Assembly (NCBI GenBank): GCA_002068775.1 | Contig: MWAX01000161.1 | Location: 1-39,901, forward strand | Length of the DNA: 39,901 nt | Reading direction: 5' to 3' | From: Actinobacteria bacterium ADurb.Bin346 | GTDB lineage: Bacteria > Actinomycetota > Humimicrobiia > Humimicrobiales > Humimicrobiaceae | Shown here: positions 1-39,901 of the stretch, piece by piece | Numbering within the stretch: the stretch's first letter is position 1 | Layout of the letters: the number at the start of each line of letters is the position of its first letter | Program-made: the position numbers and the translations under genes | The notes under the pieces: model-generated | Databases searched by the model: none | What the model was told of the DNA's origin: nothing | Seen by the model: the letters and a program-made list of their open reading frames with translations, nothing else

Positions 1-1135
1 TATAAGCTACTAATAAAGATGCTGATATTGTTATTACAGGGAAAAGTGTAGATTGCATTCCTACTCCAAGTCCTTTTATTATAACTGTTGCTGGTCCTGT
101 TGAAGCAGCTGAAACTATATCATTTACAGGTTTTTTATGTTTTTCTGTATAATATCCTGTTACAAAAGCAACTACCATTCCAGCTATTAGTCCTGCTGCT
201 ATTGCCCCAAGATATTTTAATCCCATTCCCATATAGCTTATTACTCCGTAAGCTCCAGCTATTGAAAGTATTCCTGCTATTGTTGTTGCATTATTTATTT
301 TAGAGTGTATTTTCTTTGGATTATTTGTTTTAACTGTAAATGTAGCTATTATACTTGATAATATTCCTACAACTGCAAGCATAAGCGGCAGTATTAAAAA
401 AGGATTAAATCCTTCTTTAGGTCCCAATGTAAATCCTAATGCCATTGCAGCTATTAATGATACAACATAAGATTCAAAAAGATCTGCTCCCATTCCTGCA
501 ACGTCTCCAACGTTATCTCCAACATTATCTGCTATTGTAGCAGGGTTTCTAGGATCATCTTCTGGTATTCCAGCTTCTACTTTACCAACAAGATCTGCTC
601 CAACGTCTGCAGCTTTAGTGTATATTCCTCCACCAACTCTTGCAAATAGTGCTATACATGAAGCTCCCATTCCAAATCCTTCTACTATATGTATATCTTT
701 AAATATCATATATAGTATAGTTATTCCAAGTATTCCAAGTCCAACAACAGACATTCCCATTACAGCTCCACCTGCAAATGATACATCAAGTGCTTTTGAC
801 ATTCCTGATTTTTGAGCTGCTATTGCTGTTCTTCCGTTTGCCTTTGTAGCTATTCTCATTCCGATATTTCCAGCAAGTGCCGATGTAAAAGCTCCTATAA
901 CAAATGTCAAAGCTGTCATTGGAGTTACAAATTTCCCAAGTATTACTGCTACTACCACTACAACCGCTGCAAGTATTTTATACTCTGCGCTAAGAAATGC
1001 CATTGCACCTTCTCTTATTGCTGCAGTTATTTCACTAACTCTCTCATTGTCAATTCCGAATTTTGATACTTTCATTGCGAAGTATAGTGCTGCTATTATT
1101 GCTACTACTCCTCCTGCAATTCCCATGTAAAGCAT
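1..1135 (-). CDS. hppA: Membrane-bound H+/Na+-translocating pyrophosphatase, N-terminal ~378 aa (3' end runs off the window)
   Basis: My own minus-strand translation from the ATG (rc of 1133-1135) reads MLYMGIAGGVVAIIAALYF...FARVGGGIYTKAADVGADLVGKVEAGIPEDDPRNPATIADNVGDNVGDVAGMGADLFESY. These are hallmark M-PPase motifs. A GGAGGGAG Shine-Dalgarno lies at rc 1149-1156. The gene is missing from the ORF track because it is open at the window edge. The + ORFs 88-303, 618-815 and 812-1066 are its antisense shadows. Confidence 0.93.
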   Translation of the reverse strand, partial: MLYMGIAGGVVAIIAALYFAMKVSKFGIDNERVSEITAAIREGAMAFLSAEYKILAAVVVVVAVILGKFVTPMTALTFVIGAFTSALAGNIGMRIATKANGRTAIAAQKSGMSKALDVSFAGGAVMGMSVVGLGILGITILYMIFKDIHIVEGFGMGASCIALFARVGGGIYTKAADVGADLVGKVEAGIPEDDPRNPATIADNVGDNVGDVAGMGADLFESYVVSLIAAMALGFTLGPKEGFNPFLILPLMLAVVGILSSIIATFTVKTNNPKKIHSKINNATTIAGILSIAGAYGVISYMGMGLKYLGAIAAGLIAGMVVAFVTGYYTEKHKKPVNDIVSAASTGPATVIIKGLGVGMQSTLFPVITISASLLVAY

Positions 1136-1243
1136 GTTTTCCAAAAAACTCCCTCCTCGTTAATTTTTATTAATAATAGTATCGATATCTTATCATATTT
1201 TTGATTAAAAATGAAGCATTTTATTAAATATGATTATCTCTAC

Positions 1244-1444
1244 TTATTTTTTAAAAAGATTTAAAATAACTGTAACTATAATACTGAAAATTATGCTTGT
1301 TGTAAGCGGTATATATAGTGAAAACGACTTCTTTTTTATTAAAAAATCCCCCGGCAGTTTTCCTATAAAATTTACCTTGTCAAACAAATAAAGCACTACA
1401 CCTGCAAAAAGTATTAAAGAGATGGCAAAATATGCAAAAGAAAA
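1244..1444 (-). CDS. DUF2905-family small membrane protein, with no recognisable start codon (apparently clipped at its 5' end)
   Basis: The minus-strand frame reads ..FSFAYFAISLILFAGVVLYLFDKVNFIGKLPGDFLIKKEVVFTIYIPLTTSIIFSIIVTVILNLFKK*, with the stop at rc 1244-1246. The G(K/R)LPGD..I.K...F.FP..TS core is typical of DUF2905. There is no ATG, GTG or TTG at the expected N-terminus, and the frame runs straight into the antisense of the next gene. Confidence 0.6.
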   Translation of the reverse strand, partial: FSFAYFAISLILFAGVVLYLFDKVNFIGKLPGDFLIKKKSFSLYIPLTTSIIFSIIVTVILNLFKK

Positions 1445-1844
1445 AGGAGCGCGAATAGTCTCCGTGCACGGGGAGACTATTGCTGAGAGTGTGGAGCCGG
1501 GTACAAACAGACAGGCAGTGGAATCCGGACACGTGGATCTCCTGGCTCACCCGGGGTTTTTAACGCTGGAAGAAGCCAGAATAGCAGCAGAAAATGATAT
1601 ATATATTGAAATTACCCGAAGGGAAGGCCACTGCCTTACCAACGGAGCAGTGGCAAGTGTTGCTAAAAAAGCAAATGCAAAACTGCTAGTTAACAGTGAT
1701 GCCCACAGCCATTATGACCTGTATAACCCCGGCAGGCAAAAAATCATAGCCATGGGGTCGGGCCTGTCAGAAACTGATGCAAATGATATCCTTGAAAAAA
1801 ATACTGCAATGTTTTTGTCAAAACTTGGATATCGATTATTTTAA
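1422..1844 (+). CDS. PHP-domain phosphoesterase (histidinol-phosphatase-like), C-terminal ~140 aa only; likely 5'-truncated
   Basis: AKYAKEKGARIVSVHGETIAESVEPGTNRQAVESGHVDLLAHPG...EITRREGHCLTNG...LVNSDAHS matches the C-terminal two thirds of ~215-aa PHP proteins (HGE, AHPG and DAH metal-ligand motifs). The N-terminal HxH metal-binding segment of about 80 aa is absent. Confidence 0.65.
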   Translation: MAKYAKEKGARIVSVHGETIAESVEPGTNRQAVESGHVDLLAHPGFLTLEEARIAAENDIYIEITRREGHCLTNGAVASVAKKANAKLLVNSDAHSHYDLYNPGRQKIIAMGSGLSETDANDILEKNTAMFLSKLGYRLF

Positions 1845-1882
1845 ACTTATATCATCAACAACTGCTCAACCGGAGGATTAAA

Positions 1883-2260
1883 ATGAATGAACAAATGGAT
1901 AGACAGAAACCTGAAGAAATAAAACCACAGATTGTGGGGGAGCCAGCCCCGGAGGATAAGGCAAGCGGAATGGCAATTGCGGCAATGGTGACAGGCATTG
2001 TCGGAATTGTATGCGCCTGGATAATAGGATTAAATTTTGCTTTAGGCCTGGCCGCCCTTGTACTTGGAATAATAGAGTTTAAAAGAATTCAGGAAGGCCA
2101 GTCTAACCAGAAAGGCAAAGGAATGGCGCTGACAGGAATAATACTTGGCAGCCTCACGCTTTTTGGTGCTCTCATGTACATAATTATAGCAGTGGTCAGC
2201 GCAGTCAGTTTTTCTACCTGGCTCCCTTCAATTCTGAATAATTTCAGCTCCTATTATTAA
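1883..2260 (+). CDS. DUF4190-like small membrane protein
   Basis: It has a polar N-terminus followed by two TM segments (MAIAAMVTGIVGIVCAWIIG...LAALVLGIIEFKRI... and GMALTGIILGSL), the pattern of DUF4190 proteins. A GGAGG sits 8 nt upstream of the ATG. Confidence 0.7.
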   Translation: MNEQMDRQKPEEIKPQIVGEPAPEDKASGMAIAAMVTGIVGIVCAWIIGLNFALGLAALVLGIIEFKRIQEGQSNQKGKGMALTGIILGSLTLFGALMYIIIAVVSAVSFSTWLPSILNNFSSYY

Positions 2261-2391
2261 TATATTTAATATATAAATAAACGATTTTAAAGAAGCTGAA
2301 CAGGTGGTAAGAAATAGAAAATCTATATGAGCTGCTTAAGCTTATCGGTCAGGGTGCCTGCCACCAGAAAATTGATCTTTGTTTTCAGTAC

Positions 2392-3009
2392 ATGGATTTA
2401 GTAATGCCGCTGTGTTCAAGGTGCACAGGGCTGTACACAGGTTTTATTGTTTCGTTTGCAATACTTGTGCTTGTTGAGCGCAAAAGCAGGAGAGGGCTGC
2501 CGCAGAAAAAAATAACCATTTCTCTTATAGTTTTTACTGCTCTGATGGCAGGAGAATCCACGCTCTCTTTTTTGCATTTTATTCCTACTCTAAAAATTTT
2601 CAGATTTTTAACCGGATATCTGGCAGGATGGCTCGCTGCTCCAATGATAGCAGGCTTAATGAACAATGTTGCCGTCGATATAAAACAATCTGTAAACGGA
2701 GGCTATGTCTCAAACAATAAAATAATTATAAAATGGCTGAGCCCCGCACCTTTTTTTGCTGTTCTTTTTTATTTTACATATAAAAAAGCCCTGATATTCT
2801 GGAGCATATTTTCTCTTGCAGGGATGGCTTTTTTTATTGCATCAATGATTTTTATTCTCATCTTTTCTACAGGTGGAAGGCTCTCAAATTCGGTGAGCAG
2901 ACCAGGCAGGTATATATTATTTTTTTTCCTGTCTTTAATTATATCTGTAATTTTAATAATGGCATCTTCATGGCTTAAAATACTGATAAGGCAGTATTTG
3001 CAATTTTAA
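2392..3009 (+). CDS. DUF2085-family membrane protein (true start probably upstream of the first ATG)
   Basis: CSRCTGLYTGF is the DUF2085 signature (CxRCxGxY), followed by multiple TM segments. The in-frame upstream sequence (2311-2391) encodes ..LIGQGACHQKIDLCFQY, which contains the family's CHQ motif but has no ATG, GTG or TTG. Confidence 0.7.
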   Translation: MDLVMPLCSRCTGLYTGFIVSFAILVLVERKSRRGLPQKKITISLIVFTALMAGESTLSFLHFIPTLKIFRFLTGYLAGWLAAPMIAGLMNNVAVDIKQSVNGGYVSNNKIIIKWLSPAPFFAVLFYFTYKKALIFWSIFSLAGMAFFIASMIFILIFSTGGRLSNSVSRPGRYILFFFLSLIISVILIMASSWLKILIRQYLQF

Positions 3010-3061
3010 CTTTTACTGCAACAATGTTATGATTTTAAAAAATAAATAAAGGTTTGAAGAG

Positions 3062-4378
3062 ATGGATAAAATATTATATATAGACTGCTTTTCAGGCATT
3101 AGCGGCGATATGATGGTCGGGGCATTTCTTGACATGCAATATAAAGGAATAGACCTTGAATTCTTTCAAAATGCACTCTACGGATTGGAAGTAAAAGGTT
3201 ATTCAATAAACGCATGCAAAAAAATGCGGGGGTCCATCATGGCTACTAAATTTAATGTCATTGTTGAAGAGCAGCAGCCACCCAGAAATTTTGAAGCAAT
3301 TAAGTGCCTGGTTTCAGGTGCCAGGCTGGAGGATGAAGTTAAAAAAACAGTAATTAAAATGTTTTCCATAATTGCAGAAGCTGAAGCAAAAATTCATGGC
3401 ACGAAACTTCAAAAAGTGCATTTCCATGAAGTTGGCGCTGTCGATTCAATTGTGGATATTGTTTGTGTTGCGCTGGCAATCAATAAACTGTCTCCCCGCG
3501 CAATCTACAGCAGAAGCATCCCTCTTGGAAGTGGAAAGGTAAACACAATGCACGGTGTGATTCCCGTACCGGCTCCTGCAACTGTTGAGATATTGACGGG
3601 GTTGCCTGTTTATGGCGGAGGATTTGATTATGAAGTCACGACTCCAACCGGAGCAGCTATTATTAAAACACTTGCAGATTATTTTGAAGACATACCTGAA
3701 ATGACAATAGAGTCAGTAGGAAATGGTGCGGGAGCGGCTATGAATACAAATCACCTGGAGCACCGGGAGCAGCATGAGCAGCAGGGACACCGGGGGCAAC
3801 AAGGGCAAAATAAGCATCAAAATCACCTGGAGCACCGGGAAAATTTAAAACATCCTGCAAATAGCGGTAAAAAAGAAGAACAGACCCTGCCTCCTGACAT
3901 ACTGAGGCTTATTGTTGGTACGACAACTGCTAAAAAATCTGAAGATAAGGTTTTACTTATTTCAACAAACATAGATGATGCAGCACCAGAAATAATAGGA
4001 CATGTGCAGGAAATGCTTTTATCTTATGGAGCTCTGGACTGCTGGACAGAGCCTGTATTCATGAAAAAAAACAGATTAGCATCCAAATTATGTGTCCTTT
4101 GTAAAAATGAAAATATCGACGATGTCATGAAGCTGATATTTACAGGCACATCTTCATTGGGCGTAAGAGTACAGGAAATATCAAGGTATTGTCTTGACAG
4201 GGCTATAAAGAAAGTGAAACTGCCTTATGGTGAAGCCGATGTTAAAATCGGATACTTCAGGGGAAAACAGGTCACTGTTTCACCGGAGTACGAATCATGC
4301 AGGATTCTTGCTGAGTGTACCGGCAAGCCCCTGAAGGAGGTTTACCGTGATCTTATCCTCTTTTTTTCGAGTAAATAA
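3062..4378 (+). CDS. larC: Nickel-pincer cofactor biosynthesis protein LarC (DUF111, nickel insertion)
   Basis: The N-terminus MDKILYIDCFSGISGDMMVGAFLD is the LarC/DUF111 signature, and HFHEVGAVDSIVDIV is also present. A His/Gln-rich internal linker lies between the N- and C-terminal domains. Confidence 0.88.
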   Translation: MDKILYIDCFSGISGDMMVGAFLDMQYKGIDLEFFQNALYGLEVKGYSINACKKMRGSIMATKFNVIVEEQQPPRNFEAIKCLVSGARLEDEVKKTVIKMFSIIAEAEAKIHGTKLQKVHFHEVGAVDSIVDIVCVALAINKLSPRAIYSRSIPLGSGKVNTMHGVIPVPAPATVEILTGLPVYGGGFDYEVTTPTGAAIIKTLADYFEDIPEMTIESVGNGAGAAMNTNHLEHREQHEQQGHRGQQGQNKHQNHLEHRENLKHPANSGKKEEQTLPPDILRLIVGTTTAKKSEDKVLLISTNIDDAAPEIIGHVQEMLLSYGALDCWTEPVFMKKNRLASKLCVLCKNENIDDVMKLIFTGTSSLGVRVQEISRYCLDRAIKKVKLPYGEADVKIGYFRGKQVTVSPEYESCRILAECTGKPLKEVYRDLILFFSSK

Positions 4379-5448
4379 TATTTGAGTATGGATTGTAAAA
4401 TAGCTGTTGTCGGCACTGCAAGAAGCAAACCAATCGGCCCAAGGAATGCACCGCTTGCAATAAGGACAAGAATCACAATAGCAGGATGTACTCCTACCTG
4501 AAACTTCATCACGTTCGGGCTGATGATATAATTATCCAGCTGCTGAACAGCCACAAAAAGCAGCACCACAAGCAGAGCTTTTAAGGGTGAAATAAAAAAA
4601 GCAGCGAGAGCTGCAGGCACTGCCCCCAGGATTGGCCCAAGAAATGGAATAAGGTTCAAAGCTCCGGCAATAAAACCGAGAAGTACAGCAAAATCCACTT
4701 TTAAAAGGAATAATATAAGAGTGCATAGAAACCCCACTATTATTGAGATGAGTATCTGTCCCCTTATATAACGGCCGCTGACAATATTTATTCTGTCTAT
4801 TATCACATTTGCCGTATTTTTATATTTTTGAGGAAGTGCTTTTATAAAAAGCTCGCGCATTTTCCATGAGTCTTTAAGAATATAAATGCCAAGAAGGGGC
4901 CCTATTATGAAAGTTATAATTATATTGATAATAGACCTTGTAAATGCTGTCACGCTCTGTAAAAATGAAGAGCCTCCTCTGCCAATAGCATCAGCAATAT
5001 ACTGGTATACAAGAGTTGCATCAAACGGAAGGAACTCTTTTCCAAGCATATTTTCAATATTGTTAACTATGATACTTTTATTCATATACTGGTTTAGATT
5101 GTCTGTGAGGTTTGTGATGTAATCAGGAAGCTTTGAAATGAAAACAGTAAACTGATTAGCAACCATCGGTATTGTAAAAAAGAAAAAAGTGAAGAAAAAC
5201 CCCGTAAATATAATATATGCAATAAATATCGCTAAGCCCCTTTTCATTTTCCGGGAAAGCCAGCTTACAAGAGGCGTGAGCAGGTAAGCGATACCTGTAG
5301 CCACAATCAATGGAAAAATTGCTATTCTTATCCTGTATAAGAGATAGAAGCCCAGAGAGACCAGCACAAGAAGACCAATTATTGACCAGCAATATATACC
5401 AACTTTTTTTATTCCCTCTGTATTTTTTAAGGGTTTTTTTATTCTCAT
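4342..5448 (-). CDS. AI-2E family transporter (PerM/YdiK-like permease)
   Basis: This is a 368-aa polytopic membrane protein with the C-terminal pattern GALNLIPFLGPILGAVPAALAAF...QQLDNYIISPNVM typical of the AI-2E/UPF0118 family. Confidence 0.85.
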   Translation of the reverse strand: MRIKKPLKNTEGIKKVGIYCWSIIGLLVLVSLGFYLLYRIRIAIFPLIVATGIAYLLTPLVSWLSRKMKRGLAIFIAYIIFTGFFFTFFFFTIPMVANQFTVFISKLPDYITNLTDNLNQYMNKSIIVNNIENMLGKEFLPFDATLVYQYIADAIGRGGSSFLQSVTAFTRSIINIIITFIIGPLLGIYILKDSWKMRELFIKALPQKYKNTANVIIDRINIVSGRYIRGQILISIIVGFLCTLILFLLKVDFAVLLGFIAGALNLIPFLGPILGAVPAALAAFFISPLKALLVVLLFVAVQQLDNYIISPNVMKFQVGVHPAIVILVLIASGAFLGPIGLLLAVPTTAILQSILKYYLLEKKRIRSR

Positions 5449-5640
5449 ATATTACCAGAAATATTTTTTTAAATTATATAAACATTTCCATTATATGACA
5501 ACAATTTGTATTTTACTGTGAATGCAATATATATAGACGCATTTTAATTGAAGTAGTATGCCAATTGTGATAAAGTTTTTATTCAAAATAAATGGACACT
5601 ATAAAAATTACTTTCAGTACAGGCAGAGTAAAAGGATAAT

Positions 5641-6054
5641 ATGCCCGAGGAATCAATAAATATTTTTATCAGTAATATTTATGCAATAGCAATCTTTACC
5701 GGATTATTTGCAGCAATATTTCTTTGCCTGTTTTTTATTTCAAGAGTTCTAATTTTCAGGACCAGGAGATCAGCGCAGAGCCGCAGAGAAGAGAAAACAG
5801 CTCTCGATGCCGGAGACCAAAAACATGCCGGGACAATGTTAATTATAAGGAAAGACATTTACTTTAAAAAGAATCTGCTTGTTGCCGGTTTATTATTTAT
5901 ATTTACAGCATTGTTTATTATCCTTATTTTGCTCTCATTTCTATTTGCCACACAATTTCGTATGGACGGCAGTTTTTATATGATTTTTGCAATAATATTT
6001 ATAATCCTTGTAATGACTGTTTATATAGTCAGGTCAAAATTACTTGAAAGATAA
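5641..6054 (+). CDS. Three-TM membrane protein, putative NuoA-like subunit of the complex-I-like cluster
   Basis: It is the first gene of the cluster and lies 14 nt upstream of the NuoB-like gene. It is 137 aa, with TM1, a charged loop, then TM2 and TM3, which is NuoA-like topology. The canonical YECG and FD.E motifs are not recognisable. AAAGGA RBS. Confidence 0.45.
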   Translation: MPEESINIFISNIYAIAIFTGLFAAIFLCLFFISRVLIFRTRRSAQSRREEKTALDAGDQKHAGTMLIIRKDIYFKKNLLVAGLLFIFTALFIILILLSFLFATQFRMDGSFYMIFAIIFIILVMTVYIVRSKLLER

Positions 6055-6068
6055 TATTTTCTAAATCT

Positions 6069-6467
6069 ATGAGGTCACTTGTAAAAAATAATCTTAATAT
6101 TATTGTTGCGGGCTTTGGTTGCTGTAAGCAGGAAATACTGGCAACAACCGGCCCAACTTATGATATATCAAGATTTGGAGTTAATTTTGTCAGTGTCCCG
6201 GAAGAAGCAGATGTTCTTGTCATACAGGGATTCTACAATGAAATCGGGGAAGAAAGACTGCTTGAGATTTACAGCAGGATGAAAAAACCCAAATGGGTGA
6301 TAGCAACCGGCAAGTGCATAGTGGACAGATGTCTTCTTAATGAAGACTATAATTTTACTGAAAGGCTTGGGAAAATAATTAATGTTGATTTTTATGTACC
6401 CGGCTGCCCTCCCAGGCCAGAGGCTTTTATTTATGCAGTTCTGAGACTGCTTGAGGCAGGACAGTAA
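6069..6467 (+). CDS. nuoB: NuoB / hydrogenase small-subunit-like [4Fe-4S] protein
   Basis: The motifs GFGCCKQE...YDISRFGV...EADVLVIQG...KPKWVIATGKC...VDFYVPGCPPRPEAFIYAV parallel the NuoB/EchC/MbhJ pattern (GxxCC, YDxxRFG, PKWVIxxGxC, PGCPPRPEA). All four cluster-N2-type Cys are present. Confidence 0.85.
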   Translation: MRSLVKNNLNIIVAGFGCCKQEILATTGPTYDISRFGVNFVSVPEEADVLVIQGFYNEIGEERLLEIYSRMKKPKWVIATGKCIVDRCLLNEDYNFTERLGKIINVDFYVPGCPPRPEAFIYAVLRLLEAGQ

Positions 6468-6556
6468 TACATGCATAAACTGACAGAAAAAGATGTTATT
6501 TTTAAGATATCATTTTTAATTTTCTGCTTAAAAAATTGAGAACGGATAAATAAAAA

Positions 6557-8071
6557 TTGGCTAAAGAATTATATGACGGGATATATTCTTCTCATAAGAC
6601 AGTATTTATTGAAAAGATTGAAAAGAACCTGGGCTTTTATCTAAAAGACCATATCCTTGAGATAAAAAAACTTGGACAGGAATTACTTTGCGCTATCAGG
6701 CTTTCGGATCTGGACGATGTTTGCCAGGAACTTAATAAAAATCCGGAATTTGATATTAATATCTTAAACTCCGTAAGCCATTATAAAAGCAGAAATAAGC
6801 ATTGTCTTTTAATAGATCTTTCATCTGTCAGCAATAATTTCTCTATGCTGCTCAAAGTGGTTATGCCGCTGCCGGGAGATGCAGAAACCAGTCAGATTAT
6901 GCAGTTATTTGAATCCTCAATATCAGTATTAAAAAAGACATTTGAGGCTGCAGAGTTTTTCTCTGAGAGGAAAAACCTGCAGGAAGACAGCAGCGATATT
7001 ATAATTCAGGCACAGCAAATAGACGGACTGGACTGTTTTGATTTATATCTCTCGACAGAAGAGGACATGATAAAAAAAGCGTTTATAGATACAGGCATTG
7101 CAAGAGTTTCATCAAAAGAACTCCACAAAAACACTGTTTTACCTGATGTTCTTTCATGCATAAGCCGCTATGACCATTCTGCCGGTCTTTTTCCGGAACT
7201 GTGCATATGCCTTTCTTTTGAAGAATTGATGCAGCTGAAAGTGCCCAGGAGGGTGCAATATATAAGAATGCTTTTAAGTGAGCTTTACAGAGTTTCCAGC
7301 CATCTATACTTTGTATCACGAATTGCAAAAATCATTGGAGCAGAACTTGTATATAATCTTGTATTGCTTGAAAGAGAAAGAGCCTTAAGGCTGATAGAGC
7401 TTATTACCGGCTCGCGAATAAGCCCTAACTTCATAAGGATCGGCGGAGTAAAAAATGACCTTAATGCAGATAAGATAAAAGCAGCCAGAGAAACAATTGA
7501 AATACTTTACAGAAAGGTACGCAATATAGAAGCGCTTCTTCTTGATAACTCAGTAATATCCGCAAAGTTAAAAAACAGAGGTTCAGTCGATAGAGAAACT
7601 GCATTACTTTGCGGTGTCACAGGACCGAACCTCAGGGCCTGTGGCGCAAGATATGATATAAGAAAAAACCGGAACCTGCTTTTATATAAGGACATGTCTT
7701 TTATAATTGCTCTGGGAAAATACGGCGACTGTCTGGATAGAGTTCTGGTAAGGTTCAGGGAGATATACCAGTCAATAAAAATCATAGACCAGGCAGTTAA
7801 TGACCTGCCCGAGGAGCACATAAAAAAACTTATAAATCTTTCAGACCTGGCAATTCCTTTTACTGAAATGATATCCAGTGTTGAATGTCCGCACGGCGTA
7901 TTTAAAATATTTATGGAAATACAAGATGAATTAATACAGAATATTATTGTGCTCAGCCCCTCAAAAAACAGCGTCTATCTTGCAGAAAGAATACTGCCGG
8001 ACTCAAGATTTGAGGATGTCGAGCTTATTCTAGCAAGTCTTGATATAAACAGCGGTGAGCTAATATCCTGA
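6557..8071 (+). CDS. nuoCD: Fused NuoC-NuoD-like subunit (30-kDa plus 49-kDa / hydrogenase large-subunit fold), without NiFe cysteines
   Basis: The C-terminal ~330 aa carry NuoD-like blocks: RRVQYIRMLLSELYRVSSHL, RERALRLIELITGSRISPNFIRIGGVKNDL, GPNLRACGARYDIRKN...GKYGDCLDRVLVRFREIYQSIKII, ECPHGVF and the terminal ASLDINSGELIS. The N-terminal ~165 aa look NuoC-like (..FEAAEFFSERKNL). TTG start. Confidence 0.8.
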   Translation: MAKELYDGIYSSHKTVFIEKIEKNLGFYLKDHILEIKKLGQELLCAIRLSDLDDVCQELNKNPEFDINILNSVSHYKSRNKHCLLIDLSSVSNNFSMLLKVVMPLPGDAETSQIMQLFESSISVLKKTFEAAEFFSERKNLQEDSSDIIIQAQQIDGLDCFDLYLSTEEDMIKKAFIDTGIARVSSKELHKNTVLPDVLSCISRYDHSAGLFPELCICLSFEELMQLKVPRRVQYIRMLLSELYRVSSHLYFVSRIAKIIGAELVYNLVLLERERALRLIELITGSRISPNFIRIGGVKNDLNADKIKAARETIEILYRKVRNIEALLLDNSVISAKLKNRGSVDRETALLCGVTGPNLRACGARYDIRKNRNLLLYKDMSFIIALGKYGDCLDRVLVRFREIYQSIKIIDQAVNDLPEEHIKKLINLSDLAIPFTEMISSVECPHGVFKIFMEIQDELIQNIIVLSPSKNSVYLAERILPDSRFEDVELILASLDINSGELIS

Positions 8072-8151
8072 AAAGTGCTTAAAAATATTAAAAATATAAA
8101 ATCGTGACATTGGTCACCAGGTTGTAAAAAAATTATTAAATATGTGTAATT

Positions 8152-9087
8152 ATGCTTATTATATTTAAAAAAGTCATATACATATACCTGATACTTGGGC
8201 TGAATATTTATTTCTGTTCCTATTTTTTAAGCAAAATCTCTGCAAGGACTGAGCTGCGCAGAGGATATGTGGCTGCCAGGGCAGGCGGTTTTGGACGTCC
8301 CTTTGCCAGCATATTCAAGTATATGTCCAAGGAGCACAGATTAAGCGTCTGGGAAATGCTGCTGTTCTTTTTTTCATTCTTTATATGGACTGTAATACCA
8401 TTTTCGCAATCATTGATAATTATCAAATTTGATTTTGATATCATAGCTGTCATATTATTTTACCTTGTGCTTGTTTTTCTAATAATAATAAATGCCTGCA
8501 GCAGCTCATACGGCTTCATATATAATAATTTTTCCAGAAAAATCCTGATGATGTTCACATTCTTTATACCGCTGTTGTTCTGTATTGCAAGCATTGTACT
8601 TATCAGCAGGACTCTAAACCTAAAAGAGATCGTGGGCTCGCAATATCAGTACTGGAACATAATATTCCAGCCGCTCGGTTTTATAGCAGCAGTAACATCA
8701 GTTGTTATGCAGCTTAAGATGCTTGGCCTTACAGGAAAAAACCCTATTCTTTACTCTGAAACAGCAGAAAAAGAAGGGGCAGGTTTTGGCAGGCTTGTTA
8801 ACAGGACAGCAGAATATTCAATAATGTTTTTTCTGATCGTGATTATTGTACTGCTCTATCTTGCCGGCTGGGAAAGATTTTTCCTTATTAATGGAAATGT
8901 GATGTTTGGAATTAAATTCTATGTAGTTTTCTTCTTATTATTGTTTATTGATAAGGCAACGCCGAAGCTTAACGATTTTTATTATCTGAAAAGCGTAAAC
9001 TTCAAGTTTGTGATACCCATCTCAGTTATCAATTTTTTGCTGACTATGGTATTTTTTATTCTGAGAAATATATATAATCTGATTTGA
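8152..9087 (+). CDS. nuoH: NuoH-like polytopic membrane subunit (very divergent)
   Basis: It is 311 aa with about 8 TM segments, placed between the NuoD-like and NuoI-like genes as in nuo operons. The N-terminal loop SARTELRRGYVAARAGGFGRPFASIFKYMSKE echoes the NuoH ERK..A..Q.R.GP...G..Q..AD..K...KE region. Confidence 0.55.
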   Translation: MLIIFKKVIYIYLILGLNIYFCSYFLSKISARTELRRGYVAARAGGFGRPFASIFKYMSKEHRLSVWEMLLFFFSFFIWTVIPFSQSLIIIKFDFDIIAVILFYLVLVFLIIINACSSSYGFIYNNFSRKILMMFTFFIPLLFCIASIVLISRTLNLKEIVGSQYQYWNIIFQPLGFIAAVTSVVMQLKMLGLTGKNPILYSETAEKEGAGFGRLVNRTAEYSIMFFLIVIIVLLYLAGWERFFLINGNVMFGIKFYVVFFLLLFIDKATPKLNDFYYLKSVNFKFVIPISVINFLLTMVFFILRNIYNLI

Positions 9088-9116
9088 TTTTTTAATTGAC
9101 AGGTGGTTTTAGCTAT

Positions 9117-9548
9117 ATGAGACCGGTAATAAGAGATTTTTTTATAGAGTTTGGCAATATGTTCCGTAAGCCCAGGACTGTTGTATATCCAAAAGAAAAA
9201 ATAATAATCCCGGATGGAAGCAGGGGCATACCAAGGCTCAAGCTTGACCTGGATTCTCTGGAAGTGCTCTGCAATGGTTGTGGAGACTGTGCAAAAGCCT
9301 GTTCCGCCAGATGCATTAAAATAAAAAGAGGCATAGATGAAAACGGCAGGGAATTTTTAGAAGAGTTTAACATAGATCTTAACAGTTGTATTTTTTGCGG
9401 CAATTGTGTTGAGGTTTGTGAAAGGAAAGCAATTGAAATGACATACAGGCACCAGCTTGCCGATCAGGACAGAAACTCCTTCAAAATGGAAAAACAGGAT
9501 TTAATAAAACAGGCGGATTATTCAATAAGGGATTTTTGGACAAAATAA
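9117..9548 (+). CDS. nuoI: NuoI-like 2x[4Fe-4S] ferredoxin subunit
   Basis: There are two CxxCxxCxxxC motifs (CNGCGDCAKAC and CIFCGNCVEVC) and an N-terminal ..FRKPRTVVYPKEK.. resembling NuoI (T..YPEE). I prefer the ATG at 9117 (AGGTGG 10 nt upstream) over the track's TTG at 9096. Confidence 0.8.
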   Translation: MRPVIRDFFIEFGNMFRKPRTVVYPKEKIIIPDGSRGIPRLKLDLDSLEVLCNGCGDCAKACSARCIKIKRGIDENGREFLEEFNIDLNSCIFCGNCVEVCERKAIEMTYRHQLADQDRNSFKMEKQDLIKQADYSIRDFWTK

Positions 9549-10117
9549 TGGATGGCAAATTAATTTTAGGATTCCTGAATTACTTAATGCTCAGTCTCAT
9601 TTTTATTTTTGGACTGATTTCTCTGGCTGTAAAAGACCAGAAGAAGAAGCTCTCTTTTCTTTTCTTCATGCTTTTTTGCTCAGGTATATTGAGCTACCTT
9701 TTCTTTGCTAAAATAGCCTTTATGCTGCCTGGAATAATGCTGCTGTTTTTTTGTCTTTCAGTTTTAATTATGGTTGCCGGTCAGGAATATTTTGGTTATG
9801 GCAAACCACTGATCAAAGCCGGGAAAGAAGTTATGCCGGAAAGGCATAGCAGAGGCTGGTTTAATCCGGGAGTTATCATTAATCTTCTCTTATCTTTAAT
9901 ATTATGCATTGGTGCAGGAGTTTTATTTTATTATTTTAACAGAGATTTTTACCAGGACCTTGTACTGGTAGATACTTTTAAAGTCGCAGAAATGCAGCAG
10001 ATCGTAAATAATATAGGGTTAAATTATATGGCAGCAATCCTGATTATTTTTTGCGGGCTTGCCTCTTCATTTTTCTGGTTTTTGTGCATACTGGATAAAA
10101 AAGGTGATAAAAGTTGA
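9536..10117 (+). CDS. nuoJ: NuoJ-like membrane subunit
   Basis: It is a 193-aa protein with about 5 TM segments lying between the NuoI-like and NuoK-like genes. Its start overlaps the upstream stop (TTG at 9536, or ATG at 9548 in a TAATG overlap). The call rests on position, size and topology only. Confidence 0.5.
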   Translation: MDKIMDGKLILGFLNYLMLSLIFIFGLISLAVKDQKKKLSFLFFMLFCSGILSYLFFAKIAFMLPGIMLLFFCLSVLIMVAGQEYFGYGKPLIKAGKEVMPERHSRGWFNPGVIINLLLSLILCIGAGVLFYYFNRDFYQDLVLVDTFKVAEMQQIVNNIGLNYMAAILIIFCGLASSFFWFLCILDKKGDKS

Positions 10118-10464
10118 ACCTCCAATTCATAATACTATTCAGTTTTGCCATATTTTTACTTGGAATATTCGGGCTGACTTTTTACAGAAGCCTTTTATCT
10201 GTGCTGATCTCTTTTCAGCTTATAATTTTTTCAGCAACAATCAATTTTTTCGGGTTCTCATTATTTCTTTATAAGGCAATGACATGGGACAAGATATTTA
10301 TATTTTTTGCTTTTATCTCAATATATCTCGTGCTGTTCTCGATAGTATTTTATAATTATTCGATACAGACTGGAATCTATGAGCTTGATGTAAAAAATGA
10401 CTTCAGGTTTTTCAGATTCAGCAAGTCCGACTGGTGGGGAGAAGATAAAATTGGAGAAGATTAA
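10114..10464 (+). CDS. nuoK: NuoK-like 3-TM membrane subunit (both canonical membrane Glu apparently absent)
   Basis: MNLQFIILFSFAIFLLGIFGLTFYRSLLSVLISFQLIIFSATINFF parallels the NuoK pattern (..GL.G...RRN.L..L...E.M.NA.NL). The TTG start overlaps the NuoJ-like stop (GTTGA), with an AAGGTGA RBS. Confidence 0.6.
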   Translation: MNLQFIILFSFAIFLLGIFGLTFYRSLLSVLISFQLIIFSATINFFGFSLFLYKAMTWDKIFIFFAFISIYLVLFSIVFYNYSIQTGIYELDVKNDFRFFRFSKSDWWGEDKIGED

Positions 10465-12073
10465 AGCCCTGCTTGACAGCATATACCCGTTCTATCCTGT
10501 ATTATTTATACTGGGTTCCGGCATAATCACTGTATTTTTTGGCATGTCCGGCAGGAAACCAGTTAAGTTATTTATAATAATACTCACTGCATGCTCAATA
10601 GCTGCAGGTATTTTTATAAATATATATTCTTATAACCTGAAAGGAGAATTTTCAAATTTTCTTTTTAATTTCAGCGGCCTTCAGGTTGCACTCACATCCA
10701 TGGTTTTATTTTCTGCTTTAAACGCACTGCTGTTTTTATGCTTGTTTAATTTTAGAAAAGATAATTTGATAAAAATAATCCTTATGTTTGATTTATGTAT
10801 TTTATCCTTTATTTTTTTCATTCCATCTGTAAATTTTATAGTGATGTTTTCAAGCCTGACGTTTTTTATAACAGGTGTTTTTCAGCTTGTAACATCCTTA
10901 AACAGAGGTGTCTTTTTAAGTTCAATGCCCGAGTATACAATAAAAAACAATATTATAAGGTTTTTTCTGTTATCTGCATTATCTTTGCTATTAATGTTCC
11001 TGGGATTTTCCCTTCTTTTTGGAGCCACAGATTTAAAAACCTTCAGCCAGGTGCTCGAATCAGATTTTAAAAACACCTCTCTTATTAAAACAGGGTTTTT
11101 CATTATCCTGCTGAGCGCATTTTTATTTTCAGGGTTTGTACCGCTGCACAGTCCTTATATGAAAATGCAGAAAAGGATTGAGAAGTCCTCAACAAGCATA
11201 ATATGGCTTTTATATATTTTAGCGGGAATAATTTTGCTTTTAAAATTAAAAGATATCTTTTTCTTTTTTCTTGACAGTGATAATAAATACATAATAATTG
11301 CACTCCTTGTGGTTTCAGCAGCTTGTGTTTTTGCCGGAAATCTTGGAGCTCTTAAAACTACGAGCATAAGAAGGATCTTTTCATTTTTTGTACTTTCAAT
11401 CCTGGGAACTTCAGTCCTCGGTTTTGTGCAGTATGGGCTCGGATTGTTTGACGGGACAACTGTTTTAAAATATATAATTTCGAACTGTATACTTCTTGGT
11501 GTGACTTATATGCCGCTGATGCTGGTATTTTACTCACTTGAAACAAATGGTGACGACTCTCTTGAAAGACTAAGAGGGTTTGGCAAAAGAAATATTTATC
11601 TTTCCATTAACATGGTCATTATCATGCTTTCATTAAGCGGGCTTCCGGGTACCTATGGTTATCTTTCAAGGATGTCTTTATTATCTGTATTCCTGAGCGA
11701 TTATCGTACAATTATTGACCAGTCGGGCGGGAACTTTATCTCAGGGCTGAAAATTTCAAACATGCTGGTCGCCTTTATTTCATGGGCTTTTATTGCAGCA
11801 AACATCATAAGGCTGATCGTTGTGATTTATGGCAAAGAAATCACAAAAAAGGACATATATGCAACGGATTTACAATCCCGGGAAGTTATAGAAAACTCCG
11901 GCACTGTAAAAAGTAAAACTGTGCAGGGAAGTGCTTTTATACCTGTTTTCATTTATATTTATGTGACAATCTTCACCCTGCTGATAGTACTTACAGGAGT
12001 TGCGGGGCTACTGGAGATTCTCGGATTAAAAACATTATTTAGCGGATTCAGCATTTTAAGCCTGAATTTTTAA
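10451..12073 (+). CDS. Antiporter-like subunit (NuoL/M/N / Mrp-type, Proton_antipo_M-like), the only one in the cluster
   Basis: It is about 540 aa with about 14 TM segments. Motif remnants are FSGFVPLHSPYM (cf. FK...PFH.W.PD.Y), GALKTTSIRRIFSFFVLS (cf. A..Q...KR.LAYSSI) and SLSGLPGTYGYLSR (cf. SLAG.PP..GF.GK). The track ORF starts at 10397 inside nuoK. The TTG at 10451 (GGGGAG 8 nt upstream) is more plausible, but the start is uncertain. Confidence 0.65.
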   Translation: MEKIKALLDSIYPFYPVLFILGSGIITVFFGMSGRKPVKLFIIILTACSIAAGIFINIYSYNLKGEFSNFLFNFSGLQVALTSMVLFSALNALLFLCLFNFRKDNLIKIILMFDLCILSFIFFIPSVNFIVMFSSLTFFITGVFQLVTSLNRGVFLSSMPEYTIKNNIIRFFLLSALSLLLMFLGFSLLFGATDLKTFSQVLESDFKNTSLIKTGFFIILLSAFLFSGFVPLHSPYMKMQKRIEKSSTSIIWLLYILAGIILLLKLKDIFFFFLDSDNKYIIIALLVVSAACVFAGNLGALKTTSIRRIFSFFVLSILGTSVLGFVQYGLGLFDGTTVLKYIISNCILLGVTYMPLMLVFYSLETNGDDSLERLRGFGKRNIYLSINMVIIMLSLSGLPGTYGYLSRMSLLSVFLSDYRTIIDQSGGNFISGLKISNMLVAFISWAFIAANIIRLIVVIYGKEITKKDIYATDLQSREVIENSGTVKSKTVQGSAFIPVFIYIYVTIFTLLIVLTGVAGLLEILGLKTLFSGFSILSLNF

Positions 12074-12163
12074 AACCCTGCAGGCATGGACTTTTTAAAA
12101 ACCCGCAACTTTAAACTGGAAAGCACTTACTTCGAGCGGTTAATTTAAAAATACTTTCTTATC

Positions 12164-12934
12164 ATGGAGACTTACAATAAAAGATTTAATTTAAAGCATC
12201 TTCTTATAATCATTTTTATACTTGTCATAGTGCTTGCAATTGTTATCAGCATCAGCCAGTTTACTTTCAGAAAAGAATACCAGCCGCCAACAGCCCTTAT
12301 CAACATGCTGCCAAGATATAGGGTCATAGACATGGATAATATCCCGATAAAAAGTGATAAAGACGGCGACGGCATCAATGATCAGAAGGATATTCTGATG
12401 GGGGCTAAAAGTCAGCTTATAGAGCCGGCAGTAAATATTTTCAGTGAGGGCTTAAATGAAACCAACTATTATAATGGGGGAGATCCGCCACCCGGACTTG
12501 CAGTTTGCACTGATATAATTGCAAGGGCTTTTAAGGCAGCAGGTTTTGATATAAGGCAGCTTGTCTACGAAGATATCAGGGATAATTTTTCAGAATATCC
12601 TTTAAGAACCCTCTGGGGACAAACCAGGCCGGACAAGGATATAGATTACAGGAGAATACAGAATCTTGAGATTTTTTTTAAAAGAAATGCCAAAGCTCTT
12701 ACCCTGACTTTCAATTACACAAGTGAGCAGGATTTAATGAAGTGGCTGCCGGGAGATATTGTTTTTTTTGACATGGACAGGGATGGATATACAGATAATG
12801 CAGGGATAATCTCAGATTTCACTACAAGAAAGGGAATACCAAAAATAATTTATAATTATATAGATCCGGGACACACCATAGAGTCAGAAATCCTGACAAC
12901 TGCAAAGATAACAGGCCACTACAGGTGGCAATGA
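12164..12934 (+). CDS. DUF1287-domain protein with N-terminal membrane anchor
   Basis: An N-terminal TM segment (LLIIIFILVIVLAIVISI) is followed by GLAVCTDIIARAFKAAGFDIRQLVYEDI...GDIVFF.., the pattern I associate with DUF1287 proteins. Confidence 0.6.
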   Translation: METYNKRFNLKHLLIIIFILVIVLAIVISISQFTFRKEYQPPTALINMLPRYRVIDMDNIPIKSDKDGDGINDQKDILMGAKSQLIEPAVNIFSEGLNETNYYNGGDPPPGLAVCTDIIARAFKAAGFDIRQLVYEDIRDNFSEYPLRTLWGQTRPDKDIDYRRIQNLEIFFKRNAKALTLTFNYTSEQDLMKWLPGDIVFFDMDRDGYTDNAGIISDFTTRKGIPKIIYNYIDPGHTIESEILTTAKITGHYRWQ

Positions 12935-13098
12935 CAGGTTAAAACAGGAGCAATACTTAAACTGGTACGAAAATCTGCACTATTAAAATTATAAATCAGG
13001 ATGTGATATTACCTGCCTGAGGCATCAGCTATGAAGAATGAATTTTTGAGGCTCAGAATTCGTTTACTATATCAACTTTATATTGTATACTTTAATCA

Positions 13099-13731
13099 AT
13101 GCCAATCAGTTCAAAAAAAAGTTTAAACAAGCTACATGAAGAAATATCAATATGTAAGCAATGCCTTGACCTTGTAAAGACCAGGAAAAATACAGTTCCC
13201 GGCAGAGGTGCCCCAAACTCAAAGTTGATAATAGTCGGATTTTATCCTGAAGAAGTCGCAGGCAGTAAAGAAGGATTGCCGGATACAGAAAGCAGGCAGG
13301 ATATTTTAATGAAGAAAATGCTGGCAGGTGCCGGTCTTTCACTTGATACTGACACATACATCACTTATCTGGTAAAATGCACTCCGCAAAACGCAAATAT
13401 TGCGGAAGAGGACGCCGGACAAAAAAAATATGTCCCATCAGAAAAGCACATATCAAACTGCATCAATTATTTTACTGAAGAAATTTCAATAATTACGCCA
13501 CACATCATAGTATCTCTTGGGATTGATGCCTCAAATATAATACTCAGGGATTTCTTTTCTTCTGCAAGGAAACATACAGATATGTCAAAGCTGCACATGA
13601 AGCTTTTTGAAAATCCGTCATTTAAGCTGGTCCCTTTCTACAGCCTGCAGGAAGTGCTGGATGGTTCAGTGAGCGAACTCAGGTATCTTGAAGACTTCAG
13701 GAACCTTTCGAAATTATTCAGAATAGTTTAA
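13099..13731 (+). CDS. Uracil-DNA glycosylase superfamily protein, family-4-like with divergent active-site motifs
   Basis: CKQC...KLIIVGFYPEE...AGLSLDTDTYITYLVKCTP...NC follows the family-4 UDG layout (CxxC, ..VGExPG.., G...Y.T..vKC.P, C). All four putative Fe-S Cys are present, but motif A reads GFYPEE. Confidence 0.6.
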   Translation: MPISSKKSLNKLHEEISICKQCLDLVKTRKNTVPGRGAPNSKLIIVGFYPEEVAGSKEGLPDTESRQDILMKKMLAGAGLSLDTDTYITYLVKCTPQNANIAEEDAGQKKYVPSEKHISNCINYFTEEISIITPHIIVSLGIDASNIILRDFFSSARKHTDMSKLHMKLFENPSFKLVPFYSLQEVLDGSVSELRYLEDFRNLSKLFRIV

Positions 13732-13750
13732 GTCAATTAACGGCAGCCGC

Positions 13751-14740
13751 CTATTCAACAAGATATACATATATTTTCCTTCTGCCATACCTGTAGCATT
13801 CATCAAGTGAATCAAAACAAAGATCTATGCGGTTTCCCTTAATCCATCCACCGGTATCGGCAGCAATTGCTTCGCCATACCCTTCTATGAATACTTTTGT
13901 CCCGAGCCTGATAGTTCGCGGGTCCACAGCGACAATACCTTTTCTTGCGCGCAGCCCTGTAGCGGTTACACCATCGCCATTGAGCCCGCCTCCCCCTGCA
14001 TAATATGCTGTTGCAACCATGGTTATTTCTCCGGAAAGCGTTATTCCGGCAGGCTGTATCCTGGCAATCCGCTCTTTTATTGCAGCCAGTATCTGAGCAA
14101 CATTTGCTTTTTCCTGCTCGACTTTTTCAAGCAGATATTTGTCTTTATCAAGGTTTTCTTTCAGGACAGTCTGTTCTTTTTCCCTTTCTTTTTTTACAGA
14201 TTGCATTTCTTTTTTCTTTTCCTCAGATTTCCGCATTATCCTGTCATAACTTTCCTTGTCAAGTCTTAATGCCTCAATTAACTGGGCATCTCTGCGCATG
14301 ATGTTCCGGAATATATAAAGAGTTGTTATGAATTCATTTATGTCCCTGGCGGAAGTAAGGAGTTTAATCACATTATTTTTACCATATTTATATGAATAAA
14401 TAACTCTTTCGGAAAGCAGCACTTTTTTTGTATCGATACTTTTCTCTATGTCAATGCGTTGTTTTGTCAAGTCCTGAAGTTCAAGCTCAAGCCCTGTGAT
14501 TATTTCTGCAAGCCTGATGATTTCGGTTTTTTTCGTTTCTATTAATGCTTCGACTGCAATTATTTCTTCAATAAGGCCCTCCTCTTCATCGCTTAAAGCT
14601 GCAATTTGATTGCTCAGCTCTTTTAATGTCAGGGCCTCTATTCTCGAAGGGCAAGCAAAAGAAAACTCAATGCAGAGCATTGATGCCAGCAGAAAAAAAA
14701 TCACTGTTTTAATCAATTTATTTTTATATTTATTTATCAA
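13751..14740 (-). CDS. Secreted coiled-coil protein with C-terminal 3D (MltA/RlpA-like) domain; putative cell-wall-active protein
   Basis: A signal-like N-terminus is followed by about 200 aa that are heptad-rich and E/K-rich. The C-terminus reads GDGVTATGLRARKGIVAVDPRTIRLGTKVFIEGYGEAIAADTGGWIKGNRIDLCFDS, the 3D-domain signature (T.SG......G..AVDP..IPLG......GYG...A.DTGG.IKG..IDL). Confidence 0.8.
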   Translation of the reverse strand: MINKYKNKLIKTVIFFLLASMLCIEFSFACPSRIEALTLKELSNQIAALSDEEEGLIEEIIAVEALIETKKTEIIRLAEIITGLELELQDLTKQRIDIEKSIDTKKVLLSERVIYSYKYGKNNVIKLLTSARDINEFITTLYIFRNIMRRDAQLIEALRLDKESYDRIMRKSEEKKKEMQSVKKEREKEQTVLKENLDKDKYLLEKVEQEKANVAQILAAIKERIARIQPAGITLSGEITMVATAYYAGGGGLNGDGVTATGLRARKGIVAVDPRTIRLGTKVFIEGYGEAIAADTGGWIKGNRIDLCFDSLDECYRYGRRKIYVYLVE

Positions 14741-14951
14741 GACAAAAAACCGTTTAGTAAAATAATATTCTTATACGCATGATTTTTTTAGAAATAGATT
14801 ATATTATTTTAAACCTTTAATCTATATATTATAAGGTATTTTACAATATGCTGTTTTGATATTTAAAATCAAATATCACTTCAATTAAAAAAATTCTTAA
14901 TGTATAATCACGCTTAATAGAAAAGGGGATACCTAAAAGAAAGGAGAAGCT

Positions 14952-15584
14952 ATGGCAAAATATCAGGATCTCGCAGACGCCATCATTGCAGGTGACAATG
15001 TCAAAAGCAAGGAAATAACACAGAAGCTTGTTGACAGTGGCGTCAATGCCATCGAAATACTCAACGATGGCCTGGTGCCGGGAATGGAGGTTGTTGGCGC
15101 AAAATTTAAAGCCAACGAGATGTACATTCCTGAAGTACTGATTGCGGCAAGGGCAATGCATGCAGCAATGGATATCATCAAACCAATGCTTTCAGAATCC
15201 GGAGCAGAAATGAAGGGGACAATAGTGATAGGTACAGTTCAGGGCGACCTTCATGATATTGGTAAAAATCTTGTTGGCATGATGCTCGAAGGCGGAGGCT
15301 ACACAGTTGTTGACGTCGGGGTGGATGTTCCTTCAGACAAATTTGTTGAGGAAGTAAAGAAAAGCGGAGCAAAAGTGGTTGGCCTTTCAGCATTGCTTAC
15401 CACGACAATGCCTGTAATGAAAGACGTTATCAGCGCAATAAGAGCTGATGCTGCAACAAAGAGTACAATGGTTATGGTTGGCGGCGCACCACTGACACAG
15501 GAATATGCAGATTCAATTGGCGCAAATGGTTATGCTCCTGATGCTTCAAGTGCAGTTGACCTTGCAAAGAAGCTTATGGGCTGA
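14952..15584 (+). CDS. Cobalamin-binding corrinoid protein (MtmC/MtbC/MttC-like methyltransferase partner)
   Basis: An N-terminal B12-binding-2 cap helix bundle (LADAIIAGD...EMYIPEVLIAARAM) is followed by GTVQGDLHDIGKNLV (DxHxxG), GLSALLTTT and GGAPLTQEYADSIGA. AAGGAGAAG RBS. Confidence 0.88.
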   Translation: MAKYQDLADAIIAGDNVKSKEITQKLVDSGVNAIEILNDGLVPGMEVVGAKFKANEMYIPEVLIAARAMHAAMDIIKPMLSESGAEMKGTIVIGTVQGDLHDIGKNLVGMMLEGGGYTVVDVGVDVPSDKFVEEVKKSGAKVVGLSALLTTTMPVMKDVISAIRADAATKSTMVMVGGAPLTQEYADSIGANGYAPDASSAVDLAKKLMG

Positions 15585-15657
15585 GAGAAAACCATAAAAA
15601 GCGGGCCGAAAGCAATAACAGTACTTATTAATTTCAAAAATTAATAGGGATATTAAA

Positions 15658-15697
15658 TTAGAAGTGTCTAACCGAAGATAGGCACTTCTAATTTTTA
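15658..15697. terminator. Hairpin between the convergent corrinoid-protein and ribH genes; probable bidirectional terminator
   Basis: TTAGAAGTGTCTA-accgaaga-TAGGCACTTCTAA forms a 13-bp stem with one G-T pair, followed by TTTTTA on the + strand. Confidence 0.6.
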
Positions 15698-15718
15698 TAA
15701 GATAAGGTATTTTAAATT

Positions 15719-16186
15719 TCAGGTTCCGAGAGCTTTATAAAGGTTTGCCATTTCAATTGCAGAAAGCGCTGCCTGCCAGCCGCTGTTTCCCAGTTTTGTG
15801 CCCGCCCTTTCTATTGCCTGTTCCAGTGTATCAGGCGTTATAACACCAAAAATCACCGGAAAATCCATAGACAGCGCAGTCTGAGAAATGCCTTTTATCA
15901 CTTCGCTTGAAATGTAGACATTGTGTGAGGTGTCACCTTTAAGAATTGCTCCGAGACATATTACGGCATCATATTTTTTTGACTGAGCCATTGCTTTTGC
16001 TGCTGCCGGTATCTCGAAAGCACCGGGCACCCATGCAACAGAGATGTCGGCTTTTTTGCAATTATGCCTTTCCAGGCAGTCAACTGCTCCATCCAGAAGC
16101 TTGCTGGTTATAAATTCATTATATCTGCTTATCACTACACCAAATTTCAGCCCGCTTGCGTCAAGCTTTCCTTCAAATACTTGCAT
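15719..16186 (-). CDS. ribH: 6,7-dimethyl-8-ribityllumazine synthase
   Basis: [32 protein letters not shown]...[10 protein letters not shown]...[10 protein letters not shown].. is a classic RibH sequence. It is the last gene of the rib operon. Confidence 0.95.
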
Positions 16187-16297
16187 TTTTCCTCCCTTAA
16201 TTATTTTTAATTACTGTTTTTAAAAATGTACCCATTAAACTCTGAGTTTACTGCTGACATCGCAGCCTTATGGTAAAGTATTAATAAATTATTAAAA

Positions 16298-17545
16298 TTA
16301 TTTAAGCATATGTTTCAATTTGGTTTTTTTGGTCTGAAGATACCGCCTGTTGTTTTCATTTGGCTCAATGATAACGGGCAGTATTTTTGTAATTTTTATT
16401 CCATAACCCTCAAGGCCTATGATTTTTCTTGGATTATTAGTCATAAGCTGTATATTTGAAAGACCCAGGTCCGATAGAATCTGAGCGCCTATCCCGTAAT
16501 CGCGCATGTCAGCTTCAAAACCGAGCTCAAGGTTTGCTTCAACTGTATCAAGGCCTCTATCCTGCAGCTCATATGCTTTCATTTTATTGCATAGGCCTAT
16601 ACCGCGTCCCTCCTGTGCCATATACAGAAGCACGCCATACCCTTTTCTGTTTATAATATTGAAAGCCTCGTCAAGCTGCTGTCCGCAGTCACATCTTTGT
16701 GAGCCAAATGTATCGCCTGTAAGACACTGGGAATGTACACGGACCGGCACATCATTCTTACCTTTGATATCCCCTTTTATAAAAGCTATGTGGATCTCTC
16801 CATCAATTATAGACTTATAAGTCACAGCCCTGAAAATTCCCCATTTGGTTGGAAGGCTTACTTCCGCAGCCCGTTCGATAAGTTTCTCTTTTGTTTTTCT
16901 GTACCTGATAAGCTCCTCAATAGTGATTATGGGGAGCCTGTGTTTTTTTGATAATTTTTTTATATCTGCAAGACGTGCAACTTCACCATCTTCACGTATT
17001 ATTTCGCATATTACTCCTGCAGGGAACAAGCCTGCAATCCCTGCCAGATCAACTGCAGCTTCGGTGTGCCCCGCTCTTACAAGCACACCTCCATCATGTG
17101 CTCTTAGAGGAAAAATATGCCCGGGTATTGTAAAATCTTCAGGTTTAGATGCCGGATCTATAAAAGTTTTTATTGTAAGAGCTCTGTCACTGGCTGAGGC
17201 TCCTGAGCCTTTTTTTATCATGGAATCTACAGACATCGCCATTGAAGGGGACGAACGGGTCTGTTCAATGCGGCCTGATTTTTTAATTCTTGGGGGTGCT
17301 GCCGTATCCATCATTGGTATTTGCAGTTCCTCAAGTCTTTTATGCTCACAGGGCATGTAGAGCAAGCCCCTTCCGTGAGTCATAAAAAAATTTATGGATT
17401 CTACAGTCACTTTTTCAGCCGGTTGAAAAAGAACCCCCTCATTTTCTTCAGAGCGGTCATCGACAATAATTATTATTTTTCCTTTTTTGATTGCTGAAAC
17501 GGAGTCCTCTATGCCTGAAAAAATCTTCTCATTTGATGAAACCAT
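16298..17545 (-). CDS. ribBA: Bifunctional 3,4-dihydroxy-2-butanone-4-phosphate synthase / GTP cyclohydrolase II
   Basis: The DHBP synthase part carries ..DRSEENEGVL.., PGHIFPLRA and RAGHTEAAVDLA. The GCH II part carries VRVHSQCLTGD.FGS.RCDCG.QL, YMAQEGRGIGL..K..AY.LQD.GLDTV.AN and DYGIGAQIL.DLG. Confidence 0.95.
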   Translation of the reverse strand: MVSSNEKIFSGIEDSVSAIKKGKIIIIVDDRSEENEGVLFQPAEKVTVESINFFMTHGRGLLYMPCEHKRLEELQIPMMDTAAPPRIKKSGRIEQTRSSPSMAMSVDSMIKKGSGASASDRALTIKTFIDPASKPEDFTIPGHIFPLRAHDGGVLVRAGHTEAAVDLAGIAGLFPAGVICEIIREDGEVARLADIKKLSKKHRLPIITIEELIRYRKTKEKLIERAAEVSLPTKWGIFRAVTYKSIIDGEIHIAFIKGDIKGKNDVPVRVHSQCLTGDTFGSQRCDCGQQLDEAFNIINRKGYGVLLYMAQEGRGIGLCNKMKAYELQDRGLDTVEANLELGFEADMRDYGIGAQILSDLGLSNIQLMTNNPRKIIGLEGYGIKITKILPVIIEPNENNRRYLQTKKTKLKHMLK

Positions 17546-18200
17546 ATTCCACCAGCTTCTCCTTTAAATTGTCGTCATTTTGATTTCCGGCGCCCACAGG
17601 ATTTATGATTCCCGTGTCTGAAAGTATCCTGAAAATATACCTTGATAAAAGGTCCACTTCTATATTTACTTTATCTCCTTCTTTAACGCGGGACAGCGAC
17701 GTGTTTTCAAATGTGTGCGGGATTATTGCAACTGCAAAGAAACCCCTGTCCGCTTCTGAAACAGTTAAGCTGATTCCGTCCAGCGCAACGGAGCCCCTTG
17801 GAGCAAGAAAGGGCGAAAGACCTTCAGGAATTTTGAGTTCTATCCTGTATGAATTACCCTTTTTTTCAATCCCTGTTATTTCTGCAGTGCCATCCACATG
17901 GCCGCTGACGAAATGCCCGCCAATTTTTGCAGAAGGGGTGAGAGAGCTTTCAAGGTTTACAATTTTTCCTGCTCCCATATTTTTAAAAGTAGTTTTTTCA
18001 AGTGTTGAATATGAAATATCACAAATAAATCCTGAAGGCTTTAATTTTTTTACAGTCAGGCAGCAGCCATCCACAGCAACGGAATCACCGGCTGAAAGGC
18101 CTTTCAATATCTGATTGCATGAGATTTCAATAAGCTTGCATTCATTGCCTTCGCTGACACCCCTTATCTTACCAGTCTCTTTTATTATGCCTGTAAACAT
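17529..18200 (-). CDS. ribE: Riboflavin synthase (alpha chain)
   Basis: MFTGIIKETGKI...GDSVAVDGCCLTV...TLEKTTF......GGHFVSGHVDG...ALDGISLTV is the duplicated lumazine-binding repeat pattern. Confidence 0.95.
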   Translation of the reverse strand: MFTGIIKETGKIRGVSEGNECKLIEISCNQILKGLSAGDSVAVDGCCLTVKKLKPSGFICDISYSTLEKTTFKNMGAGKIVNLESSLTPSAKIGGHFVSGHVDGTAEITGIEKKGNSYRIELKIPEGLSPFLAPRGSVALDGISLTVSEADRGFFAVAIIPHTFENTSLSRVKEGDKVNIEVDLLSRYIFRILSDTGIINPVGAGNQNDDNLKEKLVEYGFIK

Positions 18201-18217
18201 TTTTTTACCTTCCTGCT

Positions 18218-19396
18218 CTAAAGAAGAGCATTCTTTTTTTTAGGATATGCGGTTATCATTAAATCACCATCTATATTTTTAACACTTTCAATTTCAAGCA
18301 CGGGACAATCTGAAAGAAGTTTAGTGCTCAGATTTCCGAACATACCATACCTGCTGTCATTTCCAATTATCTTTGGTGCCATAAATAAAATCATTTTGTC
18401 AAAAAGTTTATTTTTTAAAAAGCTTGAACAGAGCATCTGGCCTGCTTCGACCAGCACGGAAGTTACTTCATAATTATCATGAAGTATTTTAAGTATTTGT
18501 GAAAGGTCAAGAAGTGTAATGTCAGTATTTTCTTTTTGTTTTTGCAGCTCTTTTATTTCAGTGATTTCCATTCCCATTTTTTTAAGTAAAGCAGCTTTTT
18601 TTCTCTGCTCATTGTTTAAGGATGAAGTAAAAACAATGGTTTTTATTCTTTCTGAAGTGCATGCAATCTTTGATTGGGGGCTTATCCTGAGACTGCTGTC
18701 AAGTATTGCACGTAAAAATTTCCTGCTTTTTAAAGGGACAGATGATGTTTTGGCAATACGGAGATGCAGCAGAGGGTCATCTGTCAGGACAGTATTTATG
18801 CCTGTGAGAATACAGTCATTTTTAAGCCTCATTTTCTGCACCAGACGCCTTGATTTTTCTGAGGTTATCCATTTGGAATTCCCGGAATCAAGAGCTGTCC
18901 TGCCGTCCAGGCTTGAAGCAATTTTAATTGTCACAAATGGACGTCCGGAAGTTATGGACTTAAAAAAAATCTCATTCTGTTTTTTTGCGCGCTCTTCAAG
19001 CAAACCATAGTCAACAATGACGCCGGCAGCTTTAAGGATTTCAAAACCTCTTCCGCTGACTTCAGGATTAGGGTCCCTGCACGCTGCAACAACTCTGCTG
19101 ATGCCATTCTTTATAATAGCCTCTGTGCAGGGGGGCGTTTTTCCATAGATGCAGCACGGCTCAAGGCTGACATACATAGTTGCACCGGCAAGAAGCTTTT
19201 TATCAGGGCAGGCATTAATGGCTTCCACTTCAGCGTGACTGCTGCCTGCTTTCTTATGATAGCCGCTGGACAGCATCTTTCCGTCTTTTACAATTACAGC
19301 ACCGACCATTGGATTGGGGCTGGTAAAGCCTCGCGCTTTTTCAGCAATCGAAATGGCAAGCTTCATGTATCTTTTATCTTCTGCACTAAAATTCAT
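18218..19396 (-). CDS. ribD: Bifunctional diaminohydroxyphosphoribosylaminopyrimidine deaminase / 5-amino-6-(5-phosphoribosylamino)uracil reductase
   Basis: The deaminase zinc motifs HAEVEA and LEPCC..GKTPPC are followed by a reductase domain (KIASSLDGR.A...G.S.WIT). It is the first gene after the FMN riboswitch. Confidence 0.93.
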   Translation of the reverse strand: MNFSAEDKRYMKLAISIAEKARGFTSPNPMVGAVIVKDGKMLSSGYHKKAGSSHAEVEAINACPDKKLLAGATMYVSLEPCCIYGKTPPCTEAIIKNGISRVVAACRDPNPEVSGRGFEILKAAGVIVDYGLLEERAKKQNEIFFKSITSGRPFVTIKIASSLDGRTALDSGNSKWITSEKSRRLVQKMRLKNDCILTGINTVLTDDPLLHLRIAKTSSVPLKSRKFLRAILDSSLRISPQSKIACTSERIKTIVFTSSLNNEQRKKAALLKKMGMEITEIKELQKQKENTDITLLDLSQILKILHDNYEVTSVLVEAGQMLCSSFLKNKLFDKMILFMAPKIIGNDSRYGMFGNLSTKLLSDCPVLEIESVKNIDGDLMITAYPKKKNALL

Positions 19397-19449
19397 TATA
19401 AGATTCTGCCTTTAAGCTCAAAAATTATTTTTGACTAATATATTTTAAA

Positions 19450-19481
19450 AATAAAAAAGCCATGGAGAAAATCCATGGCTA
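19450..19481 (-). terminator. Riboswitch expression-platform terminator upstream of ribD
   Basis: The minus-strand transcript reads AGCCATGGA-tttt-CTCCATGGCT followed by TTTTTTATTTTT. The loop and 3' stem (ATTTTCTCC) are complementary to the aptamer 3' strand GGAGAAAAT, so an alternative anti-terminator pairing is available. Confidence 0.75.
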
Positions 19482-19511
19482 AAATCAAATACTTTTATCT
19501 GACCAGTCATA

Positions 19512-19636
19512 AATTTTCTCCCATCCAGACTTTAACTGTCGGTCCTGGAATACTGCCAGGTCGACCTCTGCTGTAGCTGAGCAAAGGCTTGCGGACTTTA
19601 CCGCCGGTAGGGGATTTCACCCTTCCTCGAAAATTA
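19512..19636 (-). ncRNA. FMN riboswitch (RFN element) aptamer
   Basis: The minus-strand sequence is TTTTCGAGGAAGGGTGAAATCCCCTACCGGCGGTAAAGTCCGCAAGCC...GACCTGGCAGTATTCCAGGACCGACAGTTAAAGTCTGGATGGGAGAAAA. It contains the conserved RFN cores (GGGTGAAATCCC, CCGGCGGTA..AGTCCGC, CCGACAGT.AAGTCTGGATGGGAGAA) and a closing P1 (TTTTC/GAAAA). Confidence 0.92.
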
Positions 19637-19653
19637 TCTGCTTTAGAAACAGA

Positions 19654-19662
19654 ATTATATCA
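19654..19662 (-). promoter_or_regulatory. Candidate extended -10 element (TGATATAAT) of the rib operon promoter
   Basis: The rc of 19654-19662 is TGATATAAT, about 18 nt upstream of the riboswitch P1. A second TATAAT lies at rc 19670-19675. This rests on sequence pattern only. Confidence 0.4.
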
Positions 19663-19700
19663 GAAAAAAATTATAAAAAAAATGAAAAATCCTAGTAAAA

Positions 19701-19793
19701 GCATGGATAGTTTTTGTTTAAAACAGGATTTCAAATTATAATAACACTATTATGCAAACAGGCAGTTGCTGAACCCTATAACTTTTAATGCAA
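19701..19793 (+). repeat. Direct repeat copy 1 (~92 bp) in the rib/rpe divergent intergenic region
   Basis: GCATGgATAGTTTTTGTTTAAAACAGGATTTCAAATTATAATAACACTATTATGCAAACAGGCAGTTGCTGAAC... recurs 113 bp downstream. The 68-bp core 19707-19774 is identical to 19820-19887, and the similarity decays toward ..CTTTTAATGCAA. It contains TTGTTT-17 nt-TATAAT (19714-19742). Confidence 0.9.
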
Positions 19794-19814
19794 CTTGAAA
19801 TCAGTATTGAAACG

Positions 19815-19906
19815 GCATGATAGTTTTTGTTTAAAACAGGATTTCAAATTATAATAACACTATTATGCAAACAGGCAGTTGCTGAACGCGATATCTTTTA
19901 ATGCAA
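19815..19906 (+). repeat. Direct repeat copy 2 (~92 bp), proximal to rpe
   Basis: See copy 1. The identical core is 19820-19887. Confidence 0.9.
19827..19855 (+). promoter_or_regulatory. Candidate sigma70-type promoter for rpe (TTGTTT-17 nt-TATAAT), duplicated at 19714-19742
   Basis: The -35-like TTGTTT and consensus TATAAT have a 17-nt spacer, 70 nt upstream of the rpe ATG. The -35 overlaps the palindrome TGTTTAAAACA. This rests on pattern only. Confidence 0.45.
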
Positions 19907-19925
19907 GAGAAAGGGCTATTTCTGA

Positions 19926-20621
19926 ATGAAAAACTTTTTGTCAGATAAAAAATACAGGATTGCTGCATCGATTCTTGACTGCAATTTTTTGGAGCTCAAC
20001 CGTGAAATAAAAAAAGTGATGGCCCTGGGCATTGACATGCTTCATCTGGATGTTATGGATGGAAGCTTTGTTTCAAATATTTCAATAGGCCAGCCGGTGA
20101 TCTCAAGGATAAGACAGCATGCCGGGTTAAAGCTCGACGTGCATTTGATGATAAATAATCCAGACAAACATATCGACAGTTTTATCAGCGCCGGGGCAGA
20201 TATAATAAGTGTGCATGTGGAAACATGTCCCCACTTAAGCTGGACGCTCAGACACATAAAACAATGCGGAGCCGGAGCAGCAGTTGCTTTAAATCCGGCA
20301 ACACCCGTATCATCAATCGAAAATGTGCTGCCCTACCTTGACATGGTGCTGATTATGACAGTTAACCCGGGTTTTGGCGGACAGGCTTTTCTTGAGGAAA
20401 TGCTTCCAAAGATAAAAAAACTTAAATCAATGCTGGAAGAATATAAAAAATCTTCAGGAGGCAAAAGAAAAATATTAATACAGGTTGATGGTGGAATAAA
20501 TCCCGAGACAGCAGCCAGAGTCATGGCCGCGGGGGCAGATATTTTTGTGCTGGGCTCAGCATTGTTCAATGCCGATGATCCGGGAATTGTAATCAGAAAA
20601 ATAAACGAAATACTTGTATAA
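19926..20621 (+). CDS. rpe: Ribulose-phosphate 3-epimerase
   Basis: ..RIAASILDCNF..L......G.DMLHLDVMDG.FV.NIS.G......DVHLM...P......GAD.ISVH.E.......ALNP.TP......D.VLIMTVNPGFGGQ.F......VDGGIN.. is canonical Rpe. Confidence 0.93.
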   Translation: MKNFLSDKKYRIAASILDCNFLELNREIKKVMALGIDMLHLDVMDGSFVSNISIGQPVISRIRQHAGLKLDVHLMINNPDKHIDSFISAGADIISVHVETCPHLSWTLRHIKQCGAGAAVALNPATPVSSIENVLPYLDMVLIMTVNPGFGGQAFLEEMLPKIKKLKSMLEEYKKSSGGKRKILIQVDGGINPETAARVMAAGADIFVLGSALFNADDPGIVIRKINEILV

Positions 20622-20649
20622 AAAAAGAGTTCAGAATGGAGAATGCTTA

Positions 20650-21213
20650 ATGACAGTCTTAAAAAAAATACGAAACCTGGTTTTACCGCTTCCTGTAATG
20701 CTTGCAACATGCAGGGCAGAAAAGAATGACCCGGGAACAGATAATATAATACCTCTTGCATGGGTGGGAATAGTTGAATATGAGCCTCCAATGGTCAATG
20801 TAATGATTGGCAGCGGCAAGTATTCTGCGGTCACAATAGAAAATCGCAAAGAATTTGGATTGTGCATGGCGACAGCCGGAATGATGGAAAAGGTGGATTT
20901 TTGCGGTTATTCGCATGGAGATAAAGTAGATAAATTCAAAGTCACAGGATTTTCAAAAATACAGGCGGAAAAAATCGATGCTCCCCTTATAAAAGAATGC
21001 CCGATTTCTCTTGAATGTGCGGTACGCGATATTTTAAAACCAAAAAACCATATGATGTTTATTGCTGAAGTCCTGGCAACACATATTGACAGTAAATTCC
21101 TCAAAGACGGAGAAGAGCCGGATCTGGAAAATATGGATATACTTTGTTATGCAAATGACCAGTACTGGAGCATGGGTAGAAAGTTAAATAACCTTTTTTA
21201 TTCAAAATACTGA
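20650..21213 (+). CDS. Flavin reductase-like (FMN-binding split-barrel) protein
   Basis: ..LPLPVMLATC......NIIPLAWVGIVEYEPPMVNVMIG..KYS...I.....FGL.......EKVDFCG..SG..VDKF.. is the typical flavin_reduct domain. The ATG at 20650 has a GGAG 9 nt upstream. The track start at 20614 overlaps rpe. Confidence 0.8.
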   Translation: MTVLKKIRNLVLPLPVMLATCRAEKNDPGTDNIIPLAWVGIVEYEPPMVNVMIGSGKYSAVTIENRKEFGLCMATAGMMEKVDFCGYSHGDKVDKFKVTGFSKIQAEKIDAPLIKECPISLECAVRDILKPKNHMMFIAEVLATHIDSKFLKDGEEPDLENMDILCYANDQYWSMGRKLNNLFYSKY

Positions 21214-21261
21214 ATAATACAGCTCAGCAGTTAATAAAAATAATTAAAAACAAAAAATAAA

Positions 21262-21291
21262 ATAGCCCTTTTTGTAAAAAGGGCTATTTTT
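21262..21291. terminator. Bidirectional rho-independent terminator between the flavin reductase and ferredoxin genes
   Basis: ATAGCCCTTTTT-gt-AAAAAGGGCTAT forms a 12-bp perfect stem. It is flanked by an A-run upstream and a T-run downstream, so it works on both strands. Confidence 0.85.
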
Positions 21292-21346
21292 AAATCAGGG
21301 AATACTGATTCTTAAAAAAACCAGCTTGGCGATGATGAAAAGACGG

Positions 21347-21538
21347 CTACTCAGCAATTATTGCTTCTGTTGGACAACTTTCCACCGCTTCCTGGATGCA
21401 TTCTTCGTCATATTCATCAAAATCCGTTTTTATGACAACAGCAACATCTTTATCTTCATCCATCTTGAATATATCCGGACAAGTCTCCTCACAAAGTCCA
21501 CAACCAGTGCAGAGCTCCTCGTCGATTCTTACTTCCAT
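21347..21538 (-). CDS. fdx: Small ferredoxin (single-cluster, ~63 aa)
   Basis: MEVRIDEELCTGCGLCEETCPDIF......EECIQEAVESCPTEAI has a CxxCxxC...CP pattern plus a distal C, typical of Pyrococcus/Thermotoga-type monocluster ferredoxins. Confidence 0.88.
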   Translation of the reverse strand: MEVRIDEELCTGCGLCEETCPDIFKMDEDKDVAVVIKTDFDEYDEECIQEAVESCPTEAIIAE

Positions 21539-21917
21539 TTAAGTTCCTTTCTTCTGTAATATTTTATATTGCAGGTTTTGTATTTTCCTATATAGCAAAA
21601 CAAAGGGAAATATACAAGAAATTTCTTTTTAATTCAACATTAATTTTCTGCTTAATTTCTGCTTTATTTTTCTGCTTTCAGCATTTGATTTTTCTGTAAA
21701 AATGCCTGAGTGTTTTAAAAATTATTAATCGTCATAATCTCTTTTAATATCCCTTTTAAAAGACGCCCATGGCTTTACCGGCATAAGACAGATTTATTAA
21801 AAAATAATAAAAAAATAAAATTATTGCACATTTACATTCAAAAATGTGTTATATTTAAAATGAATATTTTCTTGATTAAAATTTCAAGTATTTTATCTGG
21901 ACACAGGGAGCTTACTG

Positions 21918-23351
21918 TTGAAGCATCAATTTAGAATCACCAGGCGCGAGCTAATACTGGAAGATATTTTTTATTCACTGACAAACCTTGTCAAAGATGC
22001 AATCATTGTTGCTGATTCTTCACGGAAAATTGTCTACTGGAACAAAGCTTCAGAAAGGATATTCAGGTATCAGGCATCAGAGATCCTTGGCAAATCCCTG
22101 AGCACAGTCCTGCTGCAGGATGTTTTGTCTTTCAGCGTAAAAAGCAGCCCCAGCCCTAAAGAGAAATTTATTGAAGTGATAGGCAGAAAAAAGAATGGAC
22201 AAAAAATACCTCTTGAAATCTCAAGGACTTACTGGGAATCTGAGAAAGGGCATTTTTTTACACTGATTATCCGGGATGTGACTATAAGGAAGAATGCAGA
22301 AGAAAAGCTTAAATATATGAGTTTTCACGATAATCTCACCGGACTTTATAATCGCTCATATTTTGAAGAAGAGCTGCAGAGACTGAATACCGCAAGGCAA
22401 TTGCCGCTGAGTATAATCATTGGCGATATAGATGGCTTTAAGCTTGTGAATGATGCGTTTGGTTATAAGCAGGGGGATGAATTATTAAAAAATCTTGCAA
22501 AAGTACTGAAAGACTCCTGCAGGTCAGAAGACATGCTTGCCAGATGGGGAGGAGACGAATTTGTAATACTGCTTCCAAAAACTGATATAAAAGGAATACA
22601 GGAGATAATATCAAGGATACAGAAAAAAAGCAGGGAGGTTTCATCTGGCGGGATACCGCTGAATATTTCCCTGGGATTTGCCACAAAAGAAAAGTCCACA
22701 GACAATATAGACCGTGTCATAAAAGAAGCCGAGGACTCAATGAAGCAGAAAAAACTCATCCAGAGTAAGAAAGTCTCAAATGAGATAATAGCGTCAATTG
22801 AGAAGAAGCTAAGGGAAAGAAGCAGGGAATCAGGCGAGGCATATGAAAGGATAAAAAACCTTGCCCTCACACTCGGAAAAGCCTTAAAGCTTCAGAAGTC
22901 TGACCTTGACAATCTTGCCCTGCTTTCCGACTTTCATGACATAGGTAAGGTTACAATCAAAACCAGGATACTGACAAAAAAATCAAAGCTCGCAGAAGAA
23001 GAATGGCAGATAATGAAGATGCATCCGGAAATCGGATACCGGATTGCAAAATCGTCCGTTCAACTTGCGCAAATAGCAGATGCAATCCTTGCGCACCATG
23101 AAAACTGGGATGGCACCGGATACCCTTATAAGCTTAAAGGAAACAAGATACCAGTTATCTCAAGAATAGTCGCAATAGTTGAAGCTTATGATGTGATGGT
23201 GTGCGGACGAAACTATAAAAAAGCAGTTAGCAAAGAACAAGCCATAAAAGAGCTCAGGCTCTGTTCAAGAAAACAGTTTGACCCGCAGTTTGTAAGTAAA
23301 TTCATTGAAATAATGGAGCAAAAGGAAAAAAACCTCAGCCTTTTTCCTTAA
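21918..23351 (+). CDS. PAS sensor / GGDEF diguanylate cyclase / HD-GYP phosphodiesterase fusion protein
   Basis: The PAS domain carries ..IIVADSSRKIVYWNKASERIFRY. The GGDEF domain carries HDNLTGLYNR..F, D.D.FK..ND..G...GD and an intact RWGGDEFVILL. The HD-GYP domain carries LSDFHDIGK and HHENWDGTGYP. TTG start with a GGGAGC RBS. Confidence 0.9.
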   Translation: MKHQFRITRRELILEDIFYSLTNLVKDAIIVADSSRKIVYWNKASERIFRYQASEILGKSLSTVLLQDVLSFSVKSSPSPKEKFIEVIGRKKNGQKIPLEISRTYWESEKGHFFTLIIRDVTIRKNAEEKLKYMSFHDNLTGLYNRSYFEEELQRLNTARQLPLSIIIGDIDGFKLVNDAFGYKQGDELLKNLAKVLKDSCRSEDMLARWGGDEFVILLPKTDIKGIQEIISRIQKKSREVSSGGIPLNISLGFATKEKSTDNIDRVIKEAEDSMKQKKLIQSKKVSNEIIASIEKKLRERSRESGEAYERIKNLALTLGKALKLQKSDLDNLALLSDFHDIGKVTIKTRILTKKSKLAEEEWQIMKMHPEIGYRIAKSSVQLAQIADAILAHHENWDGTGYPYKLKGNKIPVISRIVAIVEAYDVMVCGRNYKKAVSKEQAIKELRLCSRKQFDPQFVSKFIEIMEQKEKNLSLFP

Positions 23352-23526
23352 AAATCTGACATTTTTCCTGAAATACCTGCTGTTTTTCAGTTTTAAACCC
23401 CATATTATTAAAAAGAATTTTTATTGTGTTTTGCTGTTTTACAGTTATAATTCAACTGGAATTATATAAAAATCATTACTTTAGAAAATAAAAATATAAC
23501 TGTAAAAAATATAACTGAGGGGAAAA

Positions 23527-24750
23527 ATGGACATCTATAAAGAATCACTCCTGATGCATAAAGAAAACTGCGGCAAGATAGACGTGGTCACTAAAGTCAA
23601 GACTGAAAATGAGCATGACCTGGCTCTTGCTTATTCGCCTGGCGTGGCGCAACCATGCAGGGAAATAGCGAAAGACCCCTCTCTTTTGAACACTTACACT
23701 GCAAGAGCAAACATGATAGCAGTAGTGTCAGACGGCTCAGCAGTGCTTGGGCTTGGCAATATCGGCGCAAGAGCATCACTGCCTGTAATGGAAGGAAAAT
23801 GTGTGCTCTTCAGGCAGTTTGGAGGCGTTTCAGCTTTCCCCATCTGCATTGAAAGCCAGGATAATCATACAATTGTCGAAACAGTAAAGCTTCTTGAGCC
23901 TTCTTTTGCCGGAATCAATCTTGAAGATATCTCAGCGCCCAGATGCTTTGAGATTGAAAACCGTCTGAAAGCAGAATCCGGGATGCTGATATTCCACGAT
24001 GACCAGCACGGCACCGCAATAGTTACACTTGCCGGTCTTTTTAACTCTCTTAAATTTTATGGTCTTGATATAAAAGATATAAAAATAGTCATGAATGGAG
24101 CGGGCGCAGCAGGGCACTCTATAATTAAACTGCTGTCGACGCTCGGAGTCTCAAATGTGCTTGTGTGCGATACAAAAGGAATAATTTACAGGGACAGAGG
24201 GGACCTTAATTTCGCAAAGGAAGAAATAGCATCGCTTACCAATCCGGAAAACCGGAAAGGAAGCCTTGAAGATGCAGTCGAGGGGGCTGACGTGTTTATC
24301 GGGGTGTCAATAGCTGACCAGTTAAAGCCGGAGATGGTGGCAAAGATGAGGAAAAAACCCATTGTATTTGCGCTTGCAAACCCGGAGCCGGAAATAAAAC
24401 CTGACATTGCAAAAATAGCCGGTATAGAAATAATTGCTACAGGCAGGAGCGATTATCCAAACCAGGTAAACAATGTGCTGGCTTTCCCCGGTATTTTCAG
24501 GGGCGCTCTTGATGCAAATGCTAAAGATATAAACATGGAGATGAAAATAGAGGCAGCCAGGGCAATAGCGTCAATTGTTGAAAAAGATATAAAGACAGAT
24601 TACATAATACCAAAACCTTTTGATGCCAGAGTGCTTCCCGCAGTTGCGTCCAACGTCGCAGCGGCAGCTGTAAAGACAGGGGTTGCGCCAGCTGATACTG
24701 ATCTTGACTGGATAGAGTACAAGGCAAAGAATATATTGAGAAAAAAATAA
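23527..24750 (+). CDS. maeB: NAD(P)-dependent malic enzyme (short MaeB-type, no PTA domain)
   Basis: ..LALAYSPGVA.PC..I.......YTARAN.IAVVSDGSAVLGLGNIG..A.LPVMEGK..LF..F.G.....I.......INLEDISAPRCFEIE.......FHDDQHGTAIV......NGAGAAG.. are canonical malic enzyme motifs. Confidence 0.93.
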   Translation: MDIYKESLLMHKENCGKIDVVTKVKTENEHDLALAYSPGVAQPCREIAKDPSLLNTYTARANMIAVVSDGSAVLGLGNIGARASLPVMEGKCVLFRQFGGVSAFPICIESQDNHTIVETVKLLEPSFAGINLEDISAPRCFEIENRLKAESGMLIFHDDQHGTAIVTLAGLFNSLKFYGLDIKDIKIVMNGAGAAGHSIIKLLSTLGVSNVLVCDTKGIIYRDRGDLNFAKEEIASLTNPENRKGSLEDAVEGADVFIGVSIADQLKPEMVAKMRKKPIVFALANPEPEIKPDIAKIAGIEIIATGRSDYPNQVNNVLAFPGIFRGALDANAKDINMEMKIEAARAIASIVEKDIKTDYIIPKPFDARVLPAVASNVAAAAVKTGVAPADTDLDWIEYKAKNILRKK

Positions 24751-24768
24751 CAGCAGCAGTCCGGCCAG

Positions 24769-25215
24769 TTAACCGGCAGTTTCTTTAAAATCTTTTTCAG
24801 GCAGGGATTTGGCGCTTGAGCTATCAGTTCCAGGAAACTCAAACTTAAAAGTATCCTGATTATCAGAAATTATGCTTTCACCCTTAAACAGGCCGCCTTT
24901 TGAAACTGTAAGCAGTGCATCTTTCTGTATTATTTTCCCTGTAAATTTACCTGTTGATGTTATTTCCACGCCGCCGGATGAAATCATATCGCCCTTGAAA
25001 GTGCCTGCAACTATAGCATTTGCTGTCTTTACAGTTGCCTCAACCTTGCCCTCCTTGCCAATCACAAGTTCTTTTTCGGAAACAATTTCGCCTGTTACTC
25101 TTCCATCGATCCGGGTGGCACCCCGTGAATAAAGTTTTCCCTCAATAATGACCCCCTCAGCAACTACAGTCAGTGTTTTGCTTGATGGGAGGTCCATTTC
25201 TTTTTTTTCAAACAT
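24769..25215 (-). CDS. Bactofilin-family cytoskeletal protein
   Basis: Repetitive beta-helix-type windings read ..VIIEGKLYSRGATRIDGRVTGEIVSEKELVIGKEGKVEATVKTANAIVAGTFKGDMISSGGVEITSTGKFTGKI.. I prefer the ATG at 25215 (GGAG RBS), which also avoids overlap with the upstream ADH gene. The track start is 25284. Confidence 0.82.
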   Translation of the reverse strand: MFEKKEMDLPSSKTLTVVAEGVIIEGKLYSRGATRIDGRVTGEIVSEKELVIGKEGKVEATVKTANAIVAGTFKGDMISSGGVEITSTGKFTGKIIQKDALLTVSKGGLFKGESIISDNQDTFKFEFPGTDSSSAKSLPEKDFKETAG

Positions 25216-25243
25216 TTTTTCTCCAATCCCCACAGATTTATTT

Positions 25244-26419
25244 TTATATTTCATTTTTAAGTGCAATTTTAAATATTTCCACAATATCCTTTTTATTCAG
25301 CTTCATTAAATTTCCAATCGGGCCCCACTGCAGTTCTTTTTCAGCCATCTCTTCAAATTTTTCACTGTTTATCCCGAGCTCTTCAAGGCTTACAGCAAGG
25401 CCAATAGATCTGAAAAATGACTGCATCCGGGCTATTCCCCTGAGCGCAATTTCTTCTTCAGTTCCGAAAAATGGATCGACATCCCATACCCTGAATGCAA
25501 ACTGTGCAAACTTTTTCACATTTTTTCTTAAAACATATTTCATCCATGCGGGGAAAATAACCGCAAGGGACTGTCCATGGCCAACCTGATAAACAGCGCT
25601 CAGCTCATGTCCAAGTTTATGGGATGCCCAGTCTTCTATTCTTCCCGTGCCAAGTATTCCATTATGGGCAATTGTGCCTGCCCAGAGAAGCTCAGCCCTG
25701 GCGTCATAGTCATTGGGGTTTTCCAGCACAATGGGGGTATTGGCAATGATTGATTTTAAAGCACCCTCGCAAAGCCTGTCTGTAAGGTCCGCTTTAATTG
25801 TGGGAGTGAAATATCTTTCCATAATATGAGCCATCATATCGGCTGAGCCACACGCGGTCTGGAAAGGTGAAACAGTGAATGTAAGCTCCGGATTTAATAT
25901 TGCAAACTTTGGAAGCAACAAATGGCTGTGAAAGCCCTTTTTCATTTTTGTCTTCTCATTTGTGATTACTGTCACAACGCTGGACTCGCTTCCTGCTGCA
26001 GGTATTGTAAGGACAACGCCAAGAGGAATAGCGTTTGAAGGAGTTGATTTAGCCATAAAATAATCCCACACATCCCCCTCGCAGTCCACCCCAAGCGCAA
26101 TTGCTTTTGCAGAATCTATGACGCTTCCTCCGCCGACTGCGAGTATGAAGCCAATTTTTTCAGTTCTGCAAATTTTGATTCCCTCATAGATTTTTTTAAG
26201 CACCGGATTTGGCTGCACACCTCCAAGTTCAAAAAATGTTATCTGATGCTCCTTCAGTGACTCTTTTATTCTGTCATAGAGCCCGATTTTTTTTATTGTA
26301 TCGCCGCCATAATGAAGCAATATTTTGTTTGAATATTTTTTAACTTCCTGCCCGGCATAAGATTCAGTATTGCGGCCAAAAATTATCTCTGTGGTATTAT
26401 GAAACCTGAAATTTTCCAA
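25244..26419 (-). CDS. Iron-containing alcohol dehydrogenase (butanol dehydrogenase / YqhD-like)
   Basis: ..F.NTTEIIFG......YGGDTIKK.GLYD......ELGGVQPNP......ILAVGGGSVIDSAKAIA......PLGVVLTIPAAGSE......H..HELSA.Y...HG..LA.. are Fe-ADH family motifs. Confidence 0.9.
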   Translation of the reverse strand: MENFRFHNTTEIIFGRNTESYAGQEVKKYSNKILLHYGGDTIKKIGLYDRIKESLKEHQITFFELGGVQPNPVLKKIYEGIKICRTEKIGFILAVGGGSVIDSAKAIALGVDCEGDVWDYFMAKSTPSNAIPLGVVLTIPAAGSESSVVTVITNEKTKMKKGFHSHLLLPKFAILNPELTFTVSPFQTACGSADMMAHIMERYFTPTIKADLTDRLCEGALKSIIANTPIVLENPNDYDARAELLWAGTIAHNGILGTGRIEDWASHKLGHELSAVYQVGHGQSLAVIFPAWMKYVLRKNVKKFAQFAFRVWDVDPFFGTEEEIALRGIARMQSFFRSIGLAVSLEELGINSEKFEEMAEKELQWGPIGNLMKLNKKDIVEIFKIALKNEI

Positions 26420-26632
26420 AATGTTCTCCTATCTGTTAAATATCTGTTATTTGCTGCATATTTGCAATATAAGATTATATAAGATTATATCTTAAAAAAA
26501 ATTTTATATCCCCATGAAATTTGCTCTTAGTAAAAATCTGCCATTAAATTTTTTACTGAAAAGATGTTAAAAATAGCATATAATCTATTTCTACATGATA
26601 TAAAGTAAAAATTATTATTTGGATGAGGGGTT

Positions 26633-27820
26633 ATGAAAAAAAAGTTTAGTTCAGGTATTGCCATAATATTTTTAATAGCGGCAGCATTGCTTGTATTTTC
26701 AGGCCTGCCGGGCTGCAGCAATTATGCGCAGACCATAATCACAATGTCCACTGCTATTGAAAGCACGACGGCAACAACAATGGTGCCGGCTGCCCCGGCA
26801 ACAGAAGAGACGGCACAGGAAGAAAAGATTCCTGCAAATTTTGAACTTGTATACATTCCGAAAATCGATGTGCCATGGTTTGATGTTGTGCAGAAAGGCA
26901 TAGAGCAGTGTGCCAGAGATTATGGTTTTAAAGTCACTGTTACGGCGCCTCCAAAACTGGACCCTGCAATACAGGCACAGATTGTCCTTGACCTTATAGG
27001 AAAAACTGCCGATGCAGTGATTGTGTGCCCGATAGAGGAGGCTTCCATGGATATTGCACTGCAGAAAGCCAGCTCTGCAGGAATAATGACATTTGGAAGC
27101 GAGGGCTCAAACCTTAAGAATATAAGTTATGATTTTGAGTCGATTTCCAATGAATCTTTTGGGCAGGCAATAATGCAGTCAGCCATAAAATACTCCGGAA
27201 ACAGCGGAAGTTATGCTGTTTCTGTTGGATTTTTGTCATCGGCTGCTCAAAATGAATGGGCAGATGCTGAAATAGCGCTCCAGAAACAATCAGCGCCCGG
27301 GATGGTAAATATTCTCGGATATTCTAAAGGCACCGACAGATTTGAAGATAATGAAGACCAGGCGATTGCTTTAACAAAAATAACTGAAATTATTACTGCT
27401 AATCCAGACCTGAAACTGATAGTGGGTAACTCAATGACAAGCGGGCCTGCTGCGGGGGAGGCAATAAAAAAACAGAAATTGAAAGGCAAGTTATTTTATG
27501 TGGGCACAGGCCTTCCGCTGACTGCTGGTGGTTACATTAAAGACAATATTATCCAGGAAGCTTTTTTCTGGGATCCATATCTGACAGGCTACTCGCTGGG
27601 ATTCATGGCTTTTAAGGCCTGGGAAGGCAAACCGCTCATAAAGGGCGATGCGGTGACTCTGCCCGGCGGAGCAAAACTTGCAGGGTATGAAACACTCACA
27701 GAAGGAACCGGCACTGCAGGAGCAAAAGTGATTTATGGAAATGCTGCAGTATCTGTAAATAAGGAAAACATGGATAGCTGGTATAAAAAATTTGAAGAGT
27801 ATGGCTGGCCTCAATTTTAA
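26633..27820 (+). CDS. Lipoprotein, periplasmic-binding-protein type I (sugar / AI-2-type ABC substrate-binding protein), orphan
   Basis: It has a signal peptide with a lipobox (LLVFSGLPGC), a Thr/Ala-rich linker, and then ..VYIPKIDVPWFDVVQKGIEQCARDYGFKV......ADAVIVCP.. typical of the Peripla_BP_4/LsrB/RbsB-like fold. No permease or ATPase gene is adjacent. Confidence 0.75.
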   Translation: MKKKFSSGIAIIFLIAAALLVFSGLPGCSNYAQTIITMSTAIESTTATTMVPAAPATEETAQEEKIPANFELVYIPKIDVPWFDVVQKGIEQCARDYGFKVTVTAPPKLDPAIQAQIVLDLIGKTADAVIVCPIEEASMDIALQKASSAGIMTFGSEGSNLKNISYDFESISNESFGQAIMQSAIKYSGNSGSYAVSVGFLSSAAQNEWADAEIALQKQSAPGMVNILGYSKGTDRFEDNEDQAIALTKITEIITANPDLKLIVGNSMTSGPAAGEAIKKQKLKGKLFYVGTGLPLTAGGYIKDNIIQEAFFWDPYLTGYSLGFMAFKAWEGKPLIKGDAVTLPGGAKLAGYETLTEGTGTAGAKVIYGNAAVSVNKENMDSWYKKFEEYGWPQF

Positions 27821-28682
27821 TACTGTAAAAGGCTATATTGCCATAACTAAACTAAAACTTGTTGCACTGCTTTTTTTCACCGGTTTTACAAGTGTGCTGA
27901 TTGCATCCACCATATACGGGTTTGACTGGGCAGAGATATCCATGATATCAGTTGCAATAATACTAAGTGTTATGGGCTCCAATGCAACAACTGCTTATAT
28001 TGATCGTGAAATGGATAAAATAATGAACAGGACCAGCGCAAGGCCTGTTCCCTCCGGAACTATAAATCCTCCTGTTAATGCCCTGATATTCGGAATAGCT
28101 CTTGTCATTGCAGGCATAATACTGGCTGCATTTACAAGCTACTATGCAGCAGTGTTCATTTTTCTTGGTTTTATTGACAGTGCAATTATATACAATGCAT
28201 TATTAAAAAAACGCTCTCCCATGAATATATTGTACGGCTCTCCAGCAGGCGGGATGCCTGTACTTGCCGGATGGATAGCAGTTTCCAATACAAGGCTAAA
28301 CCTTATTGCAATACTTATGTTTTTGCTTGTAATAATCTGGACCCCGATGCACATATGGAGCCTTGCATATTTTTACAGCGACGACTATAAAAAGGCAGGT
28401 GTGCCCATGCTGACTTCAATATGGTCGCCGCGCAGAGCATTTTTATTGATCGGAGGACTGAATATCCTGCTTGTGTTTTTATCTGTATTTATAGGCGCGC
28501 TCTTTAAATTAAGCATGTTATATGTAATTATCTCTGCTGCACTTGGCGCAGTCGTCCTGGCTCTTAGCATCATCCTTATAATAAATAATAAAAAAAGAAC
28601 AGCATGGGCTTTATTTAAATTCTCAAGTCCTTATCTTGCAGTAATTTTTTTACTTCTGCTTGCGGAGTATTTATGGATTTAA
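27792..28682 (+). CDS. ctaB: UbiA-superfamily prenyltransferase, closest in motif to protoheme IX farnesyltransferase (heme O synthase)
   Basis: ..YIAITKLKLVALL......NATTAYIDREMDKIMNRTSARPVPSG.. matches the CyoE/CtaB signature (N.YIDRD.D..M.RT..RP.P.G). It has about 9 TM segments and later reads WTPMHIWSLA..Y.DDY..AGVPML. It overlaps the SBP gene by 29 nt. Confidence 0.75.
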   Translation: MKSMAGLNFNTVKGYIAITKLKLVALLFFTGFTSVLIASTIYGFDWAEISMISVAIILSVMGSNATTAYIDREMDKIMNRTSARPVPSGTINPPVNALIFGIALVIAGIILAAFTSYYAAVFIFLGFIDSAIIYNALLKKRSPMNILYGSPAGGMPVLAGWIAVSNTRLNLIAILMFLLVIIWTPMHIWSLAYFYSDDYKKAGVPMLTSIWSPRRAFLLIGGLNILLVFLSVFIGALFKLSMLYVIISAALGAVVLALSIILIINNKKRTAWALFKFSSPYLAVIFLLLLAEYLWI

Positions 28683-29284
28683 ATCAGTTAAAAGATTTCC
28701 ACCTTCTTGGCAGAGAGTTCTACAGCAGGGACACTGCAGAAGTGGCTAAAGAGCTTTTAGGAAAATTCCTTGTAAAATACAGCAATACAGGCAAGATCAC
28801 AGGAGGCTATATTATAGAGACGGAAGCATATTATGGAGCAAAAGATCCGGCAAGTCATGCATACAGAGGGGTCACTCCACGATGCGCGATCATGTTTGGA
28901 AAAGCAGGCATTTCTTATGTTTACTTTTGTTATGGTTTCCATTACCTGCTTAATGTGGTGACAGAAAAAAAAGGAACACCAGGTGCAGTTCTGATAAGGG
29001 CAGTAAGACCAGTAATGGGCATTGATGAAATGATTTCAAGAAGAAGAACTAAAGAAATGGGCAATCTGGCAAGCGGGCCCGGAAAACTGACAAGTGCATT
29101 CGGCATTGAAATAAAAGACAATGGAAAAGATCTGACAGATCCTTCTGGAGATATTGGCATTTTTAAAAACAAAAAAGCAGCTCCTGTAAAGGATATCCGG
29201 TCTTCTGTCAGAATTGGCATAAGAAATGGTGCAGATAAGGAGCTGAGGTTTTTCATTTTACCGGGACAAACAGAAGTACAATAA
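28673..29284 (+). CDS. mpg: DNA-3-methyladenine glycosylase (Mpg/AAG family)
   Basis: ..REFYSRDTAEVAKELLGK.LV......G.IIETEAYYGAKDPASHAYRG.TPR...MFG.AG..YVYF.YG.HYLLNVV......AVLIRAV.P......GPGKL..AFGI are canonical Mpg motifs. Confidence 0.92.
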   Translation: MDLNQLKDFHLLGREFYSRDTAEVAKELLGKFLVKYSNTGKITGGYIIETEAYYGAKDPASHAYRGVTPRCAIMFGKAGISYVYFCYGFHYLLNVVTEKKGTPGAVLIRAVRPVMGIDEMISRRRTKEMGNLASGPGKLTSAFGIEIKDNGKDLTDPSGDIGIFKNKKAAPVKDIRSSVRIGIRNGADKELRFFILPGQTEVQ

Positions 29285-29394
29285 TATTTAATATTAAAAA
29301 AGATTGAATGTTTTTATTTTGGGTTAATTTAGTATAATATTTTCAGGCTCATTTATGAGTTTAAAAAACAAATATTAAAAAAGGATAAAAAATA

Positions 29395-29811
29395 ATGGAT
29401 ATAGCAAAATTAAAAAAATCGTCAGCGATGTCAAGAAGGATGTACATCATTAACTATTCAGCAAATAAACTCGGAGTCGACATATATTATCTTTTTGGGC
29501 TTTTAAACATGTATAATGCAAAGAACCGGGGAAGGTGGTTCTGGCAGAAGGCAGTTTTCCAGGGTATCCTTAAAGAATCATTTGAAAAATTCAACACTTT
29601 TATGGATAAATTTTCTCAGCAGTTCAGATCAATGGATGAAAACACTATAGACAGCAATCTTTCCGAGAGCCGGAGGCTTCTCGAGAAACTTGTAGCAGAT
29701 CTTGAGACAAACCTGATAGTCAACAGAGAAGAAGACCAGGCAAGTGTAAGGATGTATCTTGATGACAATATAAAGGGCCTAATAGACCAGAGTCTCAGGG
29801 AAACAGCATAA
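29395..29811 (+). CDS. Hypothetical protein (138 aa, predicted helical)
   Basis: It is an ORF with an AAAGGA RBS and coding-like composition. I recognise no family motif. Confidence 0.5.
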   Translation: MDIAKLKKSSAMSRRMYIINYSANKLGVDIYYLFGLLNMYNAKNRGRWFWQKAVFQGILKESFEKFNTFMDKFSQQFRSMDENTIDSNLSESRRLLEKLVADLETNLIVNREEDQASVRMYLDDNIKGLIDQSLRETA

Positions 29812-29823
29812 AATCTTACTGGC

Positions 29824-30444
29824 TTAGCCGGTGTCTCCTATAATGAAAGTCTCTTTATATTTTTTCCCGTCTTCATAGTTGAATTCTCCGTAATTCAAAT
29901 CAGTATCCGGTGCATTAAATTCTGCTAATATTTTGTAATTTCCCTGCAATAATTCAAGCTCTACACGCTGGTTTTTTTCAAGTCTTAAAATATTGTATTG
30001 GGGACCTCCTATATAAAGGGTGAGCCCATAATCAGTTTTGTTATCGAAGGTTATTTTTGCTGTGCCTGATTTTGCAAAGCTTCCGACAGGCTCTGAAGCG
30101 CTGATTATTTTATAATTCAAATGGCTTAGCAAATTTATTTTTGCTTTTACCGCGTGTTCGGTGATCTCCTGTGAATGCTCAGGAAAATTTTTAAGTATAT
30201 AATCATAAAGCATCATGGACTCAAGGTATCTTTCCTGAAAAAAAAGTCCATTTGCAGCTTTGAGGATGTCATCTGCAGGAGCATCAGCAACGAAGTATTC
30301 AAAAAGAGCATCAATTTCATATTTTCTTGAGTCAAGGATTTCAGCAGGAAGTTTATATACTTTTAAAAAATTCTTAATGCTTTCATCATAATCACCTTTT
30401 TCTTTACAGCTCACAGCAATATTTACATATGTCCCAAAAAGCAT
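29824..30444 (-). CDS. C-terminal part of a TPR-like protein (reading frame stays open upstream to ~30547)
   Basis: The same frame continues upstream of the first ATG as ..FLWDDAVSILNRVINDYPDSDYQLKAHAMLFG.., a YbgF/TPR-like 'DYP.S.Y...A' repeat. The C-terminal ~90 aa look beta-rich. See the frameshift finding. Confidence 0.6.
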   Translation of the reverse strand: MLFGTYVNIAVSCKEKGDYDESIKNFLKVYKLPAEILDSRKYEIDALFEYFVADAPADDILKAANGLFFQERYLESMMLYDYILKNFPEHSQEITEHAVKAKINLLSHLNYKIISASEPVGSFAKSGTAKITFDNKTDYGLTLYIGGPQYNILRLEKNQRVELELLQGNYKILAEFNAPDTDLNYGEFNYEDGKKYKETFIIGDTG

Positions 30445-30514
30445 AGCATGCGCCTTCAGCTGATAATCACTGTCAGGATAATCATTGATTACTCTGTTAA
30501 GAATACTGACAGCA

Positions 30515-31234
30515 TCATCCCAGAGAAAACCCCCGGTAAAGGGAGGCAGTATTTAAAAGGTATTCAGGAATTTTATATTTTGCAATAAAAGCTTCGTTTG
30601 AATCAGGGAAGTTATTCCCGATCTCCCGGAGATATTCTATTGATTTAAGATAATTCGAAATAGCTTCCCTGATATTGCCGTTTTTATCCGGGTTCCTGGC
30701 AAGCTGCACATAGCAATCTGCAAAGATTGTTTTAATCTCAAGCTCATTCTGGTTTATTAAACCTTTTTCAATTGCTTTTTCAAGATAAAAAATTGTTTTG
30801 CTATAATCAGAAGCCAGATAATGACTGTAAGGTAACTTTTTCAGAGCAGTGTCTGCATATTTACTGGTGGGGTACTTGTCGAGAAGATATTCATATTCTG
30901 CTGCTGCCTGGCTATAATTTTTGTTTGTGTAGTGTTCATCTGCAGAGCTGGCAACAGGGAAAGGCCCTTTAAAACTGGAAATTATCATTCCTGCAATAAA
31001 AAAAAGGAAAAAAAATGCAAAAATATAACCTGACATATTCCTTTTTACAAAATAAAATATAAGAAGTACAAGATTAAGTATTGCACCGGGAATACAGAAG
31101 TAAGGAAGAAAGTCAAAAAATTTACCTCTGTCAGAGAAAAAGAAATATCCTATCCCGATAAATACGAGAACAAAAAAAGATATATAAAAAATTGCGCTTC
31201 GCAGCACTAATCTGGGTCTGTCATATAATTGCAT
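30515..31234 (-). CDS. N-terminal part of the same membrane-anchored TPR-like protein (about 4 TM segments plus TPR-like repeats)
   Basis: TM segments occupy residues 10-100. Then come ..YSQAAAEYEYLLDKYPTSKYADTAL.. and ..FPDSNEAFIAKYKI.. repeats. The ORF ends 13-17 nt after a G5 run (rc of 30530-34). Its start overlaps the GNAT gene's stop. Confidence 0.65.
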   Translation of the reverse strand: MQLYDRPRLVLRSAIFYISFFVLVFIGIGYFFFSDRGKFFDFLPYFCIPGAILNLVLLIFYFVKRNMSGYIFAFFFLFFIAGMIISSFKGPFPVASSADEHYTNKNYSQAAAEYEYLLDKYPTSKYADTALKKLPYSHYLASDYSKTIFYLEKAIEKGLINQNELEIKTIFADCYVQLARNPDKNGNIREAISNYLKSIEYLREIGNNFPDSNEAFIAKYKIPEYLLNTASLYRGFSLG

Positions 31235-31769
31235 TTTTCTCCATCACATAAGTGTCCCAGTATATATTGTTATATAAATGATAATTCTTTAATTTGTCGA
31301 CAGGCGCAAAACCACAATTCTCATATACTTTTATTGCGCGGTGATTGTATTCATATACAAGAAGCTTGATTTTTTCAAGTCCCAGGCTAAAAAAAGCAAA
31401 ATCAATAACTGTCTTCAGTGTGTCCGTCCCATAACCTTTATTCCAGTATTTTTTATTACCAATAAAAATGCCGAATTCACATCTTTTTTCTTTCCAGTCT
31501 ATTTTGTGAAGGCCGCAGTTTCCGATATATTGTCCATCGCATTTTGAAATTATTGCAAACACTATATCGCATCCGGAACTATTAATAAAATTAAACCACT
31601 CGAGCTCCCGCTCTTCTGTCATATTTTTAACGCTATTGCTTAAGAACTTTGCCACATCAGGGTCCCTGAACCATTTAATACAGGATTTTAGGTCATTTTT
31701 TCTTATTTTTCTCAGGCTGACCATGGTTCCATTAAGAAGCGTGTTTTTATAAAGCTCTATTTTTCCCAT
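31221..31769 (-). CDS. GNAT-family N-acetyltransferase (RimJ/RimL-like)
   Basis: ..SLRKIRKNDL......W..D.DV.KF......IGNCGL..ID...K..E.GIFIG.KKYWNKGYGTD......F..LGL.KI.L.V...N..AIK.YE.CGF is the acetyl-CoA-binding GNAT pattern. Confidence 0.85.
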   Translation of the reverse strand: MGKIELYKNTLLNGTMVSLRKIRKNDLKSCIKWFRDPDVAKFLSNSVKNMTEERELEWFNFINSSGCDIVFAIISKCDGQYIGNCGLHKIDWKEKRCEFGIFIGNKKYWNKGYGTDTLKTVIDFAFFSLGLEKIKLLVYEYNHRAIKVYENCGFAPVDKLKNYHLYNNIYWDTYVMEKNAII

Positions 31770-32040
31770 TTTATCGGATATAAGTTTTTTCCTGTTTTTT
31801 TCTAAACTCTTTTCTTTAAGGCAGAAAACGTGATTCTAAAGTTTATTCATAATAATATTATTACACTTTTTACTTTAATGCATTTGATTATTATTATAAA
31901 ATTATTTCAATTATTTAAACTGCCGCTTAGGGCAGAGCTTTGGTATTTATAAAAAACATAAGCTATAAAAGATAGAAAGTATTATTATTTAAATTATTTT
32001 TCTTATTATTTATCTTATTATAAAGGACAGGAGAGATTAG

Positions 32041-32202
32041 ATGAAAAAGTGGGAATGCACTGTGTGCGGTTATATTTATGATCCCGCGCAGGGAGATCCT
32101 GAAAATGGTGTCAAGCCGGGAACTGCTTTTGAAGACATTCCGGCTGACTGGGTCTGCCCGGAATGCGGAGCCCCAAAAGAAGATTTTGAGCCCGTGGATT
32201 AA
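32041..32202 (+). CDS. rub: Rubredoxin (53 aa; below the ORF-track length cut-off)
   Basis: My own translation reads [53 protein letters not shown]. It has both CxxCG / CPxCG knuckles and the conserved Y.YDP..GD and F.D.P.DW.CP blocks. An AGGAGAG RBS lies 6 nt upstream. Confidence 0.93.
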
Positions 32203-32298
32203 ATGGTTTAAATACCTGCCGGAAATTATATCTGTCAACGATTATACCTGTCAGTGGTTATATTTACAGCAATCTTTAAAAGCTAGTCCTGTCAGTAA

Positions 32299-32706
32299 TT
32301 ATATCTTAAGCTTGATTGCGTTTACAGGGCATGAGTTTGCGCAAAGTCCGCATAGAATGCATTTATTCTTATCGAACAAAAGCCTGTGCGTGACCGGATT
32401 GATTTCTAATGCCTGAGTTATGCAAAGCGAAGGGCAGACGCCGCAGCTGATGCATTTTTCCGTATCGACTATGATATCTTTTGAAGCATCCTGAATCGAT
32501 ACTCCTTCATTTTCAAGATACTTTAAGCCTTCTTCTATCTGTTTTTTTGTGCCGCTTATTTCTATAAGCATCTTTCCTTCAATATCTGCAGTTATTTCGG
32601 CTCTTAGTATATTGAACTGGAGATCAAAATCTTTTATCAGTCTGTATGTGATTGGCCTGGTAACTATTTTTTCAGGAAATGCCAGCACCAGTCTTCTTGA
32701 AATCAT
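32299..32706 (-). CDS. NIL-domain / 2x[4Fe-4S] ferredoxin fusion protein (MA1822-type)
   Basis: The N-terminal NIL-like domain (..LAFPEKIVTRPITYRLIKDFDLQFNILRAEI.....G.MLIEISG.) is followed by CISCGVCPSLC and CILCGLCANSCP. The 4-nt ATGA overlap with the upstream COG1900 gene suggests translational coupling. Confidence 0.85.
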   Translation of the reverse strand: MISRRLVLAFPEKIVTRPITYRLIKDFDLQFNILRAEITADIEGKMLIEISGTKKQIEEGLKYLENEGVSIQDASKDIIVDTEKCISCGVCPSLCITQALEINPVTHRLLFDKNKCILCGLCANSCPVNAIKLKI

Positions 32707-33869
32707 AGCTCATCCCTTCCAAGGATATTTAAAACATTTATTTTTTCTTCAAAAGGCAAAGGCGACACAGGGTTTGAAAGAAGAAAACTGCCCTTTTGTA
32801 TCCATTCCTTTAATGTATTTGCAATCTCCAGTGCTCTGCCGTAACTGGAAAGCGAGCCCGTCGGAACTTTTTTGTTCTTTATTGTAATAAAGCCGCTTTT
32901 TAACTGGCCATAGCTTATCCTGCCATAGGATGGTTTGTTGCGTCTCTGGACAGAGTAGTCATAGATTTCAGTAAATAATTCATTATCTGAAACTTTAAGA
33001 TATTCTATCATCTCCTCATCAATAACAGGTATTGGTATGCCCACGCCGACATACAGAGTAATGCCATAACCGAAAAATGTTGCAGCCCTTAAATACCGTG
33101 AGGACATTTTTTTCAGGTCTCCAATGAGCGCAAGGGTAGATGCCGGTGAAAGAGGCGTCCCATTTGGATGCCTTTCCCTGTCAGGATTATTTTGCGTTCC
33201 CTGCCACGAAACATAACCCTGGGTGCCGCATAAGAATATTCTTGTTCCAACTCCCACAGTCCTTAGATAGGGGTCATTTAAAAGAGGGCTAAGCTGCCCT
33301 GCGCTTGAATATGTGACATTGCCTATATTCGGCAGCAATTTTCCCATGTAAGTATAAATACTTTTTGAAGATGAATTTGTAGCAGCAGCATAATTCTGAT
33401 AGACATTTCTCGGGTTGAAAAGATATGCCTGGTTGACGTTTTCAATTGTTATATATGTTTCGATTTCCCTGCGGGGATAACAATCTGTTCCATATGACGT
33501 TGCCCGTAACTTTATGGGTTTACTGTCAACAAGGTCCTGTATCACATAAGCGCCTCCATATTGCATATCTTCCAGCTCTGAGAGTTCAGTTGCTCCTATA
33601 TATGCATCAACTGCTGCAATACCCGCATAGGCAGGAACGTCATTGAGCCAGACTTTCTGCATTTTTATCGGAGGGTCAGAATGGCCGAAATTTATAAAAG
33701 CTCCGGATGAGCACATAGGGCCAAAAGTTGCAGTAGTGACGATATCGACTTTTTTTACAGTGTTTTTGATGCCATTTTCCGCTACATAACCTATTATTTC
33801 TTCAGCATTGAGCACCAGGGCTTTACCGCTTTTTATTTTTTCATTGATTTCTTCTACAGTTTTAGCCAT
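32703..33869 (-). CDS. COG1900/DUF39 homocysteine-biosynthesis protein (MA1821 / MJ0100 N-domain type)
   Basis: The 388-aa sequence reads ..KTVEEINEKIKSGKA.VL.AEE......VDIVTTATFG.MCSSGAFINFGH.DPPIKM.KVWLN.V.AY.G.AAVDAY.GAT......YGG..VI.DLV..K...L.A......YP.. It matches what I recall of DUF39 proteins, and the NIL-ferredoxin gene lies immediately downstream. Confidence 0.8.
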   Translation of the reverse strand: MAKTVEEINEKIKSGKALVLNAEEIIGYVAENGIKNTVKKVDIVTTATFGPMCSSGAFINFGHSDPPIKMQKVWLNDVPAYAGIAAVDAYIGATELSELEDMQYGGAYVIQDLVDSKPIKLRATSYGTDCYPRREIETYITIENVNQAYLFNPRNVYQNYAAATNSSSKSIYTYMGKLLPNIGNVTYSSAGQLSPLLNDPYLRTVGVGTRIFLCGTQGYVSWQGTQNNPDRERHPNGTPLSPASTLALIGDLKKMSSRYLRAATFFGYGITLYVGVGIPIPVIDEEMIEYLKVSDNELFTEIYDYSVQRRNKPSYGRISYGQLKSGFITIKNKKVPTGSLSSYGRALEIANTLKEWIQKGSFLLSNPVSPLPFEEKINVLNILGRDEL

Positions 33870-34073
33870 TTGTTTTATAATACTATTCTTTTGTTTTTTT
33901 TCAATAAAGTTTCAAATAAAGATATCTGGTCAATTTCAGGCTGCTGCCCTATAATTTATATTTATTCTTTAAAATGATATTTTCCGGCAGAAAAGACCGG
34001 GATCATTTATATTTATTTGAAAAGATTGTGAATATTTAGATTATGAATACTTACTGATAAGAGGAGAAAAAAC

Positions 34074-34283
34074 ATGTCAATGAATCCAAAAATAAAAAAT
34101 CCGCTCGTGCTTTCAATTGTTTCAACGGTGTTCCTTGTTCCGGTTCTTGTACTGACCCACTACCTTTTCAGGGAATCCTCTGTGAATGCCTGGTGGATCA
34201 TTTTAATAGTGGATGTCGCGATTTATTTTGTTCTTATTTTCCTGGTGTTTTTATATTATGGAAATATCGGAAAAAGAAAATAA
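34074..34283 (+). CDS. Small two-TM membrane protein (69 aa)
   Basis: There is a strong RBS (AAGAGGAGAA, 6 nt from the ATG) and two hydrophobic helices. I recognise no family. Confidence 0.55.
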   Translation: MSMNPKIKNPLVLSIVSTVFLVPVLVLTHYLFRESSVNAWWIILIVDVAIYFVLIFLVFLYYGNIGKRK

Positions 34284-35043
34284 TAAATTCCTGCGGCAAA
34301 CTGATAAAATACCCGGAAAACCATTTTTAAACCGGCAAATATACAGGCAGAACTTACGGCTCAGGCACAGATACTCATGGCAGATTTCTTACAGGTATAC
34401 TGAACTTTTTATAAGCAGCGACTCCAGCCTGGAAGACAGGATTAAAAGCCTGCTTGAAGAAATTTACAGCCAGCTGGACTATTGCATAGAATGCGATCCT
34501 TCTTTTGAAAAGAGCCTTTCACCGGTGCAGATCAAACCGTATTTTCCTGAGCCGATTAAAAACATGTGCAGGCTTTCAGCAATATTCAATGTCGGTCCGA
34601 TGGCTGCAGTGGCCGGTACTGTAAATGACTTTCTTGCATCAGGCCTTGAAAAATATTGTGAAAATGAGCTTTTTATAGAAAATGGAGGCGATCTTTATAT
34701 CAGGTCCGGCAGAAGCGTAAATATCGGAGTTTATGTAAAGAATGGATTTTTTAAGGATTCAATCACGCTGCAGGTAGAGCCAAAAGATATGCCCTGCGGG
34801 ATCTGCGCATCCTCAGGCACATTCGGACATTCACTGAGCTTTGGAAAATGCGATCTTGCAGTTGTGCTCTCAGACACATCCACCGGCTCAGACGCTGCTG
34901 CAACTGCAGTTGCCAACAGCATAAACAGCGCAGATGATGTTAAAAAAAGTTTAAATTACTTTAAAAAACTCAGCCCTGTTAAGGGTCTGCTTATTGTAAA
35001 GGAAGACAGAATAGGAATATGGGGAAAAATAAAGCTGGTTTAA
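34258..35043 (+). CDS. UPF0280 / COG2122 ApbE-like protein (MA1715-type sulfide-assimilation factor)
   Basis: ..IYRQNL......ISYRYTELFISSD......GPMAAVAGTVNDFLA......ENGGDLYI......GICASSGTFGHSLSFGK.D.AVVLS....GSDAAATAVAN fits the UPF0280 pattern (YR.., ETDL.I, GPMAAVAG, ENGGDI, SSG..GHS.S.G.ADA..V.. and ALADAAAT). The start is uncertain (34213 or 34258). Confidence 0.75.
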   Translation: MEISEKENNKFLRQTDKIPGKPFLNRQIYRQNLRLRHRYSWQISYRYTELFISSDSSLEDRIKSLLEEIYSQLDYCIECDPSFEKSLSPVQIKPYFPEPIKNMCRLSAIFNVGPMAAVAGTVNDFLASGLEKYCENELFIENGGDLYIRSGRSVNIGVYVKNGFFKDSITLQVEPKDMPCGICASSGTFGHSLSFGKCDLAVVLSDTSTGSDAAATAVANSINSADDVKKSLNYFKKLSPVKGLLIVKEDRIGIWGKIKLV

Positions 35044-36860
35044 AATCACCCGGGGAACGTTTTGGGACTTTGATCATAAACATAGCTGTTGTATTTCTTA
35101 TTCTGCCGTCATTATTAATCGTCCCGGGATGTTCTAGGCTTTTCCAGCCCATTTTCCAAAGCCTGCAGACAGAAGATTCTGCCCTGGAAGAGACCAATCA
35201 GGAAATTCTTTCTAAAAAGAAAGCTGATTACAGCCTGAAAGTCTATATTGACGGGTCTATTCCATTGCCTGCAGAATACAGAATAAAAGAACAGCTTGTT
35301 GAAAGCAGCAGTATATACAGGCAAACAGACGAAGCCTGCCAGGGTTTCAATGAGATCTTTGAAGAAGATATAGCTGACATATCATTTAAACTGTCTCTTT
35401 ACAGCGCTGATGCAAGCAATGTCAACGCAAAAGATAATTTGTTTGGAGCCTTTTACTACGCTCCTGTTGTTTATTTTTATTCACTTGTGGAAGATATCAC
35501 CTGGGAGCAGCTCTGCAGCCTTTGGGATGGCTCAGTTAATACCATAGCAGACATTGAAGGAAAGGAAATCAGTCCTGTGCTCGTGCTCACCGGTGAAACC
35601 AGAAACTTATTTACAAAACTGCTGGGAGAATGCAAAGCCCGTGATTTGAAAATTGTTGAAAAAAGCAAGCTAAGGCAGACGCTTGAAACCACTGAAAATG
35701 CGATTTCCATTGTTCCATTTGATAAGATAGACAAATCATTTAAAGTTGTTAAAATAAACGGGATTTCCGTTTTGGACAGCAATATAAGCAGCGCAGATTA
35801 TCCTCTTACTGCGGGACTCTCCGTAAAATTTCCGGCACAGCCTTTCAATGAGAGTCTTAAAAAAACGGTTCTGGACAGTTTTAAGGAGCCGGATTTAACA
35901 AACAGGGAGTCCGGTGATATTGTTACAATACTGATGACAGGAGTAACTGCTCTTACAAGGCAGGTCGCTGCAAAGATGGACCAGAATGGAATACTTTATC
36001 CGGCTGAAAAAATTATAGATATTTTACTGGATGCGGACATGACGCATATAAGCAATGAAGTGTCCTTTGTTGAAGATTGTTATGCAGCAAGACCAAATAC
36101 AATGGTTTTTTGCAGCAAGCCCGAGTATATGGAGCTCATCAAATATATTGATGCAGACGTCATCGAGCTTACCGGAAACCATCTTAATGACTATGGTTCA
36201 AAATGGCTGGAGTACACTCTTGACCTTTATGATAAAGAAAACCTGCCTTATTTTGGAGGTGGAAGGAACCTTTCTGATGCGCAGAAACCTGCTGAATTTA
36301 ATATAAAGGGATATAAATTTGCTTTTCTTGGAGCAAATTCTTTTGGTCCCTCATCTGACTGGGCGACTGCTGACAGTGCGGGCGCAGCCCCGATTAATAC
36401 ACTTGATGAAGAATCAAAAGAAAAAGATATGAAAAAATATGAGGAAATAGTCAGCTCCTTGAAAAGTCAGGGTTATATTGTAATATTTACATTCCAGTAT
36501 CAGGAGACTTATAATTATGCCCCTACAGCCCAGCAGGTGAAAGATTTTGAAAGGATGTCTGATGCAGGCGCAGTTATTGTCAGCGGAAGCCAGGCGCATC
36601 AGCCGCAGGGTTTTAAGATAAGGGATAACGGGTTCATTAATTATGGTCTTGGAAATCTTTTTTTTGGGCAAGCTCTGGGAATCGAAGTCAAGCAGGGCCT
36701 GATTGTAAAACATATTTTTTATAAAGGAAATCTTATAAATACAGTCCTGATAACCACGTTAATAGAAGATTTTTCGCAGCCAAGGCCCACAGAAGGCAAG
36801 GAGCGCGCAGATCTTTTAAAAGCTGTTTTTAAGGGGAGCATTGATAAAAATAAAGACTGA
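35019..36860 (+). CDS. Lipoprotein with C-terminal CapA/PGA_cap metallophosphatase-like domain and an N-terminal domain of unknown type
   Basis: It has a signal peptide with a lipobox (LLIVPGCS). The C-terminal ~300 aa read ..ILMTGVTALTRQVA......HISNEVSF......ELTGNHLNDYG......YFGGGRNL..A..P......F.GANSFGP......QYQE.Y...P......SGSQAHQPQG, the CapA-family layout. It overlaps the UPF0280 gene by 25 nt. Confidence 0.7.
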   Translation: MGKNKAGLKSPGERFGTLIINIAVVFLILPSLLIVPGCSRLFQPIFQSLQTEDSALEETNQEILSKKKADYSLKVYIDGSIPLPAEYRIKEQLVESSSIYRQTDEACQGFNEIFEEDIADISFKLSLYSADASNVNAKDNLFGAFYYAPVVYFYSLVEDITWEQLCSLWDGSVNTIADIEGKEISPVLVLTGETRNLFTKLLGECKARDLKIVEKSKLRQTLETTENAISIVPFDKIDKSFKVVKINGISVLDSNISSADYPLTAGLSVKFPAQPFNESLKKTVLDSFKEPDLTNRESGDIVTILMTGVTALTRQVAAKMDQNGILYPAEKIIDILLDADMTHISNEVSFVEDCYAARPNTMVFCSKPEYMELIKYIDADVIELTGNHLNDYGSKWLEYTLDLYDKENLPYFGGGRNLSDAQKPAEFNIKGYKFAFLGANSFGPSSDWATADSAGAAPINTLDEESKEKDMKKYEEIVSSLKSQGYIVIFTFQYQETYNYAPTAQQVKDFERMSDAGAVIVSGSQAHQPQGFKIRDNGFINYGLGNLFFGQALGIEVKQGLIVKHIFYKGNLINTVLITTLIEDFSQPRPTEGKERADLLKAVFKGSIDKNKD

Positions 36861-37133
36861 TTATAAGCATTGATTATAAGCATTCAGGCAAACTGCTGAA
36901 AAAATCTGATAGTTCTTTCAGTAAATGATGGTGATAACAAAGAAATATACTATGTGTTAAAAAACAGAAAATTGAGAGCAATGGGGATTTTTAACGGGGA
37001 TAATAAAGAGTATAATAAAGAAAACAGCGATGACGTCAGGCATAATCCAGGAAAAAGCGATGAAGGCAGCAACAATGCCGGCAAAAGCGATACTGCCAAA
37101 AACGGCAATAAAAGCAGAGAAGAAGGCAGGGAG

Positions 37134-37814
37134 ATGTCTTTTGTCGGCCATCTGGAAGAACTCAGGAAGAGAATAATCATTGTACTTGCAGTATTTGCTG
37201 TGGCATTTATTCCAGCGTATATTTATCATAATAAAATACTGCAGTTTCTTACAGCACCTCTTGCAAATAAAGAGCTCATATTTCTTGAAATAACGGAGCC
37301 CTTTCTTGTAAATGTGAAGCTTGCATTTTTTGCAGCGGCAGCCGTGGGTATTCCTGTGCTGGTCTATCAGATAGTTGTTTTTATAAAACCCGCACTTTCA
37401 GGCAGAATAAGAAAAAACCTTACAGTGCTGACGATAATATTTTTTGTGCTTTTTGCGGCAGGCATAGCATTCAGCTACAAACTTCTGATACCTGTTGCAG
37501 TAAAATGGCTGGTTGGGCAGGGCTCAAATCTTACACAGGCGCTTTCTGTAAATAAATATATAAGCTTTATAGGGTGGTTTTTGCTTGGCACGGGCATATT
37601 GTTTGAGATGCCGCTTATTTTGCTTTTTTTAATTAAAGCAGATATTATTACTGTCCAGCAATTAAGGAGACAGTGGAGAGTAGTATATATAGTGATACTT
37701 CTCCTTTGTGCAATAGTAACCCCTGACTGGAGCCCGGTTACAATGGGGGTGCTGGCAGTACCTATGATTCTGTTATATGAGGGTGGTCTTTTTATAGCAA
37801 AGTTTTTCAAGTAA
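37134..37814 (+). CDS. tatC: Twin-arginine translocase subunit TatC
   Basis: MSFVGHLEELRKRIIIVLAVF...LTAPL... is the canonical TatC N-terminus (..HL.ELR.R..), followed by 6 TM segments. The track ORF extends in frame to a GTG at 36954 through a low-complexity K/N/S/G stretch that I doubt is translated. Confidence 0.85.
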   Translation: MSFVGHLEELRKRIIIVLAVFAVAFIPAYIYHNKILQFLTAPLANKELIFLEITEPFLVNVKLAFFAAAAVGIPVLVYQIVVFIKPALSGRIRKNLTVLTIIFFVLFAAGIAFSYKLLIPVAVKWLVGQGSNLTQALSVNKYISFIGWFLLGTGILFEMPLILLFLIKADIITVQQLRRQWRVVYIVILLLCAIVTPDWSPVTMGVLAVPMILLYEGGLFIAKFFK

Positions 37815-37875
37815 AATATAGCAAGATTTTATTTTTTGATTTTTCGTTTACAGGAAAGAGGTGAATTTTTCAGAA

Positions 37876-38139
37876 ATGTTTGGTCTTGGATGGCAGGAAC
37901 TATTAATAATTTTAATAATTGCCCTGATAATTTTTGGCCCGAGGAAATTGCCGGAAATCGGCAAATCGCTTGGACAGGCAATAAATGATTTCAGGCAGAG
38001 CACTAAAAAAGCTACTGATGAAGCAAAAAAGGAAATAAAAGATATTGAAAACTCGATAAACAGCAGTATTGCAACTCCAGGCAGCAGCACTTTTGCTTCA
38101 AATGATTCAGAAAACGTTTTAAACAATGACTCCAAATAG
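37876..38139 (+). CDS. tatA: Twin-arginine translocase subunit TatA/E
   Basis: MFGLGWQELLIILIIALIIFGPRKLPEIGKSLGQAINDFRQ is the canonical TatA TM segment plus amphipathic helix (FG..KLPE.G...G). The track start at GTG 37861 adds 5 residues. Confidence 0.9.
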   Translation: MFGLGWQELLIILIIALIIFGPRKLPEIGKSLGQAINDFRQSTKKATDEAKKEIKDIENSINSSIATPGSSTFASNDSENVLNNDSK

Positions 38140-38151
38140 AAGCCAGATTTT

Positions 38152-39033
38152 ATGGAATTGCCTAATATTGCCATAGTAACAGACAGCGCATCTGATGTAT
38201 CAAAGGAATGTGCAGAAATAGACAACATTGTTATAGTTCCTTTGTATATTCATTATAATGGCCAGGAATTCAGGGATGGGATCGATATACAATCAGGGCG
38301 TATCTATTCGATGCAGAAAGAAAAAAAGGCAATATTCTATTCCTCTTCGCCTTCTCCAAAAGATTTTATCGATGTTTATGAAAAACTGTTGAGAACTTAT
38401 GACACAATAATCTCAATCCATATAAGTTCTAAATTGTCAGCAGTGATAAAATCTGCAAAAATTGCAGCCGATCTTTTAAAAGCGGAAGAAAGAATAATAA
38501 TCTTTGATTCATGTTCCGGGACAATGGGCACTGGCTTTATGGCAATTGCAGCAGCAAGGGCAGTTAAAAAATTTTTCAGTGTCCAGCAGATATTGAATAT
38601 ATTGCTCTTTCTTAAAGAAAATATGAAATTATACGGTACTATTGACACGTTAAGATATCTTAAAAGGAGCGGAAGGGTGCCGGCGATCGCCTGGCTTGCA
38701 ACATCAATATTAAGAATAAAACCATTGCTAAGCATTAAAAATGGTGTTGTTGAAATGATAGGCGCTACTATAACAAGATGGGCATCTCTTTCTGGAATAA
38801 CAAGGAGGGCAATACGTCATTTCAGGAAAGAACGCTGGGTACTGGCTGCAGTTGTTCATTCATTATCTGTTACAGAGGCAAAAAAGGTGATGAAGAGGTT
38901 GCAGATGGCATTAAATTGCGTTTCAACGGCTATTGTTGATTGCACCCCTGTTGTAGGCGCGCATACAGGACCGGGTTTAATTGGCATTATTATAACCAGA
39001 CTCGAAAGTCAGATTGTTGAACTTTTTATTTAA
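38152..39033 (+). CDS. DegV-family fatty-acid-binding protein
   Basis: ..IAIVTDSASDVSKE......V.PL.I......D......F.......P.SS.PSP.DF...YE......IISIHISS.LS......A......FDS.S.......A......GT.DTL.YL.RSGR is the DegV pattern. Confidence 0.85.
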   Translation: MELPNIAIVTDSASDVSKECAEIDNIVIVPLYIHYNGQEFRDGIDIQSGRIYSMQKEKKAIFYSSSPSPKDFIDVYEKLLRTYDTIISIHISSKLSAVIKSAKIAADLLKAEERIIIFDSCSGTMGTGFMAIAAARAVKKFFSVQQILNILLFLKENMKLYGTIDTLRYLKRSGRVPAIAWLATSILRIKPLLSIKNGVVEMIGATITRWASLSGITRRAIRHFRKERWVLAAVVHSLSVTEAKKVMKRLQMALNCVSTAIVDCTPVVGAHTGPGLIGIIITRLESQIVELFI

Positions 39034-39078
39034 GCTATTAATTTAAAGCTCTCTGCGCAAAGCAGCCTTTGTTTATCT

Positions 39079-39651
39079 TTATTTATCCTGGCTGGTTTTC
39101 TTTTCGCCAAATACATCAGCAGTAAATATGAAAATCTCAGAGTTTTTATCTTTATAACATCCACTGCGCAAACCAGCTTTACTGCAAGTATGCTCGATAA
39201 ATTCTTCCCGGCTCCAGTTGTATTCGATGGCAACCTGTGGCAGGAGCAAACCCTGGTAAAACCCCTGTTTAATGAATAAACCATGTTTGCCAACCTCTAT
39301 TTTATTAATATCTGTTATTTTCTCAAAAGGGGAAAGCACCGAGACCTCAATATCTATATCAGCAAATTCATCAGGTGAAACAGGCATGAATCTTGGATCA
39401 TGAACAGCAGCTTCAGCAGCCATTTTCCTCACAGTTTCCCATAATGGCATAATACCTATTATATTTCCTATACACCCCCGCAGGCTTCCTTTTTTATGTA
39501 TCGTTACAAATGCGCCGCATTTTTTTAGAAGCGCAGGGTCACTGACATTAAAAACTGGAACTTTTATATTTTTTATTACAGCTTCAATTGTTTTTCTTGC
39601 GATATCCAGCAATGTTTCTTTTTGCTTTTGGTTAAGTTTTAATTCGGGCAT
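39079..39651 (-). CDS. amrA: AMMECR1-domain protein (AmmeMemoRadiSam system protein A)
   Basis: ..GAFVTIHKKGSLRGCIGNI.....L.E.V...A..AA..DPRF.PV...E...I.IEVSVLS......G.HGL.I......GLLLPQVA.E..W..EEF......KAGL carries the LRGCIG signature of AMMECR1. Confidence 0.88.
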   Translation of the reverse strand: MPELKLNQKQKETLLDIARKTIEAVIKNIKVPVFNVSDPALLKKCGAFVTIHKKGSLRGCIGNIIGIMPLWETVRKMAAEAAVHDPRFMPVSPDEFADIDIEVSVLSPFEKITDINKIEVGKHGLFIKQGFYQGLLLPQVAIEYNWSREEFIEHTCSKAGLRSGCYKDKNSEIFIFTADVFGEKKTSQDK

Positions 39652-39809
39652 ATTGCTGCAACCCCTTTTTTATAATATTTTCATGTTATCAATTAACAGA
39701 GTATTTATAGAAAGACATTTATTTATCTGTAAAAACAAAACACATAATCAAAATATATGTTATATCAGAATATATAAATCAGGATATATCAATCGGCAAT
39801 TTCAAATTA

Positions 39810-39901
39810 TTACTGATTGTAGAAAACTGCAGAAAGATAGCCGACCACTGCACCTCTGTCTCCGCTCGTGTCGCCGGAATTGCCATAACAAAGAATCTTT
39901 G
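39810..39901 (-). CDS. amrB: C-terminal end of a Memo-like protein (AmmeMemoRadiSam system protein B); 5' part outside the window
   Basis: My own minus-strand translation reads ..KILCYGNSGDTSGDRGAVVGYLSAVFYNQ* (stop at rc 39810-39812). It matches the Memo-family C-terminus (..Y.NSGD..GD....VVGY.S..F). It lies upstream of amrA on the same strand. Confidence 0.7.
   Translation of the reverse strand, partial: KILCYGNSGDTSGDRGAVVGYLSAVFYNQ

What the first reader, a model, noticed from the sequence alone, without database searches (positions are those of the whole stretch)
5641..12073. Minimal, highly divergent complex-I-like gene cluster (A?-B-CD-H-I-J-K plus one antiporter-like subunit) with no recognisable input module
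**What the sequence shows**
- Eight co-directional genes have short gaps or overlapping stops and starts (9546-9550, 10114-10117, 10451-10464).
- They encode a NuoB-like Fe-S subunit, a fused NuoC-NuoD-like subunit and a NuoI-like 2x[4Fe-4S] subunit.
- They also encode NuoH-, NuoJ- and NuoK-like membrane subunits, a possible NuoA analogue, and only one antiporter-like (Proton_antipo_M-type) subunit.

**What is absent**
- No NuoE/F/G (NADH dehydrogenase module) is encoded in or next to the cluster.
- No second or third antiporter-like subunit (NuoL/M) is present.
- There are no hydrogenase maturation genes, and the large subunit has no NiFe-binding cysteines.

**How it compares with known relatives**
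- Canonical Nuo has 14 subunits and 11-subunit Nuo has 11; both have three antiporter-like subunits.
- Ech has six subunits, is a NiFe enzyme, and lacks A/J/K homologues.
- Mbh/Mbx carry additional Mrp-type subunits.
- This architecture sits between those classes.
- The sequences are so diverged that several subunits are recognisable only by position, size, topology and motif remnants.

**Inference**
- This could be an undescribed subclass of the complex-I / group-4-hydrogenase superfamily. It would use an external donor, and ferredoxin (21347-21538) and rubredoxin (32041-32202) genes are present in the window.
- The acceptor is unknown.
Basis: partly seen in the sequence, partly recalled or inferred. 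Interest (0 to 1): 0.8.

Follow-up and report, generated by a model that had tools for sequence, protein, structure and literature searches.

The report
Stripped-down complex I relative in Humimicrobiia
An eight-gene operon in an uncultured anaerobic actinobacterium encodes a cut-down relative of respiratory complex I that keeps its iron-sulfur electron wire but has one pump-like subunit instead of three and has lost nearly all residues known to bind quinone and move protons, so it probably does a different job.

Summary
Window 5641-12073 holds eight co-directional, partly overlapping genes: NuoA-like, NuoB, fused NuoC-D, NuoH, NuoI, NuoJ-like, NuoK and one NuoN-type antiporter-like subunit. 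No NuoE/F/G/L/M lies in the 40 kb window or within 10 kb in about 45 related loci.

The contig is from 'Actinobacteria bacterium ADurb.Bin346'. The same operon is conserved, under purifying selection, in about 55 species of Ca. Humimicrobiia.

It is a derived offshoot of the Nuo lineage, not a hydrogenase or an intermediate form. NuoB keeps the tandem-Cys N2 site and NuoD has no NiFe cysteines. Its sister group is an undescribed second nine-gene cluster (A2-B2-C2-D2-H2-I2-J2-K2-N2) that directly follows canonical nuo in Ca. Hakubella and some metagenome contigs.

All 12 Fe-S cysteines are invariant, but the coupling machinery is dismantled:
- Antiporter-like subunit: TM5 Glu, TM7 Lys and TM8 Lys are gone.
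- NuoK: Glu36 is Gln.
- NuoH: the E-channel Glu and the TM5-6 loop acids are gone.
- NuoA: the loop and TM2 acids are gone.
- NuoD: the quinone-ligand His is Asp, and an invariant Cys-Pro-His replaces the canopy Lys/Arg.

Best reading: a ferredoxin-type-donor membrane oxidoreductase with a vestigial membrane arm and an unknown acceptor. I found no description of it in the literature searched.

The parts
5641..6054 (+). NuoA-like subunit, 137 aa, three predicted TM helices and a long variable TM1-2 loop. The canonical loop motif YECG.DP and the TM2 acids FDVE are absent.
   Evidence: Position before nuoB in all related loci. blastp against E. coli NuoA E=0.036 over 10-136. hhalign against canonical NuoA E=5e-3. 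Shared C-terminal motif and loss of D79/E81 equivalents. No Pfam, NCBIfam or PDB hit.
6069..6467 (+). NuoB-like subunit, 132 aa, carrying cluster N2. It has the tandem Cys-Cys plus two further Cys and lacks the usual N-terminal extension.
   Evidence: Pfam 5e-20; NCBIfam NF005012 118.8 bits, above the cutoff of 116. All four Cys are invariant in 44 family sequences.
6557..8071 (+). Fused NuoC-NuoD subunit, 504 aa. The C domain is about aa 12-135 and the D domain about aa 150-504. There are no NiFe cysteines. The beta1-beta2 loop GPQHPxxHG is replaced by (I)DGLDCFD. The Tyr87 equivalent is His207 here (Tyr or Trp in most relatives). An invariant VECPHG replaces the canonical E-x-x-(K/R)-G.
   Evidence: Pfam Complex1_49kDa 2e-50. 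hhalign of the N-terminal domain against NuoC E=8e-5. AlphaFold pLDDT 83.5, Foldseek E. coli NuoCD 6e-25. Motif alignment. Invariant columns.
8152..9087 (+). NuoH-like membrane subunit, 311 aa. The fold markers are kept, but the E-channel Glu (E. coli E157) and the TM5-6 loop acids (D213, E218, E220), D63, R293 and D295 are lost.
   Evidence: Pfam NADHdh 1e-25. Alignment with 23 canonical NuoH and 43 family sequences.
9096..9548 (+). NuoI-like 2x[4Fe-4S] subunit, 150 aa from the TTG at 9096. Homologues start at the Met at 9117, so about 143 aa is more likely.
   Evidence: TIGR01971 3.6e-29; Fer4_7 3e-12. The eight cluster Cys are invariant in 44 sequences.
9548..10117 (+). NuoJ-like membrane subunit, 189 aa, with a helix pattern of 3 TM, loop, TM, TM. 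It is an orphan at HMM level.
   Evidence: Always lies between nuoI and nuoK. hhalign against L060 J2 E=9e-4. Five of 36 members hit Pfam Oxidored_q3. A local NuoJ HMM hits six members at 1e-3 to 8e-3. Foldseek hits are enriched in NdhG/NuoJ/ND6, none significant. Only 49 representative clusters in 1.84 billion. It is 100% identical to BWY60_01090 'hypothetical protein'.
10114..10464 (+). NuoK-like subunit, 116 aa. The essential TM2 Glu (E. coli E36) is Gln and the TM3 Glu region is deleted. It carries a clade-specific C-terminal extension, FRFSKSDWWGED.
   Evidence: Pfam Oxidored_q2 2.8e-5. hhalign E=1.7e-7. E36 to Gln in 41 of 44 and His in 3 of 44.
10451..12073 (+). The single NuoN-type antiporter-like subunit, 540 aa from the TTG at 10451. 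TM5 Glu is Thr, TM7 Lys is Phe, and there is no TM8 Lys. TM12 Lys is Arg here and deleted in most relatives.
   Evidence: Proton_antipo_M 4e-13; NuoN best in NCBIfam. hhalign against canonical NuoN E=2.3e-13 over 38-413 with the same residue equivalences as MAFFT.
4342..5448 (-). Context only: AI-2E family transporter gene, divergently oriented. It marks the upstream end of the operon and is syntenic in nearly all related loci.
12164..12934 (+). Context only: membrane-anchored DUF1287 protein. It follows the cluster in all Humimicrobiia loci but not in the sister clusters, so it is probably a lineage synteny neighbour and not a subunit.

Best explanation
The operon encodes a membrane-bound, complex-I-derived oxidoreductase. 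It arose by reductive evolution of a second (paralogous) nuo-type cluster.

**Shown**
- The peripheral arm (NuoI with two [4Fe-4S] clusters, NuoB with N2, fused NuoCD) is intact.
- It sits on a short membrane foot made of NuoH, A, J, K and one NuoN-type subunit.
- No NADH-, F420- or H2-oxidising module is encoded with it.

**Inferred**
- Electrons enter at NuoI from a soluble low-potential carrier. Ferredoxin is the most likely, as in photosynthetic NDH-1, Fpo-like complexes, MBH and MBS.
- They pass through N6a, N6b and N2 to an acceptor bound in the pocket at the NuoD/NuoB/NuoH interface.
- That pocket is remodelled. The quinone-ligand His of the beta1-beta2 loop is an invariant Asp. An invariant Cys-Pro-His replaces the canopy Lys/Arg. 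All three coupling loops (NuoD beta1-beta2, NuoH TM5-6, NuoA TM1-2) have lost their canonical motifs.
- The acceptor or its protonation chemistry therefore differs from canonical complex I.
- The conserved Glu/Lys chain of the membrane arm is gone, so the enzyme is most likely not a canonical proton pump. The membrane subunits then act mainly as an anchor and substrate-access scaffold.

The identities of donor and acceptor are not established.
For: **Subunit identities:**

**Electron wire intact**
- Four N2 Cys and eight NuoI Cys are invariant in 44 sequences.

**No input module**
- None in the window, and none within +-10 kb in about 45 loci.

**Functional genes**
- The order and lengths of the genes are conserved in about 55 GTDB species down to 38% identity in D.
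- dN/dS is 0.09-0.56 for all eight genes in five close pairs.

**Loss of pump and coupling residues, checked by two alignment methods with well-anchored motifs**
- Antiporter-like subunit: TM5 Glu is T/S/V/A. TM7 Lys is Y/F/H. TM8 Lys is absent. TM12 Lys is Arg in 11 of 37, Gln in 1, and deleted in 25 of 37.
- NuoK: E36 is Gln in 41 of 44.
- NuoH: E157, D213, E218, E220, D63, R293 and D295 are lost.
- NuoA: the FDVE and YECG.DP motifs are lost.

**Remodelled active site**
- It is shared with the sister clade (ECPHG; His to Asp).

**Precedent**
- In MBS, absence of the H38 and Y87 equivalents goes with a non-quinone substrate (PMC7684303).

**Physiology**
- Near-complete MAGs of this class (RBG-13-55-18) were reported to have the Wood-Ljungdahl pathway, Rnf and a V-type ATPase but no NADH-quinone oxidoreductase (PMC7325909).
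- That fits a ferredoxin-centred anaerobe.
Against: - No biochemical, expression or structural data exist.
- Donor and acceptor are pure inference.
- The membrane subunits remain under purifying selection. They keep some conserved polar or charged residues: NuoH K28, R36, K56, E208, K255; antiporter-like subunit R307/R308, E364, D369, R454. A non-canonical ion path cannot be excluded.
- A heme O synthase gene in the window hints at a haem-copper oxidase and so a quinone pool. A quinone acceptor therefore remains possible.
- Most family members keep the Tyr87 equivalent.
- Residue equivalences rest on alignments at 20-30% identity, although conserved motifs anchor them.
- I could not inspect whole genomes for partner subunits.
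Confidence: 0.5

Rival explanations
1. It is a minimal but still energy-converting complex I. Ferredoxin (or another donor):quinone oxidoreduction drives ion translocation through NuoH/A/J/K and the single NuoN-type subunit, using non-canonical polar residues.
For: - The complete A-H-J-K-N foot is retained under purifying selection.
- Conserved polar residues remain in the membrane subunits.
- The sister cluster in Hakubella-like genomes still has the TM5 Glu and TM7 Lys, and in L060 the NuoK E36.
- Own knowledge: a Yarrowia complex I subcomplex lacking ND4 and ND5 still pumps at about half stoichiometry (Drose et al. 2011).
Against: - In Humimicrobiia every hallmark residue of the charged axis is replaced by an uncharged or non-titratable residue.
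- This holds across the antiporter TM5, TM7 and TM8 positions, both NuoK Glu, NuoH E157 with the TM5-6 loop acids, and the NuoA TM2 acids.
- No alternative conserved acidic/basic chain is evident.
Confidence: 0.2
2. It is an ordinary complex I whose missing subunits (NuoL, M, E, F, G) are encoded elsewhere in the genome.
For: - The window covers only 40 kb, and whole genomes could not be searched here.
- nuoEFG are often unlinked in bacteria (PMC3144371).
Against: - The same eight genes and nothing more occur in about 45 loci with 10 kb flanks.
- Two 97%-complete MAGs of the class were reported to lack NADH-quinone oxidoreductase (PMC7325909).
- The residues that a canonical enzyme needs are absent.
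- In the sister lineage a full canonical nuo operon coexists with the single-antiporter cluster. The latter is therefore a separate entity.
Confidence: 0.07
3. It belongs to the Ehr ('energy-converting hydrogenase related') or Mbx/MBS type of group-4-hydrogenase derivatives.
For: - The large subunit lacks NiFe ligands, there is no input module, and there is a single antiporter-like subunit as in Ech or Mbh.
- The best single PDB sequence hit of D is MbsL (4.8e-40), marginally ahead of NdhH and Nqo4.
- H38/Y87-type ligands are not conserved, as in MBS.
Against: - NuoB has the complex-I CC motif, not the hydrogenase CxxC or the MBS three-Cys site (PMC7684303).
- There are no Mrp-type subunits.
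- D hits only Nuo/Fpo/Ndh NCBIfam models and not PF00374.
- The NJ tree places MbsL and HycE/HyfG outside the clade of this family plus NuoD (74% and 100% bootstrap).
- A, J and K homologues are of Nuo type, and the antiporter-like subunit is NuoN-like.
Confidence: 0.06
4. It is a decaying relic with no catalytic function.
For: - There is massive loss of functional residues.
- A, J and N evolve faster than flanking genes. Identity to L001 is 26-33%, against 54-61% for the neighbours.
Against: - The ORFs are intact with conserved lengths in about 55 species.
- dN/dS is well below 1.
- All 12 Fe-S Cys and a new invariant ECPHG motif are maintained.
Confidence: 0.05

Closest known systems
Second nuo-type cluster (A2-B2-C2-D2-H2-I2-J2-K2-N2) of Ca. 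Hakubella thermalkaliphila and related metagenome contigs (L060, L061, L088, L089, L091). It is annotated simply as Nuo subunits and is not described as a separate complex in the Hakubella genome paper (PMC7325909).
   Same: - It is the best blastp hit for B, D, H, I and N.
- D is the sister clade (71% bootstrap).
- It has a single NuoN-type antiporter-like subunit and no EFG.
- It shares the ECPHG motif, the His-to-Asp change in the beta1-beta2 loop, loss of NuoH E157, loss of the NuoA acids, and the C-terminal extensions of K and I.
   Different: - C and D are separate genes.
- It sits directly downstream of a canonical nuo ...L-M-N operon.
- It still has the antiporter TM5 Glu and TM7 Lys, several NuoH acids and (in L060) NuoK E36.
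- The Tyr87 equivalent is Ala or Ser.
11-subunit complex I (NuoABCDHIJKLMN without EFG), for example in the Acidimicrobiia loci found here, Chlorobium and Bacillus cereus (PMC3144371)
   Same: - It has the same core Q-module and the same H, A, J, K subunits.
- It has no encoded NADH module, and the donor is unknown or ferredoxin-like.
- NuoB has the CC motif.
- Apart from the sister clusters, it supplies the closest named NuoD relatives, at 31-35% identity.
   Different: - It has three antiporter-like subunits with the full Glu/Lys pattern.
- It has the canonical GPQHPxxHG, RxDY and E-x-x-(K/R)-G motifs, NuoH E-channel and NuoK glutamates.
Ech, Hyc (FHL) and MBH group 4 [NiFe]-hydrogenases
   Same: - They have one antiporter-like subunit next to a NuoH homologue.
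- Ferredoxin (or formate) serves as donor without a flavoprotein module.
- HycE also has a fused C-D arrangement.
   Different: - They have a NiFe site with four Cys and CxxC in the small subunit.
- Ech and Hyc lack A, J and K homologues, and MBH adds Mrp-type subunits (PMC3144371, PMC7684303).
- Their antiporter-like subunits keep the TM5 Glu.
MBS/Mbx of Thermococcales
   Same: - There is no NiFe site.
- The H38 and Y87 equivalents are absent, and the substrate is not a quinone.
- Ferredoxin is the donor.
- Its D homologue is the best single PDB sequence hit.
   Different: - It has two antiporter-like subunits plus an Mrp module.
- Its proximal cluster has only three Cys ligands.
- It has the canonical EATKG canopy.
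- It falls outside the clade in the D tree.
Yarrowia lipolytica complex I subcomplex lacking ND4 and ND5 (nb8m deletion; own knowledge, not checked here)
   Same: The membrane arm is truncated after the NuoN/ND2 position. This is the laboratory analogue of the architecture.
   Different: - It is an engineered loss in an otherwise canonical enzyme.
- It keeps all coupling residues and still pumps.

Membership tests
Respiratory complex I / NDH-1 (Nuo) core | NuoB with four Cys for cluster N2, including the tandem Cys-Cys | tested here: met
   GCCKQE...GKC...GCPP. All four Cys are invariant in 44 sequences. NCBIfam NuoB subfamily is above its cutoff.
Respiratory complex I / NDH-1 (Nuo) core | NuoI with two CxxCxxCxxxC [4Fe-4S] motifs | tested here: met
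   Eight Cys are invariant. TIGR01971 3.6e-29, 100.8 bits, below its cutoff of 113.
Respiratory complex I / NDH-1 (Nuo) core | NuoD without NiFe cysteines but with the quinone head-group ligands (T. thermophilus Nqo4 His38 in GPQHPxxHG and Tyr87 in RxDY) | tested here: not met
   NiFe Cys are absent. His38 is replaced by an invariant Asp (GLD). The Tyr87 position is His in the window, Tyr or Trp in relatives, and Ala or Ser in the sister clade.
Respiratory complex I / NDH-1 (Nuo) core | Three antiporter-like subunits (L, M, N) carrying TM5 Glu, TM7 Lys, TM8 Lys/His and TM12 Lys/Glu | tested here: not met
   There is one NuoN-type subunit. The Glu and Lys positions are replaced by T/S/V/A and Y/F/H. 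TM12 is Arg or deleted.
Respiratory complex I / NDH-1 (Nuo) core | NuoH with the E-channel Glu and the acidic TM5-6 loop; NuoK with the TM2 and TM3 Glu; NuoA with the TM2 acids and the TM1-2 loop motif | tested here: not met
   The subunits are present as homologues, but the residues are lost.
Respiratory complex I / NDH-1 (Nuo) core | Phylogenetic placement of the D subunit inside the NuoD/NdhH radiation | tested here: inconclusive
   NJ tree on 218 columns. The family plus its sister cluster branch as sister to all sampled NuoD/NdhH, with MbsL (74%) and HycE/HyfG (100%) outside. Long-branch effects are possible and no ML tree was available.
Group 4 [NiFe]-hydrogenases (Ech, Hyc/Hyf, Mbh, Coo) | Four NiFe-ligand cysteines in the large subunit (RxCGxC and DPCxxC) | tested here: not met
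   The aligned positions are D, A/S, N and E. There is no PF00374 hit.
Group 4 [NiFe]-hydrogenases (Ech, Hyc/Hyf, Mbh, Coo) | CxxC spacing of the first two proximal-cluster ligands in the small subunit | tested here: not met
   The two Cys are adjacent (CC), as in complex I (criterion from PMC7684303).
Ehr (energy-converting hydrogenase related complexes) | Related to group 4 hydrogenases but lacking Ni and Fe ligands; Mrp antiporter-like subunits (definition as quoted in PMC6349859) | tested here: inconclusive
   The loose definition is formally met, since there are no NiFe ligands. However, the D and B features and the tree point to Nuo and not to hydrogenases.
MBS / Mbx | Mrp-type subunits (MbsA-C, E), two antiporter-like subunits, and a proximal cluster with three Cys ligands | tested here: not met
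   No such genes are present, and N2 has four Cys ligands.
Fpo / F420H2 dehydrogenase | FpoF input subunit and three antiporter-like subunits | tested here: not met
   Neither is present. The FpoD, FpoH, FpoI and FpoK models score lower than the Nuo models.

The most novel reading that the evidence does not exclude
The Humimicrobiia operon and its Hakubella-type sister cluster define a new class of complex-I-derived enzymes. In this class the Fe-S wire has been recruited for a new reaction at a rebuilt active site (invariant Asp in the beta1-beta2 loop plus Cys-Pro-His in the canopy). The acceptor is not a canonical quinone. In Humimicrobiia the enzyme has entirely given up redox-driven ion pumping, which would make it the first natural 'uncoupled' member of the complex I superfamily.
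Probability: 0.3. Interest if true: 0.8.

Novelty: new variant of a known kind. Interest (0 to 1): 0.66.

Why it matters
Complex I and its relatives are usually treated as obligate energy converters. The fixed pattern of Glu/Lys residues and the three coupling loops are central to every proposed mechanism.

This natural, class-wide variant keeps the electron wire and the NuoH-A-J-K-N foot but has replaced almost all of those residues. A sister form shows an intermediate state.

- It offers a graded natural series (canonical Nuo, then the Hakubella second cluster, then the Humimicrobiia operon). The series can be used to test which elements are needed for assembly, for substrate reduction and for pumping.
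- It points to an unrecognised membrane redox enzyme in a widespread group of uncultured acetogen-like Actinomycetota. Their energy metabolism is currently modelled with Rnf and an ATPase only.
- Automated annotation names only B, D, H and I, so pathway-completeness tools score the complex as absent.

Tried and rejected
- **PDB profile searches for A and J.** Profile HMM searches against PDB sequences gave only chance GPCR-type hits, plus one weak ND6 hit (E=0.095).
- **J against canonical NuoJ.** Profile-profile comparison of the J family with canonical NuoJ gave nothing (E=0.21).
- **AlphaFold model of J.** The accepted run was of low confidence (pLDDT 59.8), so its Foldseek hits are only suggestive.
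- **J profile against 1.84 billion representatives.** No bridge to large NuoJ families was found. The search returned only 49 lineage-restricted clusters.
- **Literature.** Jiao et al. 2021 (the Humimicrobiia description) is not held. One search was wasted on the ambiguous term 'Ehr'. Searches for single-antiporter complexes, lack of NuoL, and the class names found no description of this cluster.
- **UbiA-family gene.** I considered that the gene at 27792-28682 marks menaquinone synthesis. This was rejected: it is heme O synthase.
- **LarC.** I considered LarC (3062-4378) as a hydrogenase-type Ni maturase. This was rejected: it is the nickel-pincer cofactor enzyme, and it is adjacent only in the closest relatives.
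- **DUF1287 and the AI-2E transporter.** I considered these as subunits. They are syntenic only within Humimicrobiia, together with unrelated riboflavin, UDG and other genes, and are absent from the sister clusters.
- **Promoter and terminator scan.** It was uninformative in this AT-rich DNA.
- **First dN/dS script.** It timed out and was redone.
- **Wrong-frame reference.** The 'Aci_H' reference ORF was a wrong-frame ORF. It was replaced by tblastn-derived canonical NuoH sequences.

Full report
**1. What is in the window**

Between a divergently oriented AI-2E transporter gene (4342-5448, minus strand) and a DUF1287 gene (12164-12934) lie eight + strand ORFs.
- TAATG at 9546-9550.
- TTGA at 10114-10117.
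- A TTG start at 10451, 14 nt before the stop at 10462-10464.

Homologues suggest these starts: 9117 for the NuoI-like gene, 9548 for the J-like gene (the NCBI protein BWY60_01090 is 189 aa) and 10451 for the last gene.

**2. Subunit identities**

Five subunits are supported by Pfam and NCBIfam:
- NuoB: 5e-20, and NF005012 above its cutoff.
- NuoD domain: 2e-50.
- NuoH: 1e-25.
- NuoI: 4e-29.
- An antiporter-like subunit, closest to NuoN: Proton_antipo_M 4e-13.

NuoK is weak in Pfam (2.8e-5). It is clear in a profile-profile test against canonical NuoK collected from other loci (E=1.7e-7, probability 94%).

The N-terminal 150 residues of the 504-aa protein are a NuoC domain:
- hhalign against the Pfam-positive NuoC of locus L060 gives E=8e-5 in register.
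- An AlphaFold model (pLDDT 83.5, pTM 0.87) matches the fused NuoCD chains of E. coli and Aquifex over about 580 columns (E=6e-25, TM 0.82).

The A-like and J-like proteins have no direct HMM hit. A is supported by the following:
- Its position and three TM helices.
- A full-length weak match to E. coli NuoA (E=0.036 in a 60-sequence database).
- hhalign E=5e-3.
- A shared C-terminal motif.

J is supported by the following:
- Its position and helix pattern.
- hhalign E=9e-4 against the J2 protein of L060, which itself passes Pfam Oxidored_q3.
- Five of 36 family members hitting Oxidored_q3.
- Six family members hitting a local NuoJ HMM at 1e-3 to 8e-3.
- A Foldseek list in which at least 12 of 22 (non-significant) hits are NdhG/NuoJ/ND6.

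I regard B, CD, H, I, K and N as established, J as probable and A as likely.

**3. What is absent**

No other Proton_antipo_M, NuoE, NuoF or NuoG gene occurs among the window ORFs of at least 110 aa. None occurs within 10 kb either side in related loci. The large subunit has no NiFe cysteines.

**4. Where it occurs**

The J protein is 100% identical to a 'hypothetical protein' of 'Actinobacteria bacterium ADurb.Bin346', on a contig of 39,901 bp.
- The CD protein has more than 120 full-length relatives (39-78% identity, all about 500 aa) in uncultured Actinomycetota.
- In one-genome-per-species GTDB data, about 55 species carry it. Some are titled Ca. Humimicrobiales, Humimicrobiaceae, Hydromicrobium or Calidifonticultor.
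- Wherever the contig is long enough, the same eight genes occur in the same order with nearly constant lengths.
- In five close genome pairs, dN/dS is 0.09-0.56 for every gene, including A, J and the antiporter-like one.

So these are maintained, functional genes.

**5. Closest relatives**

Outside the class, the best matches of B, D, H, I and N are the products of a second nuo-type cluster in Ca. Hakubella thermalkaliphila (L061) and a close relative (L060). The same type occurs in L088, L089 and L091.
- There, a canonical ...H-I-J-K-L-M-N operon is followed directly by A2-B2-C2-D2-H2-I2-J2-K2-N2, again with a single NuoN-type subunit.
- An NJ tree of the central 218 columns of D (200 bootstraps) gives Humimicrobiia 100% and the second-cluster clade 96%.
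- The two together get 71%.
- That pair is sister to all sampled NuoD/NdhH.
- MbsL lies outside (74%) and HycE/HyfG serve as outgroup.

Shared derived characters back the pairing:
- ECPHG in place of the canonical E-x-x-(K/R)-G.
- Loss of both His of GPQHPxxHG, with Asp at the second.
- NuoH SYE replaced by (S/T)FF.
- Loss of the NuoA acids.
- C-terminal extensions of K (F[KR]FS..W..GE[ED]) and of I ([RP][DE]FW).

The C-D fusion is specific to Humimicrobiia.

**6. What is kept and what is lost**

Kept: all four N2 cysteines (tandem CC) and all eight NuoI cysteines, in 44 of 44 sequences.

Lost in Humimicrobiia:

(a) Antiporter-like subunit.
- TM5 Glu is T/S/V/A.
- TM7 Lys is Y/F/H.
- No TM8 Lys is present.
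- TM12 Lys is Arg in the window's subclade and lies in an 8-9 residue deletion in 25 of 37 sequences.
- The equivalences are anchored by the conserved PxH, (K/R)R and G motifs. They are the same in MAFFT and in hhalign (E=2.3e-13).

(b) NuoK.
- E36 is Gln in 41 of 44 and His in 3 of 44.
- The second Glu region is deleted.

(c) NuoH.
- E157, D63, D213, E218, E220, Y229, R293 and D295 are replaced.
- K28, R36, K56, Q164, Q173, E208, K255 and N294 persist.

(d) NuoA.
- The YECG.DP loop motif and the FDVE motif are gone.

(e) NuoD.
- His38 is an invariant Asp.
- The Tyr87 position is variable (His207 in the window).
- Cys444 and His446 are new invariants.

Thus all three loops described as linking the redox site to the membrane arm (PMC7684303) are remodelled, and the charged axis is gone. 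The Hakubella-type cluster is intermediate. It keeps the TM5 Glu and TM7 Lys, several NuoH acids and, in L060, NuoK E36.

**7. Interpretation**

The intact Fe-S chain and the lack of an input module argue for direct reduction by a soluble low-potential carrier.
- Ferredoxin is the precedent in NDH-1, MBH and MBS.
- A small ferredoxin (21347-21538, minus strand) and a rubredoxin (32041-32202) are in the window, but they are not linked to the operon.
- The rebuilt pocket suggests a changed acceptor or changed protonation chemistry. In MBS, absence of the H38 and Y87 equivalents accompanies a non-quinone substrate.
- Loss of the charged axis argues against canonical pumping.

Published genome analyses of two 97%-complete members of this class (RBG-13-55-18) report the Wood-Ljungdahl pathway, Rnf and a V-type ATPase but no NADH-quinone oxidoreductase (PMC7325909). 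This shows two things. The complex has gone unrecognised, and a canonical complex I is probably absent.

A heme O synthase gene in the window leaves open that a quinol-oxidising branch, and hence a quinone pool, exists.

**8. Comparison with the known and novelty**

The cluster works most like an 11-subunit, ferredoxin-type Nuo truncated after NuoN. It fails several defining tests of complex I: the quinone ligands, three pumps and the E-channel. It fails all tests of group 4 hydrogenases and of MBS/Mbx.

The loose Ehr label (no NiFe ligands) would formally fit. However, the sequence features and the tree point to Nuo ancestry.

Full-text searches found no description of a natural complex-I-type operon with one antiporter-like subunit plus A, J and K, nor of the ECPHG clade.

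I rate it a new variant of a known kind.

**9. Limits**

- No whole-genome search was possible.
- The tree is NJ on 218 columns with few hydrogenase, Mbx and Fpo references.
- Residue equivalences come from alignments at low identity.
- No multimer model or coordinates were available to test pocket geometry.
- Donor, acceptor and coupling are inferred, not shown.

Noticed in passing
L060 7225-13566; L061 8624-12134 (contig end); L089 8671-14782; L088 367-5284; L091: In Ca. Hakubella thermalkaliphila and related metagenome contigs, a canonical nuo operon (...H-I-J-K-L-M-N) is followed on the same strand by a second nine-gene cluster with a single NuoN-type subunit. This second cluster has the ECPHG motif in D2. 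The Hakubella genome paper treats nuo as one canonical enzyme.
   Followed up: partly
window 27792-28682 (+): The UbiA-family gene is a heme O synthase (CtaB/CyoE; TIGR01473 239.7 bits, above its cutoff of 210.3). This is unexpected in a presumed strictly anaerobic, acetogen-like lineage. It hints at a haem-copper oxidase.
   Followed up: partly
window 3062-4378 (+): LarC (nickel-pincer cofactor synthesis) carries a His/Gln-rich low-complexity insert (about aa 225-265). It lies next to the cluster only in the closest relatives (L004, L005).
   Followed up: partly
The rubredoxin (53 aa, two CxxC pairs) is on the plus strand. Neither is adjacent to the cluster.
   Followed up: yes
window 14952-15584 (+): A corrinoid protein of the methyltransferase-associated type (best NCBIfam matches MtgC/MtbC, below cutoffs). 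This suggests methylated-amine or glycine-betaine use.
   Followed up: no
window 10400-10464 and the homologous K genes; L060 11731-12105: NuoK-like proteins of this clade carry a conserved hydrophilic C-terminal tail (FRFSKSDWWGED). Canonical NuoK lacks it. NuoI-like proteins share a C-terminal (R/P)(D/E)FW. These may be new inter-subunit contacts.
   Followed up: no
window 11650-11680 (antiporter-like aa about 400-408) and the family alignment: The TM12 G..G(F/Y)..K motif is present with Arg in 11 of 37 family members, including the window, and with Gln in one. It is removed by an 8-9 residue deletion in the other 25. Degeneration therefore continued within the class.
   Followed up: yes
window 21918-23351 (+): A PAS-GGDEF-HD(-GYP-like) signalling protein. 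It is unrelated to the cluster.
   Followed up: no
window 32703-33869 (-): A homocysteine biosynthesis sulfur-incorporation enzyme (PF01837, 9e-154). It lies on the opposite strand, about 0.5 kb downstream of the rubredoxin gene.
   Followed up: no

What the first reader, a model, noticed from the sequence alone, without database searches (positions are those of the whole stretch)
6557..8071. NuoCD-like catalytic subunit lacks both hydrogenase NiFe cysteines and, apparently, the canonical quinone-site His/Tyr
**C-terminus**
- It reads ASLDINSGELIS.
- NiFe hydrogenases have DPCxxCxxR here and NuoD has D(I/V)VxGExDR, so there is no C-terminal CxxC.

**N-terminal NiFe motif position**
- The position equivalent to the hydrogenase RxCGxC motif (R.DY in NuoD, which carries the quinone-binding Tyr) appears to read SRYDHS. 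That puts a His where the Tyr or Cys would be.

**GPQHP..HG segment**
- This NuoD segment carries the quinone-site His. By my by-eye alignment it corresponds to QAQQIDGLDC, with no His.

**Partner subunit**
- The partner NuoB-like protein keeps all four Cys for the N2-type cluster.

**Interpretation**
- Electrons probably reach an N2-like cluster, but the substrate pocket matches neither the hydrogenase nor the canonical quinone reductase configuration.
Basis: partly seen in the sequence, partly recalled or inferred. Interest (0 to 1): 0.6.

Follow-up and report, generated by a model that had tools for sequence, protein, structure and literature searches.

The report
Remodelled catalytic subunit, complex-I paralogue
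This gene encodes the catalytic subunit of a stripped-down relative of respiratory complex I, found only in one uncultured class of Actinomycetota, whose substrate pocket has neither the hydrogenase metal ligands nor the usual quinone-binding His/Tyr/Asp, but is conserved and re-tooled rather than decayed.

Summary
HMMER against PDB chains, MAFFT L-INS-i and hhalign give the same register:
- The four NiFe cysteine positions read D206, A209, N498 and E501.
- The Tyr87 position is His207.
- The His38 position is Leu158.
- The C-terminus is a NuoD-type LDIxxGE without the final DR.
- NuoB keeps its four N2-type Cys and NuoI its eight.

Family context changes the reading:
- The gene belongs to a class-wide clade (Humimicrobiia) defined by an 'ECPHG' motif. 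In it the canopy Lys/Arg of complex I and hydrogenases is His446.
- The canopy Asp and the His-Glu-Arg proton path are kept.
- The β1–β2 loop carries conserved Asp residues, not His.
- Position 207 varies among 100 relatives: Tyr 53, Trp 37, His 2. Tyr→His arose about three times. Trp marks one 27-genome clade in which no MenA or MqnA was found, yet the gene is still under purifying selection.
- Some relatives also carry a canonical 11-subunit Nuo, so this is a paralogue.

Best reading: a functional, probably non-pumping, ferredoxin-fed reductase with a re-tooled pocket. Here the acceptor is probably menaquinone (MenA/B/C present), but family-wide it is not necessarily a quinone. I class it as a new variant of a known kind (Ehr-, Fpo- or Mbx-like 'ligand-less' NuoD homologues).

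The parts
6557..8071 (+). Fused NuoC-NuoD-like catalytic subunit (504 aa, 'ECPHG-type')
   Evidence: Pfam and NCBIfam hits, PDB profile hits, AF2 model plus Foldseek match to E. coli NuoCD and HycE.
6557..6991 (+). N-terminal NuoC-like domain (residues 1-145). No Pfam hit; recognised by fold only.
   Evidence: Full-length Foldseek match to fused NuoCD and HycE chains, TMq 0.82-0.83. Secondary structure.
7007..7042 (+). β1–β2 loop QAQQIDGLDCFD. Leu158 is at the His38 position and Asp159 at the HycE Glu193 position.
   Evidence: In the family G157 is 100%, D159 99%, D162 98%, and His never occurs.
7163..7186 (+). SRYDHSAG. Arg204 and Asp206 are at the first NiFe Cys position, His207 at the Tyr87 position and Ala209 at the second Cys position.
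   Evidence: Position 207 across 100 relatives: Y53, W37, F4, P3, H2, S1.
7298..7303 (+). Canopy Ser248 and proton-path His249 (equivalent to HycE S283/H284)
   Evidence: mapping. H249 is invariant.
7883..7897 (+). 'ECPHG' motif. His446 replaces the canopy Arg/Lys (HycE R478, Yarrowia K407). Cys444 is specific to the family.
   Evidence: Present in 100/100 representatives and in the sister families f2 and f3.
8039..8068 (+). C-terminus LDINSGELIS. Canopy Asp496 is kept; Asn498 and Glu501 sit at the two C-terminal NiFe Cys positions. There is no CxxC and no terminal DR.
6069..6467 (+). Short NuoB-like subunit (132 aa) with four N2-type Cys (C18, C19, C83, C113). It lacks the N-terminal helix, the W-P loop and the GG of GxCxxxGG.
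8152..9087 (+). NuoH-like subunit that has lost the PFDxxEAExEL/EYSG loop motif kept even by HycD
9117..9548 (+). NuoI-like 2x[4Fe-4S] subunit with 8 Cys. The ORF as listed starts at 9096; relatives start at the Met at 9117.
5641..6054 (+). Putative NuoA-like membrane subunit (position and conservation only)
   Evidence: Conserved position in the operon across relatives. No family hit.
9536..10464 (+). NuoJ-like (by position) and NuoK-like subunits
10397..12073 (+). Single antiporter-like subunit lacking the TM5 Glu, TM7 Lys, TM8 Lys and TM12 Lys
   Evidence: Agrees with earlier finding e1-3770377.

Best explanation
The gene encodes the NuoC-NuoD fusion subunit of a Humimicrobiia-specific paralogue of complex I. 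The operon is A-B-CD-H-I-J-K plus one antiporter-like subunit, with no NuoEFG.

Proposed electron path. This route is inferred from cysteine conservation.
- Electrons come from a low-potential donor, most likely ferredoxin. The genome has PFOR and Rnf.
- They pass through the two NuoI clusters to an N2-type cluster in NuoB.
- They reach a pocket in NuoCD that has been re-tooled rather than lost.

State of the pocket. The residue states below are shown by alignment.
- The NiFe cysteines are gone.
- The complex-I proton donors His38 and Asp139 are gone.
- The canopy Asp496, Ser248/His249, Glu402 and Arg360 proton path is intact.
- The canopy Lys/Arg is an invariant His446, next to an invariant Cys444.
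- The β1–β2 loop carries conserved Asp residues where hydrogenases carry their proton-relay Glu.
- Position 207 holds an H-bonding aromatic residue.

Proposed mechanism. The proton-donor roles are inferred. I propose that the His446-Asp496 dyad and residue 207 (His here) protonate a substrate that is reduced by N2.

Acceptor and coupling. In this organism the acceptor is most likely menaquinone. Coupling to ion pumping is probably lost.
For: Register and residue mapping:
- Three alignment methods agree on the register.
- Residue mapping to HycE reproduces the published numbering (PMC9474812).

The gene is functional, not decaying:
- ECPHG is present in 100/100 representatives, and D159, D162, H249, R360 and D496 are conserved.
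- dN/dS is 0.2-0.25 in close pairs, and dN 0.14 against a saturated dS versus the nearest relative.
- The fused form is in 53/53 genomes of the family, with a conserved operon.
- NuoB and NuoI cysteines are conserved.

Support for a quinone here:
- The MenB, MenA and MenC matches are above the NCBIfam cut-offs, and a fourth ORF in the same cluster looks like MenE but was not scanned against a family library.
- Every genome with Tyr or His at 207 lies in the part of the tree where MenA occurs.
- PFOR and Rnf are present.

Paralogy:
- A canonical Nuo A-N operon co-occurs in G047, G031 and G038.
- The ECPHG clade is monophyletic with 98/93 support.
Against: - The complex is kept, under purifying selection, in a 27-genome clade (80-98% complete) where neither MenA nor MqnA was found. 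Quinone therefore cannot be the universal acceptor.
- Sister families have Ala, Thr, Ser or Asn at position 207.
- NuoH and NuoB have lost loops that line the quinone tunnel in complex I.
- No 3D coordinates were available, so the proximity of His446, Cys444 and His207 to N2 rests on homology with published structures.
- One lineage (g6) has ECPDG and lacks D206 and D496.
- The donor is inferred only from the absence of an input module.
Confidence: 0.5

Rival explanations
1. The complex reduces a non-quinone substrate throughout the clade, for example a sulfane or disulfide compound or another small molecule. The invariant Cys444 and His446 next to the N2-type cluster would form the catalytic site. 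Menaquinone synthesis in this genome would serve other enzymes.
For: - The complex is retained with dN/dS of about 0.2 in 27 genomes without MenA or MqnA.
- Position 207 is not conserved across the ECPHG clade (A, T, S, N, Y, W, H) while ECPHG is.
- Quinone-tunnel elements of NuoH and NuoB are lost.
- The best single-sequence PDB hit is MbsL of the P. furiosus sulfane reductase MBS.
- Some genomes also have a canonical Nuo for quinone reduction.
Against: - The family profile scores higher against NdhH and the 49-kDa subunit than against MbsL.
- The tree places the clade next to NuoD.
- Tyr or His at 207 is kept exactly in the lineages where MenA occurs.
- No candidate substrate-handling gene is in the operon.
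- The orientation of Cys444 is unknown.
Confidence: 0.3
2. The complex no longer catalyses substrate reduction. It would be a membrane-anchored Fe-S scaffold with a structural, sensing or assembly role, and the pocket changes would reflect relaxed constraint.
For: - Pump residues, the NuoH coupling loop, His38, Asp139, the N2-tuning His (position 289 is variable) and, in some lineages, Arg204 are lost.
- Earlier finding e1-3770377 reached a 'no pumping' conclusion.
Against: - The pocket-lining canopy and proton-path residues and ECPHG are the most conserved parts of the protein.
- All 12 Fe-S cysteines are kept.
- Purifying selection acts on the gene.
Confidence: 0.12
3. It is an ordinary quinone-reducing NuoD, and the missing His and Tyr are an alignment artefact.
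For: The overall fold and many NuoD core motifs are conserved: RxD, ELxRIxxH, RIGGV and GPNLRA.
Against: - HMMER, MAFFT and hhalign give the same ungapped register.
- There is no His anywhere in residues 145-170.
- Canonical NuoDs from the same class align with GPHHPSTHG, RLDY and EGTKGE in the same columns.
- The NCBIfam NuoD score of 232 is below the cut-off of 360.
Confidence: 0.03

Closest known systems
NuoD / NuoCD of 11-subunit (NuoEFG-less) complex I, such as the canonical Nuo A-N found in sister genomes and NDH-1 NdhH
   Same: - Same fold. The NuoC-D fusion is as in E. coli and Aquifex.
- Same partner set: B, H, I, A, J, K and N.
- Asp and Glu sit at former NiFe positions.
- Shared residues: canopy Asp, the His-Glu-Arg proton path and the C-terminal LDIxxGE.
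- The best profile hits are NdhH and the 49-kDa subunit.
- The clade is sister to NuoD in the tree.
   Different: - No GPxHPxxHG loop, so no His38, and no Asp139.
- Canopy Lys/Arg is replaced by His in ECPHG.
- Tyr87 is variable and is His here.
- No terminal DR.
- It has only one antiporter-like subunit, without pump residues.
- NuoH and NuoB loops are lost.
- It scores below the NCBIfam NuoD cut-off.
FpoD of F420H2:methanophenazine oxidoreductase (Fpo)
   Same: The residue pattern is 'Tyr87 present, His38 and Asp139 absent, Asp401 present', as described for Fpo (PMC4758237). This matches most members of the present family.
   Different: - This family is bacterial.
- The FpoD model scores 177 bits against a cut-off of 600.
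- No FpoF or FpoO is present.
- It has a single antiporter subunit.
- The ECPHG motif is present.
[quoted passage not shown]
   Same: Large subunit without NiFe ligands, small membrane arm, function unknown (PMC12342949, PMC4378227, PMC4758237).
   Different: - Ehr is described as similar to group-4 hydrogenases, whereas this clade scores and branches with NuoD.
- No Ehr reference sequence could be compared here.
MbsL of the P. furiosus membrane-bound sulfane reductase (MBS/Mbx, PDB 6U8Y)
   Same: It is the best single-sequence PDB match, at 4.8e-40. It has no complete NiFe site, no His38/Tyr87 pair, and a ferredoxin-fed non-quinone chemistry.
   Different: - The operon has no Mrp-type module.
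- MbsL keeps a Cys in RIC, which is Asp here.
- The family profile prefers NdhH and the 49-kDa subunit.
HycE, the group-4 [NiFe] hydrogenase large subunit
   Same: - Same fold, with an N-terminal NuoC-like domain (TM 0.83).
- An acidic residue in the β1–β2 loop sits at the Glu193 position.
- The canopy Asp and the H284/E437/R395 path are conserved.
   Different: All four NiFe cysteines are absent, the canopy Arg is His, and it is the lowest-scoring PDB relative.

Membership tests
[NiFe] hydrogenase large subunit (group 4) | N-terminal RxCGxCxxxH and C-terminal DPCxxCxx(H/R) nickel-iron ligands | tested here: not met
   The four Cys positions read D206, A209, N498 and E501. No family member has CxxC at either site.
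Canonical quinone-reducing NuoD / 49-kDa subunit | β1–β2 loop GPxHPxxHG with the quinone-ligating His (Tth His38) and its partner Asp139 | tested here: not met
   Leu158 is at the His38 position, with 0 His in 100 relatives. Ile is at the Asp139 position.
Canonical quinone-reducing NuoD / 49-kDa subunit | Tyr87 (RxDY) next to cluster N2 | tested here: not met
   It is His207 in this protein. Across the family the counts are Tyr 53, Trp 37, His 2 and other 8.
Canonical quinone-reducing NuoD / 49-kDa subunit | Curated family score (NCBIfam NuoD equivalogs) | tested here: not met
   PRK06075 scores 231.9 bits against a cut-off of 360. TIGR01962 scores 201.7 against 459.
Complex I superfamily Q-module (NuoB-NuoD-NuoI-NuoH core) | NuoD fold, adjacent NuoB with 4 Cys, NuoI with 8 Cys, NuoH-like anchor, conserved canopy Asp and His-Glu-Arg path | tested here: met
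Fpo (FpoD) | FpoD family score; archaeal Fpo operon with FpoF/FpoO and three antiporter subunits | tested here: not met
   The FpoD model scores 176.8 bits against a cut-off of 600. The operon has one antiporter-like subunit.
Ehr complexes | Group-4-hydrogenase-like large subunit lacking NiFe ligands | tested here: inconclusive
   Lack of ligands is met. The 'hydrogenase-like' part is not supported, because the clade is nearer NuoD by score and by tree. No Ehr reference sequences were available.
MBS/Mbx | MbsL-type subunit within a 13-subunit complex that has an Mrp-like module | tested here: not met
   The operon has only 8 genes and no Mrp module adjacent. An Mrp-like pair lies on another contig, and any link to it is unknown.

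The most novel reading that the evidence does not exclude
The ECPHG clade may be a new catalytic type within the complex I superfamily. It would be a ferredoxin-fed, non-pumping membrane reductase whose substrate is not a quinone. The invariant Cys444/His446 canopy pair, together with Asp496 and the acidic β1–β2 loop, would be the active site. This would explain why the complex is kept in genomes without menaquinone synthesis and alongside a canonical Nuo.
Probability: 0.2. Interest if true: 0.8.

Novelty: new variant of a known kind. Interest (0 to 1): 0.55.

Why it matters
Complex I, Fpo, NDH-1, MBS and the group-4 hydrogenases differ mainly in what happens in the pocket beside the last Fe-S cluster. 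Each natural variant of that pocket helps show which residues are needed for which chemistry.

This clade offers a natural series: canonical Nuo, then family f2, then f3, then f1. Along it the quinone ligands, the coupling loop and the pump residues are lost step by step. The canopy and proton path are kept, and the canopy base is changed to His.

It also gives a natural experiment at the Tyr87 position. Tyr or His occurs where menaquinone is made, and Trp where it is not.

If the acceptor turns out not to be a quinone, this would add a new reaction to the superfamily. If it is menaquinone, it would show that the His38/Asp139 pair is dispensable for quinone reduction when pumping is not required.

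Tried and rejected
- The first literature search for 'Ehr' was swamped by electronic-health-record papers. A refined search gave usable sources.
- The AF2 model could only be summarised and fold-searched. No coordinates reached the Python box. Distances between His446, Cys444, His207 and the cluster, and the cavity, could therefore not be measured.
- I asked whether C216/C218 together with C444/H446 could form a metal site. I rejected this as unsupported. C216 and C218 lie at i and i+2 in a predicted helix, and C218 also occurs in canonical NuoDs.
- I asked whether the upstream LarC (nickel-insertion protein) is functionally linked. It is syntenic only within family f1, alongside unrelated genes, and it is not next to the f2 or f3 operons. 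I treat it as conserved gene order only.
- I tested Trp207 against absence of MenA as co-evolution. Both map to a single branch (1 change), so the link is descriptive and not statistical.
- I rejected the idea that this is the organism's only degenerate complex I. Close relatives carry a canonical Nuo as well.

Full report
**What is there.** The ORF at 6557-8071 (+) encodes a 504-aa protein. It lies inside an eight-gene operon with these members:
- a putative NuoA (5641-6054)
- a short NuoB (6069-6467)
- this NuoCD
- NuoH (8152-9087)
- NuoI (9117-9548)
- a NuoJ-like ORF
- NuoK
- one antiporter-like subunit (10397-12073)

There is no NuoEFG. Pfam recognises only the 49-kDa (NuoD) domain in residues 261-498. 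NCBIfam NuoD models score 202-232 bits, well below their cut-offs of 360-459. An AlphaFold2 model built on 100 relatives is confident (pLDDT 89.6, pTM 0.91). It superposes over its whole length on the fused NuoCD of E. coli and Aquifex, and on HycE (TMq 0.80-0.83). Residues 1-145 are therefore a NuoC-like domain that sequence models miss.

**Checking the four observations.** Three independent alignment methods give one register. They are HMMER of the protein and of a family profile against PDB chains, MAFFT L-INS-i with E. coli NuoCD, HycE and canonical NuoDs, and hhalign against E. coli NuoCD.

Mapping through E. coli HycE reproduces the residue numbers used in the FHL structure paper (PMC9474812). 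The mapping is as follows:

| Role | HycE residue(s) | This protein |
|---|---|---|
| NiFe ligands | C241, C244, C531, C534 | D206, A209, N498, E501 |
| β1–β2 proton donors | D192, E193 | L158, D159 |
| Canopy | S283, R478, D529 | S248, H446, D496 |
| Proton path | H284, E437, R395 | H249, E402, R360 |

- His207 lies at the Tyr87 (Thermus) position, in SRYDHSAG against RWDY, RLDY or RIEY.
- Leu158 lies at the His38 position, in QAQQIDGLDCFD against GPNHPSAHGAFR.
- The C-terminus LDINSGELIS is a NuoD-type LD(I/V)xxGE(V)DR lacking the last two residues.
- NuoB has Cys at all four N2 positions (C18, C19, C83, C113) and NuoI has two full CxxCxxCxxxC motifs.

**Family context.**
- A search of 5.8 billion proteins found more than 120 clusters of roughly 500-aa homologues at 39-77% identity. 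All come from uncultured Actinomycetota.
- A genome scan names the source lineages as Candidatus Humimicrobiales, Humimicrobiaceae and Hydromicrobium.
- The operon and its flanks are syntenic in all 24 loci examined: LarC, an AI-2E transporter on the other strand, then the operon, then DUF1287.
- Within the class, the fused form is in 53 of 53 genomes of the window's family. Two sister families carry an unfused version of 348-376 aa.
- In a tree rooted on group-4 hydrogenases these forms make one clade (98/93 support). Family f2 branches first, then f3, then a long stem of 1.27 substitutions per site leads to the fused family. Canonical NuoDs, including those of the same class, form the sister group.
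- G047, G031 and G038 also carry a complete canonical NuoA-N operon, and G031 a group-4 hydrogenase as well. The gene is therefore a paralogue and not the lineage's degenerate complex I.
- In f2 the variant operon sits directly downstream of canonical nuoL-M-N. That arrangement is what a tandem duplication would leave. This is an inference.

**What is conserved in the pocket.** Counts are over 100 representatives:
- The His38 position is Leu (66) or Phe (27), and never His.
- The loop keeps G157 (100), D159 (99), D162 (98) and D156 or E156 (94).
- Position 207 is Tyr 53, Trp 37, Phe 4, Pro 3, His 2 and Ser 1.
- E443-C444-P445-H446-G447 is invariant.
- D206, H249, R360 and D496 are invariant, and E402 is nearly so.

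ECPHG is also present in f2 and f3, where position 207 is Ala, Thr, Ser or Asn. Canonical NuoDs of the same class read EGTKGE in those columns.

According to PMC9474812, the residue replaced by His446 is the 'canopy' Arg of hydrogenases and the Lys of most complex I. With the strictly conserved canopy Asp it ends a conserved proton pathway. Mutating either residue to a non-protonatable one impairs quinone reduction. The proton-delivery machinery is thus retained, with a different and still protonatable head group. The complex-I-specific His38/Asp139 pair is absent.

Exceptions exist. Genus g6 reads ECPDG and lacks D206 and D496, and g10 lacks D496.

**Selection.** Close pairs give dN/dS of 0.20-0.25, including pairs inside the Trp-type clade and inside f3. 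The window against its nearest relative gives dN 0.14 with a saturated dS. The gene is maintained by selection.

**Rest of the complex.**
- NuoH lacks the PFDxxEAExEL...EYSG loop that even HycD keeps. The loss is graded from f2 through f3 to f1.
- NuoB lacks the N-terminal helix, the W-P loop and the GG motif.
- The single antiporter-like subunit lacks the TM5 Glu and the TM7, TM8 and TM12 Lys.

This agrees with an earlier follow-up in this scan, e1-3770377, which concluded that the membrane arm does not pump. I re-checked NuoH and the antiporter subunit myself.

**Is the acceptor a quinone?**
- The window's genome (1.26 Mb, 73% complete) has a men cluster. The MenB, MenA and MenC matches are above the NCBIfam cut-offs, and a fourth ORF in the cluster looks like MenE but was not scanned against a family library.
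- It also has PFOR, Rnf and one soluble-type NiFe hydrogenase. I found no heme-copper or bd oxidase.
- Across 61 class genomes, MenA is above cut-off in only 20, and MqnA gives strong (futalosine-type) matches only in the two f2 genomes.
- All 27 genomes of genera g2, g3 and g5 (80-98% complete) lack both. These are exactly the genomes with Trp207.
- On the protein tree this is one clade and one Tyr→Trp change. The association is one event and carries no statistical weight.
- His207 arose about three times: G000 with G050, G024, and G052 with G060. All three lie in the part of the tree where MenA occurs.

I read this as follows. Where menaquinone is made, an H-bond-donating Tyr or His is kept beside N2, which is compatible with quinone reduction. 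The complex as such does not need a quinone, because it persists under selection without one.

**Comparison with known systems.**
- NuoD homologues lacking NiFe ligands and quinone ligands are a known category. Fpo has Tyr87 but not His38 or Asp139. Sulfolobus, Nautiliales and Desulfurobacteriales NuoD lack His38 and Tyr87 (PMC4758237).
- Ehr complexes lack NiFe ligands and have no known function (PMC12342949, PMC4378227).
- A search of 1.84 billion representatives also shows many unfused NuoD homologues without the His loop. They read ESPRG or ESPKG and end in SLDxxxSE(V/I)DR. They lie just beyond this clade.
- Features I did not find in the papers searched and read here are the ECPHG signature, the acidic β1–β2 loop, the combination with a membrane arm stripped of pump residues, and persistence without quinone synthesis.

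I therefore class it as a new variant of a known kind.

**Limits.**
- No model coordinates, no multimer model and no expression data were available.
- The donor (ferredoxin) and the acceptor are inferences.
- No Ehr, Mbx or Fpo sequences were in the tree.

Noticed in passing
window 3062-4378 (+): A LarC-type nickel-insertion protein (Pfam Ni_insertion, 421 bits) lies upstream of the operon. An AI-2E transporter on the opposite strand sits between them. This order is conserved in about 20 of 24 family loci, but no LarC match was found in the stretches fetched around the f2 and f3 operons.
   Followed up: partly
window 27792-28682 (+): A heme O synthase (CyoE/CtaB, 240 bits against a cut-off of 210) is present, although no heme-copper oxidase or cytochrome bd was found in this genome. 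The genome is only 73% complete.
   Followed up: partly
G000 contig C97:1999-7774: A menaquinone cluster: the MenB, MenA and MenC matches are all above NCBIfam cut-offs, and a fourth ORF (6320-7774) looks like MenE but was not scanned. MenA is patchy across the class (20 of 61 genomes).
   Followed up: yes
L094 (G001:C27) 2-10567 and L095 (G001:C26): In sister family f2 the ECPHG-type operon (B-C-D-H-I-K-N') follows directly after canonical nuoL-M-N. The start of a canonical nuoA-H operon is at the end of another contig. The layout looks like a tandem duplication.
   Followed up: partly
Class genomes G014, G033, G041 (genus g6); L147-L149: This lineage reads ECPDG instead of ECPHG. It has NILSY instead of RxDY (no Asp206) and SFCIES instead of SLDIS (canopy Asp replaced by Cys). 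This is a second remodelling of the same pocket.
   Followed up: no
L006-L013, L024: about 4440-7150 in locus coordinates: About 2.7 kb lies between the AI-2E gene and the NuoA-like gene in the Trp-type genera, and it is absent from the window. I did not examine its content.
   Followed up: no
G000 contig C20:1666-4201: Two adjacent MrpA/D- or NuoL/M-like antiporter subunits sit on a 4.2-kb contig, separate from the operon. Whether they associate with the complex is unknown.
   Followed up: partly
window 10397-10464: The listed start of the antiporter-like ORF overlaps nuoK by 68 nt. Relatives are about 495-500 aa, so the true start is probably further downstream.
   Followed up: no
P0131-P0199: A large, diverse set of unfused NuoD homologues in public data lacks the GPxHPxxHG loop and often the Tyr. 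They have ESPRG or ESPKG and a C-terminus SLDxxxSE(V/I)DR. Their taxonomy and operons were not examined.
   Followed up: no

What the first reader, a model, noticed from the sequence alone, without database searches (positions are those of the whole stretch)
10114..12073. Membrane-arm subunits appear to have lost the canonical proton-pathway residues
**NuoK-like protein**
- TM2 reads LISFQLIIFSATINFF, where NuoK has L...E.M.NA (Glu36 in E. coli numbering).
- TM3 (IFIFFAFISIYLVLFSIVF) contains no acidic residue where Glu72 would be.

**Single antiporter-like subunit, aligned by eye against the motif blocks**
- The TM7 Lys block FK...PFH.W.PD reads FSGFVPLHSPYM (Lys to Ser).
- The Q...KR.LAYSSI.H block reads KTTSIRRIFSFFVLSILG (His to Leu).
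- The TM12 GF.GK block reads GYLSR (Lys to Arg).
- The TM5 Glu position seems to be Asp (MFDLCIL).

**Interpretation**
- If the register is right, the conserved Lys/His/Glu relay that defines proton pumping in complex I, Mrp and MBH is largely replaced.
- That points to a non-pumping scaffold, a different coupling ion or mechanism, or a decaying operon.
- All eight ORFs are intact, which argues against simple decay.
Basis: partly seen in the sequence, partly recalled or inferred. Interest (0 to 1): 0.65.

Follow-up and report, generated by a model that had tools for sequence, protein, structure and literature searches.

The report
Complex I relative without pump residues
An uncultured group of Actinomycetota carries a small, well-conserved relative of respiratory complex I that keeps its iron-sulfur wire but has lost essentially every charged residue known to move protons, so it probably transfers electrons without pumping.

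Summary
Window 5641-12073 is an eight-gene nuo-like operon: A-like, B, CD, H, I, J-like, K, and one NuoN-like subunit.

**Distribution.** The same operon, in the same order, occurs in 33 other loci. The 28 from the genome scan are all Actinomycetota MAGs, one named Candidatus Hydromicrobium (class Humimicrobiia).

**Lost residues (E. coli numbering, family-wide).**
- NuoN: E133→T/S/V, K217→Y/F, K247→Gly in 34/34. K395→Arg in the window, and deleted in half the family.
- NuoK: E36→Gln, and no acidic residue in TM3.
- NuoH: E157→hydrophobic.
- NuoD: the quinone-site His is lost and the Tyr is mostly Trp.

A positive control supports the register: canonical NuoN sequences aligned to the family model show E/K/K/H in those same columns.

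**Retained.** The Fe-S ligands of NuoB (4 Cys) and NuoI (8 Cys) are invariant.

**Not decay.** All 220 gene copies not cut by contig ends are intact. dN/dS is 0.18-0.45 for N and 0.09-0.22 for K.

- Lys217 corresponds to Phe244, not Ser.
- The "TM5 Asp" is in TM4 and is not conserved.

**Reading.** Most likely a membrane-anchored, non-pumping oxidoreductase whose membrane arm is structural. The function is inferred, not shown.

The parts
5641..6054 (+). A-like membrane protein with about 3 TM helices and a long TM1-2 loop. It sits where nuoA would be. The N-terminus MPEES is invariant.
   Evidence: Present in all 24 loci that reach this far. No Pfam or NCBIfam NuoA hit. hhalign against E. coli NuoA gives probability 1.6%. 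A profile search of the PDB finds nothing. The assignment rests on position and topology only.
6069..6467 (+). NuoB-like subunit with all four cluster-N2 cysteines (C18, C19, C83, C113).
   Evidence: Pfam Oxidored_q6, E 5e-20. NCBIfam NuoB PRK06411 scores 118.8 bits against a cutoff of 116. hhalign probability 99.5%. The four Cys are invariant in 24/24 and align to E. coli C63, C64, C129 and C158.
6557..8071 (+). Fused NuoC/NuoD-like subunit. The canonical quinone-site His is Leu158 and the Tyr is His207. Family-specific DGLDCFD, PELCICL and ECPHG motifs are present.
   Evidence: Pfam Complex1_49kDa, E 2e-50. hhalign against E. coli NuoCD gives probability 99.9%. E. coli H224 maps to L/F/I and Y273 to W16/Y6/H3. 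C216, C218, C444 and H446 are invariant. The best PDB relatives score nearly the same: MbsL 141 bits, NdhH 139, Nqo4 135.
8152..9087 (+). NuoH-like subunit. The E-channel Glu (E. coli E157) is Phe, and the acidic TM5-6 loop is lost or charge-reversed. The equivalent of K274 is retained.
   Evidence: Pfam NADHdh, E 1e-25. hhalign probability 97.8%. Column counts are: E157→L/F/I, D213→S/T/N, E218→K/R, R286→D, K274→K in 29/29.
9096..9548 (+). NuoI-like ferredoxin subunit with two complete 4-Cys motifs. The family alignment begins at residue 8, so the true start may be the ATG at about 9117.
   Evidence: Pfam Fer4_7 and NCBIfam NuoI TIGR01971 at 100.8 bits. hhalign probability 99.7%. C59, C62, C65, C69, C98, C101, C104 and C108 are invariant in 29/29.
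9536..10117 (+). J-like membrane protein with 5 predicted TM helices, sitting where nuoJ would be. The likely true start is ATG 9548.
   Evidence: No Pfam NuoJ hit in any of 30 members, even at E≤10. hhalign against E. coli NuoJ gives probability 1%. A profile search of the PDB gives a weak ND6 hit (E 0.007) among noise. A low-confidence AF2 model (pLDDT 59, 5 helices) returns NdhG/NuoJ/ND6 chains as most Foldseek hits, but none is significant.
10114..10464 (+). NuoK-like subunit. Gln35 replaces the TM2 Glu, TM3 has no acid, and a conserved C-terminal extension ends in DWWGED.
   Evidence: Pfam Oxidored_q2, E 2.8e-5. phmmer against NdhE, E 4e-6, aligns Q to E.
10216..10218 (+). Codon for Gln35 of the K-like protein, the position of E. 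coli NuoK Glu36.
10397..12073 (+). The single antiporter-like (NuoN-type) subunit. It lacks the canonical TM5 Glu, TM7 Lys and TM8 Lys, and has Arg at the TM12 Lys position. The likely true start is TTG 10451, preceded by GGGGAG.
   Evidence: Pfam Proton_antipo_M, E 4e-13. hhalign probability 99.3%. AF2 model pLDDT 73, pTM 0.75. The best Foldseek matches are NuoN chains, TM 0.66-0.77.
10859..10861 (+). Thr155, the position of E. coli NuoN Glu133 (TM5).
11126..11128 (+). Phe244, the position of E. coli NuoN Lys217 (end of TM7a).
11225..11227 (+). Gly277, the position of E. coli NuoN Lys247 (TM8). It is Gly in 34/34 family members.
11669..11671 (+). Arg425, the position of E. coli NuoN Lys395 (TM12b).
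12164..12934 (+). DUF1287 protein with an N-terminal membrane anchor. Probably the ninth gene of the unit.
   Evidence: Pfam DUF1287, E 3e-39. It lies directly downstream on the same strand in 32 loci, with a median gap of 9 nt. No plus-strand terminator-like site lies between it and the N-like gene.

Best explanation
The region encodes a functional, clade-specific, minimal derivative of respiratory complex I. Its genes are A-like, NuoB, NuoCD, NuoH, NuoI, J-like, NuoK and one NuoN-like subunit, probably followed by a DUF1287 protein.

**Proposed mechanism**
- The electron wire is intact: two [4Fe-4S] clusters in NuoI and the N2-type cluster in NuoB.
- There is no NADH-oxidising module. Electrons therefore most likely enter from a ferredoxin-type donor at NuoI and end at a remodelled pocket at the NuoB/NuoD/NuoH interface.
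- That pocket has lost the canonical quinone ligands and carries new invariant Cys and His residues.
- The membrane arm has lost all recognised ionisable relay residues. I therefore infer that it no longer works as a redox-driven ion pump.
- It is instead kept as the structural membrane anchor and pocket-forming scaffold.
- Under this reading the enzyme is a non-electrogenic (or at most scalar) membrane-bound oxidoreductase.

**Shown.** Homology, conserved operon, intact Fe-S ligands, loss of the relay and quinone-site residues, and purifying selection.

**Inferred.** The electron donor, the acceptor, and the absence of pumping.
For: - **Homology.** B, CD, H, I, K and N are homologous to Nuo subunits. 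The N model matches NuoN chains best.
- **Conservation.** The operon is conserved in order and intact in 34 loci.
- **No extra modules.** No NuoE, F, G, L or M homologue lies within ±10 kb of the operon in any locus.
- **Fe-S ligands.** They are invariant in NuoB and NuoI.
- **Relay residues absent family-wide.** Shown, with a positive control for the register and agreement with the AF2 helix map.
- **No intermediates.** In a 1.84-billion-protein library, no family member keeps the TM5 Glu or the TM7/TM8 Lys. A score gap (≥200 bits against about 83 bits) separates the family from canonical NuoN.
- **Experimental precedent.** In E. coli, NuoN K247A and K395A retain only about 6-17% of electron-transfer and pumping activity in proteoliposomes (PMC13073174). 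A canonical mechanism would not tolerate Gly at K247.
- **Quinone site.** The His is lost and the Tyr is mostly Trp.
- **Selection.** dN/dS is below 0.5 for every subunit.
Against: - No experiment and no 3D complex model are available. Absence of pumping is argued only from the absence of known residues.
- An invariant Lys283 sits six residues beyond the TM8 Lys position, at a helix kink.
- Part of the family keeps Arg or Lys at the TM12 position.
- Several polar residues are conserved: K-like Q35 and N-like Q163, N146, N399, N469 and Tyr residues. A non-canonical pathway cannot be excluded.
- I could not check whether these genomes make quinones, or whether they carry other antiporter modules or a canonical nuo operon elsewhere.
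- An organism living on low-energy anaerobic metabolism would be expected to conserve energy rather than waste it.
- The A-like and J-like assignments are only positional.
Confidence: 0.5

Rival explanations
1. The complex still translocates ions (H+ or Na+) through a non-canonical pathway. That pathway would be built from the family's own conserved residues, such as N-like K283, R/K425, Q163 and the Asn/Tyr residues, K-like Q35, and NuoH K255/D267. Alternatively it would use only the NuoH/A/J/K region.
For: - Lys283 is conserved in 33/34 and R472 in 33/34, and several polar residues are conserved in helices.
- TM12 Arg or Lys is kept in part of the family, and the discontinuous TM7 and TM12 helices are predicted in the window protein.
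- The membrane subunits are under purifying selection.
- The equivalent of NuoH K274 is invariant, and R286 is replaced by an invariant Asp.
Against: - In the AF2 model, all conserved charged residues of the N-like protein lie at helix ends or in loops. None is mid-membrane.
- No conserved carboxylate exists in the TM cores of the K, N or A-like proteins.
- Half the family has deleted the TM12 break.
- The exit subunits NuoL and NuoM are absent.
Confidence: 0.27
2. The scaffold has been recruited for a job other than respiratory electron transfer to a membrane carrier. One possibility is chemistry on a soluble or envelope substrate at the new Cys/His pocket of NuoD. Another is a structural or assembly role linked to the co-transcribed extracytoplasmic DUF1287 protein.
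For: - Invariant family-specific C216, C218, C444 and H446, plus C160 in the β1-β2 loop, lie at or near the former NiFe/quinone site.
- The best PDB sequence match of the D part is MbsL of the sulfane-sulfur reductase MBS.
- DUF1287 is linked to the operon in 32 loci.
Against: - The 3D proximity of the Cys and His residues is untested.
- The whole neighbourhood (AI-2E transporter, LarC, UDG, 3D-domain protein, riboflavin genes) is syntenic in this clade. DUF1287 linkage may therefore be plain synteny.
- HMM libraries place B, D, H, I, K and N with Nuo rather than with hydrogenase-type families.
Confidence: 0.15
3. The operon is decaying: a pseudo-operon under relaxed selection.
For: The A-like, J-like and N-like proteins are the fastest-evolving subunits, at 26-33% identity between subgroups against 56-59% for B and I. 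N has the highest or near-highest dN/dS in most pairs.
Against: - 220 of 230 gene instances are full-length, and the other 10 are cut by contig ends. There are no internal stops or frameshifts.
- dN/dS is 0.18-0.45 for N and 0.09-0.22 for K.
- Gene order is fixed in 34 loci spanning deep divergence.
Confidence: 0.02
4. Alignment artefact: the canonical Lys and Glu residues are present but were misregistered in these very divergent sequences.
For: - Identity to E. coli NuoN is only about 16-19%.
- The hmmalign control is weaker at TM8 (K in 55, G in 37) and fails at TM12.
- hhalign of the K family against the single E. coli NuoK sequence gives only 19% probability.
Against: - Three independent methods agree on the register: phmmer, hhalign at 99.3%, and hmmalign with the canonical control.
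- The mapped positions land at the expected structural places in the AF2 model.
- There is simply no conserved Glu, Asp or Lys anywhere in TM5, TM7a or the middle of TM8 of the family.
Confidence: 0.03

Closest known systems
11-subunit, ferredoxin-dependent complex I / NDH-1 (Nuo without NuoEFG, such as cyanobacterial NDH-1 and the Nuo11 operons of many anaerobes)
   Same: - nuo-type gene order.
- NuoB, C/D, H, I, K and N homologues that score best against Nuo models.
- No N-module near the operon.
- Intact N2 and N6a/N6b cluster ligands.
   Different: - Only one antiporter-like subunit instead of three.
- The quinone-site His and Tyr are not conserved.
- NuoK E36 and E72, NuoH E157, and NuoN E133, K217 and K247 are all replaced.
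- The NuoA and NuoJ equivalents are unrecognisable by sequence.
MBS/Mbx and 'Ehr' energy-converting hydrogenase-related complexes (complex I or group 4 hydrogenase relatives without a NiFe site)
   Same: - The NuoD/large-subunit homologue has neither NiFe cysteines nor a canonical quinone site.
- MbsL is nominally the best PDB sequence hit.
- The function of such complexes is largely unknown (PMC6349859).
   Different: - Those complexes carry Mrp-type modules with several antiporter-like subunits. They are assumed to translocate ions because the antiporter subunits look functional.
- Here the gene order and HMM affinities are Nuo-like, and the single antiporter-like subunit has lost the relay.
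Ech, FHL (Hyc) and MBH group 4 [NiFe] hydrogenases, which have a single antiporter-like subunit
   Same: A minimal membrane arm with one antiporter-like subunit next to a NuoH homologue, with ferredoxin-type or formate-derived electron input.
   Different: - Those enzymes have the NiFe L1/L2 cysteine motifs and, from general knowledge, retain the Lys/Glu relay in EchA, HycC and MbhH.
- This family has no NiFe motifs and no relay.
- Unlike Ech and FHL-1, it does have NuoK, A-like and J-like subunits.
Engineered E. coli complex I mutants (NuoN K247A and K395A; NuoK E36 and E72 variants)
   Same: The same positions are neutralised.
   Different: - In E. coli these single changes nearly abolish both electron transfer and pumping (PMC13073174).
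- Here all are changed at once in a naturally selected, conserved enzyme, which implies a different working mode.

Membership tests
Respiratory complex I (Nuo/NDH-1) | Homologues of core subunits NuoB, C, D, H, I, K and N encoded together in nuo order | tested here: met
   Pfam and NCBIfam hits, hhalign probabilities of 97.8-99.9% for B, CD, H and I and 99.3% for N, and the same order in 34 loci. All scores are below the NCBIfam equivalog cutoffs, except the NuoB subfamily model.
Respiratory complex I (Nuo/NDH-1) | NuoA and NuoJ homologues | tested here: inconclusive
   3-TM and 5-TM proteins sit at the right positions. There is no Pfam hit in any member, no hhalign signal, and nothing in a profile search of the PDB except a weak ND6 hit. 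The J-like model attracts NuoJ/NdhG/ND6 chains, but not significantly.
Respiratory complex I (Nuo/NDH-1) | Three antiporter-like subunits (NuoL, M, N), including the NuoL lateral helix | tested here: not met
   There is exactly one antiporter-like gene per locus. No E. coli NuoL or NuoM homologue lies within ±10 kb.
Respiratory complex I (Nuo/NDH-1) | Fe-S ligands of clusters N2 (NuoB) and N6a/N6b (NuoI) | tested here: met
   The 4 Cys of B and the 8 Cys of I are invariant and aligned to the E. coli ligands.
Respiratory complex I (Nuo/NDH-1) | Quinone head-group ligands in NuoD (E. coli NuoCD His224 and Tyr273, equivalent to T. thermophilus Nqo4 His38 and Tyr87) | tested here: not met
   His→L/F/I in all members. 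Tyr→W16/Y6/H3, and His in the window.
Respiratory complex I (Nuo/NDH-1) | Central-axis Lys/Glu relay in the antiporter-like subunit (TM5 Glu, TM7 Lys, TM8 Lys/His, TM12 Lys/Glu) | tested here: not met
   0 of 34 members have Glu, Lys and Lys at the TM5, TM7 and TM8 columns. TM12 is R in 10 and deleted in 17. The canonical control shows E107, K85 and K55 of 113.
Respiratory complex I (Nuo/NDH-1) | E-channel carboxylates (NuoK Glu36 and Glu72; NuoH Glu157) | tested here: not met
   NuoK E36→Q28/H3 and no TM3 acid. NuoH E157→L/F/I.
Group 4 membrane-bound [NiFe] hydrogenases (Ech/Mbh/FHL) | L1 (RxCGxCxxxH) and L2 (DPCxxCxxH) NiFe-binding motifs in the large subunit | tested here: not met
   The L1-equivalent region reads SRYDHSAG and the C-terminus reads SLDINSGELIS. 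There is no Pfam NiFe-hydrogenase hit.
Ehr / MBS-type hydrogenase-related complexes | A large-subunit homologue lacking NiFe ligands, combined with several Mrp-type antiporter-like subunits | tested here: not met
   The first half of the feature holds. The second does not: there is a single degenerate NuoN-type subunit and there are no Mrp genes. The affinity of the D part is ambiguous, with MbsL at 141 bits, NdhH at 139 and Nqo4 at 135.
Mrp (CPA3) cation/proton antiporter | MrpA/MrpD with conserved Glu and Lys, plus MrpB, C, E, F and G | tested here: not met
   The relay residues are absent. The other genes in the operon are Nuo Q-module homologues.

The most novel reading that the evidence does not exclude
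This would be a naturally 'charge-neutralised' complex I. An entire lineage has kept the complex I architecture (Fe-S wire, NuoH, NuoK and one NuoN-type subunit) while deleting both halves of the canonical mechanism, namely the quinone ligands and the proton relay. In their place it has installed a new invariant Cys/His constellation beside cluster N2: C160 in the β1-β2 loop, C216, C218, C444 and H446. The enzyme would then be a previously undescribed type of membrane-bound, ferredoxin-driven reductase. It would act on a non-quinone substrate (for example a disulfide, polysulfide or metal-dependent chemistry), with a membrane arm that is purely structural.
Probability: 0.3. Interest if true: 0.85.

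Novelty: new variant of a known kind. Interest (0 to 1): 0.68.

Why it matters
**For the coupling mechanism.** How quinone chemistry drives proton pumping through the charged central axis of complex I is a long-standing open question. Here evolution has removed every known relay residue, and the quinone ligands as well, yet has kept the scaffold under purifying selection in at least 34 loci.
- If the enzyme does not pump, it shows what the membrane arm contributes structurally. It also gives a natural minimal, uncoupled reference for structural and biophysical work.
- If it does pump, the current residue-based models are incomplete.

**For genome annotation.** These genes are annotated as 'NADH-quinone oxidoreductase subunit D' or as hypothetical proteins. 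Metabolic reconstructions of Humimicrobiia-type acetogenic Actinomycetota may therefore wrongly credit them with a proton-pumping complex I, or may miss the complex altogether.

Tried and rejected
- **Pseudo-operon.** Rejected by ORF integrity and dN/dS.
- **Misalignment.** Rejected by three concordant alignments, a canonical positive control and the AF2 helix map.
Rejected: it is a TM4 residue and is not conserved.
- **NiFe hydrogenase.** Rejected: no L1 or L2 cysteines.
- **Recognising the A-like and J-like proteins as NuoA and NuoJ.**
  - hhalign against E. coli, profile searches of the PDB, and Pfam scans of every member gave nothing significant.
  - The AF2 model of the J-like protein was low-confidence. 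Its Foldseek hits were NuoJ-type but non-significant.
- **Hydropathy count of charged residues in TM cores, as an alignment-free test.** Uninformative, because the crude predictor merged helices and loops.
- **Literature.**
  - Searches for this family, for Humimicrobiia energy metabolism and for complex I lacking NuoL/M found no description of it.
  - The key taxonomic paper (Jiao et al. 2021) is not held.
  - The supplements of Merino et al. 2020 contained none of the nuo terms searched.
- **DUF1287.** No solved relative by sequence.
- **Promoter and terminator scan.** Did not define the transcription unit.

Full report
**1. What is at the coordinates**

The window region 5641-12073 (+) holds eight co-oriented, tightly packed or overlapping ORFs.

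Pfam and NCBIfam identify six of them as relatives of complex I subunits:

| Subunit | Coordinates | Notes |
|---|---|---|
| NuoB | 6069-6467 | |
| Fused NuoC/D | 6557-8071 | |
| NuoH | 8152-9087 | |
| NuoI | 9096-9548 | |
| NuoK | 10114-10464 | E 2.8e-5, below the Pfam threshold |
| NuoN-type antiporter-like | 10397-12073 | E 4e-13 |

Almost all scores lie far below the NCBIfam equivalog cutoffs. This is a very divergent set.

The proteins at the nuoA position (5641-6054) and the nuoJ position (9536-10117) hit nothing.

**2. Checking the observation**

*K-like protein.*
- phmmer against solved NdhE/NuoK chains aligns LISFQLIIFSATIN with LMSIELLLNAVNLN. Gln35 therefore sits on the TM2 Glu, E. 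coli E36.
- TM3 has no Asp or Glu.

*N-like protein.* phmmer against E. coli NuoN and a profile-profile alignment of six orthologues against a small NuoN profile (probability 99.3%) give the same register:
- E133→T155
- K158→R188
- K217→F244
- H224→H251
- K247→G277
- H305→I335
- K395→R425

I checked the E. coli residue numbers on the K-12 sequence itself.

- The motif blocks were correct.
- Lys217 corresponds to Phe244, not the neighbouring Ser.
- The His corresponds to Ile, not Leu.
- The suggested TM5 Asp (D132) aligns to L110 in TM4.

**3. It is a family, not an oddity of one contig**

- A word-indexed protein search found five orthologues of the N-like protein. Their contigs carry the same operon.
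- A scan of one genome per GTDB species found 28 more loci. All are in uncultured Actinomycetota MAGs, one named Candidatus Hydromicrobium, class Humimicrobiia.
- Family HMMs recover A-B-CD-H-I-J-K-N in that order in every locus that is long enough, with exactly one antiporter-like gene each.
- No homologue of E. coli NuoE, F, G, L or M lies within ±10 kb in any locus.
- The CD subunit has at least 292 homologues at E≤1e-10. The top 120 are all about 500-residue family members, labelled NuoD or hypothetical.
- An exhaustive HMMER search of 1.84 billion representatives with the N-like profile found about 25 full-length family clusters (≥200 bits). Scores then drop to about 83 bits for ordinary NuoN.

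**4. Family-wide state of the canonical residues**

*N-like sequences (34).*
- The TM5 Glu column is T/S/V/C/I.
- The TM7 Lys column is Y27/F6/H1.
- The TM8 Lys column is Gly in 34/34.
- H224 is Q28/H6, and H305 is mostly Phe or Ile.
- The TM12 Lys column is R in 10 and deleted in 17, through a 9-13-residue deletion of the GLPGTxGYxxR break motif.
- Among library representatives, TM12 is Lys in 4 and Arg in about 9 of roughly 22. None has the TM5 Glu or the TM7/TM8 Lys.

*Positive control.* 113 ordinary NuoN-like proteins aligned to the family HMM show E107, K103, K85, H95, K55 and H75 in those same columns.

*K-like sequences (31).* The E36 column is Q28/H3, and TM3 never contains an acid.

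*NuoH-like.*
- E157→L/F/I.
- The acidic TM5-6 loop residues are lost or charge-reversed: D213→S/T/N, E218→K/R, E220→Y/T.
- R286→invariant Asp.
- K274 is retained in 29/29.

*Location of the remaining charges.* The conserved charged residues of the N-like protein are K57, K214, R260, K283, R325, R326, E382, D387 and R472. In the AlphaFold model (pLDDT 73, pTM 0.75) they all fall at helix ends or in loops. The mapped canonical positions fall mid-TM5, at the end of TM7a, mid-TM8 and just after the TM12 break.

*Fold.* Foldseek places the model closest to NuoN chains, TM 0.66-0.77.

**5. The redox part**

- The four N2 cysteines of NuoB and the eight cysteines of NuoI are invariant.
- In the NuoD part, the quinone-ligating His (E. 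coli NuoCD H224) is L/F/I, inside an invariant acidic loop DGLDCFD.
- The Tyr (Y273) is W16/Y6/H3.
- The family has its own invariant C216 and C218 (PELCICL), and C444 and H446 (ECPHG in place of EAPKGE).
- There are no NiFe L1 or L2 cysteine motifs.
- By sequence the D part is about equally close to MbsL (141 bits), NdhH (139) and Nqo4 (135).
- NCBIfam models rank NuoD first.

**6. Is it decaying?**

No.
- Of 230 gene instances, 220 cover at least 90% of their family model in one ORF. The other 10 are truncated by contig ends.
- Nei-Gojobori dN/dS in close pairs is 0.18-0.45 for N, 0.09-0.22 for K, and 0.02-0.46 for CD, H and I.
- The A-like, J-like and N-like proteins evolve fastest, at 26-33% identity between the two main subgroups. 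B and I evolve slowest, at 56-59%.

**7. A-like and J-like**

- No member matches Pfam NuoA or NuoJ models even at E≤10.
- hhalign against E. coli, and profile searches of the PDB, are negative apart from one weak ND6 hit.
- Topology fits NuoA (3 TM, long first loop) and NuoJ (5 TM).
- The low-confidence J model returns mostly NdhG/NuoJ/ND6 chains, none significant.
- I treat them as probable but unproven equivalents.

**8. Interpretation**

*Shown.*
- A conserved, selected, Nuo-derived or Nuo-like eight-subunit complex.
- An intact Fe-S chain.
- One NuoN-type subunit.
- None of the residues that define quinone protonation or the proton relay.

*From established knowledge.* In E. coli, NuoN K247A and K395A leave about 6-17% of both activities in proteoliposomes (PMC13073174). 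The canonical coupling mechanism could not operate with Gly at the K247 position.

*Inference.* The enzyme is a membrane-anchored oxidoreductase. It is fed by a ferredoxin-type donor, since no N-module is present. Its membrane arm is structural, and its acceptor site has been remodelled.

*Main rival.* A non-canonical ion path, for example through the invariant K283 or the partly retained TM12 Arg/Lys, remains possible.

**9. Comparison with known systems**

- It is closest in gene content and order to 11-subunit ferredoxin-dependent Nuo/NDH-1.
- It fails the defining tests on antiporter number, quinone ligands and the relay.
- It resembles MBS and Ehr-type complexes in having a 'dead' catalytic site of unknown chemistry, but lacks their Mrp-type modules.
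- I found no description of this family in the searchable literature.
- Merino et al. 2020 state that some related UBA1414 genomes encode no NADH-quinone oxidoreductase. That would be consistent with annotation pipelines overlooking this divergent operon, but I could not verify it.

**10. Verdict**

The finding is a new variant within the complex I superfamily, and it is of real interest for the mechanism of complex I. Its function remains inferred.

Noticed in passing
window 12164-12934 (+): A DUF1287 protein with an N-terminal membrane anchor follows the N-like gene on the same strand in 32 related loci, with a median gap of 9 nt. It has no solved relative by sequence.
   Followed up: partly
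window 6557-8071 (CD-like residues 156-162, 213-219, 443-447): Family-specific invariant motifs are DGLDCFD (where the quinone-site His loop should be), PELCICL and ECPHG (replacing EAPKGE, with His446 at the Lys/Arg position). This gives 4 Cys plus 1 His near the former NiFe/quinone site. It could be a new redox or metal site, but 3D proximity could not be tested.
   Followed up: partly
window 10366-10464 (K-like residues 85-116): The NuoK-like protein has a conserved C-terminal extension of about 30 residues, ending in an almost invariant D-W-W-G-E-D. Canonical NuoK lacks it.
   Followed up: no
loci L005, L011-L029, L031-L033, aligned to window 11639-11671: The larger subgroup of the family has a 9-13-residue deletion that removes the TM12 helix-break motif (GLPGTxGYxxR). 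The window's subgroup keeps this motif.
   Followed up: yes
window 10397-10464 and 9536-9548: The start codons are probably later than the longest ORFs suggest. The N-like gene likely starts at TTG 10451, with GGGGAG 10 nt upstream and orthologues starting at the equivalent MIRNLL. The J-like gene likely starts at ATG 9548. The I-like family alignment starts at residue 8.
   Followed up: partly
window 27792-28682 (+): A UbiA-family gene scores above the curated cutoff for heme O synthase (TIGR01473, 239.7 bits against 210.3). This hints at a heme-copper oxidase or some other use of heme O, in a lineage described as anaerobic and using the Wood-Ljungdahl pathway.
   Followed up: no
window 3062-4378 (+): A LarC-type nickel-insertion protein lies upstream of the operon here and in 17 related loci, separated from it by an AI-2E transporter on the opposite strand. 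This may be plain synteny. It is curious next to a hydrogenase-descended subunit that carries new Cys/His motifs.
   Followed up: no
window 14952-15584 (+) and 15719-19396 (-): The window carries a corrinoid protein of the methyltransferase-cognate type (best NCBIfam hit MtgC-like, below cutoff). Next to it is a riboflavin biosynthesis cluster: RibH, RibBA, RibE and RibD.
   Followed up: no
window 8152-9087 (NuoH-like D267, K196): There are charge reversals relative to E. coli NuoH. R286 becomes an invariant Asp, and E218 becomes Lys or Arg. This suggests a re-wired rather than merely degraded interface with the NuoD loop.
   Followed up: partly
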